A stretch of DNA of 64,000 nt from Candidatus Latescibacterota bacterium (GCA_965205485.1 OZ242180.1:320001-384000), one strand, 5' to 3'; counted from the first letter of the stretch, positions 1 to 64,000 are shown. Notes: a model not told the origin generated them from the sequence alone. Numbers and translations: made by a program.

Positions 1-249
1 ATCGGCTTCAGGAACGAGGAGGTTGACCGCATCCTGGAATCCTATCGACGGGAGTTCGATATGGACGAGAGAATCCGGCTCTACCGGCGTTTCCAGGAAA
101 TCCTGTACAACGAGCAACCCTATACGTTTCTCTGGAAATCACGCGCCGCCACTTCCTACAGCAGGCGCTTTGCGGGGGACAGCTGGTACGCCGGTGGCCC
201 GGATACCCAGGAATGGTGGGTAGGCGCTTCCAACCGGTTGTATCAATAG
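1..249 (+). CDS. oppA: ABC peptide transporter substrate-binding protein, C-terminal end (5'-truncated by window)
   Basis: Frame 1 is open from base 1: IGFRNEEVDRILESYRREFDMDERIRLYRRFQEILYNEQPYTFLW, typical SBP family 5 C-terminus; lies upstream of oppBC-like genes. Confidence 0.8.
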   Translation: MGFRNEEVDRILESYRREFDMDERIRLYRRFQEILYNEQPYTFLWKSRAATSYSRRFAGDSWYAGGPDTQEWWVGASNRLYQ

Positions 250-480
250 AGTTGGCCCCAATAGGAAAAAACGGCATCCGGGCGTCGTGATAAAACCCTC
301 CGAAACAGGGAGTTAACGTCGTATGGAAGGACATCCTTTCAGTTGACGTCCAGTGACTTGGTGTATCCTGGTAATCCGCAGTTTAATCGCCTTTATCAAC
401 TTTCACACATTCGGTTTAACGTCCACGAAAACATACGAATCCTGGTTAACGGACGCCGGCACGGAGAGGCCTGAAGGCAG

Positions 481-1782
481 ATGATCCAGTACATCCTGCA
501 GCGCAGCCTGCTGATGATCCCGACGATGATCGGTATCACCCTGATCTCGTTCCTGGTCATGCATCTCGCTCCCGGAGACCCCGTGGACTTCTTTCTCGGC
601 GGCATGGCGGGGGAGGAGGGCATCTCGACAGAAGGGCAGTCCGATTTCGAAAAAACGCGCGAGGACCTTCGGCGGCAACTCGGCCTGGACCGGCCGGTTC
701 ACATCCAATACCTGAACTGGCTGTCCAGCCTGGTTCTGCACGTGGAGCCGCTCAACAACTTCGAACGCATGGGCCGCCGCGTCGACGTCTATCTCTCGAA
801 ACTGGACAGCGGGGAAAGAAGCGAGTTGGCAGCGCTTGAGAATAAGGCGCGTAAGGCCCGGTTTCTCAGGAGTTTCGAGAAACATCACCCGGACGAGGCG
901 GAAGCGCTCGTCCTTTCCTCTTTCTGGGAGAGCAAGACGGTCAAACTCGAGAAAAACTATGAGTACACCGGCGCCGGCCTGCTCCTCTTCCACCTCTTCG
1001 ACCGGCGCTTTATCACGCTCAATTTCGGCCGCTCCTTCAAGGATCAGCAGCCGGTCATCTCCCATATCCTCGCACGCGTGCCTATCACCATCGAAATCAA
1101 CGTCATCAGTCTGATCGTGGCTTACATCATCGGTCTGCCGCTGGGTATATGGCTGGCCGTGAAACAGGACACCCGGACCGACCGCGCGCTGACCACGGGA
1201 ACCTTCATCCTGTGGTCCATGCCTTCATTCTGGGTGGGCATGCTGCTCATCGTGTTTTTCTGCAACAAGGAATTCTTCTACTGGTTTCCGGCCTCCGGCA
1301 TCCAGTCGCTGGACGCCTCTTCCGAATGGGGATTCTGGCGGCTGTTGACGGACCACGCCCATCACATGGCCATGCCGGTCCTGGCCTCGAGCTACGCCAG
1401 CTTCGCGGGTCTTTCCCGGTTCATGCGGACCAGTATGCTGGAGAACATGAGGCTGGATTACGTACGCACGGCCCGCGCAAAGGGGCTTTCGGAAAAAGTC
1501 GTGGTCCTGAAGCACGTCTTCCGCAACTCGCTGATTCCCATCGTGACCATTCTGGCGAATCTGCTTCCGGCCATCATCGCCGGCTCGGTCTTCATCGAGA
1601 CCATCTTCACCATACCGGGGCTGGGGTATCTGGGCGTTCAATCCGTACTCGTGCGCGACTATCCGATGGTGATGGCCATTCTGACCATCGGTTCGTTTCT
1701 CTCGCTGCTGGGTATTCTTCTCGCGGACATCCTCCTGAAAGTCGTGGACCCGCGCATCGAGTTTTCCCGTCTTCAGGGATAG
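481..1782 (+). CDS. oppB: Oligopeptide/dipeptide ABC permease (OppB/DppB family)
   Basis: N-terminal YILQRSLLMIPT...APGDPV; EAA loop DYVRTARAKGLSEKVVVLKHVFRNSLIP; C-terminal RDYP...DPRI. Confidence 0.92.
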   Translation: MIQYILQRSLLMIPTMIGITLISFLVMHLAPGDPVDFFLGGMAGEEGISTEGQSDFEKTREDLRRQLGLDRPVHIQYLNWLSSLVLHVEPLNNFERMGRRVDVYLSKLDSGERSELAALENKARKARFLRSFEKHHPDEAEALVLSSFWESKTVKLEKNYEYTGAGLLLFHLFDRRFITLNFGRSFKDQQPVISHILARVPITIEINVISLIVAYIIGLPLGIWLAVKQDTRTDRALTTGTFILWSMPSFWVGMLLIVFFCNKEFFYWFPASGIQSLDASSEWGFWRLLTDHAHHMAMPVLASSYASFAGLSRFMRTSMLENMRLDYVRTARAKGLSEKVVVLKHVFRNSLIPIVTILANLLPAIIAGSVFIETIFTIPGLGYLGVQSVLVRDYPMVMAILTIGSFLSLLGILLADILLKVVDPRIEFSRLQG

Positions 1783-1786
1783 ATCC

Positions 1787-2857
1787 ATGCCTGACGCTAC
1801 AGCCCGCGACCTCAACGAACCGGACGTCGCAACGCCCGAACCCGAACCTGTCGAGGAGGGTCAGACCTACTCCAAACTGGTCTGGCGGCAGTTCAAGAAG
1901 AACCGTCCGGCCCTCATCAGCCTGGCGGCGATCGGCGTTCTCGCGTTCACGGCGGTGTTTGCAGATCTTCTCGCGGGCAACAAACCCTACTATATGGAGT
2001 ACAGGGGAAAGACCTATTTCCCGGCCTTTCGCCAGTATGCCGTTCATCTCGGGCTGGCCGACTGGCCGAAGCCGCTCAGACGAAGGAAGAATTTCAAACG
2101 TCTGAGGTCGGAATCCGCCATATTCCCGCCGGTTCCCTACGGTCCCAGCGACGTTAACCTCAGGGACAAGTACCAACCGCCCGGCGCAGCGCATTTCCTC
2201 GGTACGGATCGGCTGGGACGGGACGTGCTTTCGGGGCTGATCCATGGAACCCGTTACGCGCTCACGATCGGACTGGTCTCGGTGGCGATCTCGATGATTA
2301 TCGGCGTCGCCCTCGGCGCACTCGCGGGTTATTTCGGGGGCTGGACCGACCTGGTTCTCTCGCGTCTGTTCGAGCTCTGGGCCGCCATACCCACCCTCTT
2401 CCTGATCATCACGGTCGCCGCGTTCTTCCCGCCCAGCCTTTTCTTCGTGATGATCATTCTCGGCTTTACGGGATGGGTCGGGATCGCCAGGCTCACGAGG
2501 TCGCAGTTTCTGCAGGTAAGGAGCTACGACTTCGTTTCCGCGGCCAAGAGCCTGGGATACTCCAGCGGACGAATCATGTTCATCCACATTCTGCCGAACG
2601 CGATCGCGCCGGTACTCATTCCGGCTGCTTTCGGCGTGGCGGGGGCCATTTTGGCCGAGTCCGGCCTGAGCTTCCTCGGGATCGGCGTTCCCGCGGAGGC
2701 CATCACCTGGGGCGCGATACTGGCAGGCGCACGAAACAATACCGCGGCCTGGTGGCTGGTCATCGTACCCGGTTTCGCCATCTTTATCACCGTAACCCTT
2801 TACAACCTTTTGGGCGACGGCCTGCGAGACGCCCTGGACCCGAAGATGAAAGTTTGA
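1787..2857 (+). CDS. oppC: Oligopeptide/dipeptide ABC permease (OppC/DppC family)
   Basis: HFLGTDRLGRDVLS; FVSAAKSLGYSSGRIMFIHILPNA; ESGLSFLGIG; NLLGDGLRDALDP. Confidence 0.93.
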   Translation: MPDATARDLNEPDVATPEPEPVEEGQTYSKLVWRQFKKNRPALISLAAIGVLAFTAVFADLLAGNKPYYMEYRGKTYFPAFRQYAVHLGLADWPKPLRRRKNFKRLRSESAIFPPVPYGPSDVNLRDKYQPPGAAHFLGTDRLGRDVLSGLIHGTRYALTIGLVSVAISMIIGVALGALAGYFGGWTDLVLSRLFELWAAIPTLFLIITVAAFFPPSLFFVMIILGFTGWVGIARLTRSQFLQVRSYDFVSAAKSLGYSSGRIMFIHILPNAIAPVLIPAAFGVAGAILAESGLSFLGIGVPAEAITWGAILAGARNNTAAWWLVIVPGFAIFITVTLYNLLGDGLRDALDPKMKV

Positions 2858-2935
2858 AAAGCCGTGTGAAGACTCCGCAGGCCGTAGATCGTTGCCGCCG
2901 CCGGCGCGGCATGCCGGTTACGCAAATTTGAAGCC

Positions 2936-4057
2936 ATGGCTCATACGTACACACCGGGGCTGCGGGTCACCCGCAGGGCAACCATACGAAAGAGACGCCA
3001 GTTGCCGCTCGCAGGAGAGGTGCTGGTTTCTGAAGGGGAAACCGTGCAGCGCGACCGGGTGGTGGCCCGGACCGAACTGCCCGGCGACGTGACCACCCTG
3101 AACCTGGTCAACAGGCTGGGCGTCACCCCGGACGAACTCCCGGACTTCATGCTCAGGAAGGAGGGTGAGCCGGTCGAGTCGGGAGAGCCTCTGGCCGAGA
3201 CCCGCCCGTTCATCAAGTGGTTCAAAACCACGGTGGAATCGCCGGTTTCAGGCACCGTGGAAAGCGTGTCGCCCGTTACCGGCCAGGTTATTCTGCGGGG
3301 GCCGCCCCGACCCGTACAGGTCAGGGCGTACGTGGACGGCGCCGTTGTGGAAACCATTCCCGGCGAAGGGGTCGTCATCGAGACCGCCGGCGCATTCCTT
3401 CAGGGTATCTTCGGCATCGGCGGGGAAAGCTGGGGCGCTATCCATCCACTTGCCGCCACACCGGACGAGCGGCTCTCGGAAGACCGGATCGACGCCTCCT
3501 GTGCCGGCAGGATCTGCATCGCCGGAGGCCTGGTCACCCTGGACCTGATCCGGAAAGCGCGGGAAATCGGCGCGGCCGGCGTCATTGGCGGGGGCATCCG
3601 CGACCGCGACCTGCGGAGCCTTCTCGGTTACGACCTGGGCGTGGCCATCACCGGCACCGAGGAAATCGGTCTTACCGTCGTGGTTACCGAAGGATTCGGC
3701 GACATCGCCATGGCGACGAAGACCTTCGACATCCTGAACGAGAGAAACGGCGACGAGGCCTCGATCTCGGGCGCGACCCAGATACGAGCCGGCGTGCTTC
3801 GTCCGGAAATCATCGTTCCGGATACGGGAAGTACAGCGACCGCCGAGGAATCCGTCGCCACGGAAGGCCTTTCCGTAGGAGACCCGATCCGGACGATTCG
3901 GGCGCCCTTTTTCGGACAGACCGGTGTCGTCACGGCTCTGCCGTCCAAACTCGCGGCCGTTGAGTCGGAAGTTCGGGTACGTGTCCTTGAAGTTCAATTC
4001 GAGAACGGACAACAGGCCGTGATACCCCGCGCAAATGCCGAAAGGATCGAGGCATGA
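2936..4057 (+). CDS. Uncharacterised soluble protein with barrel-sandwich-hybrid-like repeats, PA-like middle region and KOW-like C-terminus
   Basis: 373-aa ORF with no hydrophobic span; GEVLVSEGETV, KEGEPVESGEPLAE, ESPVSGTVESV, AREIGAAGVIGGG, VGDPIRTIRAPFFGQTGVV. Confidence 0.75.
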   Translation: MAHTYTPGLRVTRRATIRKRRQLPLAGEVLVSEGETVQRDRVVARTELPGDVTTLNLVNRLGVTPDELPDFMLRKEGEPVESGEPLAETRPFIKWFKTTVESPVSGTVESVSPVTGQVILRGPPRPVQVRAYVDGAVVETIPGEGVVIETAGAFLQGIFGIGGESWGAIHPLAATPDERLSEDRIDASCAGRICIAGGLVTLDLIRKAREIGAAGVIGGGIRDRDLRSLLGYDLGVAITGTEEIGLTVVVTEGFGDIAMATKTFDILNERNGDEASISGATQIRAGVLRPEIIVPDTGSTATAEESVATEGLSVGDPIRTIRAPFFGQTGVVTALPSKLAAVESEVRVRVLEVQFENGQQAVIPRANAERIEA

Positions 4058-4107
4058 TGATTTGGAGCGTCCAGGCGCGCCTGATTAAAACCGCCAGGAG
4101 ACACGCA

Positions 4108-5289
4108 ATGGCGCATCTATTCCTCAGTTTCGCCCTTGCCATCGCTGCCGCGCCGGCCGCCGGCGGTTCGGCGCCCACCGACGTCCGGGCTTTCGACACG
4201 CCCAACGACCAGGGGCACAGCATCACGCTGACGTGGCGCCGCCTGGATTTCCTGCCGGACAGCGCGCGATATCGCATCGGCGTTTCCGAACAGGCGGACG
4301 GGCCGTTCCATCCGGTTGCGGAACTGGACCCCAAAACGGCTCCGACCATGGCCGACGAGGCGGTCACGTTCGGCAGGGGGAAGGAGAACCGCAACCACCA
4401 CTTCGTCCACATTGAATCCTACTTCGACCCTCTGGGACAAAACCGGATCCGGATCGAGAACGACCGGCCCTATTTCGTTCGCATCGGCGTCCACGGCGCG
4501 GGCTACACGGTTGTGGAAGCCCGTGCCCACGGCAACTGGTTCAACTGGACCAAGCGCAACAATTTTCTGCTGGCCGCGCTGTTCTCCATTCTGATCCTCG
4601 TCTATATCCGTCTCGCCCGGCGCAAAAATCTCTATATCCGGCGGCTGGCAGGACTGGACGCCCTGGACGAAGCCCTGGGTCGCGCAACCGAGATGGGTAA
4701 ACCGGTGCTTTTCGTCCACGGCCTTCAGGACATGGGCAGCCCCTCCACCATCGCCGCCGTGAATATTCTCGGACAGGTGGCGAAGCGAACCGCCGAATAC
4801 GATACCCTGCTCAAGGTTGGCAACCGGGATCCGATTGTGATGTCCGTGAGCCAGGAAGTGGTCAAGGAGTCTTGCATCGAAGCCGGACGACCCGACGCGT
4901 TCAACCCTGACAACGTCTTTCTGGCGGCCGCGGACCAGTTCAGCTACGCGGCCGCGCTCGATGGGCTGATGGTGCGGGAGAGGCCGGCGGCCAATCTTCT
5001 GATGGGGTATTTTTACGCCGAATCCCTGCTTCTGGCCGAGACCGGCTCGACGACCGGCGCAATTCAGATCGCCGCTACCGACGCCTATACACAGCTTCCG
5101 TTCTTCATCACAACCTGCGACTATACCCTGATGGGTGAGGAACTCTACGCGGCGAGCGCCTATCTCTCCAGAGATCCCAAACTGCTGGGAAGCCTGAAGG
5201 GCCAGGACCTGGGGAAGGGAATTCTCATCCTGATGCTGGTGCTGGGTTCCTTATTGGCCGGCATCGGCTTCTGGCCGATCCTGATCTGA
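4108..5289 (+). CDS. Membrane protein: signal peptide, FN3-like domain, TM helix, conserved alpha/beta domain (recalled as DUF6754-like)
   Basis: Signal-like MAHLFLSFALAIAAAPAAG; APTDVRAFDTPND...ITLTW; TM NFLLAALFSILILVYI; IRRLAGLDALDEALGRATEMGKP; GEELYAASAYL; C-terminal TM. Alternative start 4054. Confidence 0.75.
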   Translation: MAHLFLSFALAIAAAPAAGGSAPTDVRAFDTPNDQGHSITLTWRRLDFLPDSARYRIGVSEQADGPFHPVAELDPKTAPTMADEAVTFGRGKENRNHHFVHIESYFDPLGQNRIRIENDRPYFVRIGVHGAGYTVVEARAHGNWFNWTKRNNFLLAALFSILILVYIRLARRKNLYIRRLAGLDALDEALGRATEMGKPVLFVHGLQDMGSPSTIAAVNILGQVAKRTAEYDTLLKVGNRDPIVMSVSQEVVKESCIEAGRPDAFNPDNVFLAAADQFSYAAALDGLMVRERPAANLLMGYFYAESLLLAETGSTTGAIQIAATDAYTQLPFFITTCDYTLMGEELYAASAYLSRDPKLLGSLKGQDLGKGILILMLVLGSLLAGIGFWPILI

Positions 5290-5329
5290 CAGCATAGCAT
5301 ATACGTTCAATCCTTCGGGAGAAAACCGA

Positions 5330-5986
5330 ATGTACTTCCTGCAACGCACCCTGCCGCTCCTCGTTGCCTTTGCCGCGGGCGTGATCGGCATATTCACCTA
5401 TTATATCCCGGTTGCGCAGCCGGTGGAGATCACAACGTCCACGTGGTACCGGATCATCGCCGCGTTCGCGCTCTTCCTGGGAATCCACAGTCTGTTGCAG
5501 ATGCACTGGAACCGGGTCAAACGCAAACAGGCCGGATGGGCTTTCAGCGCCGTCGTCTTTGTCGGCTTCATCGTTACGATCCTGCTTGCCCTCTACAACA
5601 ACGGCAGCGGACCCCTGCAGCCGCTCGCCGGGGGCGACGGTCTGGATCTGAACTGGATGTATACGCACATTCACGTCGCCGGCGGCGCCACGATGTTCTC
5701 TCTGCTCGCGTTCTTTATCGCCTCCGCCGCCTACCGCACGTTTCGCGCCCGGTCGGCCGAGGCCGTTGTGCTTCTCGTTGCCGCGCTGCTCGTCATGCTG
5801 GGCCGGGTGCCCATCGGCGCGCTGATCTCCGAACACCTGCCCGCCATTTCACAGTGGCTGATGGCCACGCCCAACCTCGCCGCACGACGCGGCATTCTGC
5901 TGGGCGTGAGCCTGGGCGCAATCGCCACGGCACTTCGCATCATATTCGGTATCGAACGATCCTATCTTGGAGAAGAGGGACAATGA
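5330..5986 (+). CDS. Polytopic integral membrane protein, unknown function
   Basis: 218 aa, about 6 hydrophobic spans; ATMFSLLAFFIASAAYRTFRAR; GGGAG RBS upstream. Confidence 0.8.
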   Translation: MYFLQRTLPLLVAFAAGVIGIFTYYIPVAQPVEITTSTWYRIIAAFALFLGIHSLLQMHWNRVKRKQAGWAFSAVVFVGFIVTILLALYNNGSGPLQPLAGGDGLDLNWMYTHIHVAGGATMFSLLAFFIASAAYRTFRARSAEAVVLLVAALLVMLGRVPIGALISEHLPAISQWLMATPNLAARRGILLGVSLGAIATALRIIFGIERSYLGEEGQ

Positions 5987-6810
5987 TCGAGCGCCTCCTG
6001 AACATCGACCGCCGCATTGTGTACCTTGCCGTCTTTCTGGCTGTATGTATTCCTCTGCTTATCGGGTTCGAACTGCCCATCAAGGCCACACCAAACGTCC
6101 GCGCGGTGTACGACACCGTCGAGAGCCTGGCCGGAAATCCGGATGCCGTCGTGCTCATCTCCTTCGATTACGGACCCAGTTCGCAGCCGGAGCTCCAGCC
6201 CATGGCCCTGGCCATTCTGCGCCACTGCTTCAGCCGGAACATACGGGTGGTGGGCGTGACCCTCATTACAGAAGCCGTAGGACTTGCCATGCAGGCTTTC
6301 GAGACGGCGGCGACGGAATACGGGCGGGAAAACGGGACTGACTATGCGTTCCTCGGTTTCAAGGCGGGCGGCCCGATCCTGATCCTGAACATGGGTCAGG
6401 ACCTGCACGCCGCGTTTCCCGAAGACATCCGGGGCGCCGCCACCAGCGAAATGCCTCTCACCCGCAATCTGCGTTCGTTGAAGGATTTCGATTACGTGAT
6501 CGATCTGGCCGCCGGGTACCCCGGCGTGGACGAATGGATCGCTTACGGGCAGGAACGTTACAGGTTCCCCCTCGGCGCCGGTTGTACCGCGGTAATGGCG
6601 CCGGATTTCTTCCCCTTCCTTCAATCCCGGCAGCTCAACGGCCTTATCGGCGGGCTGGCGGGCGCGGCGGAATACGAAGCGCTCGTGGGCAAGAAAGGCC
6701 TGGCCGTAAGCGGCATGCGTCCACAGTCCGTCGCACATATCGTCATCATCGGGTTCATCCTGCTGGGCAACGCGGTCTACTTCCTGGGCCGCGGCGCTTC
6801 GAGGACGTAA
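5983..6810 (+). CDS. Membrane-anchored alpha/beta-domain protein (N- and C-terminal TM), unknown function
   Basis: ATG 5983 overlaps the upstream stop (ATGA); MIERLLNIDRRIVYLAVF; SFDYGPSSQPELQPM; GLIGGLAGAAEYE. Confidence 0.8.
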   Translation: MIERLLNIDRRIVYLAVFLAVCIPLLIGFELPIKATPNVRAVYDTVESLAGNPDAVVLISFDYGPSSQPELQPMALAILRHCFSRNIRVVGVTLITEAVGLAMQAFETAATEYGRENGTDYAFLGFKAGGPILILNMGQDLHAAFPEDIRGAATSEMPLTRNLRSLKDFDYVIDLAAGYPGVDEWIAYGQERYRFPLGAGCTAVMAPDFFPFLQSRQLNGLIGGLAGAAEYEALVGKKGLAVSGMRPQSVAHIVIIGFILLGNAVYFLGRGASRT

Positions 6811-6822
6811 AGGTACATCGGT

Positions 6823-7566
6823 ATGCAAAGAGAACACCTCGTCTTCCCGATCTTCCTTCTGCTTTTTGCGGCCGTGAATGTCTATCTCCTGGCCGCCGGC
6901 AGCCTGGAAGCGAGCTGGTCGGGGTTCGGCATCATCCTCGCCGCGGGGATCACGCTGGCTCTGTACAGCTTTCTGTACAGGGACAATCCGCTCTTCAAGC
7001 TGGCCGAGCATCTCTACGTGGGCGTCGTCGCCGCATACGAACTCGCTCTGGTCTGGTACCAGAGCATCCTCGTGGACGTCGTCAATCCCCTGTTCCGACC
7101 GCATCCTGACGCCGGCGTCGACTGGTGGGTGATCGTTCCGGCGTTGCTCGGTCTCTTCCTGATGACCCGCTTTGTCGGCAGGGCGGTATGGCTCAGCCGC
7201 ATCTCGTTCGCCTTCTTCGTGGGACTCGGCGCCGGGTTGGCCATCCCCCGCCGCGTCGCCGCGTTCATCATCGAACAGATCGAGCCCACCATCCGCCCGT
7301 TTTCACAGGCGTCGGCGGACTTCGGGTGGGCCGTGCTGGATCCGGCGATCATCCTGATCGGCGTGTTGAGCGTACTGATTTACTTTTATTTCTCCGTTGA
7401 ACACAAAGGGGTTGTGGGCGGTATTTCCAGGGTCGGCATCTATTTCCTGATGGTTTCCTTCGGCGCTTCATTCGGTTATACCGTCATGGCGCGCATCTCC
7501 CTGCTCATCGGACGCGTGGATTTCCTGCTGGAAGACTGGCTGAATCTGAATCCGCCCCTCTTCTGA
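6823..7566 (+). CDS. Polytopic integral membrane protein, unknown function
   Basis: 247 aa, about 7 hydrophobic spans; [44 protein letters not shown]. Confidence 0.8.
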
Positions 7567-7675
7567 CCCGCGTGTACCGGCGGTGAGAGATTCGGCGGTA
7601 CGAATTGCTCTCGCGCGCACGCGCCAGGTTCGGACGGAATCCGGAAAGATCGCATTATACACAAATGGCAGGTTT

Positions 7676-8674
7676 ATGTCGGAACCCCTCCTAACTGTCA
7701 GAGATCTGAAAACATACTTCCATACGGACGGCGGTGTCGCCAGGGCTGTGGACGGGGTCTCCTTCACGCTGAAGAAGGGCGAAACCCTGGGCCTGGTGGG
7801 AGAGTCAGGCTGCGGCAAGAGCGTCACGTCTCTGTCCGTAATGCGTCTGGTACCCGAACCGCCGGGGGAAATCGTCTCGGGCGAGATCCGGTTCAACGGA
7901 CGCGACCTGCTGAGTCTGGACGAGGCCGCTCTCCAGGGCGTGAGGGGCAACGACGTCGCGATGATTTTCCAGGAGCCGATGACCAGCCTCAACCCGGTTT
8001 TCACCTGCGGAGACCAGATTGACGAAGCCGTAATACTCCATCAGGGTCTCGGCAGGGACGCCGCCCGGTCCGTCACGGTGGACATGCTGAACCTGGTCGG
8101 CATTCCGGATCCCGACCAGCGGGCAAACGAGTATCCTCACCAGCTTTCCGGGGGGATGCGCCAGCGGGTGATGATTGCAATGGCCCTGTGCTGCAATCCT
8201 GAACTCCTCATTGCCGACGAACCGACCACGGCGCTGGATGTGACCATACAGGCCCAGATTCTGGAACTTCTGGACCGGCTTCAACGAGAATTGGGGATGG
8301 CCGTCCTGATGATTACCCACGATCTGGGCGTCATTGCGGAGGTGGCGGACCGCGTGGCCGTCATGTATGCCGGAAAGATCGTGGAAACCGGAACGGTGGA
8401 TGAGATTTTCGCCAATCCGCAGCACCCCTACACGGTGGGACTGCTGGAGTCCATCCCCACGCTCAATGAAGAGAAAAGCCGGCTGTCAGTCATTCCGGGA
8501 ACCGTGCCCGACGCCACCCGATTTCCCGCCGGATGCCGTTTTGCGCCGAGGTGTTCATTGGCGGAGGACGTTTGTGCAGCGGACGAGCCGCGCCTGGAGC
8601 CGACCTCGGGCGGCCGCCTTGTGGCATGCTGGATGGTCGAAGATTATCCATCTCCCGTGACGCGATCGGATTGA
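7676..8674 (+). CDS. oppD: Oligopeptide ABC transporter ATP-binding protein
   Basis: GESGCGKS Walker [25 protein letters not shown] and C-terminal Cys motif. Confidence 0.95.
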
Positions 8675-8675
8675 C

Positions 8676-9665
8676 ATGTCCAGACCACTCCTCGAAGTCC
8701 ACGGCCTCAAGAAATACTTCCCGATCACCCGCGGGGTATTCTCCCGGACCGTCGGCTACGTTAAAGCCGTAGACGGCGTCTCTTTCACGATGCAACGGGG
8801 CGAAACCCTGGGCCTGGTGGGGGAATCCGGATGCGGCAAGACAACCGCGGGCAGGAGCATCCTGCGGCTGATCGAAGCCACGGCGGGCCGCGTACTGTTC
8901 AACGGCACAGACGTCTTCGGCCTGAAAAGCTCCGAACTCAGAGCCGTTCGACGGCGCATGCAGATCATCTTCCAGGACCCCTACAGTTCGCTGAACCCGC
9001 GCATGACGGTGGGTGGCATGCTGTCCGAAGCGCTGAAAATCCACAAGCTCACGGACGGGAGCGACACCCGGGAACGCGTGGCCGAACTCCTGGAAACCGT
9101 GGGCCTCCGGCCGGAATACGCCCGCAGGTATCCCCACGAATTCAGCGGTGGGCAGCGCCAGCGTATCGGCATCTCCCGGGCCCTGGCCGTGAATCCCGAT
9201 TTCATCGTTGCGGACGAACCCGTATCGGCCCTGGATGTGTCGATTCAAGCCCAGATCATCAATCTTCTCCAGGACCTTCAGAGCCGGTTCGGCCTTACCT
9301 TCCTCTTCGTCGCGCACGACCTGAGCGTTGTCAAACACATCTCCAACCGCATCGCGGTGATGTACCTCGGACGCATCGTGGAGATCGCGGAAAGCGGTAC
9401 CCTCTGCGGCAATCCGCAGCACCCCTATACCCGCGCCCTGCTATCGGCCGTACCCGAGCCGGACCCGCGCGTAAGGAAACAGCGCACGGTATTGACCGGT
9501 GACGTCCCAAGCCCGGCCAACGTCCCCTCCGGCTGCCCGTTTCATCCGCGCTGCCCCGAACGGGAAGACGCCTGCACGAAGATCGTGCCCGAACTGCTCG
9601 AAATCGACGGTACCCACAGCGTCGCGTGTATTCTTCGGACCGGGCAGCACCTCCGTACGGCCTGA
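8676..9665 (+). CDS. oppF: Oligopeptide ABC transporter ATP-binding protein
   Basis: [30 protein letters not shown]...GCPFHPRC. Confidence 0.95.
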
Positions 9666-9823
9666 AATTGGAACTGTTCGTTGTCTTCGCAAGTCTAATT
9701 GTATACTTTTAAGGCCGAACCGCGGCCGGCGCCGGCAAGACGAGATTATCAACCTGCGCCCACGCGCGTCTTACGGGCGCCCGGCGGCCGCCCATTTCAA
9801 CACCCGAAGTCCAGGAGAAGCAC

Positions 9824-12800
9824 GTGAACCGATCCACGATCCTTTCCATCTGCCTCTTCGGCGCTGTACTAATCGGCATTTCGTCCGGCGCGCCGTCCCC
9901 TTCCGACGCCCAGCAGTTTCCCAGAAAATTCAAACACGGACCCACCGTGGACATTGCCGACGTGCCGTTGAACCGCACCATGCCCGATTATACATGGGAG
10001 CGGCACGAGCGTCATTTCTTCCCTTCCCTGCTCGGCCTGCACGTGCCGGGCGCACGGGCAATCCGCACGAAGTATTTCGCCATCTATTACGCGGAAGCGG
10101 AGAATACGGCGCGCCGCATCGCGGAAATCGCGGACGACACCTTCGAGAAGATATCCCGCCATTACCCCGGTTCCATAGAACGCTACGCCCCGATTCACGT
10201 GGTCGTTTCCGACATTGACATTCTCGGAAATGCCTTCTCCTTCTACCTTGGAAATCTCATCTCGTTCGGTTCCACGCCCCTCAACTGGGACTCGCGAGGC
10301 ACCCACGACTGGGTGCGCGACGTTTTTACCCACGAACTCACCCACCACATCACGCTCAAGGCCTCCCACAACAGCATGCCCTTCGTATTCGGCCTTCTCG
10401 GCAGCAGCCGCTCCAACCAGAACCCGGACTTCGGCTTCTTTCTCCCGCTCTACCACTCGGCCATGCCGAACTGGTACGCGGAAGGTATCGCACAATTCGA
10501 AGCTGAAGAGTACGGGGGTGACCTCTGGGACACCCACCGGGATATGATCCTGCGGATGGCCGCGCTCGAAGACGACCTGCTTTCATATACCGACATGAAC
10601 GTCTTCGGCAAAGACGGCTTCAAGTCGGAACAGGTCTACAACCAGGGCTATGCATTTCTGAACTACCTGGCCGACACCTACGGTCCGGATTCCGTGCGAG
10701 CCATGTCCCGCGACCGGCCGATCGTCAACTTCAAATCCTCCGTCAAGAAGAGCACGGGAATCTCGGCGCCCGATCTTTATGACGAATGGACCACGCATCT
10801 CGATCGCAGATACGGCGCCCTTGCGGACTCCATCCGGGCTGCCGGAGAGCGCGAGGGCGAACTGCTCTCCGACCGGGGCGACGTGGAACACTTCCCCACT
10901 TACTCGCCAGACGGCACGAAGATGGCGTTCATCAGCAACGAGGGCGGCGACTACGCGATCATGGAAATGCTCGTGATGGACCTGGCCACGCGAAAACTGA
11001 CAAAGGTGGCCAGGAGCCGGAAGTACGGGAAATACGTCAACCTGCCCTTTTCCTGGACACCCGATGGCAACAGCCTGGTATACAGCAAATCCGTCGGTGG
11101 CAACTGGGACATCTTCATCTACGATCTCACCACGCGCAAGGAGCGCCGGGTCACCGTCGGTCTGCGCGGGAGAGACCCCGCCGTGTCTCCCGACGGAACG
11201 GAAATCGCCTTCGTGGGGAACCGGGACGGGACATCCAACCTCGGCATCGTGAACCTCGACGGCACGGACATCCGCTATCTGACCAACAACAACAACGGGA
11301 CGCAATACTATACGCCCAGGTGGACGGAAGACGGCAGCAGACTGCTGTTCAGCATCTTTCGAGGGGAAGACCGGGACATTGCCGTAATCAACGCGGACGC
11401 CACGCCCAGGCCGAAAAAGACCGACACGAAGAAAACCGCGAAAGAAGAGCTGGCCGAACGCATCGCCGAAAGGAAGAAAATCGAAACCGAGGTGGACAGC
11501 GCCCAGGCGGAGGCAGACAGCCTCGCGCTGGCGGACGCCGCGCGTCGCGACAGCATGGTCGCGTTCCCCGACAGCCTGGCCTATGCCAACAATGCGGGCT
11601 TCGAAGTGATCATCAATACACGGGCCGACGAACGCGACGCGGTATGGCTGCCCGGCGGCGGCGGAATCGTATACGCCTCCGACCGGACCGGTATCTTCAA
11701 CATCTACGCCCTTGACCTCACAACGGGCAGGCAGGAGCAGCTCACCAACGTGATCGGCGGCGCCTTTTCCCCCTCGGTTTCGCCCGATGGCAACGAAGTC
11801 CTCTACTCGGGATACCACGCCGCGAATTACAACATCTACCGCATCCGGAAGTCCGGCGCCGCCGAGGCCGCGGGGGCCGATTCCCTGGTGCGGGACTACA
11901 GCAGCATCTACAAGGGCAAGAAAGTCGGCGACCTGTTCAACACCGGACGGTACGCCCCCCGCCTGGCCTCCATCGGCGTCGTACCCATCCTGGTGCTTGG
12001 ACCGACCTTTATCGGCAACCGGTTCGGCCTGGATCAGCTGAGCGCGGGCGCGGAAGCCACCTGGGGAGACCTCCTAGGAAGCGACAATATCTACGCCGGC
12101 TTTACCATTGGCAAGAACCTGAAGAAAGGCGTGGATCTGAACTCGAATTTTTCCGCGTTCTACACGAAGGGCCTGCCGGCGGTTCACACCGAAGACCGGA
12201 CGTACGCTCCCAGGTTTTTCATTGGCGCCAGCCAACAGACCATCAACAGCCATATCGATCGCGGTATCGTGGATTCCCGCCGCGACACCTCCTCGGGCAC
12301 GTTGCAGATCGTGATCGACGACACGCTCCGTCTGGTTCCCGGGGTGACCAGTTTCACCAACCTCTCGCTCACCCAGGAAGACATGTACAAAAACCTCTTC
12401 AGCGATTTTGTGGTGGGCGTTGAAGCCAGCATCGGCAGGCGTCAGGTGCTGTCAATGACCTGGGGCCACAGGAGGTACAAGGAGAGTACCCAAACGAAAC
12501 AGGTCATACTGGACAGCACGAGGCTGGTCCAGAACAGAGCCGGCGTCATTACGGATATAACCGATCAGATTCCGGGCCTGGGCGAAGACGAGGTTGTTTT
12601 CGACGATTTCCTGTATCGCGACCTCAGCTTCTTCAAGAGCAACGATGTCACGGTCGGCTGGCGATATTTCAATTTCCTGCCCGCGAAGGACATGTTCGTG
12701 AACCCGTCCAGGGGCAGGGCGATCACCTTGAGGTACCGGCGCATCAACGCCTCCGTCACCGACTCGCTTTTCAGGTCCCAGCTGAATCAGGACGGCGTTG

Positions 12801-13390
12801 CCGCCCCGACCTACATGTCGGACCCGACCAAGCTGGGTATCAACGAGTACATCTTTTCCTGGAATGAATTCATCGGTCTGCCTGGAAGAGCCACGCTGGC
12901 GCTGCAGGGATTCCTCGCCTACAAGGACAAGCCGATCAAAGACGTCCAGGAGAACACCTCCTCCGCCGAGGGCGTGTTCTACTATCCGCTGAGGTATTAC
13001 CTGGGCGGACTCGGCACACTCCGAGGGTATCCGTATTTCTCCACGGCCGGCGGGAAGGCCCTGCTCGCGAGAGCAAGCCTGACCTTTCCAATATTCAAAC
13101 ATGCGGCCAAAGAACTGCCGCCCTTCCACTTCGACAAGATCTACGGGACGCTCTTTGTGGAAACCGGCGCCACCGGGAATTTTGAAAGTCTCCGCGCATG
13201 GCTTGATTCAGAAGACAGGTTCAAACGTTCCGCTTTCCTGACCGACTGGGGTTTCGAGCTCCGCATGCAGATGTTCACACACTACCGCATCCCCCTTTAT
13301 GGTTATTTTCAGATCGCCTTTCCCACCCGCGATACCATTCAGGGCCGCGAGATCGACAAGAACCGGATCTACTTCGGCCTGACTATCTGA
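9824..13390 (+). CDS. Exported protein: MA-clan zinc-peptidase-like domain, TolB/PD40 beta-propeller, C-terminal Omp85/BamA-like barrel
   Basis: GTG start after AGGAG; signal peptide; HELTH plus WYAEGIAQ; repeated SPDG/TPDG PD40 motifs; YLGGLGTLRGY barrel-loop motif; ends RIYFGLTI. Confidence 0.8.
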   Translation: MNRSTILSICLFGAVLIGISSGAPSPSDAQQFPRKFKHGPTVDIADVPLNRTMPDYTWERHERHFFPSLLGLHVPGARAIRTKYFAIYYAEAENTARRIAEIADDTFEKISRHYPGSIERYAPIHVVVSDIDILGNAFSFYLGNLISFGSTPLNWDSRGTHDWVRDVFTHELTHHITLKASHNSMPFVFGLLGSSRSNQNPDFGFFLPLYHSAMPNWYAEGIAQFEAEEYGGDLWDTHRDMILRMAALEDDLLSYTDMNVFGKDGFKSEQVYNQGYAFLNYLADTYGPDSVRAMSRDRPIVNFKSSVKKSTGISAPDLYDEWTTHLDRRYGALADSIRAAGEREGELLSDRGDVEHFPTYSPDGTKMAFISNEGGDYAIMEMLVMDLATRKLTKVARSRKYGKYVNLPFSWTPDGNSLVYSKSVGGNWDIFIYDLTTRKERRVTVGLRGRDPAVSPDGTEIAFVGNRDGTSNLGIVNLDGTDIRYLTNNNNGTQYYTPRWTEDGSRLLFSIFRGEDRDIAVINADATPRPKKTDTKKTAKEELAERIAERKKIETEVDSAQAEADSLALADAARRDSMVAFPDSLAYANNAGFEVIINTRADERDAVWLPGGGGIVYASDRTGIFNIYALDLTTGRQEQLTNVIGGAFSPSVSPDGNEVLYSGYHAANYNIYRIRKSGAAEAAGADSLVRDYSSIYKGKKVGDLFNTGRYAPRLASIGVVPILVLGPTFIGNRFGLDQLSAGAEATWGDLLGSDNIYAGFTIGKNLKKGVDLNSNFSAFYTKGLPAVHTEDRTYAPRFFIGASQQTINSHIDRGIVDSRRDTSSGTLQIVIDDTLRLVPGVTSFTNLSLTQEDMYKNLFSDFVVGVEASIGRRQVLSMTWGHRRYKESTQTKQVILDSTRLVQNRAGVITDITDQIPGLGEDEVVFDDFLYRDLSFFKSNDVTVGWRYFNFLPAKDMFVNPSRGRAITLRYRRINASVTDSLFRSQLNQDGVAAPTYMSDPTKLGINEYIFSWNEFIGLPGRATLALQGFLAYKDKPIKDVQENTSSAEGVFYYPLRYYLGGLGTLRGYPYFSTAGGKALLARASLTFPIFKHAAKELPPFHFDKIYGTLFVETGATGNFESLRAWLDSEDRFKRSAFLTDWGFELRMQMFTHYRIPLYGYFQIAFPTRDTIQGREIDKNRIYFGLTI

Positions 13391-13412
13391 AACGCGTAGC
13401 CCTGGTACCGAT

Positions 13413-13448
13413 CGGGGATCGAATCTGCAGCAGATCGATCCCCGTTTT
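13413..13448 (+). terminator. Probable intrinsic terminator
   Basis: CGGGGATCGA...TCGATCCCCG stem followed by TTTT, 23 nt after the stop. Confidence 0.65.
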
Positions 13449-13570
13449 CGCGCCTCTACCTGAAAACTCGATTTCAGCCACGGATTTTTCGTCTCTTCGC
13501 CGTTCGTTCTTGCACGTTTTTCGCCTTTCGTTTTCTCGTAGTCTCGTCTTTTCGTATTCTCGTCCTCTCT

Positions 13571-14440
13571 ATGCTTCCTCTCATTCGATCCCTCCGGCCG
13601 AACCAGTGGATAAAGAGCGTGTTCGTACTCGCCCCGCTCGTCTTTTCGGAACACCTGCTCGACGGGCGCTATCTGTTGCGCAGCGGCGGCGCATTCGTTC
13701 TCTTCTGCCTCATGTCGAGCGCGGTCTACCTTCTGAATGACATTCGAGACGTCGAATCCGATCGGCGTCACCCCGAGAAGCGCAACCGGCCCATTGCATC
13801 GGGGCTGTTAAGCCCTGGCGCGGCGTCCGCAGCCGCCATCGTTATCGCCCTCTCGGCGCTTCCGCCGGGTTTTCTGCTGAGTACCTCATTTGGATGGGTT
13901 CTGTTGGCCTACGGGCTGATGAACGTCGCCTATTCGCTCTATTTGAAACACGTCGTCATTCTGGACGTGATGATCATCGCTACCGGATACCTGTTGCGGG
14001 CCATCGCGGGCGCACTGGTCATCAACGTGGCGATCTCCTCGTGGCTCATCCTGTGCACGGTGTTGCTGGCGCTGTTCATGGGTTTTGTCAAACGCCGGCA
14101 GGAACTGATCCTCCTGGAAGCCGGCGCGGCCGAACACCGGCGCATTCTGGATGAATACACGCCGCGGTTCCTGGACCAGATGATCGCCGTCGTCACGGCC
14201 GGCGCTCTCGTCTCGTACGCGCTCTACACTATGTCACCCGACGTCGCACAGAAACTCGGAACGCCGCATCTCAATCTCACCATTCCCTTCGTGATCTACG
14301 GGCTTCTGCGCTATCTCTATCTGGTCTATGCCAGGAACCAGGGCGGTAATCCATCCTCAACCATTCTGGGCGACCCGTCGCTGATGATCAACGGCGGCCT
14401 CTGGTTTCTTGCCGTCTTTGCCCTGCTCTATTTCAAATAA
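13571..14440 (+). CDS. UbiA-family prenyltransferase, polyprenyl-phosphate phosphoribosyltransferase-like
   Basis: LRPNQWIKS; YLLNDIRDVESDRRHPEKRNRPIASG; YSLYLKH; KRRQE; multiple TM helices. Confidence 0.88.
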   Translation: MLPLIRSLRPNQWIKSVFVLAPLVFSEHLLDGRYLLRSGGAFVLFCLMSSAVYLLNDIRDVESDRRHPEKRNRPIASGLLSPGAASAAAIVIALSALPPGFLLSTSFGWVLLAYGLMNVAYSLYLKHVVILDVMIIATGYLLRAIAGALVINVAISSWLILCTVLLALFMGFVKRRQELILLEAGAAEHRRILDEYTPRFLDQMIAVVTAGALVSYALYTMSPDVAQKLGTPHLNLTIPFVIYGLLRYLYLVYARNQGGNPSSTILGDPSLMINGGLWFLAVFALLYFK

Positions 14441-14502
14441 ACCGGACCTTACCAGCGTTACCGCGCCGACCCCCAGGTCGGCAACGCTCGAAAGCGCTCA
14501 TT

Positions 14503-15774
14503 ATGCAGAGCCGGGTAGCTGTTCTGAAAACCAGACCTGAAACGGTCTTGAGAGACTATCACAGGCTCTTGAACCTGGCGGGGTACCAGGACGTCCTGGA
14601 CAGGAAGCTCGACACCGCCCTCAAGGTCAATATTTCATGGCACTTTTTCTATCCGGGCAGTTCCACGACACCATGGCAACTCGAAGGCGTGATCCGCGCG
14701 ATGGCAAGGGACGGCTATCGCAAAGACCTGATCCACGCCTGCCACAACCGAACGGTCGTCATTGACGCCCGGCTGGGTGAGCGGGAGAACAAGCAGGTCC
14801 ACGTTGTCAACGCCCACGGCCTGCGGAACATCCACCTCTACGAAGGCGAGGAGTGGATCCACATACGCGATGCAGTGGGCAATCTCGCGGACGGGTTCCT
14901 GTGCCTGAACCAGGTCTACCCCGACGGCTTCCATATTCCCCGCCGCCTGATCGGGGAAAACATCGTCCACCTGCCCACTGTAAAGACGCACGTCTTTACG
15001 ACCACAACCGGAGCAATGAAAAATGCCTTCGGCGGCCTCCTCAACGAACGGCGCCACTGGACCCATCCGGTTATCCACGAGACCCTCGTGGACCTGCTGA
15101 TGATTCAGAAGAAAATCCATCCCGGCGTATTCGCGGTGATGGACGGGACTTTCGCCGGAGACGGGCCCGGTCCCCGATGCATGATACCCTATACCAAAAA
15201 CGTCATCCTTGCGAGCGCCGACCAGGTCGCCATCGATGCGGTTGCCGCCAGGATGATGGGGATGGATCCGCTATCCATCAAATACATCCGGCTCGCCCAC
15301 GACATGGGCCTGGGTTGCGGCGACCCGCGCGGGATCCGGATTTTGGGTGATACCTCCGCGGCCGAAGAAAACTGGCAATTCGCGGGTCCCTTCCGCAAAA
15401 TGACGTTCGCATCCCGAATGCAGCACAAGATCTATTGGGGACCACTCAAGAAGCCTGTCGAGTGGTCTCTCAAGACCTTCCTTGCGCCGTGGTCCTACCT
15501 GGCCAGCGTCCTCTACCACGACACCTTCTGGTATCCGTTTCTGGCCCGAAAACGAATGCGGGATGTTCTGGAAAGCGAGTGGGGCCGGCTCTTCAGGAAC
15601 TGGGAGCGTCTCGGCTCCACGGACGACGGCTACGACACCGTGGGAGATACCGCCGCCGAGATCCGCCGGACCGGATTCAACGCATTCAGGCGCTCTCTTG
15701 GCGTCCTGGTTTCCTGCATTCGAGAGGCCCCGGAATTCCTCACGCTGCGAAAGCGGCAGATGCATGAGAAGTAG
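14503..15774 (+). CDS. DUF362-domain protein
   Basis: LKVNISW; HLPTVKTHVFTTTTGAMKNAFGG; VMDG...GPGP; ASADQVAIDAVAARMMG. Confidence 0.8.
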   Translation: MQSRVAVLKTRPETVLRDYHRLLNLAGYQDVLDRKLDTALKVNISWHFFYPGSSTTPWQLEGVIRAMARDGYRKDLIHACHNRTVVIDARLGERENKQVHVVNAHGLRNIHLYEGEEWIHIRDAVGNLADGFLCLNQVYPDGFHIPRRLIGENIVHLPTVKTHVFTTTTGAMKNAFGGLLNERRHWTHPVIHETLVDLLMIQKKIHPGVFAVMDGTFAGDGPGPRCMIPYTKNVILASADQVAIDAVAARMMGMDPLSIKYIRLAHDMGLGCGDPRGIRILGDTSAAEENWQFAGPFRKMTFASRMQHKIYWGPLKKPVEWSLKTFLAPWSYLASVLYHDTFWYPFLARKRMRDVLESEWGRLFRNWERLGSTDDGYDTVGDTAAEIRRTGFNAFRRSLGVLVSCIREAPEFLTLRKRQMHEK

Positions 15775-16850
15775 TGCAACCTCCACGATCCATGCGCGCG
15801 CCTTCCTCCGAGCCGACGATCGAGGTCATCAGACGGATCGCTCCCACCAACCCGGGCGGCGGGTCCCCGGTTGAAGATGTCCGACCCATCCCCGGTCACC
15901 CTGACGTCTGGATAGTCACCCTCGTCGACGGTTCATTCCTCGTTGCCAAACAACACGCTTTCGCTCCTCTGGTACGCGGCGAACCTCACGACCTGCTGGC
16001 CGTTGAACGGCTCGCGCACGCACGCCTGTCCGGGGCGCCAGTCCCGACGCTATATGCTGCCGACAGTGACCACGACCTGGTCTTTTTCGAGTGGTGCGGC
16101 GACCGCACGCTCGACGACGTCTGCCAGGAGGGGGCTGCGGGAGTCTACGGCCGTCTGGTCGTTGATGGCTTTACCCGGATTCAATCCGCGTTTCACGAAC
16201 ATGTCGACGATTTCGCCCCGCGTACCTTTCCGGGGTGTTACCCGCAGGACCTGCGCCGGACGTGGCGGCGAACAACCCGAAATCTCGCCGGATCCCTGAC
16301 CAGCTTCGCCGAACGGCTTTCTCGATCCGTGCATCGAAGGCGTTTCACCGCGGAATCAGATACGCTAACCGAGCTTCTCCAATTCCTCGAACAGGCAGCG
16401 CCGCTGGCCGGTCCAACCGACTACCACGCACGCAACATCGTCATCAACCGGGCCACGCGATCGCTCCGTTTCATCGAATTCTCCAAGGTCGGCTGGGACT
16501 GGCCCGAACGCCGGCTCACACAGTATACAACCTCCCACGGCGCCGGGCGACTGACCGGCGGAACTGTCAGCGTGCTGACGCCTGCCCTGACCGGGCGATA
16601 TGCCGCGCTTGCATCGAAATACCGCGAGGAGCCACCCGAGCAGATTGCGGCCCTTCTGGACGGGCACCATTTCGTCTTTCACCTCCTGGCCGCTCAATCT
16701 CTCCTCGACGCCCTGCCCGATCCCCGGCATCCGCTGCTGGACAGGTGGCGGAACCCCGAGGCGCGCCTGGAACAACTGCGACGAATCCTCTCGATGCCCC
16801 TCTGCGACGATCCCCGGACGTCCGAGCTTCGATCCTGCTTTAAATCCTGA
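15774..16850 (+). CDS. Aminoglycoside-phosphotransferase/kinase-like fold protein
   Basis: VAK lysine; PVPTLY; TDYHARN catalytic-loop-like; IEF at the DFG position; start overlaps the upstream stop. Confidence 0.6.
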   Translation: MQPPRSMRAPSSEPTIEVIRRIAPTNPGGGSPVEDVRPIPGHPDVWIVTLVDGSFLVAKQHAFAPLVRGEPHDLLAVERLAHARLSGAPVPTLYAADSDHDLVFFEWCGDRTLDDVCQEGAAGVYGRLVVDGFTRIQSAFHEHVDDFAPRTFPGCYPQDLRRTWRRTTRNLAGSLTSFAERLSRSVHRRRFTAESDTLTELLQFLEQAAPLAGPTDYHARNIVINRATRSLRFIEFSKVGWDWPERRLTQYTTSHGAGRLTGGTVSVLTPALTGRYAALASKYREEPPEQIAALLDGHHFVFHLLAAQSLLDALPDPRHPLLDRWRNPEARLEQLRRILSMPLCDDPRTSELRSCFKS

Positions 16851-16959
16851 TCTCGCCACGAGTCCCGCCCACGATTGACCACCACATGGTGAATAATCTT
16901 CCGCTCCGTTTGCCAGCGAATCGGCAGATGGCGTATCACGACATGAACGCCCAAAGTGG

Positions 16960-16988
16960 TTGACATCCCCCCGCAATTGGCCTATCGT
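16960..16988 (+). promoter_or_regulatory. Sigma70-type promoter
   Basis: TTGACA-17 nt-TATCGT upstream of ATG 17044. Confidence 0.6.
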
Positions 16989-17043
16989 AATTTCCGAAGG
17001 ATCGAGCGCCCCTGTCTCCCTTCATCTCATAAAAATTACAAAT

Positions 17044-18057
17044 ATGTGCGCCTTCCTGCCACCCGGGAAACTTCCGCTGGAAATGCTCTCCGGCCTGCTG
17101 CGCGAATGTACCGCCGAAGACGAGCGCATCCTGGTCGGGCCCCAAGTGGGCGAGGACGCCGCCGTTATTGACTTTGGCGGCACCTGCCTGGTCGTGAAGA
17201 CCGACCCGATCACCTTCGCCACGGACGAAATCGGCCACTATGCGGTCCACGTCAACGCCAACGATATCGCGACGATGGGGGCCGTTCCCCGCTGGTTCCT
17301 GGCCACCCTGCTCCTGCCGGAAGGCCGGACGAGCGAAACGCTGGTTCGGACCATCTTCGACTCGCTCCAACATGCCGCGGGCAAAATCGGCGTCTCTCTC
17401 TGCGGCGGCCACACCGAAATCACCGTCGGCCTGGACCGGCCGATCGTCGTCGGCCAGATGCTCGGCGAAGTCTCCCGGGAGCGCCTCATCCGGTCCAGCG
17501 GCCTGCAGGCGGGCGACCGTATTCTGCTGACCGGGGGGCTGGGGCTCGAAGCCACGGCCATTCTGGCGAGAGAAAAGGAAGCCGAACTGCGCGACCGGGG
17601 GTTCGATGCCGGCCTCCTGAAAACAGCACGCGAATACCTGCATACTCCGGGGATCAGTATTCTCGAGGAGGCGCGCATCGCCTGCGAAACTGCGACCGTA
17701 CACGCGATGCACGACCCTACGGAGGGCGGCGTTGCCACGGCGCTACGGGAACTGGCCGCCGCATCCGGCTGCGGCCTCTCCGTAGAAGCGGATGCGCTTT
17801 TCGCCTCCGAAGAAACGCGCCTCCTCTGCGATGCGTTCCAGCTCGATCCGCTGGGTATCATCTCATCGGGCGCGCTGTTGATCGGCGTCGCGCCGGAATA
17901 CGCCGACCGAGTCCGCGAAGCCATCCGAGCCGCGGGCATCCCCTGCGAAATTGTCGCGCGTGCGGAACCATCCGAATTCGGGCTCAAGCTCCGCATTAAC
18001 GACACTGTCGGCGACCTTCCCGAATTCGACCGGGATGAAATAAGCAAGATCTTCTGA
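17044..18057 (+). CDS. AIR synthase (PurM)-like family protein, HypE-related
   Basis: GEDAAV; KTDPITF; NANDIATMGA; GGHTE; MHDPTEGG. Confidence 0.85.
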   Translation: MCAFLPPGKLPLEMLSGLLRECTAEDERILVGPQVGEDAAVIDFGGTCLVVKTDPITFATDEIGHYAVHVNANDIATMGAVPRWFLATLLLPEGRTSETLVRTIFDSLQHAAGKIGVSLCGGHTEITVGLDRPIVVGQMLGEVSRERLIRSSGLQAGDRILLTGGLGLEATAILAREKEAELRDRGFDAGLLKTAREYLHTPGISILEEARIACETATVHAMHDPTEGGVATALRELAAASGCGLSVEADALFASEETRLLCDAFQLDPLGIISSGALLIGVAPEYADRVREAIRAAGIPCEIVARAEPSEFGLKLRINDTVGDLPEFDRDEISKIF

Positions 18058-18166
18058 CTCGGATCGGTTGTCCTGTCCCGAAAGCTCCACCACCCCTTGG
18101 CGCGGCTTCACTCTGCTTATCCGAAAATAGATAGGCGGAAGGGAACCCGCGCGCTTGAAGGACCAA

Positions 18167-18252
18167 TCACTCCCCCCTTGAGGGGGAGTCGCAGAAGCCG
18201 AGCCGTCCCCTGAGCTTGTCGAAGGGCCGGCGACGGCTGATGCGGTGGGGGG
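18167..18252. repeat. REP-like palindromic element, copy 1
   Basis: CTCCCCCCTTGAGGGGGAGTCG...CGGTGGGGGG with nested CCCTGAGCTTGTCGAAGGG; related inverted copy at 30692-30757. Confidence 0.65.
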
Positions 18253-18333
18253 ATTCCAATTCCATATGCATGCAGCATGATTAATCAAGTACGTATCTTA
18301 CGCTGACATCAACGGTTTGTGTTCTTGATTCAA

Positions 18334-18368
18334 GCTGATGGCTGAGAGCTGACAGCTGATGGCTAATT
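18334..18368. repeat. Degenerate 7-mer tandem repeat (GCTGAnn)
   Basis: GCTGATG GCTGAGA GCTGACA GCTGATG GCTAATT. Confidence 0.7.
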
Positions 18369-18463
18369 TCCCTGACTGCTGAATCTGCTTGTCCGCAATT
18401 GGCGTAACGCCTAAATTAGACACGGCAGCTCCGGATTCCATCGCACTTTTGGGAGTACTTGAC

Positions 18464-19621
18464 GTGACGGACCAAAACGGCTTCACCTTCCATTCCCCCA
18501 CGCGCCTCTTCGTCGGCCGCGGGAGCGTTTCGGAAATCACTGGGATTCTCTCGGAACGAACAGAAAAAAAGGCCCTCGTCGTTACCGATAAGGGACTCGT
18601 CAAGGCCGGTGTGGCCCAGCAGGCCACCGGCGTCCTCGAGGCCGCGGGGATCCCGTTTGCGGTTTACGACGGCGTGGAAGAAAACCCTCCGGCCCACGTC
18701 GTTCAGGCATGTTTCGATCTTTACGAATCAGCGGGTTGTGACTGGCTCCTGGCCATCGGCGGCGGTTCTTCGATGGACACCGCCAAGTGCGCCGGGGTTC
18801 TGGCTGAAAACGGGGGCCGAATCGAAGACCACTTCGGTCTCCTGCAGGACCGGAAACGGGTGCCCTTCCTGTTGTGCGTGCCAACGACCTACGGCACCGC
18901 CAGCGAGGTCACCCCTTTCGCCGTCGTCACGGACGACAACCATTTCAAGGCCGCGGTTGGTGGCCCGCACGTCATTCCGGACGTCGGCATTCTTGACGCC
19001 GATGTAGCCGTCGGCCTGCCGATGCCCATCGCCGCCGCAACCGGAATGGACGCGCTCACCCACGCGGTGGAATCCTACGTCGCACGCGCCTCCAACCCGA
19101 TTGCCGACGGCCTGGCGCTGCACGCCATCCGTCTGACTGCACGGAACCTGCGGCAGGCCGCTTCAAGCAACCACAATTACGAAGCCACCGAACAGATGCT
19201 GCTCGCGAGCAATATGGCGGGCATCGCCTTCTCGCAGACGCGTCTTGGCAACGTGCACGCGATGTCACACGCCGTGGGCGGCCATTACGGTGTCCCTCAC
19301 GGCGTCGCCAACGCCATCCTGCTCACACGGGTCATGGACTTCAACAAAGTCGCGTGCCCGGAACGCTTCGCCGACATCGCCGTCGCGCTGGGTGAGAATA
19401 TCGAAGGCCTGTCCCACGTGGAAGCCGCCGACGTTGCCGTGGAGGCGGTGCAATCCCTGGCTTCCGACGTGGGCATTCCCGACACGCTCACCGAAGTGGG
19501 CGTTCCGCCTGAAGGTATTTCCGTGTTGGCGGAAGACGCGATGAAAAGCGGAAATATCCAGATCAACCCGCGCCACACCACGCTCAAGGACATCATCGCG
19601 CTCTACGAAGCCGCCATGTGA
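18464..19621 (+). CDS. Iron-containing alcohol dehydrogenase
   Basis: GTG after GGGAG; GGGSSMDTAK; GMDALTHAVE; HAMSH; HGVANA. Confidence 0.92.
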   Translation: MTDQNGFTFHSPTRLFVGRGSVSEITGILSERTEKKALVVTDKGLVKAGVAQQATGVLEAAGIPFAVYDGVEENPPAHVVQACFDLYESAGCDWLLAIGGGSSMDTAKCAGVLAENGGRIEDHFGLLQDRKRVPFLLCVPTTYGTASEVTPFAVVTDDNHFKAAVGGPHVIPDVGILDADVAVGLPMPIAAATGMDALTHAVESYVARASNPIADGLALHAIRLTARNLRQAASSNHNYEATEQMLLASNMAGIAFSQTRLGNVHAMSHAVGGHYGVPHGVANAILLTRVMDFNKVACPERFADIAVALGENIEGLSHVEAADVAVEAVQSLASDVGIPDTLTEVGVPPEGISVLAEDAMKSGNIQINPRHTTLKDIIALYEAAM

Positions 19622-19708
19622 TAGTCCCGCGCATCCGAACATTATTCGTACGGCTCTTGGTGCAAGACCCGAATTCTGAACTTTGTCCTATTTGACCGGA
19701 GGCCCAAC

Positions 19709-21007
19709 ATGCAATACCCCCACATGTTTCGGATCCGCCAGCGCTTCGACGCGCCTCGCGTCGACGACATTCCCGGCGCCACCCGGCGCGAAATCCGGAA
19801 TCTCAATCCCGGCGAGACCATCAAACCCGGTCACACGGTTGCGATCGCAGCCGGATCCAGAGGCATCGCCAACCTGGACACGGTCATCGCGACAATCGTC
19901 GAAGAAATGGTCGCGCTGGGCGCCAGGCCCTTCATCGTTCCGGCCATGGGCAGCCACGGCGGCGGCACTGCCGAGGGTCAGGCCGGCATTCTCGCCGAAT
20001 ACGGCATTACCGAAGCCGCGGTGGGCGCCCCCGTCAGATCCTCGATGGACGTGATCGAAATCGGCGTCACGGATTTCGGCATGCCTGTCTATTTCGATAA
20101 ATGCGCCTCCGAGGCAGACCACGTGGTCGTCGTCAACCGCGTAAAGCCCCACACGGGCTTCGTGGGTGAGATTGAGAGCGGCCTGATGAAGATGATGCTT
20201 ATTGGCCTTGGCAAGCACAAGGGCGCGACGATCTACCACCGCGCCATTATTCATCACTCGTTCGACAAGATCGTACGCGTTGTGGGCAAGACGGTGCGGG
20301 AGAAGATGCCGATTACGTTCGGCGTCGCCCTGCTGGAAAACGGCTACGACGAAACTGCGCAGATTGCTGCGGTGCCCGCGCGGGATTTCGAAAGCGCGGA
20401 AAAGGAGCTTCTGGTCAAAGCCAAGGCCTGGTGCCCCCGGCTGCCGTTCGACGAAGTGGACCTGCTGATCATCGACGAGATGGGCAAAGACATCAGCGGC
20501 TCCGGTATCGATACCAACGTGGTGGGACGCAAGCGCAACGAACGCCGCGCGATGGACGGAGACACGCCCAACGTGCTGCGGATCTTCGTGCGGGACCTCA
20601 CGGAAAAAACCCACGGCAACGCCGTGGGCGTGGGCATGGCCGAATTCACCACGGACCGGCTGATTGAGAAAATCGACTATCACGCAATGAACATCAACGC
20701 CATTACCGGGCAGCACCCCCCGGCCGCCTCCATCCCCATGCATTTTCCCACGGACGAGGAGGTTCTGCAGATCGGGCTCGAGTCCATCGGTCTCATCGAG
20801 CCGGAGGACGCACGGGTGCTCTGGATTAAGAACACCCTGGATCTGGGCGAAGTCGAAGCCTCCACCGCCTACCTCGAGATGGCGGAAATGCGGGACAACC
20901 TGGAGATCCTGGTCGGCCCCCGCCAGCTCGAACTCGGCCCGGACCGCAACCTCCCGCCCATCGATACCTTCGCGCGCAAGGCCCCCGAAATGGTCCCCGC
21001 GGATTGA
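19709..21007 (+). CDS. Lactate-racemase (LarA) N-terminal-domain-like protein
   Basis: AIAAGSRGIAN; PAMGSHGGGTAEGQ; NRVKPHT; GKDISGSGIDTNV; GGAGG RBS. Confidence 0.75.
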   Translation: MQYPHMFRIRQRFDAPRVDDIPGATRREIRNLNPGETIKPGHTVAIAAGSRGIANLDTVIATIVEEMVALGARPFIVPAMGSHGGGTAEGQAGILAEYGITEAAVGAPVRSSMDVIEIGVTDFGMPVYFDKCASEADHVVVVNRVKPHTGFVGEIESGLMKMMLIGLGKHKGATIYHRAIIHHSFDKIVRVVGKTVREKMPITFGVALLENGYDETAQIAAVPARDFESAEKELLVKAKAWCPRLPFDEVDLLIIDEMGKDISGSGIDTNVVGRKRNERRAMDGDTPNVLRIFVRDLTEKTHGNAVGVGMAEFTTDRLIEKIDYHAMNINAITGQHPPAASIPMHFPTDEEVLQIGLESIGLIEPEDARVLWIKNTLDLGEVEASTAYLEMAEMRDNLEILVGPRQLELGPDRNLPPIDTFARKAPEMVPAD

Positions 21008-21061
21008 GGGAATGCCGCACGTTTATTGAAGTTTCCATTTAACCGGATCAGTATTCATTAA

Positions 21062-21226
21062 AGAGGAGATGACGTCTTCGAAAAAGCACCAACGTTCGAC
21101 GAAGAGGATTCGCTGGACTTGTTCCCTTTTCCATGGGAAGAAGCGAGGTTGTTTGATCCAATTCAGCTTGCCGGAGCCTGGCCAGGCGATGAACCGATCG
21201 AACAACTGCTTGCCCAACTCGATTGA
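21062..21226 (+). pseudogene. Start-less gene remnant (acidic C-terminus)
   Basis: Reads RGDDVFEKAPTFDEEDSLDLFPFPWEEARLFDPIQLAGAWPGDEPIEQLLAQLD-stop directly after a TAA; followed by a GCCCGC-GCAA-GCGGGC hairpin. Confidence 0.3.
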
Positions 21227-21382
21227 AAAAACGCCCGCGCAAGCGGGCAAAGCTACTATCAACGGATAAAGACTTTCAACACCTTGACGGAATCTGGTTC
21301 CAATTCATCTACATTAATCAATAGCACTGCTTTTTTCACCCCAAATTTGTCAGAGGGATGTCGACAGAGTGCGAGCAAGTCT

Positions 21383-21760
21383 ATGAACGCACTGGACCTG
21401 GGCGCGCAACTCAATGATCTTCACGAGTTGCAGGACGGCTGGCTCGATGGTGAAGGAATAAAGCCGCCCACCGATGGCCTCCAGTGGTTGCGACACGCTT
21501 TCGAGTGCAATTACCCCGATAAATTACCCCTGCCGCACCTCTATCCCACCGAGAACGTCGGAGTGCAGGCCGAGTGGTCTCTCGGACCGAACGAGATCAC
21601 TTTCGATGTCAATCTTGAATCCCATTTGGGCGAATGGCACTTGCTCAATATGGTGTCTGGCCACATCTCCGAGCGCACGCTGAATTGCGACGATGACGGC
21701 GATTGGCGTTGGCTGGTCGACCGGATTAAGGCATTGGCGGTTAGTCACGGGGACCTGTAA
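21383..21760 (+). CDS. Hypothetical protein, possibly the C-terminal fragment of a larger gene
   Basis: LNDLHELQDGWLDGEG...PHLYPT...VQAEW looks globular; no clear RBS. Confidence 0.45.
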   Translation: MNALDLGAQLNDLHELQDGWLDGEGIKPPTDGLQWLRHAFECNYPDKLPLPHLYPTENVGVQAEWSLGPNEITFDVNLESHLGEWHLLNMVSGHISERTLNCDDDGDWRWLVDRIKALAVSHGDL

Positions 21761-21836
21761 TACCGTAGTTGCCGTGGACATGCAGATCACGATTGAATTG
21801 GCGAATGGTGCGCCGTTTCAAACGAATGGAATTCTT

Positions 21837-22316
21837 ATGGTGTATGCGGGATTCTGGAAAAGATTCGCGGCGGCGTGGATCGATTACCTGGTTATTTACA
21901 CAGTAATGTCGATCTGGGGAGTCCTGTACGCAATCTACGTCATATTTCCCATCATAGCGGAATATGAAGGAACGTACGATTACGTAGACGCAAACGTAGA
22001 CGCACTCATTTTAGGGACGGTAATGTGGCTGGCGATCGCGTGGATCTATTTTGCGGTATTCGAGGCTTCGAGAAAACAGGCGACACTGGGAAAGTTGGCC
22101 GTCGGAATAAGGGTTACGGATCTGCACGGCAACCGCATCGGGTTCGGCAAGGCGTCGGGACGGTATTTCGGAAAGTTCATTTCTTCGACGATTATCGGTA
22201 TCGGCTATTTGATGGCTGCATTTACGAAGAGAAAGCAAGGGCTTCACGATATGATGGCCGGGTGCCTGGTGATCAGGCAGGATGCGGGTCCAGATTCCGT
22301 ATCTGTTGAGCGCTGA
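21837..22316 (+). CDS. RDD-family membrane protein
   Basis: YAGFWKRFAAAWID; QATLGK; KQGLHD. Confidence 0.88.
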   Translation: MVYAGFWKRFAAAWIDYLVIYTVMSIWGVLYAIYVIFPIIAEYEGTYDYVDANVDALILGTVMWLAIAWIYFAVFEASRKQATLGKLAVGIRVTDLHGNRIGFGKASGRYFGKFISSTIIGIGYLMAAFTKRKQGLHDMMAGCLVIRQDAGPDSVSVER

Positions 22317-22455
22317 GCTCTCGATGCCGCGGCGAGTCCATCATCGAAACGCATCTTAAGGCAGATGGTTACGTAACAGCGGACGCAGGTGGTTTCGACC
22401 GTATACCTGGTTTTATGGCCTAACAGTGTCGTATTGTGTGGCTAACACGGGAATC

Positions 22456-22710
22456 ATGAAAACAACGATTGATATTCAAGACGAACTGCTGGCGATAGCA
22501 AAGCAGTACGCGAGGAAGTCGGGTCGTACATTGAGCGCGGTGGTCGAGGAAGGACTGAGAGAGGTACTCGACGGACCGAAGCCTCGAACTCAATACCGGC
22601 TTCCTGATTTAAGTACGGGCAATCCGAGTTCTTCCGATCCGTTAGAATCCTGCACGAGGCAGGATCTGCGCGAAATCATCTATGGAGACCTGGATAACCG
22701 GTTTACATGA
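22456..22710 (+). CDS. VapB-like ribbon-helix-helix antitoxin (no toxin adjacent)
   Basis: MKTTIDIQDELLAIAKQYARKSGRTLSAVVEEGLR. Confidence 0.75.
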   Translation: MKTTIDIQDELLAIAKQYARKSGRTLSAVVEEGLREVLDGPKPRTQYRLPDLSTGNPSSSDPLESCTRQDLREIIYGDLDNRFT

Positions 22711-22766
22711 GATTAGGCTGCCTGACGCCAGAAAAACAGCCATCCCTCCGCCGATTCCATCCTGCG

Positions 22767-25700
22767 CTACCCGCCCTCAGGCTCGAACACAAGCTCCGGT
22801 ACCACAACCTCCCAGGTATCGCATTTTGCATGTTCACGGAACCCCGGTTCCGATGCTTCGCGGGTCCACGTCACGACCGCGTAGACCGTGGCGGTCTTGC
22901 ACTGCATGTCCGGCGGAGGTTCAAACGCCTCGGCAAGGCGTCCCACCACCGTACCCGACCTGTCCAGCAATTCCCATCGCCCGTATTCGTCAATCCTCGT
23001 ATCGAGCCGATCGCCGGTTGACAGTGCGGCGATGGCGTGATGGACCGGATCACTGGCGTGGCGCCGTCCGGCAAAGCCTAAGTTGACCTCACTCAGAGTC
23101 GGTCGCCGATATTGGCGGCTGAGTTCGCTGGAATTTTCCGTGACAGCATCAGTCTTGCGGTGCAGAATTGCGCCGTTATCGGGAAATCTATAGGGCGCCG
23201 GGTTGAGCGGCTCCAGGTACGCTGCTGGCACTGTCTCACTGACGATGTCCGACCGTACGGGACGTTCTCCGCCTCGGGATTCCTGAAAGCGAACAAGGGC
23301 GAGTGTCTGTCTGGCGCGCGTCATGGCCACGTAGTAGAGCCTGCGCGGCGCGTCGGGGTCTTCGCCCGCGTCCACCTTGTTCCAGCCTCCGTCGAGCACG
23401 ACGATGTGATCGAACTCCAGACCCTTGGCACGGTGCGCGGTCGACAATAATAGCCCGCGCTGGCGGCGGCGTACATCACGCCCCCACTCTGCCAGCCACT
23501 CGATGAAGTGGTCCACCGGCACTTCGCCATGTCCGGCTTCCAGGGCGTGCTCGTCGAGTGCCTGCCGCAGAAGTTCGGTCCATGTCCCCTTCGGCTGAGC
23601 TCCCACCCACTCAGTCAGGCCCGATGCATCCACAAGGCGGGTGTCCCTGCCGCGCAGCCATTCCACAAACGCGCGGGTTTCCCGCAGGTGCCAGAAGCTG
23701 GGAATTCCCTCATTCGCCATTTGTACCGGGATACGATTGACTTCGCAGAACGCGCGCACCGGGTCCAGGTATTTCCATTCGCGCGCAATCACGGCACATG
23801 CGGGCCAGTCCCAATTCGGAGATACATCCTCGAGGCGCTGAAGCTCTGTCATCGCGACCTGCACCTGCGAAATCGGGTCCGGATCCGAGGGCAGAACCTG
23901 GACTCTTCCGCGTGCAATCGGATCCAGCCCATCCCAGTCGCCGCCCGGCGGTTTCTTCGCTCTTGCACGGTCGATGCGGATCGGGTGTCCGGTCTTCAAC
24001 CTTTGTCGAGCCGGTTTGATCAGGTCGTTGGCTGCTGTAATGATGTTGCCGGTAGAACGGTAATTGTCGATGAGGTAGCTGGGTCTCGGCCCATAATCCG
24101 CTTCAAAGCGACGAATGAACTCTACCGATGCGCCATTGAAGGCATAGATGTTCTGATCGTCGTCACCCACGGCGAAGAGTGTGAGTTTTCGGTCCTCATC
24201 CTGCAGGGTCCTTCCGGCGAGGGCCGATATCAGCGCATATTGTTCGGCGCCGATGTCCTGGTATTCGTCCACGAGGATCCAGCGGAAGCCCCTGAGCAGC
24301 CGTTCCCGCCGATCGTCCGCGTCTTCGGGCTCCAAACCCTCACCGCGCAGTAGAGCCACCGCCTGGCGCAACACCTCACGGAACGCGTCGTCGTCCAGCG
24401 GCCGCCGTTCCCTATCCTGAAAACTCACACCGACGAGTCGCATCGCCAACGCGTGGCAGGTGAGGACGGTCACACCCCGGGCGTCGTCTCCAATCAACTC
24501 CTTCAGTCGTTTTCGGATTTCGACGGCCGCGTGCCGGTTATAGGCCAGCGCCAGAATACCGCGGGGATTCTCGCGACGTGCGCGGACAAGGTAGGCGATG
24601 CGATGCACCAGCACGCGCGTCTTGCCGGAGCCTGGACCTGCGAGCACGAGGACGTTCACCTGCTCCCGATCGTCCGCGACGATGCGCTGCTGATCGGGAT
24701 TCTTGAGGCTCTCGACGATCGCCCGCCAGGATTCGGGCGTGGTCTCGCGCTCGATCTCCTTGCCTCTTTCCGGCAACCATCGGCTGAGGAAAGCTTCCTG
24801 TGTGAGACTGAAATATTCGAGCGCCAGTCGCAGCGCGTCGGCCATATTGTCGAGTCCGCGCTGTGCGAATTCGGCCATGACGTGGATCTGCATTGCCTGG
24901 CCTTTGTAGTGAAGCCTCAGTGGTTCGAAGTCAGGCGCAGCAAAGCCTCGCTTCTCATCCGTCAATTTGATCGTCATCGCCTGACGGAATACCGCAAGGC
25001 CCTTGTGGAGTCGAATGACCTCCTGCTCGTGGAGCCACAAAAGGGCGCGATCCATCAATTTTTCCGGATTCCTGCTCTTCAGGACGATATCCGACGTGAT
25101 CGCGGCCAGAAGCTTGCCGAGGGTCGTCTCGGCGAGCAGGTCCGTGCCGCGAGCGTTGGGGGGCAGGCACGACAGCAGGTGATCGAGCAGGAGTTTCGCC
25201 CCGGCACGCCGGCGCGACGCGAGTTCAGCGAGGCCAGTCCATTCACGTCGCAGTTCAACGTTCACCGTATCGGGGTCTCGCCGTCGGATACCCAGGCTGC
25301 CCGCGTCACCGCCTTCACCGCGTCCGTCATTGGCGATACTGCGCAGAATGCGCCACAATCTCTCGGGAAGGGGATCGGCCGCTCCTTCGTCTCGCAGCTT
25401 CTGAGAGGCAAGGCGCAAAAAGAGTGGCCACTTGTCTCCCTTGCTCATATCAGGTGCGGTCTCGCGCATCTGCGCGATCAAACCATTCTCCAACTCCACC
25501 GCTTCATCAAAGCGCTTCCGTGAGTTTCGCGCTACGCCAGCGTGAACAAAGGCAGTGAGTGCAGTATCATTGCTGGCGATACCGAGCCGCTCGAGATCGT
25601 ACATGGCGCGACGTACGCCTTCGGGACTCAACCCGGACACGCCCATCAGTTCGTCCGTGGTGATACCTTCGTCGGGGTCCGCATCGATAAGTGCTTCGAC

Positions 25701-27980
25701 GATTCTCAGCAACTGCCGTCGATATCCCTCTGCAATCCTTCGCCTCTGGAACCTGGCACTTGCCTCCTTCACTGTGTTGACTCGCAGAGACGATGGGAAT
25801 ACCTGTACCCGGTTTTCCTCCCGGGACAACAATACCGTTTCTTCCAGCCAGGAGACGGCGGTCCGCACACGGGTATCGTCCGTGGCGGAGTCCCGTTCGA
25901 AGGCATTTTCGTCGTCCTCTCCGAGTATTTCACCTGACGTTGCGACAACTTCGCCGCCAAGCCGTTTCTTCCGGTCCAGATTGCGGAGTGCCCACAGTAC
26001 ACCGTGGATTTCCCGCCGGGTCAGTCGGGACGCTGCAGACATGCCGAACTGCCGTTCCACGTCTTCCGGGGTATAAAGGAGTACGCATCGCGCGGTTTTC
26101 CGGTCCCGCCCCGCGCGGCCGGCCTCCTGCATGTAGTTCTCCAGCGAACCGGGAATGTCCGCGTGAATCACCAGGCGCACATCCGGCTTGTCGATGCCCA
26201 TGCCGAAGGCATTGGTGGCGGTTATCACGCGCAGTTCGCCCTCGATGAATCGCTGTTGCACACTCTTCTTCGTCTCTGGGGGCAGCCGTGCGTGAAAATG
26301 TTCCGCGTCGACGTCCTTAAGCTGCAGGAACTGCGCCGCCTCTTCCGTCTGGCGTCGCGTTGCGCAATAGACGATGGCGCCCCCGGGGGTATCCGGTGGC
26401 AGGTCCGCCATCAGTATCTGATGGATGTGCGCGAATTTCTCCGGTTCGGTCGTCTTCACGACCACGAATTCCAGATTCGTACGCTGGGCCCCGCCGTCGA
26501 ACACGCTTAACTCGATCTGTAACTCGTCCTGAAAATGCTGTCTGATGTCTGCGACGACGTCGGGCTTTGCGGTCGCCGTCAGGCAGATCACCGGGGGGAT
26601 CGGCTCCTCTCCCGCCTTCTCACGGATGAACCGTCCTATATAGCGGTAATCGGGACGGAAATCGTGGCCCCACCGCGAGAGGCAATGGGCTTCGTCCAGC
26701 ACCCACGCGCCGATTTCGCGCTGGTCCAGGACACGACGGAAGGAGTGACTGCGGAGTTGCTCGGGCGAAACGAGTACCATCCCGGCGTCCCCGAGACGCA
26801 CCCGGTCCAGCGCATCGGCGCGTTCGGGCATCGATAGCAGTCCGTTGATGGCCACACAGGAGGATATTCCCCTTGCTTCCAGCCCGGCAACCTGGTCAGC
26901 CATGAGTGCGACGAGCGGCGAAATCACCACGGTCAGGGCGCCAATCTTGTCGTAGCGAGACAGAGCAGGAATTTGGTAACACAGTGACTTTCCGGTTCCG
27001 GTTGGAAGGATGCCCAGAACGTGATCGCCGGCCATTGCAGCTTCGCAGATGTTCTGCTGCATCGGGCGACCGTCTTTGTCGGCCGGTTCCGGTCGAAAGT
27101 CGTCGAATCCGAACCATCGCTTCAGTTCCTTACACGGGTCGTGCCGCTCATTGCACCATTCGCAGTCCGACTCGCCGCACGGCCTGTCCCGCAACCGGCG
27201 AACGAGCTTACCGGCATCCGGGAACTGATGCCGTACCCACGGCGGCATCACCGAATTGCCCCCGGCGACCGACAGCCAGGCGATGGCGTAAGCGAGAGGC
27301 CAGCCGAACTCTCTGGAATTTTGAATGACAACCTGGCCGATGTTCTGACAGGCGTTGCCATTCAAGAGGCTGCCTATGGCTGCGCTTGCCTCGGCGTCCG
27401 AAGGCCGTTGATTCCGTCGCAGCGCGGAGAACAATGCGTCGAGACCGGAAGCTTCATTTCCGGAAAACGCGTCGATGCCTGACCCGTCACCCGCGGTCGA
27501 CGTGAGCCAGTGCCACGCCAGGGGCAGGTCCGGGGTGTCCCGAATGACTGCTTCCAATGCACCGCATTGGTCACGGAAGAGATCCAGGGCGAGGCGCGCG
27601 TCGAGTTCCGGGTCGTTTAAGCGCCCTTGTTTGAGCTGTGGGTCCTGGTAGTGCTTCACGAGGTGGTGATAGGGATTGCGAGGAAAGGCGAGAGGGTTCA
27701 GTTTCAGTGTATCGACGGCAGGCAGTTTCAGCAGCCGCAGGTTCGAATTCGCCGCTGCGAGATGCGGCAGATCGAAGGCAATCAGGTTATGGCCGAGCAG
27801 GAAGTCCGCGCCTTTGGCGAATTCGTCAAGTTCGGCCAACGCCGTTGTCAGATCAACCTTGCGGGAGGTCATGGACCGATCGGTATCCGTGCGGACCGCG
27901 GCGAAAGCACCGATGCGGCCGTCGTTCTTCCCGACCTCCAGGTCAATTGAAATGTAACGATGGGGCGAATTGGAATACAT
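22767..27980 (-). CDS. Fusion of DEDD-like exonuclease, RecQ (SF2) helicase and UvrD (SF1) helicase with HIRAN-like tail
   Basis: IDLE, GHNLIAFD; PTGTGKSLCYQ, DEAHCLSRWGHDFRPDY, QEAGRAGRD; AGPGSGKT, VDEYQD, VGDDDQNIY, AKGLEF, YYVAMTRAR. Confidence 0.9.
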   Translation of the reverse strand: MYSNSPHRYISIDLEVGKNDGRIGAFAAVRTDTDRSMTSRKVDLTTALAELDEFAKGADFLLGHNLIAFDLPHLAAANSNLRLLKLPAVDTLKLNPLAFPRNPYHHLVKHYQDPQLKQGRLNDPELDARLALDLFRDQCGALEAVIRDTPDLPLAWHWLTSTAGDGSGIDAFSGNEASGLDALFSALRRNQRPSDAEASAAIGSLLNGNACQNIGQVVIQNSREFGWPLAYAIAWLSVAGGNSVMPPWVRHQFPDAGKLVRRLRDRPCGESDCEWCNERHDPCKELKRWFGFDDFRPEPADKDGRPMQQNICEAAMAGDHVLGILPTGTGKSLCYQIPALSRYDKIGALTVVISPLVALMADQVAGLEARGISSCVAINGLLSMPERADALDRVRLGDAGMVLVSPEQLRSHSFRRVLDQREIGAWVLDEAHCLSRWGHDFRPDYRYIGRFIREKAGEEPIPPVICLTATAKPDVVADIRQHFQDELQIELSVFDGGAQRTNLEFVVVKTTEPEKFAHIHQILMADLPPDTPGGAIVYCATRRQTEEAAQFLQLKDVDAEHFHARLPPETKKSVQQRFIEGELRVITATNAFGMGIDKPDVRLVIHADIPGSLENYMQEAGRAGRDRKTARCVLLYTPEDVERQFGMSAASRLTRREIHGVLWALRNLDRKKRLGGEVVATSGEILGEDDENAFERDSATDDTRVRTAVSWLEETVLLSREENRVQVFPSSLRVNTVKEASARFQRRRIAEGYRRQLLRIVEALIDADPDEGITTDELMGVSGLSPEGVRRAMYDLERLGIASNDTALTAFVHAGVARNSRKRFDEAVELENGLIAQMRETAPDMSKGDKWPLFLRLASQKLRDEGAADPLPERLWRILRSIANDGRGEGGDAGSLGIRRRDPDTVNVELRREWTGLAELASRRRAGAKLLLDHLLSCLPPNARGTDLLAETTLGKLLAAITSDIVLKSRNPEKLMDRALLWLHEQEVIRLHKGLAVFRQAMTIKLTDEKRGFAAPDFEPLRLHYKGQAMQIHVMAEFAQRGLDNMADALRLALEYFSLTQEAFLSRWLPERGKEIERETTPESWRAIVESLKNPDQQRIVADDREQVNVLVLAGPGSGKTRVLVHRIAYLVRARRENPRGILALAYNRHAAVEIRKRLKELIGDDARGVTVLTCHALAMRLVGVSFQDRERRPLDDDAFREVLRQAVALLRGEGLEPEDADDRRERLLRGFRWILVDEYQDIGAEQYALISALAGRTLQDEDRKLTLFAVGDDDQNIYAFNGASVEFIRRFEADYGPRPSYLIDNYRSTGNIITAANDLIKPARQRLKTGHPIRIDRARAKKPPGGDWDGLDPIARGRVQVLPSDPDPISQVQVAMTELQRLEDVSPNWDWPACAVIAREWKYLDPVRAFCEVNRIPVQMANEGIPSFWHLRETRAFVEWLRGRDTRLVDASGLTEWVGAQPKGTWTELLRQALDEHALEAGHGEVPVDHFIEWLAEWGRDVRRRQRGLLLSTAHRAKGLEFDHIVVLDGGWNKVDAGEDPDAPRRLYYVAMTRARQTLALVRFQESRGGERPVRSDIVSETVPAAYLEPLNPAPYRFPDNGAILHRKTDAVTENSSELSRQYRRPTLSEVNLGFAGRRHASDPVHHAIAALSTGDRLDTRIDEYGRWELLDRSGTVVGRLAEAFEPPPDMQCKTATVYAVVTWTREASEPGFREHAKCDTWEVVVPELVFEPEGG

Positions 27981-28097
27981 GCTCAAGTATCGTGAAAATG
28001 ATGCCGGCGGCGAAAACCGGGCGCCCACAAGGGACGCCCCTACACGGCATCGGGCATTTGGTCGGTCGGACAGAGATCAGCGATTTGAAAGCGCCCG

Positions 28098-30607
28098 TCA
28101 CATCGTCTCGGCTTTGTGCATGGTGAGGATATCCTCGCCCGTTCTATTGACGTCAAACGCGTAACATTCGTTGCCCGCCCCGATCACGAATCCATTCTCG
28201 TCTGCTGTCACCTGCGCGTTCAGGCTGTGATCCACGAACGCGAAGACCAGGACGTCGCCTGATGTCGACAGTCGCACGCGCATGCCAGGATCGCGGCCGC
28301 CCGGGAGAAGCTCTTCAGGCTCCCCGCCGCCAGTCCGGCGGGTGCGAAGGGGACCTCCTCCTGCTCGAAACAGGCGTCCTCACCGAAAAGCGGCATCACG
28401 TCGACTGTGCGCTCTCCGGCCCCGAACTGCGCGAGGTCTGTCCGTACGTCGCGCAGGTCCACCGGGTTCAGCTTCCATCCCATCGCCGCGCTTCCCGTTT
28501 CGGGCCCCATGTCCGTCTCGAAATCCACCTTCAGTCGCCTGCGGCCTGGGCATTTCAGGTCAAGCATGCCAAGGTCGCATTTCAATCCCGTCCCCGGCAT
28601 CTGGACCGCGCCGCCGAAGGCGAGCACCGTATTCGATTTGATGTAAAACGTCCTCGGCTCGGCGCGCGATTCGAGGTTCTGCGAATCCACGCCCAGTTCG
28701 CCGAAGACCGCGGGGTCGTCGAACCGGTTCCGGCTGCCGTCGACTTCGATCTCGATGAACGGCCGGTCGCCCCGGCGGTTGAACCCGCCCCAACGGATGG
28801 CCGCGTCGTGCCAAAGGCCGGTTTCGATCTTCACGGGCGACGTCACCTCTACCGACGTATTCCGCTGGCTCTGCACGACAAACTTCAGCGCGCTGCCTTC
28901 CATGATCGCCAGCGAGTAACTGTTCACCCGGTTTCCCATCACGCGCCCCACGCCGATTCCTGTATTGAAAAGGACTCCCGGTCCGTCTTCCCGGCTCTCG
29001 CCATTCAGCCGGAAACGCATCTTCAATTCGCCTGCCCTGGGATTGAAGAAAGGGCCGCGTTCGTACTGCAGATAGTCCCGTCCGTTCAATCGCGCGAATC
29101 CCCCGCCCCGTTGTCGCGCCAACTTCACCCCGCGGCGACGGCGTCTCAATGCCGTGACCAGGATTGGCGACGGCCTCTTCAGCAGCCAATACTCCTGGTC
29201 CGTTCGAACGGAGCGGACGCGCAGCCGGTCGCAACGCTCATCCTCTTTCAACCGCTTCAGGAACGCGACGATCTCGTTCTGTCCGCCCACGAAGGGAAGA
29301 CTCCCGCAGGCCACCGGCTGCGCTTCTTCCGCGGAGATCGACTTCAGTACCGGATGTCCGGACCACTGCGCGTGCAGGTTCAGATACCCGTGAGCGCCCC
29401 CGCCCTTGTATCCGGTCACGCTGCAGACCACCGCATCCCTGTCCCATCCGCTTCTCAGGAGCCCCGCCTCGCCATAGTGCGCCCGCATAAACGTCCTGGA
29501 ATGCGGGAGTTCCTGCCTGCGACGGGACGGATGGAACGCCGGATCGCAATAGCAATACGCATACGGACCGTACGAGATCATGCACTCGGCACTGGTCCCC
29601 TTCACGCCCATCCCGAATCTGTAGAGCCTCCCCAATCTCGGATCGCCGAGGGCCACGTCGCACATCTCCACGTCTCCCGCCTCCTGCGCCAGGCGAAGCA
29701 GGGTCACCGAACACGCATTGAGCTGACTGCCCGTGATCACGTTCGAATTCTGCGGATAATAGACCCTGTCTTCAATCAACCTGGGCGGCGCCAGGTGGTA
29801 ACGGAACCACTTCAGGGGCCGTTCCAGGCGCTTCGGGAACTCCCTGTAGAGATCCTCGCCGGTCACATTTCTCAGCGCGTCGGCGAAATGAAGCATCCAG
29901 AGGTTCTCCCACGGCCAGAACGAGGCGCCGTCTCCGGGCTCGCCGTCACGCCCGCAGCCGTTGGGCATCACCCCGGCACGAAACCGGTCGACAACGGCCG
30001 CCACCCACGCTTCCGCATCGGGATGTTTTCCAAGCAGATGCAGGGCAGCCGCGCCGAAGTGCCCGTTATCGACCACGGCGTGGTGCCGTCCGTCGGACGA
30101 ATGCCTGGACCTCTCCACGTCGGGCCACCAGCGCTCCATCAACCGGACGAGGCACGCCGTCGCCCGTACTTTTTCGCCGTCCGGCAACACATCGTCCAGC
30201 AGGTCCAGTGAGAGCGCAAACGCCTGCATATAGCGATTTGCGGTATAGAAATGCTCCTCCACGCGGTCGCTGTGTTCCCACTCAGACGCCGCCCGCATCC
30301 AGTCTCTGGCGCGTTTCAGCCAGCGCGGCTCACCGGTCAGCCTCCACGCGAACGCATAGTTCTCCATGAGCGCCGTTGCGTGCATCCCCGTATAGAAGGT
30401 GAGGTACAGCTGGTGGTACGGGTGCGGGCTGTCCGGCCGTTCGGGGATGCGTTTCCACGGACGCTGAGAATGGTATTCCTCGCAGTCCGCGAGGAGGTTT
30501 CCCAGAATGCGTTTTCGGGCCTCATCCTCCGGCGGGTTGAACCTGTACAATGGATCGTCGGCCGGACGGTACAGCCGGGGATGTTCTTCACGCAGAATCC
30601 GGGTCAT
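28098..30607 (-). CDS. Heparinase II/III or alginate-lyase-like protein with LamG-like insert; probable frameshift near 28300
   Basis: AFAWRLTGEPRWLKRARDW toroid-like region; LLRSGWD; GLWHDAAIRW; the 795-aa frame stops at 28220 while an overlapping frame continues to 28098. Confidence 0.55.
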
Positions 30608-30691
30608 TTTGCGACTCCATTATTGTGGTTTGGATCTGTCGCTGAGTTGGAGCACTGTAGTGGGATTGGTGGGTTTGTACACGTTCAGTTT

Positions 30692-30757
30692 CCCCCCACC
30701 GGCGTGCCTTCGGGCTGACGCCCTTGGCTTGCCGACTCCCCCTCAAGGGGGGAATGA
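30692..30757. repeat. REP-like palindromic element, copy 2 (inverted)
   Basis: CCCCCCACCG...CGACTCCCCCTCAAGGGGGGAATGA, reverse-complement match to the ends of 18167-18252. Confidence 0.65.
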
Positions 30758-30798
30758 TGCGTACTGTCCCGGCGAATCAGGCTCCGCATATTCTCCAA

Positions 30799-31929
30799 TC
30801 AGCGCACTCTCGCCGCCCTGATCGCATCCACGGCAAACGTGCCTTCCGGGCAATAGACCGACACAATAACTTCCGGCCCGACTGCCTGAAACTCAAGGAC
30901 GACCTTTCTGTCCTCCCTGCGAACCGAAACAACCCGCGCTGCCTTCAGCGGAGACGGCTTGAGGACGGGCGGGTTGACGTGCGTACTGTAATATTCGATA
31001 AGTACACGACACGGCCCGGGCGTCCTGATGGACCAGGTATGGAAGCCTGGCGGATACGTGCCGCCCAGGTAGTGGCCGCCCGCATATGCGGGCCCGTTCG
31101 ACACCAACCTCAGCACGTCGTTGTAATTCCCGTCCGCTTCACCGATCCACATTTCTTCCTGTACCGACAGGTCCGCGTCGACGGGAAAGGACACCGGGTC
31201 GTTGTGTCCGTAGGCGACCGGAAATGTCTCCGCGAGGTATTTCCGGTAGAGATCCAGAATCGGCGTCTTGTACCTGTCTTTCAGGTAGTCCGCCTCGACC
31301 GCCATAACCCCGTGAGACCGGACCGTATCGTCATACCGGCCGATCCAGGGCCGTTCCACCACCTTAAACGCCGTCCAACGGTCCTGCGCCATCACAAGAT
31401 CGTGGAACGACGCAACTTCCCCGGTGCCGTCATACGCCTTCTTCGAGTAAAAGAACAGACCGAACGTAGGATCCAGCAGATGCCATTTCCCGTCGTAGTA
31501 CACCTCGCTGATGGCGTGACTGCCCATGATCGGACGGAGATTGAACGCGCCGATATACCGGGAAGGTAGCCCCACCATCCGGCAGAGTACCCGGTGTACG
31601 TGCGAGAGCCCGCCGCAGATCGCATAGCCCTCCCTGATTATCTTCGTGGCCGTCCCGCCGTTGTTCTTCAGTTCGAGAGCAGACGACGCATAACGCAGAA
31701 TCGCGATCCCTTTCTGCTCGTCCGTCAATCCCCCGGTTCCGTCCGGGAAGATGCTTTTCAGCACGTTCTCCAGGAATGCACGGTCCTCTTCTGATGAAAT
31801 CTCCAGGTCTTCAGGTACGGGCATCGTACGAAAAGGCGGCATTGGACCCTTCTTCGTTGAAGCCATGGCCGATGCGGGACCCAGCAGCACCACGAAAAAA
31901 ACCGGCGCAATCAGAAACACGGAAAACAT
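30799..31929 (-). CDS. Exported transglutaminase-like (Cys-His-Asp) domain protein
   Basis: Signal-like N-terminus; GYAICGGLS...SHAISEVYYDGKWHLLDPT. Confidence 0.8.
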   Translation of the reverse strand: MFSVFLIAPVFFVVLLGPASAMASTKKGPMPPFRTMPVPEDLEISSEEDRAFLENVLKSIFPDGTGGLTDEQKGIAILRYASSALELKNNGGTATKIIREGYAICGGLSHVHRVLCRMVGLPSRYIGAFNLRPIMGSHAISEVYYDGKWHLLDPTFGLFFYSKKAYDGTGEVASFHDLVMAQDRWTAFKVVERPWIGRYDDTVRSHGVMAVEADYLKDRYKTPILDLYRKYLAETFPVAYGHNDPVSFPVDADLSVQEEMWIGEADGNYNDVLRLVSNGPAYAGGHYLGGTYPPGFHTWSIRTPGPCRVLIEYYSTHVNPPVLKPSPLKAARVVSVRREDRKVVLEFQAVGPEVIVSVYCPEGTFAVDAIRAARVR

Positions 31930-32022
31930 GGCAGGCCTCCATTCGTTTTCGATGACGATTTTCAGCAAGATAAGCACCGTCCCGCGAAACAGCAAGCCGC
32001 GAGACGCGGATACGCCCTTCTA

Positions 32023-32210
32023 TGAAGCTGCTTTAAAATTACCGGTGAGTTCCCGAGCGCGAGCGAAAAAGCGGCGGTCAAGGCGGGAAAATCCACCTAT
32101 GAGAGGCGAGCAAGCGCAGCCTCGATCTCGTAGGACGGGCGGGTTTGACCAACGCCGACCGGCGCTTTTGCAGCCGCGCGAAGACCGCTGGGAATTTTAA
32201 GGCAGCTTCT
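32023..32210. mobile_element. MITE-like element family A, full copy
   Basis: TIRs GAAGCTGCTTTAAAATT / AATTTTAAGGCAGCTTC; TA on both flanks; homologous to 49260-49334 and 55811-56026. Confidence 0.75.
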
Positions 32211-32224
32211 TACATGGAATCCGC

Positions 32225-32253
32225 TTGACAGAAACATCCCCCGCCGGTAACTT
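32225..32253 (+). promoter_or_regulatory. Sigma70-type promoter of pyrC-carA
   Basis: TTGACA-17 nt-TAACTT. Confidence 0.65.
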
Positions 32254-32289
32254 TTCATTCAAAATCCCTCGCCGCACCACCATCTTCTA

Positions 32290-33609
32290 ATGAGCCCGGC
32301 CACGCCAATTCTCCTCAAGAACGGACGAATCATCGATCCAGCCAATGCGGTCGACGCGTCCTCGGACCTTATGATCCGCGATGGGCTCATCGACCGCATC
32401 GCCCCCGGAATCGAACCCCCAGCCGACGCACATATCATCGACGTCACCGGAAAGCTGGTCGTCCCCGGACTCATCGACATGCACGTCCACCTTCGGGACC
32501 CCGGGTTTCCCGAAAAGGAAACGGTGGAATCCGGGTGCCGGGCCGCGGCTTCCGGTGGATTTACCGCGGTCGCCTGCCTGCCCAACACCGACCCGCCGAT
32601 CGATACTCCCGCAACCGTCGAATACATCGTGAAGAAGGCCCGGAAGGCGGATGCGCGCGTCTATCCGATCGCCTGTGCGACAAAAGGGATGAAGGGTGAG
32701 GAACTCACCGACGTCGATGCCCTTCTTGATGCCGGCGCCGTGGGGTTTTCCGACGACGGGCTGCCGATTGAATCCGATGCCGTCATGCGCGATCTCCTGC
32801 GCCTGTCGGACCGACGTAGATTTCCGGTCTGCCCGCACACCGAGGAATTCGCGCTCACAAGGGACGGGCACATGCACGAAGGCGCCGTCTCTCGCGAACT
32901 GGCCATCAAAGGCATGCCAGGCGAAGGCGAGGCGGCCATGGTCGAGCGGGACATCAACCTGCTGCGCTCGGTTGGCGGACGGCTGCATATCCTCCACATA
33001 AGCGTTCGGCGCGCCGTGGACCTGGTGCGACGCGCAAAATCCGAGGGCCTGCAGGTTACCTGCGAAGCCACGCCGCACCACGTCGCACTCACGGACGAAG
33101 ACGTACGCGTTTACGGTACGCAGGGCAAGATGAGCCCTCCCCTGCGTTCGGCCGACGATCGCTATGCCCTGCTCGAGGGACTCGCCGACGGCACAATTGA
33201 CGCACTCGCCACGGACCACGCGCCCCACACGGTTACGGAAAAAATCCGGCACTTTCCCGAAGCGCCAAACGGAATCCTGGGGCTGGAAACCGCCGTGGGG
33301 ACTTTCTTCACCCATCTTGTTGAACCCGGCATCCTTTCAGCACCGGACGTTATCCGGATGCTTAGCGCTACACCCGCGCGGATCCTGGGTATACCCGGGG
33401 GCACGCTGACTCCCGGAGCGCCGGGGGACGTGTCGGTCATCGATCCATCGCTTGTCTGGGTCGTCGACGCCAATACATTCCGCTCCAGGTCCAGGAACAC
33501 ACCGTTTCACGGGCACACGCTGACCGGCAGTGCCATTTTGACGATCCTCGGCGGACGCGTGACCCACGACGCGGGTGACGACGGAGACCTGGCAGCCCCA
33601 ACCGCGTGA
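32290..33609 (+). CDS. pyrC: Dihydroorotase (type I)
   Basis: DMHVHLRDPG; PNTDP; FSDDG; TCEATPHH; ATDHAPH; SRNTPF. Confidence 0.92.
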   Translation: MSPATPILLKNGRIIDPANAVDASSDLMIRDGLIDRIAPGIEPPADAHIIDVTGKLVVPGLIDMHVHLRDPGFPEKETVESGCRAAASGGFTAVACLPNTDPPIDTPATVEYIVKKARKADARVYPIACATKGMKGEELTDVDALLDAGAVGFSDDGLPIESDAVMRDLLRLSDRRRFPVCPHTEEFALTRDGHMHEGAVSRELAIKGMPGEGEAAMVERDINLLRSVGGRLHILHISVRRAVDLVRRAKSEGLQVTCEATPHHVALTDEDVRVYGTQGKMSPPLRSADDRYALLEGLADGTIDALATDHAPHTVTEKIRHFPEAPNGILGLETAVGTFFTHLVEPGILSAPDVIRMLSATPARILGIPGGTLTPGAPGDVSVIDPSLVWVVDANTFRSRSRNTPFHGHTLTGSAILTILGGRVTHDAGDDGDLAAPTA

Positions 33610-33690
33610 CGCGGGATCAATGCGTTACACCGAGCCGGAAGCCATCAGGCAAGCCTGTGTTCCGGCACCTCTGAGGAGCAACTCGCATCC

Positions 33691-34812
33691 ATGAAAGCCA
33701 TCCTTGCCCTGGAAGACGGCACCTGCTACGATGGAGAGTCATTCGGCGCGCCCGGTGAATGTGTGGGCGAGGTCGTATTCAACACAAGCATCACCGGGTA
33801 TCAGGAAATCCTCACCGATCCCTCATACAAGGGTCAGATCGTGACGATGACCTATCCCCTCATCGGGAACTACGGCGTCAATCCGAACGACGTTGAGTCT
33901 GCGCGGCCCCAGGTGGAAGGTTTCGTGGTCAGGGAATACTGCGAACTGCCAAGCAACTGGCGTTCGTGTGAATCTCTCGGCGACTACCTGAAACGCAATG
34001 GCATCCTGGGCATTCAGGGGATCGACACGCGGGCGCTGACGCGGCGGATTCGCAACGAAGGCGCCATGAAGAGCGCCCTGTCCACGCTGGATCCGGACCC
34101 ATGCAGCCTGGTCGACAAGGCCAGGAAGTCGCCGGGTATGGCGGGGCGGGACCTTGCGCGAGCGGCCGGCTGCAACGAGCCGTACCGCTGGACCGAAGGC
34201 CTGTTCAACTATGAGCAAGGACGGACGGAAACGCTCCCGGGAAGCCCTCGTTTCCGGGTCGCCGTCTACGACTTCGGCGTCAAGCGAAACATCCTTCGGT
34301 ACCTCGTCAGCCGCGGCTGCGACGTCACCGTGTTTCCGGCCGACGCGCCTGCGGATCAGCTGCTGGAAATCGACCCCCACGGAATCTTCCTGTCAAACGG
34401 TCCGGGCGACCCTGAGCCCCTTACCGGTGCGGTGGAGAACATCCGGCAGCTCATGCGCGTCAGACCGACCTTTGGCATCTGCCTCGGCCATCAGCTGCTG
34501 GGTCTGGCCCTCGGCGGGCGGACGTACAAACTGAAGTTCGGTCATCGGGGCGCCAACCAGCCCGTCAAGGAACTGGATACGGGCAAGGTGGAAATTACCT
34601 CACAGAATCACGGGTTTGCCGTCGACGCGGACTCGCTGGACCTCGGCGAGGTTGAAGTCACCCACGTCAACCTGAATGACAACACACTGGAAGGGTTGAG
34701 ACACAAGCACCTGCCCATCTTCTGCGTACAATACCACCCTGAAGCGTCCGCGGGACCGCACGACGCCGAATATCTCTTCGATCGGTTTGTGGAACTGATG
34801 AAAGAGGCGTAG
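33691..34812 (+). CDS. carA: Carbamoyl-phosphate synthase small subunit
   Basis: [35 protein letters not shown]. Confidence 0.97.
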
Positions 34813-35038
34813 ACACCCGGCAGCGGAAGAACGGCCAAGTGTCCGCGAACATGTCGGGGCGATCGGGACAAATGGCGGAACGCGAGACGGGATGAATGGG
34901 TGGATGAATGGCGACATATTTCCGGGACGGGAAACCATGCCTTGCCTGCAGAGCGTCTATATAAACGGACTGTTATATGGAACGCATTTCGTCCATCAGA
35001 CGTCCAACAGGTGGAATCGTGATTGACGTCAATAGCCC

Positions 35039-35067
35039 TTGACAAGCCATTTTTATTGTCGTATTCT
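35039..35067 (+). promoter_or_regulatory. Sigma70-type promoter
   Basis: TTGACA-17 nt-TATTCT. Confidence 0.65.
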
Positions 35068-35122
35068 TTGTCACGTTCATTGAATGTGGCGTTACAGGCC
35101 GGGAATGCAGGAGGAAGACCAG

Positions 35123-35605
35123 ATGAAAGTGCTTATGATTTTGCTGGCCATTTCGTTGCTTGCGGTTGCTTCGGTTTCGGCTGAACCGTTGCTCCAACCT
35201 CAGCCGGCGAAACTCCCCTCCCTGAAAACCATCGATTTTTCGCCCAAACCCGTCGGATTGGGTGAAAAGTTCAAGGGCCTGTTCGACTCAGGCAGGCTTT
35301 CGTTCCGGAACACGGTCGGGTTCAACTTCCGTTCCGGGGCCTTCGGCGGCGCAAGCCAGTACTATCTCAATACCATCTCGTACCGCGCAAATACGGAGAA
35401 GCCCCTGCTGATCGAGGCGCAGGTCGGCCTCGAACACGTTCTCCAGGGCAACTCCACCTTCGGATCCGCGCTGGGTAACAGTAACAGCACGAGGCTCGTC
35501 ATTCCCTACGTGGGCATGTTCTACCAGCCCAGGGAAAACATCCAGATTGAAATCCAGTTGAGCAATTCGCCCTATTATCGATCCGGCAGCCGATTTCGGT
35601 ATTGA
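35123..35605 (+). CDS. Exported hypothetical protein
   Basis: AGGAGG RBS; signal peptide MKVLMILLAISLLAVASVSA; beta-rich mature region. Confidence 0.75.
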   Translation: MKVLMILLAISLLAVASVSAEPLLQPQPAKLPSLKTIDFSPKPVGLGEKFKGLFDSGRLSFRNTVGFNFRSGAFGGASQYYLNTISYRANTEKPLLIEAQVGLEHVLQGNSTFGSALGNSNSTRLVIPYVGMFYQPRENIQIEIQLSNSPYYRSGSRFRY

Positions 35606-35631
35606 AAGTCGTCTCCAGGTCACTTTTACAT

Positions 35632-35678
35632 ACGGGACATACGCCCGGTCGTACCGGGCAGTGTCCCGTTCCGTTTTT
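35632..35678 (+). terminator. Probable intrinsic terminator
   Basis: ACGGGACA..GCCCGGT-CGT-ACCGGGC..TGTCCCGT followed by a T-rich tail. Confidence 0.55.
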
Positions 35679-35687
35679 CGGGCACAG

Positions 35688-35847
35688 CAGCCCGTTGAAA
35701 AAGTCCATCCGGGCTGCGTCCGGCCCTTGCGGTCGTAATACTGCGTTGCGCTCCCTCGCCGAATCGCAGGATGGGACTCGGTCGCGCGCCTTGTCTTCGG
35801 CCACAATGGCTCGGCCTCGCCTGCAGAGCGACTTTATCAACGGACTG
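35688..35847. mobile_element. MITE-like element family B
   Basis: TIRs CAGCCCGTTGAAAAAGTC / GACTTTATCAACGGACTG (16/18 match) around a partly self-complementary core. Confidence 0.6.
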
Positions 35848-35854
35848 ATAGCAG

Positions 35855-36364
35855 ATGTCACGGAAGATCATCCTGCTTGCTGTGGGGGCGTTGACATTCG
35901 CAGGGATTGCCGTCTTCGACATCCAGCGGCGGTTGCCGTCAGAACCCCCTTCAGCCGTAACGGAGCCTGAACCCGTCGCCGCGCCGAAGCCGGAATCATT
36001 CGCCGTTTCGCAACCGGAATCTCTCGCGAAATCAAATCCGGATACGATGAAGGCGATCCGCATCGAAGTACTCAACGGCTGCGGCGTCGCCGGGGTCGCG
36101 GAAAAGGTGGGGCGTTACCTTCGGGAAGCGGGTTTCGACGTGATGACGTGGAAAAACGCCGACAGCTTCAACTATCCCGAAACCATCGTCATCGATCGGA
36201 CCGGCAATCTCGAAAGCGCCCGCATCGTGGCCGGCGCCATGGGACTTCGGACGCACATACAACAGATCGTACACGACCCATATCGCATCGAACAGGTCGC
36301 GGTCATCATAGGCCGGGATTACGATCGCCTGGATATGTTTACACGCGACCGGCCGCGACAGTAG
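35855..36364 (+). CDS. Membrane-anchored LytR C-terminal domain protein
   Basis: N-terminal TM; IEVLNGCGVAGVA; NAD; VAVIIGRDY. Confidence 0.85.
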   Translation: MSRKIILLAVGALTFAGIAVFDIQRRLPSEPPSAVTEPEPVAAPKPESFAVSQPESLAKSNPDTMKAIRIEVLNGCGVAGVAEKVGRYLREAGFDVMTWKNADSFNYPETIVIDRTGNLESARIVAGAMGLRTHIQQIVHDPYRIEQVAVIIGRDYDRLDMFTRDRPRQ

Positions 36365-36422
36365 CCCCCAACGCGCCACCCCCGGCGATATCGAGTCGTT
36401 CAGTCAAGGAAACGTAACCGCA

Positions 36423-36824
36423 TTGTCCAATCAGATACGTGAAATACTGGACCTTTGTATCGAGTGCCTTCAGTCCCGAAAGGGTGAAGACCTGCTCTTG
36501 ATCGATCTGCGCACGGTCTCCGACGTCGCGGACTACTTTCTCATCTGTACCGGCAATTCGGACGTGCACGTCAGGGCCCTCGCGGACGCGTTGCAGGAAG
36601 GCACGAAAGCGGCCGGCTACCGGCCGTGGCATATCGAGGGACAGGAATCGCGCACCTGGGTTCTGTTCGACTATATCGACGTCGTTGTACACATCTTCCA
36701 ACCGAAGGCGCGGGCGTTCTACCGCCTCGAGCGCCTCTGGGGCGACGCCCCGTCCGAGCGAATCGAAGAAGATCCGTCACTCGCCGAAGCATCCTCCGTT
36801 GAACGTCCCGCGGAACTTTCCTGA
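36423..36824 (+). CDS. rsfS: Ribosome silencing factor
   Basis: KGEDLLLIDL; DYFLICTGNS; WVLFDYIDVVVHIF; FYRLERLWGDA. Confidence 0.93.
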   Translation: MSNQIREILDLCIECLQSRKGEDLLLIDLRTVSDVADYFLICTGNSDVHVRALADALQEGTKAAGYRPWHIEGQESRTWVLFDYIDVVVHIFQPKARAFYRLERLWGDAPSERIEEDPSLAEASSVERPAELS

Positions 36825-36864
36825 CGACCTTGCGTCGCGGGAACAGAGCTACTCACTACGACCG

Positions 36865-37905
<1,041 letters not shown>

Positions 37906-37944
37906 CACGTCGACGAATACACACGGGGAATCCGATTCCAGGCG

Positions 37945-39312
37945 CTATTGCCACATATTCACGCCGTCGCAGCCGTATGCCGGCAGCAACACGAAATGGT
38001 CGCCGGTCTCGATCAACCGATCCCTGAGAAGCCTGTGGTGCCGCGCGATTTCGTCCCTGTAGTCGGGGTGATCGATCAGGTTCCGCCGTTCGTACGGATC
38101 GGCTTCCAGATCGAAGAACTGCCATGCGCCCGCGCCCATTTTGTCTCCCCGGACGGTATATTTGTACCGCCGGCTGCGAAACCCCCGCCACACCCACCTG
38201 TTGAACGCCATTCCCTTGCGGAGTTCCGCCACGAATTCCAGCAGAACGCCCTCCCGATCCAGCGATTCGATCTCACCGCGCATCAGCGGGGACAGGTCCG
38301 TGCCCGGCAGGTGTTCGCCGGGGGTCATCCCCGCCAGACCCAGTAACGTGGGAAACAAGTCCTCCGTGCAGATCGGATCCTCGACGGCGGCGCCCGCATT
38401 ACCGGGGAAACGAGGGTCGCAGACAATCGCGGGAATGCCCACGGATTCCTCGTATGGCCACTGCTTACCCTTCAGTCCGTGGCTGCCGCCGAGTTCACCG
38501 TGGTCCGAGACAAACAACACAACGGTATTTTCCGCCAGACCCTGCGCCTCCAGAAATTCCGTCATCCGCCTGACGTTGTCATCCAGGTTCTCCACCATCG
38601 CGTAATACCGCTTGCGATCCAGCACGAATGCCTCGGACCGCGCCGCGTCGGGCGCCTCGAAATTGGGCGGCAGTTCAATCTCCCTGGCTTCCCAGGCCGC
38701 CTGAACGTCGGGCGGCGCTTCGAACGGGTCGTGCGGCGGCTCGACCGAAATGACCATACAGAACGGCCTGGAGCGATCCCGTTCCTCCGCCAGGTAGTTC
38801 ATTCCGATATCGTACAAGCCGTCGGTCTGATAGCCTTCGACGGGCCGGGGCGTCGGGTCGTCGTCCTCGAAATAGTACGTGTCGAAGGGCGCGTTTCTGA
38901 GTTCGAATCCGAACCACTTCTCCCAACGGCCCTGGTACGCCCGGGGCACGGGCGTACGCCCGCACTCGAGCGCGGAACCCATTCTTCCGTGACCGCCGTC
39001 CAGGTGCCACTTCCCCACGTAGACCGTTTCGTACCCCGCCTCGTTGAACGCATCGGCCAACGTATATTCCGTGGGCGACATCCGGTACTCGATACCGGGG
39101 ACCTTTCGGCTGTGGGCGTACTCTCCCGTCATGAATGTAAAACGGAACGGCACGCAGATCGGATAGGTCGAACACGCGTTTGAGAATCTGACGCCCCGCG
39201 TCGCGAGCGCGTCGATATGCGGCGTTTGCAGGTTCGCGTCGCCGTGGATCGACAGCGCGTCCCGCCGCAGCTGGTCGCACATCAGAACCAGGATATTGGG
39301 TCTTTCGGACAT
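37945..39312 (-). CDS. Sulfatase-family hydrolase (no signal peptide)
   Basis: RPNILVLMCDQLR; CVPFR (CxPxR); GKWHL; PPH; SDHGE; DPYERRNL. Confidence 0.9.
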   Translation of the reverse strand: MSERPNILVLMCDQLRRDALSIHGDANLQTPHIDALATRGVRFSNACSTYPICVPFRFTFMTGEYAHSRKVPGIEYRMSPTEYTLADAFNEAGYETVYVGKWHLDGGHGRMGSALECGRTPVPRAYQGRWEKWFGFELRNAPFDTYYFEDDDPTPRPVEGYQTDGLYDIGMNYLAEERDRSRPFCMVISVEPPHDPFEAPPDVQAAWEAREIELPPNFEAPDAARSEAFVLDRKRYYAMVENLDDNVRRMTEFLEAQGLAENTVVLFVSDHGELGGSHGLKGKQWPYEESVGIPAIVCDPRFPGNAGAAVEDPICTEDLFPTLLGLAGMTPGEHLPGTDLSPLMRGEIESLDREGVLLEFVAELRKGMAFNRWVWRGFRSRRYKYTVRGDKMGAGAWQFFDLEADPYERRNLIDHPDYRDEIARHHRLLRDRLIETGDHFVLLPAYGCDGVNMWQ

Positions 39313-39316
39313 TACG

Positions 39317-40291
39317 TTACCCGTCCTCCCGCCGGTATTCCGGATTCACCAGGTTCTCCGGTTCTTTTCCCTGCAGCACCCTGCGGGTCTCCATAGCGGC
39401 GCGTTCCCGAAGTTCGATCAGGGATTCCGCCGAATAAAACGCCGCATGTGGCGTATGGATCACCTGGGGCATCGCAATGAGCCGGTCGCCCTCGCCCGGC
39501 GGCTCGACGACGCGGACATCCAGGGCGGCCCCCGCGATCTCGCCGGCGTCCAGCGCATCTGCCAGCGCGGACTCGTCCACAATATCGCCTCGTGAGGTAT
39601 TGATCAGGCAGGCCGTGGGTTTCATCTTGCTCAACGCGTCCGCATCGATGAGCGCCCGCGTCGCATCCGTGGAAGGACAATGGAGCGAAACGTAATCCGA
39701 CGTGTCCAGCAACACATCCAACGTCACGGCCTCGACGCCGCCGGCCGCGACGGTCCCGGGCGCCAGCGACGGCGCCGTCGCGACTACGCGAAGCCCGAAC
39801 GGCGCCGCACGGGCCGCGACTTCACGGGCGATGCGGCCGAAACCGACAAGCCCCAGCGTCCGCCCGGTCAGGCGATTCAGGGGCAGGCATGCCTGTATAT
39901 CCCATACATCCCCCCGAACCGAACGGTCAAAACCCGCCACTTTGCGAGACAGCGCCAATAGCAGCGCCATCGCGTGTTCCGCCACGTCCGCCATGCAATA
40001 GTCCGGCACGTACGCCACGGGAATCTTCCGGGCGGTTGCGAAGGCCACGTCGATATTGTCCAACCCCACGCCGTATCGCGTGACCACCTTCAGACCCGGC
40101 AGCGCGGCCTCGATGACCCGCCTCGTGGTCTGGGCCCAGCAGGTCATGATGCCGCTGGCGCCGACGGCCAGCCGCGCCAGCGTTGCTTCGCTGCCATCCG
40201 GCGCGGCTACAAGTTCGACCCCGATGTCCTCAAGGACGACCTGTTCCACGCTGAGGTCGGCCCACGCATAGTCCGTAACCATGACCCGCAT
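39317..40291 (-). CDS. D-isomer-specific 2-hydroxyacid dehydrogenase (CtBP-like)
   Basis: RYGVGLDNID; GFGRIA; NTSRG; ALDV..EP; TPHAAF. Confidence 0.9.
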   Translation of the reverse strand: MRVMVTDYAWADLSVEQVVLEDIGVELVAAPDGSEATLARLAVGASGIMTCWAQTTRRVIEAALPGLKVVTRYGVGLDNIDVAFATARKIPVAYVPDYCMADVAEHAMALLLALSRKVAGFDRSVRGDVWDIQACLPLNRLTGRTLGLVGFGRIAREVAARAAPFGLRVVATAPSLAPGTVAAGGVEAVTLDVLLDTSDYVSLHCPSTDATRALIDADALSKMKPTACLINTSRGDIVDESALADALDAGEIAGAALDVRVVEPPGEGDRLIAMPQVIHTPHAAFYSAESLIELRERAAMETRRVLQGKEPENLVNPEYRREDG

Positions 40292-40313
40292 CAGAATCCC
40301 TCCGGTCGATCTC

Positions 40314-41678
40314 CTACACGTCATTCCTCGACGGGTTCTGCCCGCAAAAGCGACAAACGATATCGAAGAGCACGCGGGTAGCGAAAACCAGGTTCTCCAC
40401 GGAGGTTCGTTCGTCGTGTCCGTGAATCAGCCGCCATTCCTCGTCTCCAGGGGCTCCCCTGTAGGGCATGAACCCGTACACCTGCGTCGACGGCCTCCGC
40501 GGACAGATGTGTTTGGCATCCGTGCCCCCCGTGGATTGCGACGGCACGACGCGCGCGCCCGGATCGTGATCCGCCATCACCTCCACGATTGTCCGGTACA
40601 GCGGCGAGTCGATCCCGGCCTCCAGAGGGGGGCTGTACTGGTCCACGTCGATCCGGATGTCGTCTCCGATGAGCGGACGGATCTCCTGAAAGAAACTCGC
40701 ATCCGTCTGTCCGGGCGCCAGCCTGCCGTCCACCCACGCGGAGGCCTCGGCGGGAATCACGTTAATCTTCTGTCCGGCTTCCAGCATCGTCACGGAAGCT
40801 GTATTTCGCAGCGACGCGCGCAGATTCGACACGATATCGGACGCCAGCGGAAGCGATTCGAGCGCCTCCTCGCTGTGTTTGGGCTCCAGGACACGACGCA
40901 GCCGGTTCGCGGTGCCGGCATCCTGCGTTCCGGCGATGTTTTCGAGAAACGCCCGGACCGTTCCTGAAGGATGCATCGGCAACTCGGCCCGTCCCAGCGC
41001 GGCGACCGCTTCCGACAGCCTCACCACGGCGTTTTCCCGGTGCGGCCTGGAACCGTGTCCGGGCCGCCCGCCGGCCGTCATCCGGAATCTGCAGATCCCC
41101 TTCTGCCCCGTCTGGCAGGTATAGAACCGGGCATCGCCCACCCTGAATTCCGCGCCGCCGCCCTCCGTCAGCACAAACGGCGCCTCCACCTGCTCCGGAT
41201 GGTTGTCCAGCAGCCAGCCGACGCCGTGGTCTCCCTTGCCCGCCTCTTCATCCGCCGTGGCCGCGAATATCACGTCACGCTTCAGACGGATCCGTTGTCG
41301 CTTCATCAACAGAAACACCATCAACTCCGCCGCGACCATGTTCTTCATATCCAGCGCGCCGCGGCCCCAGACGTACCCGTCGTGCACCTGCCCGCCGAAC
41401 GGCGGATGCCGCCACCGGTCGGGTTCGACCGCGACCACGTCGGTATGTCCCAGCAATAACAGCGGTTCGCCGCCTCCGGACAGCCGCGCTGTCACGTTTC
41501 CCCGCCCCGTCTCCGACTCGGTAACCAGCGGATCGACACCCTCGCTTTGCAACACGCCGGCGAGGTACTTTGCGGCGAGTATCTCGTTCCCCGGAGGATT
41601 GGTCGTGTCCAGGCGGATCAGGTCCAGAAGATATCCCGTCACCTCCTCACGGACTGCATTCCAGTCGATCTGTTCCAA
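40314..41678 (-). CDS. M20/M25/M40 metallo-hydrolase
   Basis: GHTDVV; GRGALDMK; ADEE; GHGS; IHGHDE. Confidence 0.9.
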   Translation of the reverse strand: MEQIDWNAVREEVTGYLLDLIRLDTTNPPGNEILAAKYLAGVLQSEGVDPLVTESETGRGNVTARLSGGGEPLLLLGHTDVVAVEPDRWRHPPFGGQVHDGYVWGRGALDMKNMVAAELMVFLLMKRQRIRLKRDVIFAATADEEAGKGDHGVGWLLDNHPEQVEAPFVLTEGGGAEFRVGDARFYTCQTGQKGICRFRMTAGGRPGHGSRPHRENAVVRLSEAVAALGRAELPMHPSGTVRAFLENIAGTQDAGTANRLRRVLEPKHSEEALESLPLASDIVSNLRASLRNTASVTMLEAGQKINVIPAEASAWVDGRLAPGQTDASFFQEIRPLIGDDIRIDVDQYSPPLEAGIDSPLYRTIVEVMADHDPGARVVPSQSTGGTDAKHICPRRPSTQVYGFMPYRGAPGDEEWRLIHGHDERTSVENLVFATRVLFDIVCRFCGQNPSRNDV

Positions 41679-41781
41679 TCCTGCCTCCCGGAGAAACTGC
41701 CTTCATTGCAGCCAGGGTTCCTGAGCAGCCTCCATCCGGCGCGGCCCCGGAAACGCACGCAACGCGGTCGGCAGACGATTC

Positions 41782-43233
41782 TCAAAGATCCAGCGACGAC
41801 GCCGACCAGTCTTCCAGTGGGGTGAACCGCGTGGTGTCCAGATCGAACCCGTAACCGAATGGCCCATCGACGACGCTGCCGATATCCAGCCGGCCGCCAT
41901 GCACGTCCAGCGTTGGAAATCCGGCTTCGTGTCGCCGGTAGAGCGTTCCGTGATGCCGGAGAACCTGCGCCTGCACGTCCCGGGGATACATGCTCAACCC
42001 CGTGAAATAGTGATGACCGTTGCGCTCCGTATGCCCCACGCCGAGGTTTGCTGCCACCGCCAGGTCCTGCAGCAGCGCGACCGGGCCGACGTTCCCAAGA
42101 TCTTCGCTGCTCAGCACGTATTTCCGGCCGGGTTCCTTCTCTCGTCTGTCCGCGATGAGACAGGCATTGGCAACGCCTTTGAAGATCCCCTTGCAATTCT
42201 TGTGACTGGTTCCAGCGTAACCCAGTTCCAGGGCCTCCGCCGCACTGGCCAGCGTCCCGTCGGACTCGTCGATAATCATCGGCGGACTGTCCGGCCAGTC
42301 GCGCAGCGCGCGGCCCACGGCCGCGCCCAGGGCGACGTCCCTCCTCAGCGGCTGCTCCACAAACAACAGCCTTCCCATGAACCCGTCGAGCGACGGATCC
42401 GCCGTAATGGATTCCCATAGGGCGCGGAACGGATCGATTTCGGTGTACTGCTCGTTCCCGTCCAGCGTAAACGCATAGCCGGAACCGGAATGTCGATCCA
42501 TCAATGCCGCAATGTCCTTCAGCCGTTCCGCGTCCTGATCCGAATCGCCGCACAGCTTGATTTTCAGATGCGATAGACCGTACGTCTTTATACTGGCTTC
42601 GAGAGATTGCGGAAGGCCGTCGTCCACGCGTTCGTCCGCCTGGATGTCCGCATCTGTCAGGGGATCGGTCAACCCCACGGTATGGCGCGCCACAATCGAC
42701 CTGCTCGCGCGTTCGGGCAGCAACGCCCGGGGTTCGACTCCCTCCAGGTCCGGCTGAATCTCTCCCATCCGAAAGCCGAAACCATTCTCTCGCAGCGCGA
42801 TTTCGAACGCGGCGCCGGTTGCCCGGCAGAACGCGTCCATAAGAGCCCGCTCAACAAGGCTCACGCCGAAACCCCACAGCAGCGGCGGGTACGGCGTGGA
42901 TGCAGCCCATTCATCCTGACCGTTGTAGATTTCCCGCCAGAAACCATAGACGGATTCCGCCGGGTCCGCCGCCAGAGCAAGCCGGCAGGCCTGACGGATG
43001 ACGGCCAGCATTTCCTCGAGGTCGTCTTCGAACGACGCCTCGGGGTTCTTGGTAAACCACTTGGGCGGCAGCCCGTCCGCCGCAAGTCCCACTTCCCGGC
43101 GTCCGTCCATCTCCGCGGTCACACGGACGAACAGATGGGGGACGGCGACGAGAGATGCGATCCCGTACCGGAAGGGCATCCGCGCTCTCATGTTCAGGAC
43201 GTTGAGGTCAATTTCCTTAATCGCGATTGACAT
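41782..43233 (-). CDS. Enolase-superfamily (mandelate racemase-like) protein
   Basis: KIK; TLDGNE; FVEQP; IDES metal-ligand pattern. Confidence 0.7.
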   Translation of the reverse strand: MSIAIKEIDLNVLNMRARMPFRYGIASLVAVPHLFVRVTAEMDGRREVGLAADGLPPKWFTKNPEASFEDDLEEMLAVIRQACRLALAADPAESVYGFWREIYNGQDEWAASTPYPPLLWGFGVSLVERALMDAFCRATGAAFEIALRENGFGFRMGEIQPDLEGVEPRALLPERASRSIVARHTVGLTDPLTDADIQADERVDDGLPQSLEASIKTYGLSHLKIKLCGDSDQDAERLKDIAALMDRHSGSGYAFTLDGNEQYTEIDPFRALWESITADPSLDGFMGRLLFVEQPLRRDVALGAAVGRALRDWPDSPPMIIDESDGTLASAAEALELGYAGTSHKNCKGIFKGVANACLIADRREKEPGRKYVLSSEDLGNVGPVALLQDLAVAANLGVGHTERNGHHYFTGLSMYPRDVQAQVLRHHGTLYRRHEAGFPTLDVHGGRLDIGSVVDGPFGYGFDLDTTRFTPLEDWSASSLDL

Positions 43234-43240
43234 TGATCGA

Positions 43241-44077
43241 TCAATTCCCGTCCAATCCTAACACGCGCACCGCATTGCGATGCAGGATGTCCTCCAACGC
43301 CTCGGGATCGTCCACCATCCGTTTCAGGAAAGGCAGACTCTTCGCCGCAAAACATCCCGGGGGATAGTCGGTTCCCCGTCCATCCACACAAGGGCAATCC
43401 GTGGCGAACAGCAGCTTCCTCCGGTGGCGCGTCAGAAAGTCCCTTCCGAATGCCTCGTCCCGCGTAATGGCCCCCAGTCCCGACCCGGCGGACAGGTCCG
43501 CATACACGTTCTCGTAGTCGCACAGCAGCCGGTCCGCCAGTCCGCCCGGAACCACTGGACCCGTAGGGTATAGCGTCTCCTCCGGCGGAGGCACTTCAGC
43601 GCTGATATTGGCCCACCATGACTGCGCGTGTCCGATGAACCTGATGTCAGGAAACTTGCGCACGAGCGTCTCCAGATGCACGATTCCCTGGTTGTAACCT
43701 CGTCTCCCCTCCTGGAAATGCCACGTAACGGGCCAGCGCATCTCGTTGCAGAAGGCCAACACGCGCTCCAGACCGGGATGATTCAAAGGCAGGTGCTGTT
43801 TCTGCTCCCCGTATCCTCTGAACACTCCCGTTGCCGCGCGTCGTTCGAGCTCCGCAACCGCGTCGTCCCGCGTCACGTCCACGTGGCAGAAGGGAATGAC
43901 TCTGTCCGGGTACTGCTCATGCGCCTGAGCCACCGTTTCGGTGAGCCACTCGTACTCCCTGTCGGCCGTCTCGATCGGCAGGAATACGGCTTTCTCCGCC
44001 CCGATACCGTCGATATGCCCGATCGTATTCTCGATACTCCTGCCCAGATGTCCGATATGCAGATGGGCATCGATCAT
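43241..44077 (-). CDS. Amidohydrolase-family protein
   Basis: IDAHLH; IGH; LLFATDCP; ILHRNA. Confidence 0.85.
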   Translation of the reverse strand: MIDAHLHIGHLGRSIENTIGHIDGIGAEKAVFLPIETADREYEWLTETVAQAHEQYPDRVIPFCHVDVTRDDAVAELERRAATGVFRGYGEQKQHLPLNHPGLERVLAFCNEMRWPVTWHFQEGRRGYNQGIVHLETLVRKFPDIRFIGHAQSWWANISAEVPPPEETLYPTGPVVPGGLADRLLCDYENVYADLSAGSGLGAITRDEAFGRDFLTRHRRKLLFATDCPCVDGRGTDYPPGCFAAKSLPFLKRMVDDPEALEDILHRNAVRVLGLDGN

Positions 44078-45171
44078 CGGCTAAGCTCCTCCTTCAATCG
44101 ACGGCCGACGATCTCCTCATCGCCGGGCGTCAGCGTCATCGGATCCACCACGATTCCACTCCCGCTTGAACGGACCACGACCGGCGGCTCCCCTTCCCGC
44201 ATAGCCCGTATCACCCGGAGGGTTTCACTTTTATCCAGATCAACGTACGCCCTGGGTGCGAAATCGGGAGAAGCCTGCTGGCCCTCGCCCAATACATACG
44301 TTGTGGCGCCGGGTACCTCCGCCGCGAGTTCAACCACCCGCTTCGCCTGGCGACGCCAGGTTGTCCGGTCCTCCTCGTCGCTCCCGTCCAGAAACAGGTC
44401 CACCGCCGCCAACAGCCCGAGGATTTCTTCCTTGCCCACCTTCATGCCGCGGCCCACGGCGCTGAACGGACTGGCATTCAATCGGACCGCGTCCACGTAA
44501 TCGCTCTTTCCCAGGACCAGACCCGTACACTGGGGGCCCCGAAGACCCTTGCCGCCGCTGAATACAACCAGGCTCGCGCCGACGCCTGCAACCTCCGTGA
44601 GATTTGTCCTGGGCGGAAGCTGCGCCGCGGCGTCTACCACCACCGGGACTCCTATCCGGCCGGCCCCGGCAACCACCTCTTCGAGCTGCGCCTTACTCTG
44701 CGTACCCAGGAAGTGGACCACGGCCGCCGTCCGCTCCGTGATCCCGCCCAGAATGTCCCCGGCCGTCACTTCCGTCGTGCTGCCCACCCGCACCAGTCTG
44801 CCGCCGCAGACCTCGATCCCCTGATGAATATAGGTATGGGAGTCCACGAGACTGACCACGAACTCATTCCGCCAGCCTTCGGTATGCGGCAATGCCCGGG
44901 CCCTCTTCTCGTCCGTACCCGTCAGGCAGGCTGCCGCGCTCAGCTGCATGCCGCTTGCCGCGCCGCACGACACGAACGCCGCCTCGACGCCGATCTTTTC
45001 CGCCAGGTAAAGGCCCGCCCGTTCGTTCAGTTCAGGAAGATCGACGAACGCTCCCGCCGCCGCCTGCATGGCATCCAGCACTTCGGCCGGCATCAGACTT
45101 CCGCCGAGGGTCGTAATCGTCCCACTTGCGTTGATGAACGGTCTTACCCCCAGGTCCTTGTAGTTTACCAT
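44074..45171 (-). CDS. SelA-like PLP-dependent enzyme (DgaE-like)
   Basis: INASGTITTLGGS; VDAAA; FSGGKGLRGPQ; GRGMKVGKEEI. Confidence 0.82.
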   Translation of the reverse strand: MVNYKDLGVRPFINASGTITTLGGSLMPAEVLDAMQAAAGAFVDLPELNERAGLYLAEKIGVEAAFVSCGAASGMQLSAAACLTGTDEKRARALPHTEGWRNEFVVSLVDSHTYIHQGIEVCGGRLVRVGSTTEVTAGDILGGITERTAAVVHFLGTQSKAQLEEVVAGAGRIGVPVVVDAAAQLPPRTNLTEVAGVGASLVVFSGGKGLRGPQCTGLVLGKSDYVDAVRLNASPFSAVGRGMKVGKEEILGLLAAVDLFLDGSDEEDRTTWRRQAKRVVELAAEVPGATTYVLGEGQQASPDFAPRAYVDLDKSETLRVIRAMREGEPPVVVRSSGSGIVVDPMTLTPGDEEIVGRRLKEELSR

Positions 45172-45389
45172 GATATCCTCTGGTGTTGACGTTGCGAAAA
45201 GCCGTGTCTTTTAATCTTGATTCGAAATTATCCTGGGACCTGAATGTCGAAAATCCACAGAAGAACAAGGGCGAATTGAAGTCAAAGTTCCCGGATACTT
45301 GGGGTCACTGGACGTGAGCGGTAGATCATCCATTTGTACGACCTTGATGCCCCGCTTTTGCGCTGTTACCTTTTGTGCTTTTTGTGGTA

Positions 45390-45419
45390 GATTTCGCCTA
45401 TGCCGATTTCGCCTATGCC
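45390..45419. repeat. Perfect 15-bp tandem duplication
   Basis: GATTTCGCCTATGCC x2. Confidence 0.85.
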
Positions 45420-45436
45420 TTTCTTTGGGATTGAGG

Positions 45437-46219
45437 TTACGCATAGGGGAAATTCCGATTCCTGTCGGCCCTGGACAGTTCGACCAGAAACCTGCCAGTG
45501 CCTTCGATGCTCGAATCGATGACGATCCTGCCCTTTTCCCGGGATGCACGGGTTGCGTCCCCGCCGGCGGACGCCGGCATGTAAAGGTGCCAGGGCCTGA
45601 CGAAATCCACCTGGAACTCCGTCAGCACCTCCAGCGCCGGCTGCATCCGCGGATTATCGCCGATCTTCGCCTCATGGACGAGGTCGGGCCGCAGATAGAG
45701 CATCTGAGAGGTCTCCTCCTCGCCCGCGTGGTCGCTCGGCTTTTCGCAGGCCTGCCGCGCCTCCCGTGACGCGCAGGAAGACGCCTGTATCATGCAGACG
45801 AATGCGCCGTCTTCGGCGGCCAGGTCGCGCATTGCCGCCCGGATCACGTCCGGATTGCCTCCATGGGCGTTGACGAATACGACCTTGTCGATACCATCCG
45901 CCTCACACATTTTTACGAGGTCCTTCAGCAGGGCCATGAACGTGGACACACGCATGCGACAGGCGAAAGGAAAGGCGCGAAAGTTGTTGTTCAGGCTGAT
46001 ACGGACGGTGGGCAGGCAAACCACACTCCCGCCCTGTCTGTTCGCCGCCCGGGTGGCGCCGTAGGCGATTGCCTCGGCGCGATAACTGTCCGTACCGTAT
46101 GGCAGCGCGGGCCCGTGCGGTTCCGTCGACCCAACCGGTATTACGGCAACGATCGGCTTCAGCCTCCTGACCTGGTCGATCGTCATTTCTTCCAGAATTC
46201 CGGAAAAACTCTCGGCCAT
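45437..46219 (-). CDS. Creatininase-family amidohydrolase
   Basis: PVGSTEPHGPALPYGTD; NAHGGN; DHAGEEETS; GGAGG RBS. Confidence 0.9.
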   Translation of the reverse strand: MAESFSGILEEMTIDQVRRLKPIVAVIPVGSTEPHGPALPYGTDSYRAEAIAYGATRAANRQGGSVVCLPTVRISLNNNFRAFPFACRMRVSTFMALLKDLVKMCEADGIDKVVFVNAHGGNPDVIRAAMRDLAAEDGAFVCMIQASSCASREARQACEKPSDHAGEEETSQMLYLRPDLVHEAKIGDNPRMQPALEVLTEFQVDFVRPWHLYMPASAGGDATRASREKGRIVIDSSIEGTGRFLVELSRADRNRNFPYA

Positions 46220-46249
46220 AACCTCCCCCTGACTGGAATTGGCGAGCAC

Positions 46250-46278
46250 AAGATAGGCCCGCGCCCCGACCCTGTCAA
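46250..46278 (-). promoter_or_regulatory. Sigma70-type promoter of the creatininase gene
   Basis: Minus strand TTGACA-17 nt-TATCTT. Confidence 0.6.
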
Positions 46279-46349
46279 GGTGTCGCGGATCAGGGCTTGC
46301 GCCGCGTCTGTCCGTGCGCCAAAAAGCGCTCTCACACACAGACTTTTGC

Positions 46350-46378
46350 TTGACCCCGATTTGCGGATTCGGTAAATT
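46350..46378 (+). promoter_or_regulatory. Sigma70-type promoter of aroC
   Basis: TTGACC-17 nt-TAAATT. Confidence 0.5.
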
Positions 46379-46456
46379 GAGGCCGTTTCCGGCGGGGCGG
46401 GACAACGGCTTCGCGAGCCGGAAATCCAGGGAAATTCAGGCAGGAGCGAACGTCGC

Positions 46457-47548
46457 ATGGGCAACACATTCGGCCGCCTCTTCCGCATCACCACGTGGGG
46501 CGAGTCTCACGGCGGCGGAGTGGGCGTTGTAATTGACGGCTGCCCGCCGGATCTCGAAGTAACGTCGTCGGAGATCCAGACCGAACTGGACCGGCGCAGA
46601 CCCGGCCAGAGCAGGATTACCACCCAGCGCAGGGAAGAAGACCGCGTCGAAATCCTTTCCGGTGTCTTCGAAGGCAGGACCCTTGGTACGCCCATCTCGC
46701 TGATTGTCAGGAACAGAGACGCCCGATCCAGAGACTACGAGGAAATGCGGGTCAAGTACCGCCCGTCCCATGCCGACTTCACCTATCAGGCGAAATACGG
46801 AATTCGGGACTGGCAGGGCGGCGGGCGGGCCAGCGCGAGGGAGACCATAGGTCGCGTGGCAGCCGGCGCGATCGCGCGTAAAATCCTGCATCAGGCGCTG
46901 GGGGTCGAGATCGTGGCCTTTGTCAGACGAGTGCGCAACCTGACGGCCGAGGTCGACCCCGATGTGGTTACGCGGGACCGGATCGAATCCAACATCGTTC
47001 GCTGCCCCGATTCCGACATCGCCGGTCAGATGATCGAACAGATCGAGCAGGCCCGCAAGGACGGCGACTCCCTCGGCGGCGTCGTGGAGGCCGTGGCCCG
47101 GAACGTGCCGCCCGGTCTGGGTGAACCCGTATTCGACAAACTGGAAGCCGACCTGGGCAAAGCCATCCTCTCTCTGCCGGCATGCAAGGGATTCGAAGTC
47201 GGATCCGGTTTTGCAGGCACGAAACTCACCGGTTCCAGCCACAACGATCCGTTCTACAACGACGGAGAGAGGATACGCACGCGCACCAACCGTTCCGGTG
47301 GTATTCAGGGCGGCATCTCCAACGGCGAGAACATCGTGGTCCGCGCCGCATTCAAACCGACCGCAACCATCCTCAAGACTCAGGAAACCGTGGATATTCA
47401 CGGCAACCCCGCCACGTTATCGGGCCGGGGCCGCCACGATCCCTGCGTCCTGCCTCGCGCGGTGCCGATGGTCGAATCCATGATCGCGCTCGTCCTGGCC
47501 GACCACTATCTTCTCCACAGGGGGCGATGCGGAACCGGAGGGACCTGA
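46457..47548 (+). CDS. aroC: Chorismate synthase
   Basis: [30 protein letters not shown]. Confidence 0.97.
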
Positions 47549-47578
47549 TCAGGCTTACCGGCGCCTCATCCGGTTCCG

Positions 47579-49258
47579 ATGGCTGACGGTTCAATCAGCA
47601 TGGATTCCCGGATCTTCACATGCATCAAGAACGGCCGCCCTCACGTCTATCGCTTTCCGTGGAAGAACTTCACGCACCTTCTTCGGCACAGGGCATCGCA
47701 CGGCAAGGATCACGCGGCAATCGTCTTCCGCGACCTGGACCGGGAAGAACGGTCGATTGTCACGTACGGAGATCTCAACCGGCGGACGTCCGCGCTGGCA
47801 TGCCGGCTTCACGATGACTATGGCATCGGCCCCGGCGACCGTGTATCCCTGGCCATGCCCAATTGTCCCCAGCTACTTTTGATCACCCAGGCCCTCTTCC
47901 GTCTTGGCGCGACCGCCGTCCCGCTGGATCTCAGGCGCGACGCGCCGGAACGGAAACGATACAAGCTCGAGGACTCCCGAGTCAAATTGCTGTGCGTCCT
48001 TCCTGACCACCTGGACTCCGAACGGAAAGTCGCGCCGGAAGTCCCGATCGCGGCCACGGACAGCCTTTTACGTGGCGACAACGATCGGCACGCCGACCTC
48101 GAACCGGAGTGGAGCGGCGACCCCCTTGAAGAACAGGCGACGGGGATCATCCTCTATACGTCCGGAACAACCGGCAAGCCCAAGGGCGTCCTGCTCACGC
48201 GGCAGAGCATCGTGAGTAATGCGGACGGCATCGGCCGGTGGCTGCATTTCGACGAAAACGAACGTCTGAGCCTGGTTCTGCCGCTGCATCACGTAAATTC
48301 CACCGTGTTTTCGATCGCGCTGTTCATGGCAGGTGGAACGCTCATTCTCAACTCCCGCTACAGCGCCTCGAAGTTCTGGCCTGTGATCGCAGACGAGAGA
48401 GCCACTTCCTGCAGCATTGTTCCAACGATCATGCGGGACCTTCTTGCCAACGCCGGTACGTTCGAAGCGGCCGGACACGACATTTCCGCCCTGAAGAAGA
48501 TCATGATCGGCAGCGCGCCCGTTCCCGCTGGCCCCGCGGTCCGGTTCCACGATCGTTTCGGAGTACGCCTGATCCAGGGCTACGGCACCACCGAAGTCAG
48601 CCTTCGGGTGACCGGCGTTCCGCCCAGCCTGCCCGATGACGAATACAGGGAGGCACTGGAACAGAACGCCGCCGGGGTGGAACTGGAAAACAACAATATC
48701 TGCCTCGAGGGCGATCCGCCGCCTGGCGAACCCGGTGAGATTCTGGTTCGCGGACCCGTCGTATCCGGAGGGTACCTCAACCGGCCCGCGGCAACGGAGG
48801 AGGTCTTTCAGAACGGCTGGTTTCACACCGGCGACATCGGCTACCGGCGCACGATCGGCGGGCGGGACTACTACGTTGTCCACAGCCGAAAAAAGGAAAT
48901 CGTTATCAAGGGCGGCGTAAACATCTCGCCGATAGCCGTCGAAAACGCCCTTGTGGAAGCCTTTCCCGATCTCGCCGCGGTCTACGTTACCGGCCTCGAG
49001 GACGAACGGTGGGGACAGGACGTGTGTGCCGCGCTCGTCTTCCGCAATGGCATGGCTCCCGAAATGCAGGAGGAAGCAGCCAGGCGTATACTCGACGCGG
49101 GACGAGCAGGAACCGTTGCTAACCTCAATCCCTTCGAAGCACCCTTCAAGACCATACCGTTCGACCCGGACCGCCTGCCGATGACTTCCACGGGAAAGGT
49201 CCAGCGCAGCGTCCTGCGTGAAATCTTACAGGATATGGTTGACAGAGACGAAGCATAA
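47579..49258 (+). CDS. Class I adenylate-forming (acyl/aryl-CoA ligase-like) enzyme
   Basis: YTSGTTGKPKG; QGYGTTE; FHTGDIG; PMTSTGKVQR; start could be 47600. Confidence 0.88.
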   Translation: MADGSISMDSRIFTCIKNGRPHVYRFPWKNFTHLLRHRASHGKDHAAIVFRDLDREERSIVTYGDLNRRTSALACRLHDDYGIGPGDRVSLAMPNCPQLLLITQALFRLGATAVPLDLRRDAPERKRYKLEDSRVKLLCVLPDHLDSERKVAPEVPIAATDSLLRGDNDRHADLEPEWSGDPLEEQATGIILYTSGTTGKPKGVLLTRQSIVSNADGIGRWLHFDENERLSLVLPLHHVNSTVFSIALFMAGGTLILNSRYSASKFWPVIADERATSCSIVPTIMRDLLANAGTFEAAGHDISALKKIMIGSAPVPAGPAVRFHDRFGVRLIQGYGTTEVSLRVTGVPPSLPDDEYREALEQNAAGVELENNNICLEGDPPPGEPGEILVRGPVVSGGYLNRPAATEEVFQNGWFHTGDIGYRRTIGGRDYYVVHSRKKEIVIKGGVNISPIAVENALVEAFPDLAAVYVTGLEDERWGQDVCAALVFRNGMAPEMQEEAARRILDAGRAGTVANLNPFEAPFKTIPFDPDRLPMTSTGKVQRSVLREILQDMVDRDEA

Positions 49259-49259
49259 T

Positions 49260-49334
49260 CGGGCGGGTTTGACCAACGCCGACCGGCGCTATTGCAGCCG
49301 TGCGAAGACCGCTTGGAATTTTAAGGCAGCTTCT
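49260..49334. mobile_element. MITE-like element family A, right-half fragment
   Basis: Near-identical to the last ~75 nt of 32023-32210, including the right TIR. Confidence 0.75.
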
Positions 49335-49353
49335 TAATTAACAGAGGAATCGC

Positions 49354-50346
49354 ATGTCACGAAGAATCCTGTTGTCCGCCAATATGCGGAATCCCGAATT
49401 CGACTCGGACAGCCGCCGTAAAGGGATGGAGAAACTGCGTGAGTTTGCCAGTGTGGACTACTATACAGGCGAGCTGACGGAAGACGAAGGAACTGGAGTG
49501 GTTGGGGTAATTGCGAGCTCATCGCATATACACGATGGCTTCTACGAAGCCGCGACGGACCTGCGAATCATCTCAAGATGGGGCGTCGGCTACGAGAAAG
49601 TCAACCTGGAGGCGGCCGCGCGGCACGGTGTGATCGTCACCATTGCCCCGGAACACATGGTCACGGTGGCCGAATACACCATTGCCCAGTGGATGGCGAC
49701 GTTGAAGAGGCTTTACACCCTCAACCGTCTCTCTCACGGCGGCGACTTCTCTCTCATCAGAACCTACGAAGCCGCGGAAACCACGCTTGGCCTTTACGGA
49801 TTCGGCCGGATCGGCCAGGCCGTCGCCGAACGCGCCAGGCCTCTCCTGGGCGAAAGGGGGCGCCTGCTCGTCTACGACGTCCGCCCGGACATCGCCGAAC
49901 TCGCGGCACGATTCGGGGCGGAAACAGTCGGGGATCCGATCGACCTGTTCAGGGAGTGCGACACCGTCTCCCTGCATGTATCCGGAGCCGACACCCTCGT
50001 CACATACGATCTCCTTTGCGCCATGCAGCCCCATGCCACCCTCATCAACCCCTCGAGGGGCACTCTGGTGGATGACGTCGCCGTCAACCGCGCCATTGTC
50101 GAAGAGCGACTCTGGTACTACGTGGTAGACGACCCGGTGGACGGCCCGCGCGCTATCCACAAGGGGCATCCACGGATCATTTGTACCAACCACAACGCCG
50201 GAATGACCGACGCTTCGGCGGTACGCCTGGACCACAGGACCTTCGGCCAGGTCGCCGACGCCCTGGAGGGCCGGGAACCCGCGCACATCATCAATCCGGA
50301 CGTGCTGGACCACCCCAGGGTCAGGTCCTTCCTGGGCAGGAGTTAG
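49354..50346 (+). CDS. D-isomer-specific 2-hydroxyacid dehydrogenase family protein
   Basis: RWGVGYEKV; GFGRIG; NPSRG; TNHNAG. Confidence 0.85.
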   Translation: MSRRILLSANMRNPEFDSDSRRKGMEKLREFASVDYYTGELTEDEGTGVVGVIASSSHIHDGFYEAATDLRIISRWGVGYEKVNLEAAARHGVIVTIAPEHMVTVAEYTIAQWMATLKRLYTLNRLSHGGDFSLIRTYEAAETTLGLYGFGRIGQAVAERARPLLGERGRLLVYDVRPDIAELAARFGAETVGDPIDLFRECDTVSLHVSGADTLVTYDLLCAMQPHATLINPSRGTLVDDVAVNRAIVEERLWYYVVDDPVDGPRAIHKGHPRIICTNHNAGMTDASAVRLDHRTFGQVADALEGREPAHIINPDVLDHPRVRSFLGRS

Positions 50347-50397
50347 CAACCCGAACGACGACGGGTTCGCGTCCATCTGACCCCGACCGCTACTGCC

Positions 50398-50725
50398 ATG
50401 CGCGCTACTGCGCGGCCTCATCTCCATTCTCTTTCGCCTGCCCCAATACATCAGACTCTCCTGGCGTCTGATGAAAGATCCGCGCGTGCCATGGTACAGC
50501 AAGCTTCTTGTCTACGTCATCATTCTCTACGGGATTTCTCCCGTGGACCTGCTGCCGGAAGCATTGTTCCCCCACCTGGGCTATGGAGAAGATATCCTGT
50601 TGTTCCTGCTGGCGCTGCAGCAGCTGATCAGAAGCAGCCCGACGGACGTCGTCACCGGGCACGCCAGTGATATTGCCGAAGAGAAACGTCGCCGGAAAGA
50701 AGACCGTCCCGGCGCGGCGACGTGA
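50398..50725 (+). CDS. YkvA/DUF1232-like small membrane protein; start uncertain (first in-frame ATG is 50471)
   Basis: DPRVPWYSK...YGISPVDLLPE...LGYGED; the frame stays open upstream of 50471 but ATG 50398 is out of frame. Confidence 0.6.
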
Positions 50726-50743
50726 GGTTCACGACCCGAAGAC

Positions 50744-51817
50744 ATGGCGATCAAACCATCCAAACGCGCGGCGATTAAACGTGGCCTGCTCGCCTGGTAT
50801 CGACGGGAAAAGCGGGATCTTCCGTGGCGCGGTACGACCGATCCATACCACGTCCTGCTCTCCGAGTTCATGCTCCAGCAGACGCAGGTCGAGACCGTAA
50901 TTCCTTACTACCGGCGTTTCCTGAGGGAGTTTCCTACCGTGCAGGATCTCGCCGGTACGCCGCGCGACCGTGTTCTCAAGGCCTGGGAGGGCCTCGGGTA
51001 CTACACCCGCGCACGAAATCTGCACCGGACGGCCCGTTACATCGTTGACAGATTCGACGGCGCCGTGCCCGATGTCTACGACGAACTCGCCTCTCTGCCC
51101 GGTTTCGGACCGTATACCACGGCCGCGGTCCTGAGCATTGCCTATGACCGCGACTACGCCGTACTCGACGGCAACGTGATCCGGGTGCTGTGCCGCCTCT
51201 TCGGTATTCAGGACGACGTGGGGCAAACCCGCACCAGAGCGATTCTTCAGAAACTGGCGGACAACCTGCTGCACCGCGGCGACGCCGGCGAACACAACCA
51301 GGCGATGATGGAACTTGGCGCAACCGTCTGCCGTCCTCGCGCGCCGCGTTGCGGTTCGTGCCCCGTAAACAGACACTGTGCCGCGTTTCACGCCGGCATC
51401 GTGGATTCGCTCCCGGTCAAAGCACGAAAGAAACCGCGTCCTCATTACATCCTGGGCGTTGGAATCGTATCCCGGAAAGACTGCGTCCTGATCGCCCGGC
51501 GGCCGGAAAACGGACTTCTCGGCGGGCTCTGGGAATTCCCCTCGGCCCGTCAGGCGAACGAAGAGTCGTTGAGTGACACCTGTATTCGCGCCGTACGCGA
51601 GGCAGCCGGCGTCGACGCGGCCGTACGAAACCGGTTCAGAACCGTCAAACACGCATTTACCCATTTCAGCGTGACCATGCACGCCTTTCAATGCGACTAT
51701 ACGGGCGGAGTGGCGCGCGCGCGCAACGGTTCTGACGTGAGATGGGTCGAGCCCGACAATCTCGGAGATTTTGCTTTCTCCAGGGCGAACCGGAAACTCA
51801 TCGAATACCTGGACTGA
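50744..51817 (+). CDS. mutY: A/G-specific adenine DNA glycosylase
   Basis: RDLPWR; SEFMLQQTQV; WEGLGYY; DGNVIRV; CRPRAPRCGSCPVNRHC Fe-S motif; LGGLWEFP. Confidence 0.96.
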   Translation: MAIKPSKRAAIKRGLLAWYRREKRDLPWRGTTDPYHVLLSEFMLQQTQVETVIPYYRRFLREFPTVQDLAGTPRDRVLKAWEGLGYYTRARNLHRTARYIVDRFDGAVPDVYDELASLPGFGPYTTAAVLSIAYDRDYAVLDGNVIRVLCRLFGIQDDVGQTRTRAILQKLADNLLHRGDAGEHNQAMMELGATVCRPRAPRCGSCPVNRHCAAFHAGIVDSLPVKARKKPRPHYILGVGIVSRKDCVLIARRPENGLLGGLWEFPSARQANEESLSDTCIRAVREAAGVDAAVRNRFRTVKHAFTHFSVTMHAFQCDYTGGVARARNGSDVRWVEPDNLGDFAFSRANRKLIEYLD

Positions 51818-52028
51818 ACTGACCCTATGTGGTGTGAGAAGGGAGAGGGGAGACGGGAGAGACTTCCTGCCCCTCGTGGTCTCATTTGTTGTCGTTGACA
51901 TAAACGAAGAACCGGTCGGGCAAGGACGCCTTCTCACGGCTCACGGCTCCCGTCTTCCCGATTCAAAGCTCTCCCTCTTCCGGCTCGCCTCTTTACGAAG
52001 TTAGACGTAACCGATTGAGAGAACGACC

Positions 52029-52766
52029 ATGACAAAGTCGTTTATGGACCTCACCGGCCGCGTTGCGCTCGTGACCGGCGCCGCCCGTGGCATCGGATCC
52101 GCGATCGCGGAACGCCTGTCGAGCGCGGGCGCGACCGTCGCCATCGCGGACCTCGACCCGGCGACCGCCCCGTCTTCCACCATCAGCCTGGCCGTGAAGG
52201 CGGATGTATCCTGTAGCGAAGACGTGACCCGGATGGTGAAAACCGTTCTCGACAGCCTGGGCCAGATCGACATCCTGGTCAATAACGCCGGCGTTGTGGG
52301 CCCGGAGGCGCCGGTGCGGGACCTGAGCGAAGCCGACTGGGACCGCGTGATGAACACCAACGTCAAGGGCGTCTTCCTCTGCTCGCGCGCGGTCATCCCA
52401 CACATGGCGGAACGTAAGAAGGGCGCGATCGTATCCATCGCCTCGATCTCGGGTAAGGAGGGAAACGCCAACATGGCGGCCTACTCGGTCTCCAAGGCCG
52501 GTGTCATCTGTTTTACGAAGGCTCTGGCAAGAGAGGTGCTCGACGACAACATACGCGTCAATTGCGTCGCGCCGGCGCTCATCGAAACCGAAATGACCCT
52601 GAGCCTGGATCCGGAACGGGCCGCCGTTCTCACGTCCAAAATACCGATGGGCCGCCTCGGCAAACCCGGCGAGGTCGCCGCATTGGTACACTTTCTGGCC
52701 TCCGACGAAGCCACCTTTACAACGGGTCAGTGCTACGACGTCAGCGGCGGACGCGCCACGTACTGA
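52029..52766 (+). CDS. SDR-family NAD(P)-dependent oxidoreductase
   Basis: TGAARGIG; NNAG; YSVSK. Confidence 0.93.
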   Translation: MTKSFMDLTGRVALVTGAARGIGSAIAERLSSAGATVAIADLDPATAPSSTISLAVKADVSCSEDVTRMVKTVLDSLGQIDILVNNAGVVGPEAPVRDLSEADWDRVMNTNVKGVFLCSRAVIPHMAERKKGAIVSIASISGKEGNANMAAYSVSKAGVICFTKALAREVLDDNIRVNCVAPALIETEMTLSLDPERAAVLTSKIPMGRLGKPGEVAALVHFLASDEATFTTGQCYDVSGGRATY

Positions 52767-52792
52767 ACGGCGTACCCGCCCTGGAGGAAAGC

Positions 52793-52822
52793 AAAAGGCC
52801 CGGACTGCTGTCCGGGCCTTTT
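52793..52822. terminator. Bidirectional intrinsic terminator
   Basis: AAAAGGCCCGGAC-TGCT-GTCCGGGCCTTTT between convergent genes. Confidence 0.85.
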
Positions 52823-52846
52823 CGCGTTTGTCTTCAACGAGCCGTA

Positions 52847-53011
52847 CTACCCCAGCGGCTGGGCGGTCCAGACCTCGCGCAGATAGACGATGAGGGCGGC
52901 GAACAGCGTGACCACAATCGCAACGGCAACGGCCAGCAGCACCAGGAACACCCTCGAAGGAGGACGCCTGGGGTCGCCCGGCGGATACGATTTGAAAGGA
53001 TCGGGGTCCAT
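52847..53011 (-). CDS. Small single-TM hypothetical protein (54 aa)
   Basis: MDPDPFKSYPPGDPRRPPSRVFLVLLAVAVAIVVTLFAALIVYL; fits between lolC/E and the terminator. Confidence 0.5.
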   Translation of the reverse strand: MDPDPFKSYPPGDPRRPPSRVFLVLLAVAVAIVVTLFAALIVYLREVWTAQPLG

Positions 53012-53033
53012 TTTGGCTTTCCGGGACAGGAAA

Positions 53034-54284
53034 TTACGACCTGATTGCTTCAACGGGGTCCAGCGCGGCGGCGTCTCTGGCAGGGAACAGCGTGAACAGG
53101 TAACAGATCAGGGCGGCGGAAACCGAAATCGCCAGGAAATCAGACGCCTGCATCTCCACGGGCAATGCATGGGTGATCAGGACGTCTCCCGGAATCTTCA
53201 ACAGTTCGTACCGCTGCTGCACCCAGCACAGGGCGAGCCCCAGCAGATTTCCCAGCATCACGCCGGACAGCCCGACAGCCAGGCCCTGCCAGGTAAATAT
53301 CCGTCCGATCCTGTGCGGCGGCACCCCAAGGGCCTTTAGAATGCCAATCTCCCGGCGCCTTTCCGCTACGTTCATGGTCAGTACGCTGACGATGTTGAAG
53401 CCGGCGACGACAACGATCAGCCCGATACCCAGAAAACTCGCCCACTTCTCCAGGTGAATCGAAAAATACAGATTGCCGTGGTCCCGCATCCAGGGACGCA
53501 CGATAAGCGCCGGGTCCAGCCGCCGGACCGATTCCTCAACGACCGCACTGATTTCCTGTGCCCCAAACGCATCGTCGAACCGGAGGCGGGCGCCTGTTAT
53601 CTGGCGCTCCCAACCCAGGTCCCTTCGGGCCGCGTCGAGCGAGACATACGCCAGACCGCTATCGATCTCCGGATTGCCCGAGCTGAAGATGCCGGTGACC
53701 ACGTAACGCCGGAACCGGGTCTGCGCGGCGAAGATATCCTGCGGCAGGATCCAGAGATGTACTTCCGATCCCACCCGAACGCCCAGTTGATCGGCGAGAT
53801 AGCGCCCGATCACGATCCCGAATACGCGCCCGCGGCCTTCCGTTTCCCGGGCGCCGAGATCCAGCGCGCCTCCCCATATATAGTCCGCCAGATCGCTTAC
53901 CGCCTTCAGTCCGTCCGGCGTTACGCCCCTCACCATCACACCCGCGCTATAGACGTCGTCGTCGAAGGAACGGTGCAACAGGGCGCCTTCCGAAGCCACA
54001 AATGGAGAAACGGCAGTCACCTGCGGATGGGCGGACAGCGCGTTCAGGAGTTTCCGCGGGGACTCGATCCGCTGCCCCGCCTCGTTCCTGACCGTCGCAT
54101 GCGCGTTCACGCCAAGCAACCGGTCCCATACCAGCGTTGAGAATCCGTTCGACACGGACAACACGATCACCAGCGCCGCCACGCCAAGACCTACGCCGGC
54201 AGCCGCCACCACCACCGTAAACGAGACCCGCTTCCGACGCCGCATCGAGCGAAGATACCGTCCTGCAATCAGGAACTCATACAT
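53034..54284 (-). CDS. LolC/E-family lipoprotein-releasing ABC permease
   Basis: IAGRYLRS; GVAALVIVLSVSNGF; VAGFNIVSVLTMNVAERRREIGILKALG; AAALDPVEAIR. Confidence 0.88.
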   Translation of the reverse strand: MYEFLIAGRYLRSMRRRKRVSFTVVVAAAGVGLGVAALVIVLSVSNGFSTLVWDRLLGVNAHATVRNEAGQRIESPRKLLNALSAHPQVTAVSPFVASEGALLHRSFDDDVYSAGVMVRGVTPDGLKAVSDLADYIWGGALDLGARETEGRGRVFGIVIGRYLADQLGVRVGSEVHLWILPQDIFAAQTRFRRYVVTGIFSSGNPEIDSGLAYVSLDAARRDLGWERQITGARLRFDDAFGAQEISAVVEESVRRLDPALIVRPWMRDHGNLYFSIHLEKWASFLGIGLIVVVAGFNIVSVLTMNVAERRREIGILKALGVPPHRIGRIFTWQGLAVGLSGVMLGNLLGLALCWVQQRYELLKIPGDVLITHALPVEMQASDFLAISVSAALICYLFTLFPARDAAALDPVEAIRS

Positions 54285-54367
54285 CACGCATCCTTCGTCC
54301 GGGTTCGGAGACATCGCCGGGGACGACGCGGCTGCCCCGCGTGTACGGCGCCGCCGCGCGCCGCCGA

Positions 54368-55627
54368 TCACTCATAACGGATTGCATCCACCGGATCCAG
54401 GGCCGCCGCGTCCCTGGACGGAAAAAGGCTGAACAGGTAACAGATCAGTAAGGCGCACAGGGATACGAGCCCGAAATCCTCGGGGCGCATCTCCACCGGC
54501 AGCGAACTGACGTAATAGACCTCACCCGGCACCCGAATCACCTCGAATTGCTTCTGAACCCAGCAGAGCGAGAACCCAAGCAGATTCCCGATTGCGATTC
54601 CCGCAACGCCAACGACCACACCCTCCAGGGTAAAAATACGGCCGATTCGTCCCGGGATCATTCCCATTGCCTTCAGGATTCCAATTTCCCGGCGACGGTC
54701 CGTGACATTCATCGTGAGAATGCTGATGATGTTGAATCCCGCCACAACGACGATCAGGCTCAGAATGAGGAAAAACGTCCACTTCTGCAACTGGACCAAT
54801 ACGTAGAAATTCCCGAAGTTTCGAATCCACGAAGACGCGAAGAGACCGGGATGGGTCTCACGGAGGAGCTGCCTGAACGTCGCGTCCAGCCGTTCGGCCG
54901 CCATCGGATCCCGCAATCGCAATCGAATCCCGGTGACAGCGTCCCGCCAGCCCAGATCCCGCCTCGCGGCTTCAAGTGAGATATATGCGAGCCTGGAATC
55001 GAACTCGAAATAACCCGTGCTGAAGACCCCGGTCACCCGGTAACGCTGCCAACGGCGCCCGCGTTCGCCGAAAACCTCTTTGGGTACCAGGCCCAGGTAC
55101 AGGTCGTCCCCCGGGCCCGCATCCAGCCTCTGCGCAAGAACCTGGCCCACCAGGATGCCGTGAACCGCCCGTGAGCCCCTTTTCTCACGTGGACCGAGAT
55201 CAATCGTTCCGTCCCGGATGTACGTGCCGATGTCGCTGGTGCGCACGAAGGCCGACGGGTCCACACCTCGCACCAGAACGCCAGATTTCACCACAGCCCC
55301 TTTGCCCGGTTTCCGGAAGACAAAACCCTCCGCGTGAATAAACGGAGACGCCGCAAGCACTTCGGGCTGGTCTTCCAGGGTGCGGATCACTGGCTTATAG
55401 TCCGCAATGGGCTTGCGATAGGACCTGCGCACCGTCACGTGCGCGTTCACGCCCAGCAGACGCTCACGGATCATATTGGCATAACCGTTCATGACGGACA
55501 TCACGATCACCAGCGACCCCACACCCAGCGCCACGCCTACAGCCGCGATACAGATCGTAAAGGAGATTCGCCTCCTGGCGCGCAAGGACCGGAAATGCCG
55601 GCGCGCGATCATGAACTCAGGGTTCAT
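54368..55627 (-). CDS. LolC/E-family lipoprotein-releasing ABC permease
   Basis: GVGSLVIVMSVMNG; VAGFNIISILTMNVTDRRREIGILKAMG; VYYVSSLPVE; DPVDAIRYE. Confidence 0.88.
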   Translation of the reverse strand: MNPEFMIARRHFRSLRARRRISFTICIAAVGVALGVGSLVIVMSVMNGYANMIRERLLGVNAHVTVRRSYRKPIADYKPVIRTLEDQPEVLAASPFIHAEGFVFRKPGKGAVVKSGVLVRGVDPSAFVRTSDIGTYIRDGTIDLGPREKRGSRAVHGILVGQVLAQRLDAGPGDDLYLGLVPKEVFGERGRRWQRYRVTGVFSTGYFEFDSRLAYISLEAARRDLGWRDAVTGIRLRLRDPMAAERLDATFRQLLRETHPGLFASSWIRNFGNFYVLVQLQKWTFFLILSLIVVVAGFNIISILTMNVTDRRREIGILKAMGMIPGRIGRIFTLEGVVVGVAGIAIGNLLGFSLCWVQKQFEVIRVPGEVYYVSSLPVEMRPEDFGLVSLCALLICYLFSLFPSRDAAALDPVDAIRYE

Positions 55628-55810
55628 CCACAGCTCCCTCCGAGTCGGCAGACCCATCGGTTGTGAAGGGCGGGAACGGCAACGCTTCCACAAACAAAAA
55701 ATCCGGATCTGAAGACGAACTGCTGTTCAGATTCGGAATTTGCGGTTTTATCGTCCACCCGGCGCTGGGGCACCGCCTGGACATCCTGTTCACTTGTTAA
55801 AAACGAATTC

Positions 55811-56026
55811 AGAAGTTGTATTTAAAATTACCGGTGAGTTCCCGAGCGCGAGCGAAAAAGCGGCGGTTATGAGGCGCGAGGGGCGCGCAGCGCCGACGGG
55901 AGAATCCGCCCATATACTAATGTATCGTGGCTGCGCGCCCCTCGCCACTCTTGGGTGGATTTGACCAACGCCGACCGGCGCTTTTGCAGCCGTGCGAAGA
56001 CCGCTGGGAATTTTAAAACAGCTTCT
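55811..56026. mobile_element. MITE-like element family A, full copy with a different core
   Basis: AGAAGTTGTATTTAAAATTACCGGTGAGTTCCCGAGCGCG...GGAATTTTAAAACAGCTTCT; arms match 32023-32210. Confidence 0.75.
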
Positions 56027-56775
56027 TAGTTCAGTCCGCGAAGCCGGTTTCTCAAGATCGCGGCCTGTTCGTAACGCTCCCGTGCGACCGCCGTCTGGAT
56101 TTGTGCCAGAAGGTCTTCCCTGGCGGGAACGGGATATTGCCGCCGAATCTCCTCCTCCCAGTCCTCCAGCGTACGAAGCTCATCGCTGGATTCGAGCGAG
56201 TCGGGTTCCCCTGACCCGATCAGGAAGCTCCGAATCTCCTCGATACCCTCCCGGACCACCTCCAGTGCACCCTTGGAATCTCCATTCTGCAGACAGATTT
56301 CCCCCTTCGACCTGGTATGCACCATGAGCACACATGTTCTTGAACGCTCGAATTCACACTTTATCTCTTCATCGCCTGCGAATGTCCTCACCAGATCCAG
56401 CAGTGCCAGATTGTGCGTTGTGTCTCGCAGAACCCCTTCGTAATCGCCCAGGTGCATCAGACAGACGTACCGCTGATAGAATTGCACGCCCTCCGTCCAC
56501 AACACATTGCATGCCTGTTCATCCAGACGGAACCCTTCGTCTGAACCGTGTTGCCCCCGGTGGGCTTCCAGGCGATCCAGGTACGCATCGAGGGCCGACC
56601 CATATCCTTTGGGTGACTTGCCGTCAGGGCGACCGGTCATTTCCATCTGAAGGAGGCCCAGTTCGAAACGGACCTGGAGCTTTTCCCTTCCGTCGATTCC
56701 CACGATCTTTCTGGCGCAGGTCTTTTGAGGATCGAAGATCCAGCGTTTGAAAATCGGTGACAGATCCTGTTCCAC
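56026..56775 (-). CDS. UvrB/UvrC (UVR) motif-containing protein
   Basis: LGLLQMEMTGRPDG; C-terminal QTAVARERYEQAAILRNRL. Confidence 0.8.
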   Translation of the reverse strand: MEQDLSPIFKRWIFDPQKTCARKIVGIDGREKLQVRFELGLLQMEMTGRPDGKSPKGYGSALDAYLDRLEAHRGQHGSDEGFRLDEQACNVLWTEGVQFYQRYVCLMHLGDYEGVLRDTTHNLALLDLVRTFAGDEEIKCEFERSRTCVLMVHTRSKGEICLQNGDSKGALEVVREGIEEIRSFLIGSGEPDSLESSDELRTLEDWEEEIRRQYPVPAREDLLAQIQTAVARERYEQAAILRNRLRGLN

Positions 56776-57074
56776 AATAAAATCTCAATTCGAAAAAAAG
56801 ATAAGCGCCAAATTGGCCACAAAAAGCCTGTATGCGGGTAGAGAGAAGAAAAAATGCGGGGAGACGGGAGACGTAAGAGACGACCTGCCTCGTTGGGTTT
56901 CAAATTATGCCGGAGGCATAGAGGAGGAACAGATCGGCAAGGATTTCTTCTCCCGGCTTCCGTCTCACCTCTTCCCGCCTCTGGAAGAATATACAAATGG
57001 CTGTTTAAAGTCAACCCGTTTCGCCGGGCTTCCCGCGGTCGCAATCCGGAATATGCGTAGTGAAGTCGTTTTTC

Positions 57075-57103
57075 TTGACAAGGACTTTCCGGCTAAGTAT
57101 TTT
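57075..57103 (+). promoter_or_regulatory. Sigma70-type promoter of rsgA
   Basis: TTGACA-17 nt-TATTTT. Confidence 0.6.
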
Positions 57104-57231
57104 CCGTGCCCGGCGACCCACGACTCGATGACTCACATCAACCATAAACCGTCTTTTTTCAGCACGTTGGAAAGTCCAGGATTCCCGGCGCAACAGGCGA
57201 ATCGGAACACCATCAACTGTCCGGAACCGCT

Positions 57232-58191
57232 ATGGAGCACATCGAAGGCATCGTCATCAGGGAACACCGGAGGCACTACTATGTCGCCGCCGAAAACCGG
57301 GTGCTGGACTGTGCCGTCTCGAGCAAATTGAGAAAACAGCTTCACTATCCCGAAGCGGCGCCCGGTTCACGGAGAAAGCGGGTACAGGCCGTCCGACGCA
57401 CGCGAGTCGTGGATCCCGTCGCCATCGGCGACCGGGTACGCATTGATACAGGAGAAGGAAATACCGGTCTGATCCGTGAGATTCTGCCGAGGCGGAACAA
57501 GATATCCAGACGGGCATCCGGCAGTTCACGGAAAGAGCAGATCCTGGCCGCCAACATCGACCAGCTCATCCCGGTCTTTTCCGTGGCGGAACCGCCTCCG
57601 GACTGGCGTATGCTCGACCGTATGCTGGCCGTCGCGGAATGGTGTGAGATCCCGGCCGCCGTCTGTCTCAACAAACTGGATCTGCCCTGCCCCGCCGCGT
57701 TCGAGACGACGGCTTCGATTTACGAAGAAATCGGCTACCCGGTTGTTTATACGAGCGTCATTTCCAACAGAGGCGAGGAAGCGTTCCTGGACCTTCTCAG
57801 GAATCGGATTTCGCTCTTCATGGGACCTTCGGGAGTGGGTAAATCCAGCCTGCTCAACTGGCTGCAGCCCGGACTCGAGCTGCGGACGAGCGAAGTCAGC
57901 GAGACCACCGGAGAAGGCCGTCACACGACCACCCACACGGAACTCGTCGAACTGGAAGCCGGCGGCATGGTCGGCGATCTGCCGGGCATGAGGGAATTCC
58001 ACCTTTGGGAAGTCGATACGGAAGAAATCCCCGGGCTCTTTCCGGAATTTCGGAACCTCTCCGGACACTGCCGATTCCGAGACTGCACCCACGTCGGCGA
58101 GCCGGGCTGCATCGTCAGGGATGCAGTGGACCGCGAGGAAGTTTCCCGCCAGCGATACGAATCGTACCTCCAGCTCCGCAAGAATCCCTGA
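57232..58191 (+). CDS. rsgA: Ribosome small subunit-dependent GTPase A
   Basis: Permuted GTPase motifs NKLD, GPSGVGKSS, GRHTTT, DLPG; CRFRDCTHVGEPGC zinc finger. Confidence 0.95.
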   Translation: MEHIEGIVIREHRRHYYVAAENRVLDCAVSSKLRKQLHYPEAAPGSRRKRVQAVRRTRVVDPVAIGDRVRIDTGEGNTGLIREILPRRNKISRRASGSSRKEQILAANIDQLIPVFSVAEPPPDWRMLDRMLAVAEWCEIPAAVCLNKLDLPCPAAFETTASIYEEIGYPVVYTSVISNRGEEAFLDLLRNRISLFMGPSGVGKSSLLNWLQPGLELRTSEVSETTGEGRHTTTHTELVELEAGGMVGDLPGMREFHLWEVDTEEIPGLFPEFRNLSGHCRFRDCTHVGEPGCIVRDAVDREEVSRQRYESYLQLRKNP

Positions 58192-58217
58192 AGCAACCGG
58201 GAAACCGCGGTTCGAAC

Positions 58218-59279
58218 CTACCCGTATTTCTCCCTAAGCTGTCGCGCGGCCCCTGCCTCGTTGCGCAGTTTGGCGAAAGCCTCTTCAACGGGGATCTCCG
58301 CCGCATTGCCCGGGGCAAAGCCGCAGTCGGGATTCAGGAGTATCTGTTCCGGACGCAGGAATTCCAGAGCCATTTCCACCCGATGCGCAATCTCGGCAAC
58401 CGGATCGATGCTGGGAGACCTGCAGTCCACACAACCCAATCCCACCTGCCTGTCTTGCGGGATCTGTTCCAATACGTCCACATCGCCCGCGGCGGGGACG
58501 GTAAATTCCATTACGTATTGATCCACGTTCAATCGCAGCAGGGCGGACAGAATCGGTCCGTATCCGCCCTCGCCGACCCAGCCGGCCCGGCCCTTGTTTC
58601 TCCGGCACAGATGCACGGCCAGGGCCAAACCGTCAACGCCGTCCACAATCTGATTCAGGAGATCCACGCAAAGGTCCACCTCCCGGTCCGGGTTCTCGTA
58701 CTTTCCGCGAACATCGGGATCCACAAACAGACAGAGATGCGGATCGTCGAACTGGACCACGTCGGCGCCCGCGTCCCGCAGCAGCAGCAGTTCGCCCCTC
58801 AGAATCGGCACCAGCGCGCGCATAAACGCCTCGCGCGTGGGATACGCGTCAATCGAACGTTGCGGATGCCACATCCGCTGGCCCAGCAGATAGGGAGAAG
58901 GCAGACACACCTTGATGGCTTTACCGGTCCGCGCCTTCAGATATTTCGCCTCTGCCGCGGCAAGACCCGTCCGTTTCGCTTCGACGGGTTCCACGACCGT
59001 GTGCCACCAGAGTCCTTCCTTCCGTTCGCGCACGAACCCGTCCGCGACGTCGGCTATAATGCCGATATAGGAACGGCGGCGGTACTCCCCGTCGGAAACG
59101 ATGTCCAGCCCGGCGGCCTCCTGCAACGCCAGAACGTAGTCAACGGCGGCATCCATCCGGACGGAAAACTCGTCGGGATCATGAGGCGCTTTACCGGGGT
59201 CCAGCAAATCGCGCACAAACTGCGACCGGGGCATGCTCCCGACGACGCCCGCGGGGAATAGAACCGGGTTGCTTCCCAA
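58218..59279 (-). CDS. Cobalamin-independent methionine synthase II-family (single-barrel MetE-like) protein
   Basis: VGSMPRS; GLDIVSDGEYRR; QFDDP; HLC; NPDCGF. Confidence 0.88.
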   Translation of the reverse strand: MGSNPVLFPAGVVGSMPRSQFVRDLLDPGKAPHDPDEFSVRMDAAVDYVLALQEAAGLDIVSDGEYRRRSYIGIIADVADGFVRERKEGLWWHTVVEPVEAKRTGLAAAEAKYLKARTGKAIKVCLPSPYLLGQRMWHPQRSIDAYPTREAFMRALVPILRGELLLLRDAGADVVQFDDPHLCLFVDPDVRGKYENPDREVDLCVDLLNQIVDGVDGLALAVHLCRRNKGRAGWVGEGGYGPILSALLRLNVDQYVMEFTVPAAGDVDVLEQIPQDRQVGLGCVDCRSPSIDPVAEIAHRVEMALEFLRPEQILLNPDCGFAPGNAAEIPVEEAFAKLRNEAGAARQLREKYG

Positions 59280-59280
59280 A

Positions 59281-60045
59281 CTACCACTCCTCCCGTGCGA
59301 TTCGAAAATCCTGATTCGTATCGATCTCCATGTACCCTCCGTCCGTCTCCATCAGATGGATCGGGATTTCCGCGTCCAGCATCTCCTGGTACAGGTCGAT
59401 CAGGAACGCCTTCTGAAAGGTGGCGGCCGATTGAAAGGGCCGGCCGTTGTACAACGCCTTTGCCCGGTGATACGCATCCCGCAACTGCACGGTTCCGTCC
59501 GGTCCGAAACGGGCGATACCCGTGTACTCGCCGTGGGCGATTTCGCCAGGCACGTTCCTCCCGATCGCCACCACCCGGTTGCCTACGCTGGCCATCTTCT
59601 CCGCATCGGTCTCCGGATGCTCGCTCCGCTTCTGATATCGGGTACGCCACGCCGTGTCGCAGACCAGCGTGATCTCGTGCAAACTGCGCATCAGGTTCGA
59701 GACAATCTCCGGTCTGTAGAGAATATCCGAATAGACGCAGACGAAGCCATCGTCCATATGAAACTCCGCGTGCATCAGCGAAATCAGGATATTGTTGTTG
59801 GGCCAGTCCGCATTGTGACAAAACGTAAGGCCGGGATACCCGGTCTGCACCTGTTCGATGCGGTAGCCGCCGACGAACACGATCTCGCGCAGACCGGCCG
59901 AACGTAGGGCGTCGAGGCCCCAATCCAGAATGCGCCGGCCCTTCACTTCGGCGAGGCATTTCGGCGCGTTCTTCGTGTGCGGCATCAGGCGCATTCCTCG
60001 TCCCGCACCGATGATGATCGCTTTCAACGTCTGAAACCCTTTCAC
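59281..60045 (-). CDS. Nucleotidyltransferase, phosphocholine/phosphonate cytidylyltransferase-like
   Basis: IIGAGRGMRL...PKCL; YSDILY; GEYTGI; MEIDTNQD. Confidence 0.85.
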   Translation of the reverse strand: MKGFQTLKAIIIGAGRGMRLMPHTKNAPKCLAEVKGRRILDWGLDALRSAGLREIVFVGGYRIEQVQTGYPGLTFCHNADWPNNNILISLMHAEFHMDDGFVCVYSDILYRPEIVSNLMRSLHEITLVCDTAWRTRYQKRSEHPETDAEKMASVGNRVVAIGRNVPGEIAHGEYTGIARFGPDGTVQLRDAYHRAKALYNGRPFQSAATFQKAFLIDLYQEMLDAEIPIHLMETDGGYMEIDTNQDFRIAREEW

Positions 60046-61004
60046 TAAACCGCTTCAGGAAAAACCCGGGACAAAAATAAAGCCAGAAAGCGACTGGCGT
60101 CTACATCCAACGCGCATCTGACCGGCAACCCCTTACGGTCCCCGTCCACCGTGAACGACCGCCGGTCGGCCACGACCTGTCCCGCGGTGAGATCACCCTC
60201 TGTCTCCACGTCCGCGAATACCGTCTCGAATCGGAAAATGGACGGATCCGTCGCCAGCGCAACGGCCAATGGATCGTGAAGAAAAAACCGGCGCCCCGCC
60301 TGTAGCCGCATGGCAAGATCCATGGCCGGCCGCACCGCTTCCTTCACAAATCGGCCCTCCGGCGTTGCAGGCATCTCCGCAAGGTGCGTTGCCGCCAGCG
60401 CCACCCGATGCGTCACGTCCAGCGGCGCCAATTTAATACTTGCACCGGAACGAACGACCTGCCTCGCGGCATCGGGGTCCGCGAAGAAATTGAATTCGGC
60501 CACGGCCGTAACGTTACCGGGCTCGTCAACGGCGCCGCCCATCACGCACACCTCCCGGGCTTTTCTCAACACTCCGGGCGCCCGCGCTTCCGCCAGGGCC
60601 AGGTTGGTCAACGGCCCGACGGCGATCAACGTCACCTCCCCCGGCCGTGTCGAAAGGGTTTCAATCATAAACGAGACCGCGTCACCCGATGGCGAGCGGT
60701 CCGGCAACGGCAGTGCGGAATCCCCAAGTCCTCCGGGACCGTGTACCTCGGTCGCGTAAACGGCTTCCTTCCGGAGAGGACCTTCAGCGCCGCTGTATAC
60801 CGGAATCCCGCCGCGACCGAGCAAATCCAGCACCTTCAGCGCGTTCCCGGTTCCAATGTCGAGCGGCACGTTGCCGCTCACGGTGCAGATTCCAAGCACG
60901 TCCAGTTCGGGGGAGCCCAGCGCCAGCATGATGGCCAAGGCGTCGTCGACACCCGGATCCGCATCCAAAATCACCGGCCGGCTGTCGGATGACTCAAACC
61001 CCAT
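60045..61004 (-). CDS. Nucleoside hydrolase (IU-NH family)
   Basis: DADPGVDDA; VHGPGGLG; GPLTNLA; AEFNFFADP; LHDP. Confidence 0.92.
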   Translation of the reverse strand: MGFESSDSRPVILDADPGVDDALAIMLALGSPELDVLGICTVSGNVPLDIGTGNALKVLDLLGRGGIPVYSGAEGPLRKEAVYATEVHGPGGLGDSALPLPDRSPSGDAVSFMIETLSTRPGEVTLIAVGPLTNLALAEARAPGVLRKAREVCVMGGAVDEPGNVTAVAEFNFFADPDAARQVVRSGASIKLAPLDVTHRVALAATHLAEMPATPEGRFVKEAVRPAMDLAMRLQAGRRFFLHDPLAVALATDPSIFRFETVFADVETEGDLTAGQVVADRRSFTVDGDRKGLPVRCALDVDASRFLALFLSRVFPEAV

Positions 61005-62505
61005 ACAGCGGTCCGAACTTTGCCTTCAGGTGCGTCATCAATGCCCGGTGACCCAGGGGTTCCCCTGAAACCTCCTCCACCAGTTCCGTTGCCCGGTAGT
61101 GCATCCCGTGCCGGTGGATCCTTTCCCTCAGCCAACTCAGCAGCGGGTTGAACTCGCCGTCTGCAAACTGCCCTTTGAGATCGCCCAGGTCCCTGCGGGC
61201 CGCTTCGAAAAACTGAGCGGCATACAGATTTCCCAACGCATAGGTCGGGAAATAACCGATCAGTCCGGCGCTCCAGTGCACGTCCTGAAGACATCCGTGC
61301 GCATCGTCCGGCGGTCTCAATCCGAAATCCCGCTCGAACCGCTCGTTCCACGCGCCGGGAACGTCCGCTACCGCCAGATCGCCCTCCACGAGCGCCTCCT
61401 CCAGCGCGAATCGCAGCATAATGTGCAAATTGTACGTGGCCTCGTCCGCTTCCACCCGGATAAACGACGGCCGCACGTCGTTGACCGCGAAATAAAACGC
61501 ATCCGGTGAGACATCCGCCAGAGCCGCGGGAAACACGTCCCGCGCTTTCGGGAAGAAATGCGTCCAGAACGCCCTGCAGCGCCCCACGAAATTCTCCCAC
61601 ATGCGGGACTGGGACTCGTGAATTCCCAGAGACACTGCATCTCCCATCGGCGTTCCCGAATGCGCGTCATCCAGTCCCTGGTCATACAGGCCGTGACCCG
61701 CCTCGTGCAGCGTTCCGAAGAAAGCCTGCGCAAACCGGTTGCGATTGTACCTGGTGGTTATTCTCGTATCTCCGGGGCCGATCCCGGTACAGAATGGATG
61801 TACGGTCTCGTCCAGTCGCCCTCGCTCGAAGTCGAACCCGATGGCCGCAGCCGCCGCGATTCCGAATGCGGTCTGATCCGCAATGGGATAGTCGCGTGTC
61901 AGAATCGACGCGTCCGGCGCCCTTCCGGAATCCACAATGGCCGCGACCAGCGGGGCCAGTTCGTCACGGAACGCGCCGAAAACCCTCTTGAGATTCTGCG
62001 AGGTCTCTCCGGGTTCAAACCGGTCCAGGAGCGCGTCGTATGCCGAGCCTCCGGTCTTTAGCGCCTCCGCCGCCTCCCTGGTGAGCCGCAACACCTCCTC
62101 CAGGTGCGGCCGGAACGTCTCGAACGCCGATTTCTCACGCGCCTCCTGCCAGGCCTGCTCCGCCAGCGTGGTCGCCTTCGCCAGCGCCACCACCAGAGAC
62201 CGCGGCAACTTCGTCCGCCTGTCGTATTCACGCCGGATTTCCCTGACGTTAACGGCGGGCGCCGAATCCGGCGTGAATTGCTCGTCGCCTTCCTCGATGC
62301 GCGACAGCAATTCGCCAATCTCGGGCGCCGTCGCACGCTCGTGCGCAAGGCCGGCAAGCAACGCGTGCTGCTCGGCGCGGTGCGCGGCGGCGCCGCGGGG
62401 CATGTAGGTGCGTTCGTCCCACCCCAGCACGGCCGCGCAGGACTGGATCAACTGGAGTTCCTTCCAACGGCCGACGAGGTCCTCGTAAGCCCGCTGCATG
62501 GACAT
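60994..62505 (-). CDS. Carboxypeptidase M32 (Taq family)
   Basis: HPF; HEAGH; HESQS; IRVEADE; GCLQDVHW; GYFPTY. Confidence 0.95.
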   Translation of the reverse strand: MSMQRAYEDLVGRWKELQLIQSCAAVLGWDERTYMPRGAAAHRAEQHALLAGLAHERATAPEIGELLSRIEEGDEQFTPDSAPAVNVREIRREYDRRTKLPRSLVVALAKATTLAEQAWQEAREKSAFETFRPHLEEVLRLTREAAEALKTGGSAYDALLDRFEPGETSQNLKRVFGAFRDELAPLVAAIVDSGRAPDASILTRDYPIADQTAFGIAAAAAIGFDFERGRLDETVHPFCTGIGPGDTRITTRYNRNRFAQAFFGTLHEAGHGLYDQGLDDAHSGTPMGDAVSLGIHESQSRMWENFVGRCRAFWTHFFPKARDVFPAALADVSPDAFYFAVNDVRPSFIRVEADEATYNLHIMLRFALEEALVEGDLAVADVPGAWNERFERDFGLRPPDDAHGCLQDVHWSAGLIGYFPTYALGNLYAAQFFEAARRDLGDLKGQFADGEFNPLLSWLRERIHRHGMHYRATELVEEVSGEPLGHRALMTHLKAKFGPLYGV

Positions 62506-62614
62506 TATACTTCTCCCTTTACCGACGACCCTTTCGAATGCCGCCGCAATCTAACCTACGCCACGTCTACGGTCAAGCGGATTCACCATATACACCGATA
62601 CCACGGGCCTGACA

Positions 62615-62643
62615 TTGACAATCATGGCTGTACGGGATATATT
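62615..62643 (+). promoter_or_regulatory. Sigma70-type promoter upstream of the selenoprotein gene
   Basis: TTGACA-17 nt-TATATT. Confidence 0.65.
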
Positions 62644-62649
62644 AGAAAG

Positions 62650-62790
62650 CGAGGAGTGGAGAGCCAAGAGAGAGAAAAGAGGAGTGAGGAAATGCAGATC
62701 GGGAGCCGCGGTAGGGTAGAGAAGCGAGAGGCCCTCGACCCTCTCTTTTCTCACTACTCTCCGCTCTCTCCTCGACTTTCTTCTCTTTCA
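62650..62790. repeat. 7-mer periodic purine tract with complementary pyrimidine tract
   Basis: GCGAGGA GTGGAGA GCCAAGA GAGAGAA AAGAGGA GTGAGGA ... CTCTCTT TTCTCAC TACTCTC CGCTCTC TCCTCGA. Confidence 0.6.
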
Positions 62791-62815
62791 TCCGCACACG
62801 TCAAGGAGGCGCTGC

Positions 62816-63052
62816 ATGCCCAGAATCGACATCGAATACTGCGCGGCTTGAGGCTACGAAGATCAGACCGTCAGTTTGACGGACAGGCTGCTGAGAGAAT
62901 TCAAGCAGGACATCGATAGCTTCACGCTGATTCCCGCCGGCGGCGGACGTTTTGAAGTCACCATCGACGGGGAACTCGCTTTCTCCAAGCTCAAGGAGGG
63001 CCGATTTCCCGATTACGACGAGATCCAGCCCGAAGTCTCGAAACGCATATAA
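62816..63052 (+). CDS. SelT/SelW/SelH (Rdx) family selenoprotein, 78 aa, UGA=Sec at 62849-62851
   Basis: AAGGAGG RBS; MPRIDIEYCAA-U-GYEDQ...LIPAGGGRFEVTIDGELAFSKLKEGRFPDYDEI; CxxU motif. Confidence 0.88.
62864..62890 (+). promoter_or_regulatory. Candidate bacterial SECIS hairpin
   Basis: CCGTCA-GTT-TGACGG stem-loop (62868-62882); the G-initiated loop starts 22 nt after the UGA. Confidence 0.65.
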
Positions 63053-63180
63053 TACATGATGTTGTAAACCAAGGGTCGAGACTGTTGATGACCGTCTCAT
63101 CACTTTTTCGCGTTGGATCCTATAATCGTCGCCGAACGCCGATTCTGCGGAACTCGTCATTACAACCGGACCGGAGCCCG

Positions 63181-64000
63181 ATGAACAGTAAGTGTCTGTG
63201 TAATCTCATACTCCTGTCGGCCCTTGTCGGCTCGGGATGGATTGCAGGTTGCGCCGGCAGGAACGTCTCCATTCTCGTAACCCGTCCGGCTGAGATCAAC
63301 CTGAGCCAATATGACAGGATCACGATTGGAGAGATAACAGGTTCGGGGAGCGGAATCGTCTCCAGACTCAGCGATCTGGGCAAGTTCCTTCAGGGCGTGG
63401 AATCCAGGGACACGTGGGTCCGACGACTCTCCGCCGAGATGTCGCAAGCCCTTTCAGCTTCCGGGCGATTCGAGCTTCTTGACTATGGAAACCTGCAAAC
63501 CGGACGCGGGCGGGACGATGAAAACGGGAACATCGTCCTGATTACGGGTGGCATCCTGGCGTACGACTACGACGAAGAGGAAATCAACGAAGACGTCACG
63601 AAGAAGAACAGAAAGACAGAAGAGGGAACCACCGGGCGGGAATACAAACGCAAGGGTACCGCGCGGGTTGAAGTCCAGCTTCGACTCGTGGACTTGCGCA
63701 CATCCAGGATTCTGGCCAGCAGAAATTTCATCCGGCGTGAGACAATAAGAACGTCCGGGAAGACTCCGGAGAAAGCAGGCATCGACAACGCCGATCGCAG
63801 GCGCCTGTTCGCGGCATGCCGCGCAGATATCGTACGGGCTATTGGGCGGATGATTGTGCCGTATACCGAGCGCGTATTCGTTTCGTTTGAAACCGACAAG
63901 AAAATGCCGGAACTGGAAAACGGGTTCAGAACGGTTCAAGCCGGTAACTGGGATTCCGCGGTCGAGATCTTTCACGCGGCTACAGAGACCTATTCCAATT
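63181..64000 (+). CDS. Lipoprotein with CsgG/TolB-N-like fold, then TPR-like helices (3'-truncated)
   Basis: Open to the window end; signal peptide with lipobox IAGC; VTRPAEINL; RLVDLRTSRIL; GNWDSAVEIF. Confidence 0.7.
   Translation, partial: MNSKCLCNLILLSALVGSGWIAGCAGRNVSILVTRPAEINLSQYDRITIGEITGSGSGIVSRLSDLGKFLQGVESRDTWVRRLSAEMSQALSASGRFELLDYGNLQTGRGRDDENGNIVLITGGILAYDYDEEEINEDVTKKNRKTEEGTTGREYKRKGTARVEVQLRLVDLRTSRILASRNFIRRETIRTSGKTPEKAGIDNADRRRLFAACRADIVRAIGRMIVPYTERVFVSFETDKKMPELENGFRTVQAGNWDSAVEIFHAATETYSN

Follow-up and report, generated by a model that had tools for sequence, protein, structure and literature searches.

Five co-directional genes (A-E) separate the permease gene oppC from the ATPase gene oppD in an oligopeptide ABC transporter locus of a Candidatus Latescibacterota bacterium, which raises the question of whether they serve peptide uptake or belong to a system of their own. 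The locus lies at the beginning of a window of 64,000 nucleotides (GCA_965205485.1, OZ242180.1:320001-384000), the whole stretch of DNA that was analysed, and its features are collected in the table together with three genes located further upstream.

Features of the locus. Positions refer to the window unless prefixed G000:C1.
Feature	Position	Strand	Description
Gene I	G000:C1:315528-315968		small conserved gene, upstream of H
Gene H	G000:C1:315934-316281		small conserved gene, upstream of G
Gene G	G000:C1:316274-318058		GlmL-like ATPase; upstream of the window, just before oppA
oppA, 3' end	1-249	+	family-5 substrate-binding protein, PF00496 (254 bits); whole gene G000:C1:318408-320249
oppB	481-1782	+	permease; PF00528, PF19300
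oppC	1787-2857	+	permease; PF00528, PF12911
Gene A	2936-4057	+	373-aa ORF
Gene B	4054-5289	+	411-aa ORF; DUF6754 protein
Gene C	5330-5986	+	218-aa ORF; 6-TM subunit
Gene D	5983-6810	+	275-aa ORF; Rossmann-like domain
Gene E	6823-7566	+	247-aa ORF; 6-7-TM subunit
oppD	7676-8674	+	ABC ATPase; PF00005, PF08352
oppF	8676-9665	+	ABC ATPase; PF00005, PF08352

A-E are real genes. Their spacings are short: 78 bases between oppC and A, -4 between A and B (given the ATG at 4054), 40 between B and C, -4 between C and D (ATGA at 5983), 12 between D and E, and 109 between E and oppD. For B, a start at 4108, preceded by a GGAGA ribosome site, is likelier than that at 4054. When A, C, and E are compared with close orthologues, changes are concentrated at third codon positions; C differs from its counterpart at locus L009 at 9, 5, and 76 first, second, and third positions, respectively, with 73 synonymous and 10 non-synonymous codons. 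The GC content of the cassette (0.57-0.66) overlaps that of oppB, oppC, oppD, and oppF (0.58-0.63), and a terminator scan of window positions 1-10000 returned 7 sites versus 8.6 in shuffles; the two within A-E (3888 and 5750) both lie inside coding sequence, and no site falls in an intergenic gap. Hydropathy predicts a signal peptide and two transmembrane (TM) helices in B, six in C, two in D, and six to seven in E. These results, with AF2 models of A and D, bear out the first-pass annotation, which had described five co-directional genes with no obvious terminator or composition shift, encoding one soluble multidomain protein, two membrane-tethered alpha/beta proteins, and two 6-7-TM proteins.

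HMM searches with each gene, a check proposed at the outset, assign B to DUF6754, while A, C, D, and E give nothing above cut-off in Pfam or NCBIfam. PDB sequence searches gave no significant match for any of the five: at E <= 10, B, C, E, and the upstream gene G have no hit, D gives noise, and A gives only weak hits to RraA and KOW proteins. In the literature searched, which lay outside subscription papers and bioRxiv supplements, neither DUF6754 nor PF13941 (the family of G) is mentioned and there is no sign that the gene set has been described, in keeping with the initial suggestion of an undescribed system; the supplements of PMC12053348 likewise hold no match.

A gene-neighbourhood survey indicates what A-E belong to. 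The order B-C-D-E is kept in 125 of the 126 loci carrying all four genes, across Latescibacterota, anammox bacteria, and other lineages, and the genes are syntenic with one another and with G, as expected at the outset of a set recurring in uncultured bacteria. The further expectation, that a GlmL/MutL-like ATPase gene often accompanies the set, holds as well despite its absence from the window: G ends 1,942 bases before window base 1, in the same gene run as A-E. Within the phylum of this bacterium, a strong full-length PF13941 match occurs in 26/28 DUF6754-positive versus 2/25 DUF6754-negative genomes, the four exceptions all being genomes 57-87% complete; in Planctomycetota, A is present in 24/26 DUF6754-positive versus 0/20 DUF6754-negative genomes, counts in which related genomes are not independent. 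A follows G directly in most loci, including those where it is split from BCDE, and where BCDE is detached in Brocadiae-type genomes, A stays beside G elsewhere in all five cases. A-E thus travel together across phyla, and B-C-D-E also duplicate as a block: within one genome, tandem BCDE cassettes share 38-56% identity, and at loci L146, L150, and L151 every subunit follows its own cassette across genomes.

The flanking oppA, oppB, oppC, oppD, and oppF make up a complete, ordinary peptide ABC importer of the Opp/Dpp type. A-E, in contrast, carry no family-5 substrate-binding protein, BPD_transp_1, or ABC ATPase domain, all of which the flanking genes do encode, and opp is lacking at most module loci outside Latescibacterota. 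The survey of the proposed association placed opp genes close to the module at 47 of 77 complete genome loci, among which close relatives are over-represented. Of the 32 metagenome loci that extend 3 kb or more beyond E, however, only 2 have opp in the vicinity, as does no anammox locus titled Brocadia or Scalindua. Insertion of oppABC between G and A is confined to one clade (19 of 147 tree tips). Because opp interrupts the gene run in one clade only and was not seen at the anammox loci, it is interleaved with an older module rather than being its host; oppA, oppB, oppC, oppD, and oppF are neighbours outside the module, the conserved unit is I-H-G-A-B-C-D-E, and the view of A-E as a cassette inside an oligopeptide ABC operon has to be abandoned, as does any obligate linkage between the two. 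Closest to that view is the reading of A-E as accessory subunits of the present importer, or as a permease that OppDF would energise, with a part in taking up or processing peptides. It draws on the several arrangements in which opp stays near the module in Latescibacterota (oppABC inside the module, oppDF after E, oppA before I, or oppBC further downstream), on the single Planctomycetota locus (L214) at which opp genes follow the module, and on three genomes in which oppDF adjoin E without an orthologue of the present oppB. Other oppB paralogues without an adjoining oppD, however, may account for this last retention, since several Opp permeases likely draw on the same OppD; moreover, an oppD orthologue is located far from the module in two genomes (G258 and G259), and the module possesses an ATPase of its own. 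Together with the rarity of opp at long metagenome loci, this makes an accessory role in the importer very unlikely. The opp genes would instead be a peptide importer that came to be interspersed with the module within Latescibacterota, perhaps for the sake of common regulation.

G is a putative actin/Hsp70-fold (ASKHA) ATPase. It matches PF13941 with 432 bits, being homologous over residues 7-478, and in 86 sequences, among which identity is at least 63%, it conserves DCGSTTTK, DIGGATTD, and GSGG, which we take to be the ASKHA phosphate-1, phosphate-2, and adenosine motifs, an assignment backed by weak matches to hydantoinase A and BcrAD_BadFG. Its relatives include GlmL/MutL, the glutamate (methylaspartate) mutase accessory protein, and Or-4. 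Unlike these, G falls below three NCBIfam cut-offs (NF040745, 234 vs 475; NF040744, 215 vs 600; TIGR01319, 167 vs 204), extends about 115 residues further at the C terminus, pairs with A, and is tied to a four-gene membrane unit. None of 25 module-bearing genomes yielded glutamate mutase E (PF06368), in a search whose control, Haloferax volcanii, gave a weak signal; this argues against G as a B12 reactivase. Lysine/ornithine aminomutase (PF09043) and B12 dehydratase (PF02286) were each found in 0 of 5 genomes, in the first case with no control genome giving a signal and in the second with no positive control. The PF13941 score might suggest that G genuinely reactivates a B12 mutase, with the membrane genes as unrelated passengers, but this is extremely improbable in view of the NCBIfam scores, the glutamate mutase E result, and the tracking of DUF6754 by G.

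The hydantoinase A match of G (24.7 bits, cut-off 22.9) and its invariant H239, H378, H425, C478, and C485 point in a different direction, to a membrane-bound enzyme or envelope-biogenesis machine in which G would activate a substrate with ATP, as in the hydantoinase/oxoprolinase family, and BCDE would act on a substrate linked to a lipid or cofactor, perhaps one connected with lipoate. A lipoate-ligase-family gene adjoins the module in this genome and at L044, L136, L146, L150, L151, and L156, and LipA and GcvP are found at L145 and L146, respectively. In this genome, however, the ligase is the sole copy and follows fabH-fabD-fabG-acpP-fabF, so it looks like a housekeeping gene; among 80 metagenome loci, many of which are short, just 5 have a ligase, no hydantoinase B partner is found among the neighbours scanned, and A has no lipoyl lysine. 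Such an enzymatic role seems rather unlikely.

A is the predicted soluble partner of G. Its model (AF2 pLDDT 85.5) comprises barrel-sandwich hybrids (about residues 11-150), a swivelling beta/beta/alpha domain (152-296), and a KOW/SH3-like domain (311-373), and its VIA Z values include those to RraA (9.1-9.6), PTS enzyme I (9.3), KOW domains (about 8), and NqrA/RnfC (7.5). The top-50 VIA lists for this swivelling-type fold hold enzyme I, RraA, and PA domains; reactivase structures are not among these top 50, although unlisted families may still match, and Foldseek with the A and D models returned nothing specific. No internal homology links A and G. Two carrier functions were considered and rejected: a PTS/phosphohistidine carrier, because the swivelling domain has no invariant or near-invariant histidine to accept phosphate, and a biotinyl/lipoyl carrier, because A has no invariant lysine (K97 is lost in distant orthologues) and scores 18.6 bits against PF00364, below the cut-off of 22.1. 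G and A together recall glycerol/diol dehydratase reactivase, whose alpha subunit is described as consisting of an Hsp70-like ATPase, linker, insert, and swivelling domains (PMC7674605), and thus as combining in one chain the ASKHA ATPase and swivelling beta/beta/alpha domain found here; the analogy concerns the way of working. In the present system, by contrast, these domains are split over two genes, A adds the hybrid-barrel and KOW domains, G has no PDB sequence match, and the target is likely a membrane complex rather than a B12 enzyme.

B is a member of DUF6754 (PF20539; 379.7 bits against a gathering threshold of 27, model positions 2-248 of 257), a family without described function. It consists of a signal peptide, a variable Fn3-like ectodomain, a TM helix (170-188), a highly conserved alpha/beta domain predicted to be cytoplasmic from positive-inside bias, and a second TM helix (389-407). 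Among 63 sequences, 30 columns are invariant, among them many Glu and K388; C355 is the single invariant Cys among B-E. The ectodomain is missing in some orthologues, including 258-aa forms, and some homologues are called 'fibronectin type III domain-containing' at NCBI. Among 120 longer homologues listed, precomputed Pfam gives DUF6754 alone and no further named domain worth following.

D carries a six-stranded Rossmann-like alpha/beta domain with an anchoring TM helix at each end (AF2 pLDDT 97.1, pTM 0.92) and is predicted to face outward (K/R 3.1 and 3.2 at the two termini). E70 is invariant, and TM2 has two conserved polar residues, H252 and N263. Its best VIA matches, MTH777 (Z 10.3-10.7) followed by CODH epsilon, RCK, and SDR proteins (Z 8-9.4), are all generic. 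The family comprises 4,889 clusters at 50% identity; in the ESM Atlas, D matches unnamed clusters only and the B core has no usable named match, and 20 long D variants yield just CARDB, HEAT, and one weak match. B and D both read as TM-(helix-strand)x6-helix-TM, and hhalign aligns them colinearly, pairing K388 with H252 (E 0.1-0.2). However, 7 of 60 block-shuffled nulls attain the local score, 2 of 75 shuffles attain the global score of 20.8, and an unrelated G window scores 21.6, which leaves inverted paralogy an unsupported idea; no paralogy was found between C and E.

C and E are, as judged from sequence, six-TM and six-to-seven-TM subunits, respectively, outside known families. C conserves F-S-x-L-A-F-F-x-x-S-A-A-x-R-x-F-R, G-R-x-P, and G-I-E-R-x-Y-L-G, and E conserves Y-S-F-L-Y-x-D-N-P-x-F-K-x-x-E and F-G-A-x-F-G-Y-T-x-M-x-R-x-S-L-L-I-G-R. 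Conserved polar or charged residues lie in or beside TM helices in all four membrane proteins, comprising K388 in B, H252/N263 in D, H59/R159 in C, and D54/N55/E62/H194/R224 in E. In another reading, no solute is moved: D and the B ectodomain would sense an outside cue, and G-A would work on a target in the cytoplasm as a switch or chaperone that depends on ATP. The interaction-type domains of A (RraA-like swivel and KOW/SH3), which has no conserved catalytic His or Lys, and the variable, dispensable ectodomain of B would suit such a signalling or remodelling machine, as would a second G'-A' pair in four Planctomycetota genomes, which has no membrane genes in the stretch examined and suggests that the pair can also work on other targets. 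A simple relay, on the other hand, would not need two 6-7-TM subunits so rich in invariant Gly, Ser, and charged residues, and the module shows no recurring kinase, cyclase, or regulator. We consider signalling or remodelling unlikely.

The distribution of the module would also accord with an ASKHA ATPase-driven primary pump for Na+, K+, or H+ that serves energy conservation or ion homeostasis. The module is present, mostly in single copy, in 126 of 151 genomes of its own phylum, including genomes of 1-3 Mb, as well as in 28 of 101 genomes of another phylum, and it is kept in autotrophic anammox bacteria. As in Rnf/Nqr, a multi-gene membrane operon is involved, the N-terminus of A resembles NqrA/RnfC barrels (with an RnfC_N score of 17.8 bits, under the cut-off), and RCK/KTN domains are among the tied matches of D (Z 8-9). 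These fold matches are, however, tied and generic, few conserved acidic residues lie within predicted TM cores, redox cofactor motifs and a conserved Cys cluster are absent, and B-E have no Rnf/Nqr match in Pfam, NCBIfam, or PDB sequences. A role as an ion pump is accordingly improbable.

The module is a widespread, very conserved gene set without described function and likely represents a new kind of ATP-driven membrane machine. More specifically, we propose, with a confidence just short of even, that A-E form part of an Opp-independent eight-gene module constituting a new class of ATP-driven small-solute transporter. This proposal rests on the fixed B-C-D-E order, the tracking of DUF6754 by G and A, the block duplication of BCDE, the ASKHA motifs of G, the swivelling domain of A, the predicted topology, and the conserved polar and charged residues near TM helices. 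B, C, D, and E would assemble as one membrane complex of about 16-17 TM helices, with C and E forming the pathway, and G, together with A as its fixed partner, would dock at B through the latter's very conserved cytoplasmic domain. By ATP-driven domain closure, G would drive the complex through a conformational cycle, much as dehydratase reactivases, with their Hsp70-like ATPase and swivelling domain, remodel their target. The outward Rossmann-like domain of D would serve as a tethered binding or gating domain; since its fold matches are generic and mostly cytoplasmic nucleotide-binding proteins, a binding role is a guess. The substrate is likely a small, broadly needed solute. Counting against a transporter are the lack of any transporter family or solved structure matching B, C, or E, the diverse flanking genes, which offer no substrate clue, and the stand-alone G'-A' pairs. 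To our knowledge, no solute transporter is driven by an ASKHA-fold ATPase. A bolder and more doubtful version holds that the module is a primary active transporter class distinct from ABC, P-type, and rotary systems, used by many uncultured phyla and anammox bacteria, in which an actin/Hsp70-fold ATPase acts like a reactivase; B and D may be old paralogues of inverted topology that give the membrane core pseudo-symmetry, with a Rossmann-like domain on either face.

In ECF transporters, a shared energising module serves several membrane components. The proposed transporter is reminiscent of this arrangement at L146 and L151, where one G-A pair precedes both paralogous BCDE cassettes. It differs in that its ATPase is of the ASKHA rather than the ABC type, and HMM searches detect no A-, T-, or S-component family in A-E or G.

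The conservation of G, the fixed gene order, and the thousands of D-family clusters point to a large body of unexplained membrane biology in uncultured and anammox bacteria. No B homologue was found on plasmids, PHROGs gave no meaningful match, and Rfam gave none over the upstream 15.3 kb. The label 'MutL' or 'glutamate mutase L' is probably wrong for many genes. In the supplements of PMC7438415, a Kuenenia 'mutL' (KSMBR1_1057), which may be either G or the DNA-repair MutL, appears among hypothetical genes, all at about 35-100 RPKM and unchanged.

The five genes between oppC and oppD, here designated A to E, are real protein-coding genes present once each in the 5.13-Mb genome, and differences between close orthologues of A, C and E fall mostly at third codon positions. 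As the first-pass annotation described, they are co-directional: all occupy the plus strand with internal gaps of -4 to 40 bases, 78 bases preceding A and 109 following E. Its view that no obvious terminator or composition shift interrupts them also stands, since GC is unshifted across A-E and their gaps hold no terminator-like site (7 sites in the scan versus 8.6 expected by chance). Pfam and NCBIfam searches identify the flanking genes as ordinary Opp-family members and yield no match above cut-off for A, C, D and E. The conserved module extends beyond these five genes and includes the small genes I and H and the ATPase gene G, in the local order lipoate-ligase-like, I, H, G, oppA, oppB, oppC, A, B, C, D, E, oppD, oppF. 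The first-pass annotation had correctly recorded a GlmL/MutL-like ATPase gene as absent from the window; a PF13941 gene, G, lies upstream of it.

Coordinates of module genes and neighbouring features (window positions unless a contig or locus is named)
Feature	Position	Strand	Description
A	2936-4057	+	ORF between oppC and oppD
B	4054-5289	+	ORF; DUF6754 by family search
C	5330-5986	+	ORF; no family above cut-off
D	5983-6810	+	ORF; no family above cut-off
E	6823-7566	+	ORF; no family above cut-off
G	end lies 1,942 bases upstream of the window; immediately precedes oppA		594 aa; PF13941
H	upstream of G		115 aa; no family match
I	upstream of G		146 aa, two predicted TM helices; no family match
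Exported protein	9824-13390		1,188 aa; peptidase MA-like HExxH region, WD40/TolB-like propeller repeats, long C-terminal region
Downstream genes	13571-16850		UbiA-family decaprenyl-phosphate phosphoribosyltransferase-like, DUF362, kinase-like ORF
~166-bp repeat	G000:C1:315358-315523 (own contig)		between lipoate-ligase-like gene and I; also in G-oppA gap and partly at window 250-480
Lipoate-related neighbours	L002:9437-10312; L044, L136, L145, L146, L150, L151, L156		
Second G'-A' pair	L223:7387-10322; L224:5391-8332; L225:2001-5017; L226:2050-4976		four Planctomycetota genomes

Module loci were mapped in genomes through B (best 80 of 584 confirmed) and in metagenomes through E (best 80 of 576). 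Of the 126 mapped loci holding all four membrane-cassette genes, 125 keep the order B-C-D-E on one strand, the sole exception being a short contig that spans two tandem copies. DUF6754 occurs in 126 of 151 own-phylum genomes and in 28 of 101 from Planctomycetota; the 14 model-organism controls all lack it. Of 28 DUF6754-positive own-phylum genomes (taken from the 126), 26 carry a strong full-length G match, compared with 2 of the 25 negatives (all of them); the four exceptions are 57-87% complete. In Planctomycetota, A is present in 24 of 26 positives versus 0 of 20 negatives (drawn from 28 and 73, respectively), and among the 25 DUF6754-negative genomes of the own phylum it occurs in two, each of them incomplete. 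Because related genomes are not independent, these counts express linkage and not a statistic. Where the cassette is split from G-A, A still adjoins G (5/5 genomes), and another lineage has the order I-H-B-C-D-E-G-A with a B that lacks the ectodomain. The cassette is also duplicated as a block: several loci carry two in tandem, and subunits group by their own cassette across genomes. The D profile retrieves 4,889 clusters at 50% identity; source names include WOR-3, Armatimonadetes and Xenobia, to which Atlas clusters add Fidelibacterota and Chloroflexota.

Several variations accompany this arrangement. In L016, L018, L142 and L176, D is the one module gene to be duplicated, either in tandem or a short distance away (the L016 and L018 copies share ~60% identity with the window's D), a hint that D may vary against an otherwise fixed module. 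In one clade (L126, L132, L134, L145), one or two Tll0287-like genes, a Pfam assignment made for L126 and L145, lie between A and B. At the anammox loci L029, L035, L037, L050 and L070, the module genes are intact despite genes in the intervening gaps, often four-helix-bundle (23S rRNA IVP), IS200, DUF559 or PD-(D/E)XK. In a second, divergent G'-A' pair the KOW domain is missing from A', and the surrounding stretch examined contains no membrane module, so G-A need not adjoin membrane genes.

The earlier framing of A-E as a cassette within an oligopeptide ABC operon does not hold. On a midpoint-rooted tree built from concatenated B-E of 147 single-cassette tips, oppABC separates G from A in a single clade (19 tips, support 1.00), which is nested among loci where G and A adjoin; of 32 metagenome loci having at least 3 kb downstream, just 2 have opp genes nearby. 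Complete genome loci, a set weighted towards relatives, give 47 of 77; no opp genes were seen at anammox-titled loci. In other Latescibacterota clades, oppDF follow E, or else I is preceded by oppA and oppBC lie ~9 kb downstream. Our reading is that the module is older and that opp is interleaved with it, perhaps to allow common regulation. Against this reading, opp is repeatedly close to the module within Latescibacterota, the Planctomycetota locus L214 has opp after the module, and three genomes keep oppDF beside E without an orthologue of the window's oppB. These three and the window's own genome contain further oppB paralogues without adjacent oppD, so oppDF beside E can be explained by a shared Opp ATPase. 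A-E together with G very probably constitute an Opp-independent functional unit, and a role as an Opp accessory is very improbable. A purely peptide-catabolic role is opposed by retention of the module in autotrophic anammox bacteria and by unrelated neighbouring genes. In L227, which comes from the L031 genome, the module has oppA in front of it and oppB-oppC ~9 kb downstream, behind genes labelled by eye as TonB-receptor-like, a 1,096-aa exported protein and PorV-like.

The AF2 model of A (pLDDT 85.5) comprises barrel-sandwich hybrids resembling NqrA/RnfC (Z 7.5, rmsd 2.1-2.7 over 64 residues), a swivelling beta/beta/alpha domain resembling PTS enzyme I (Z 9.3, rmsd 2.7, 105 residues) and RraA (Z 9.1-9.6), and a KOW/SH3-like domain (Z about 8). 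As its alignment contains no conserved phospho-His or lipoyl-Lys, A reads as an adaptor. D is modelled (pLDDT 97.1, pTM 0.92) as a Rossmann-like domain of six strands with a TM helix on either side; it best matches MTH777 (Z 10.3, rmsd 3.6, 136 residues), followed by generic matches to CODH epsilon, RCK and SDR domains (Z 8-9.4). Family-averaged lysine/arginine counts suggest that both ends of D lie inside and its domain outside, and that the conserved domain of B lies inside; family-averaged analysis predicts six TM helices in C and six to seven in E. By eye, the B core and D share the same helix/strand succession with opposite sidedness, but profile tests of this pair do not exceed controls. 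PDB sequence searches returned no match for G, B, C or E.

G retains the ASKHA-type motifs DCGSTTTK, DIGGATTD and GSGG, with at least 63% identity across 86 sequences, but scores under the cut-offs of both the GlmL and Or-4 families. None of 25 module-bearing genomes yielded glutamate mutase E, and a B12 reactivase is scarcely credible. In the glycerol dehydratase reactivase, an Hsp70-like ATPase domain and a swivelling domain are combined within the alpha subunit (PMC7674605). By analogy, G-A may dock on the cytoplasmic domain of B and use ATP to drive a conformational cycle of a putative single membrane complex of B, C, D and E. The module could quite possibly be an ATP-driven transporter of a small solute, our tentative preference. 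Signalling or remodelling is rather unlikely, a membrane enzyme or envelope machine slightly more so, and an ion pump improbable. Full-text searches of openly accessible papers found none with 'DUF6754' or 'PF13941', and other topics returned unrelated papers. DUF6754 and the ASKHA motifs aside, each known family considered fails or is undecided on a defining feature. We rate the module as categorically new as a system, its function being a prediction.

The ~166-bp intergenic repeat has >100 BLAST matches in the genome (identity up to 96-98%), and copies of it have spread into gaps of the module; close relatives have only about 20 bases separating G from oppA. The gene for the 1,188-aa exported protein comes after oppF in several Latescibacterota clades, and lipoate-related genes (ligase family, LipA, GcvP) adjoin the module upstream or downstream in several lineages.
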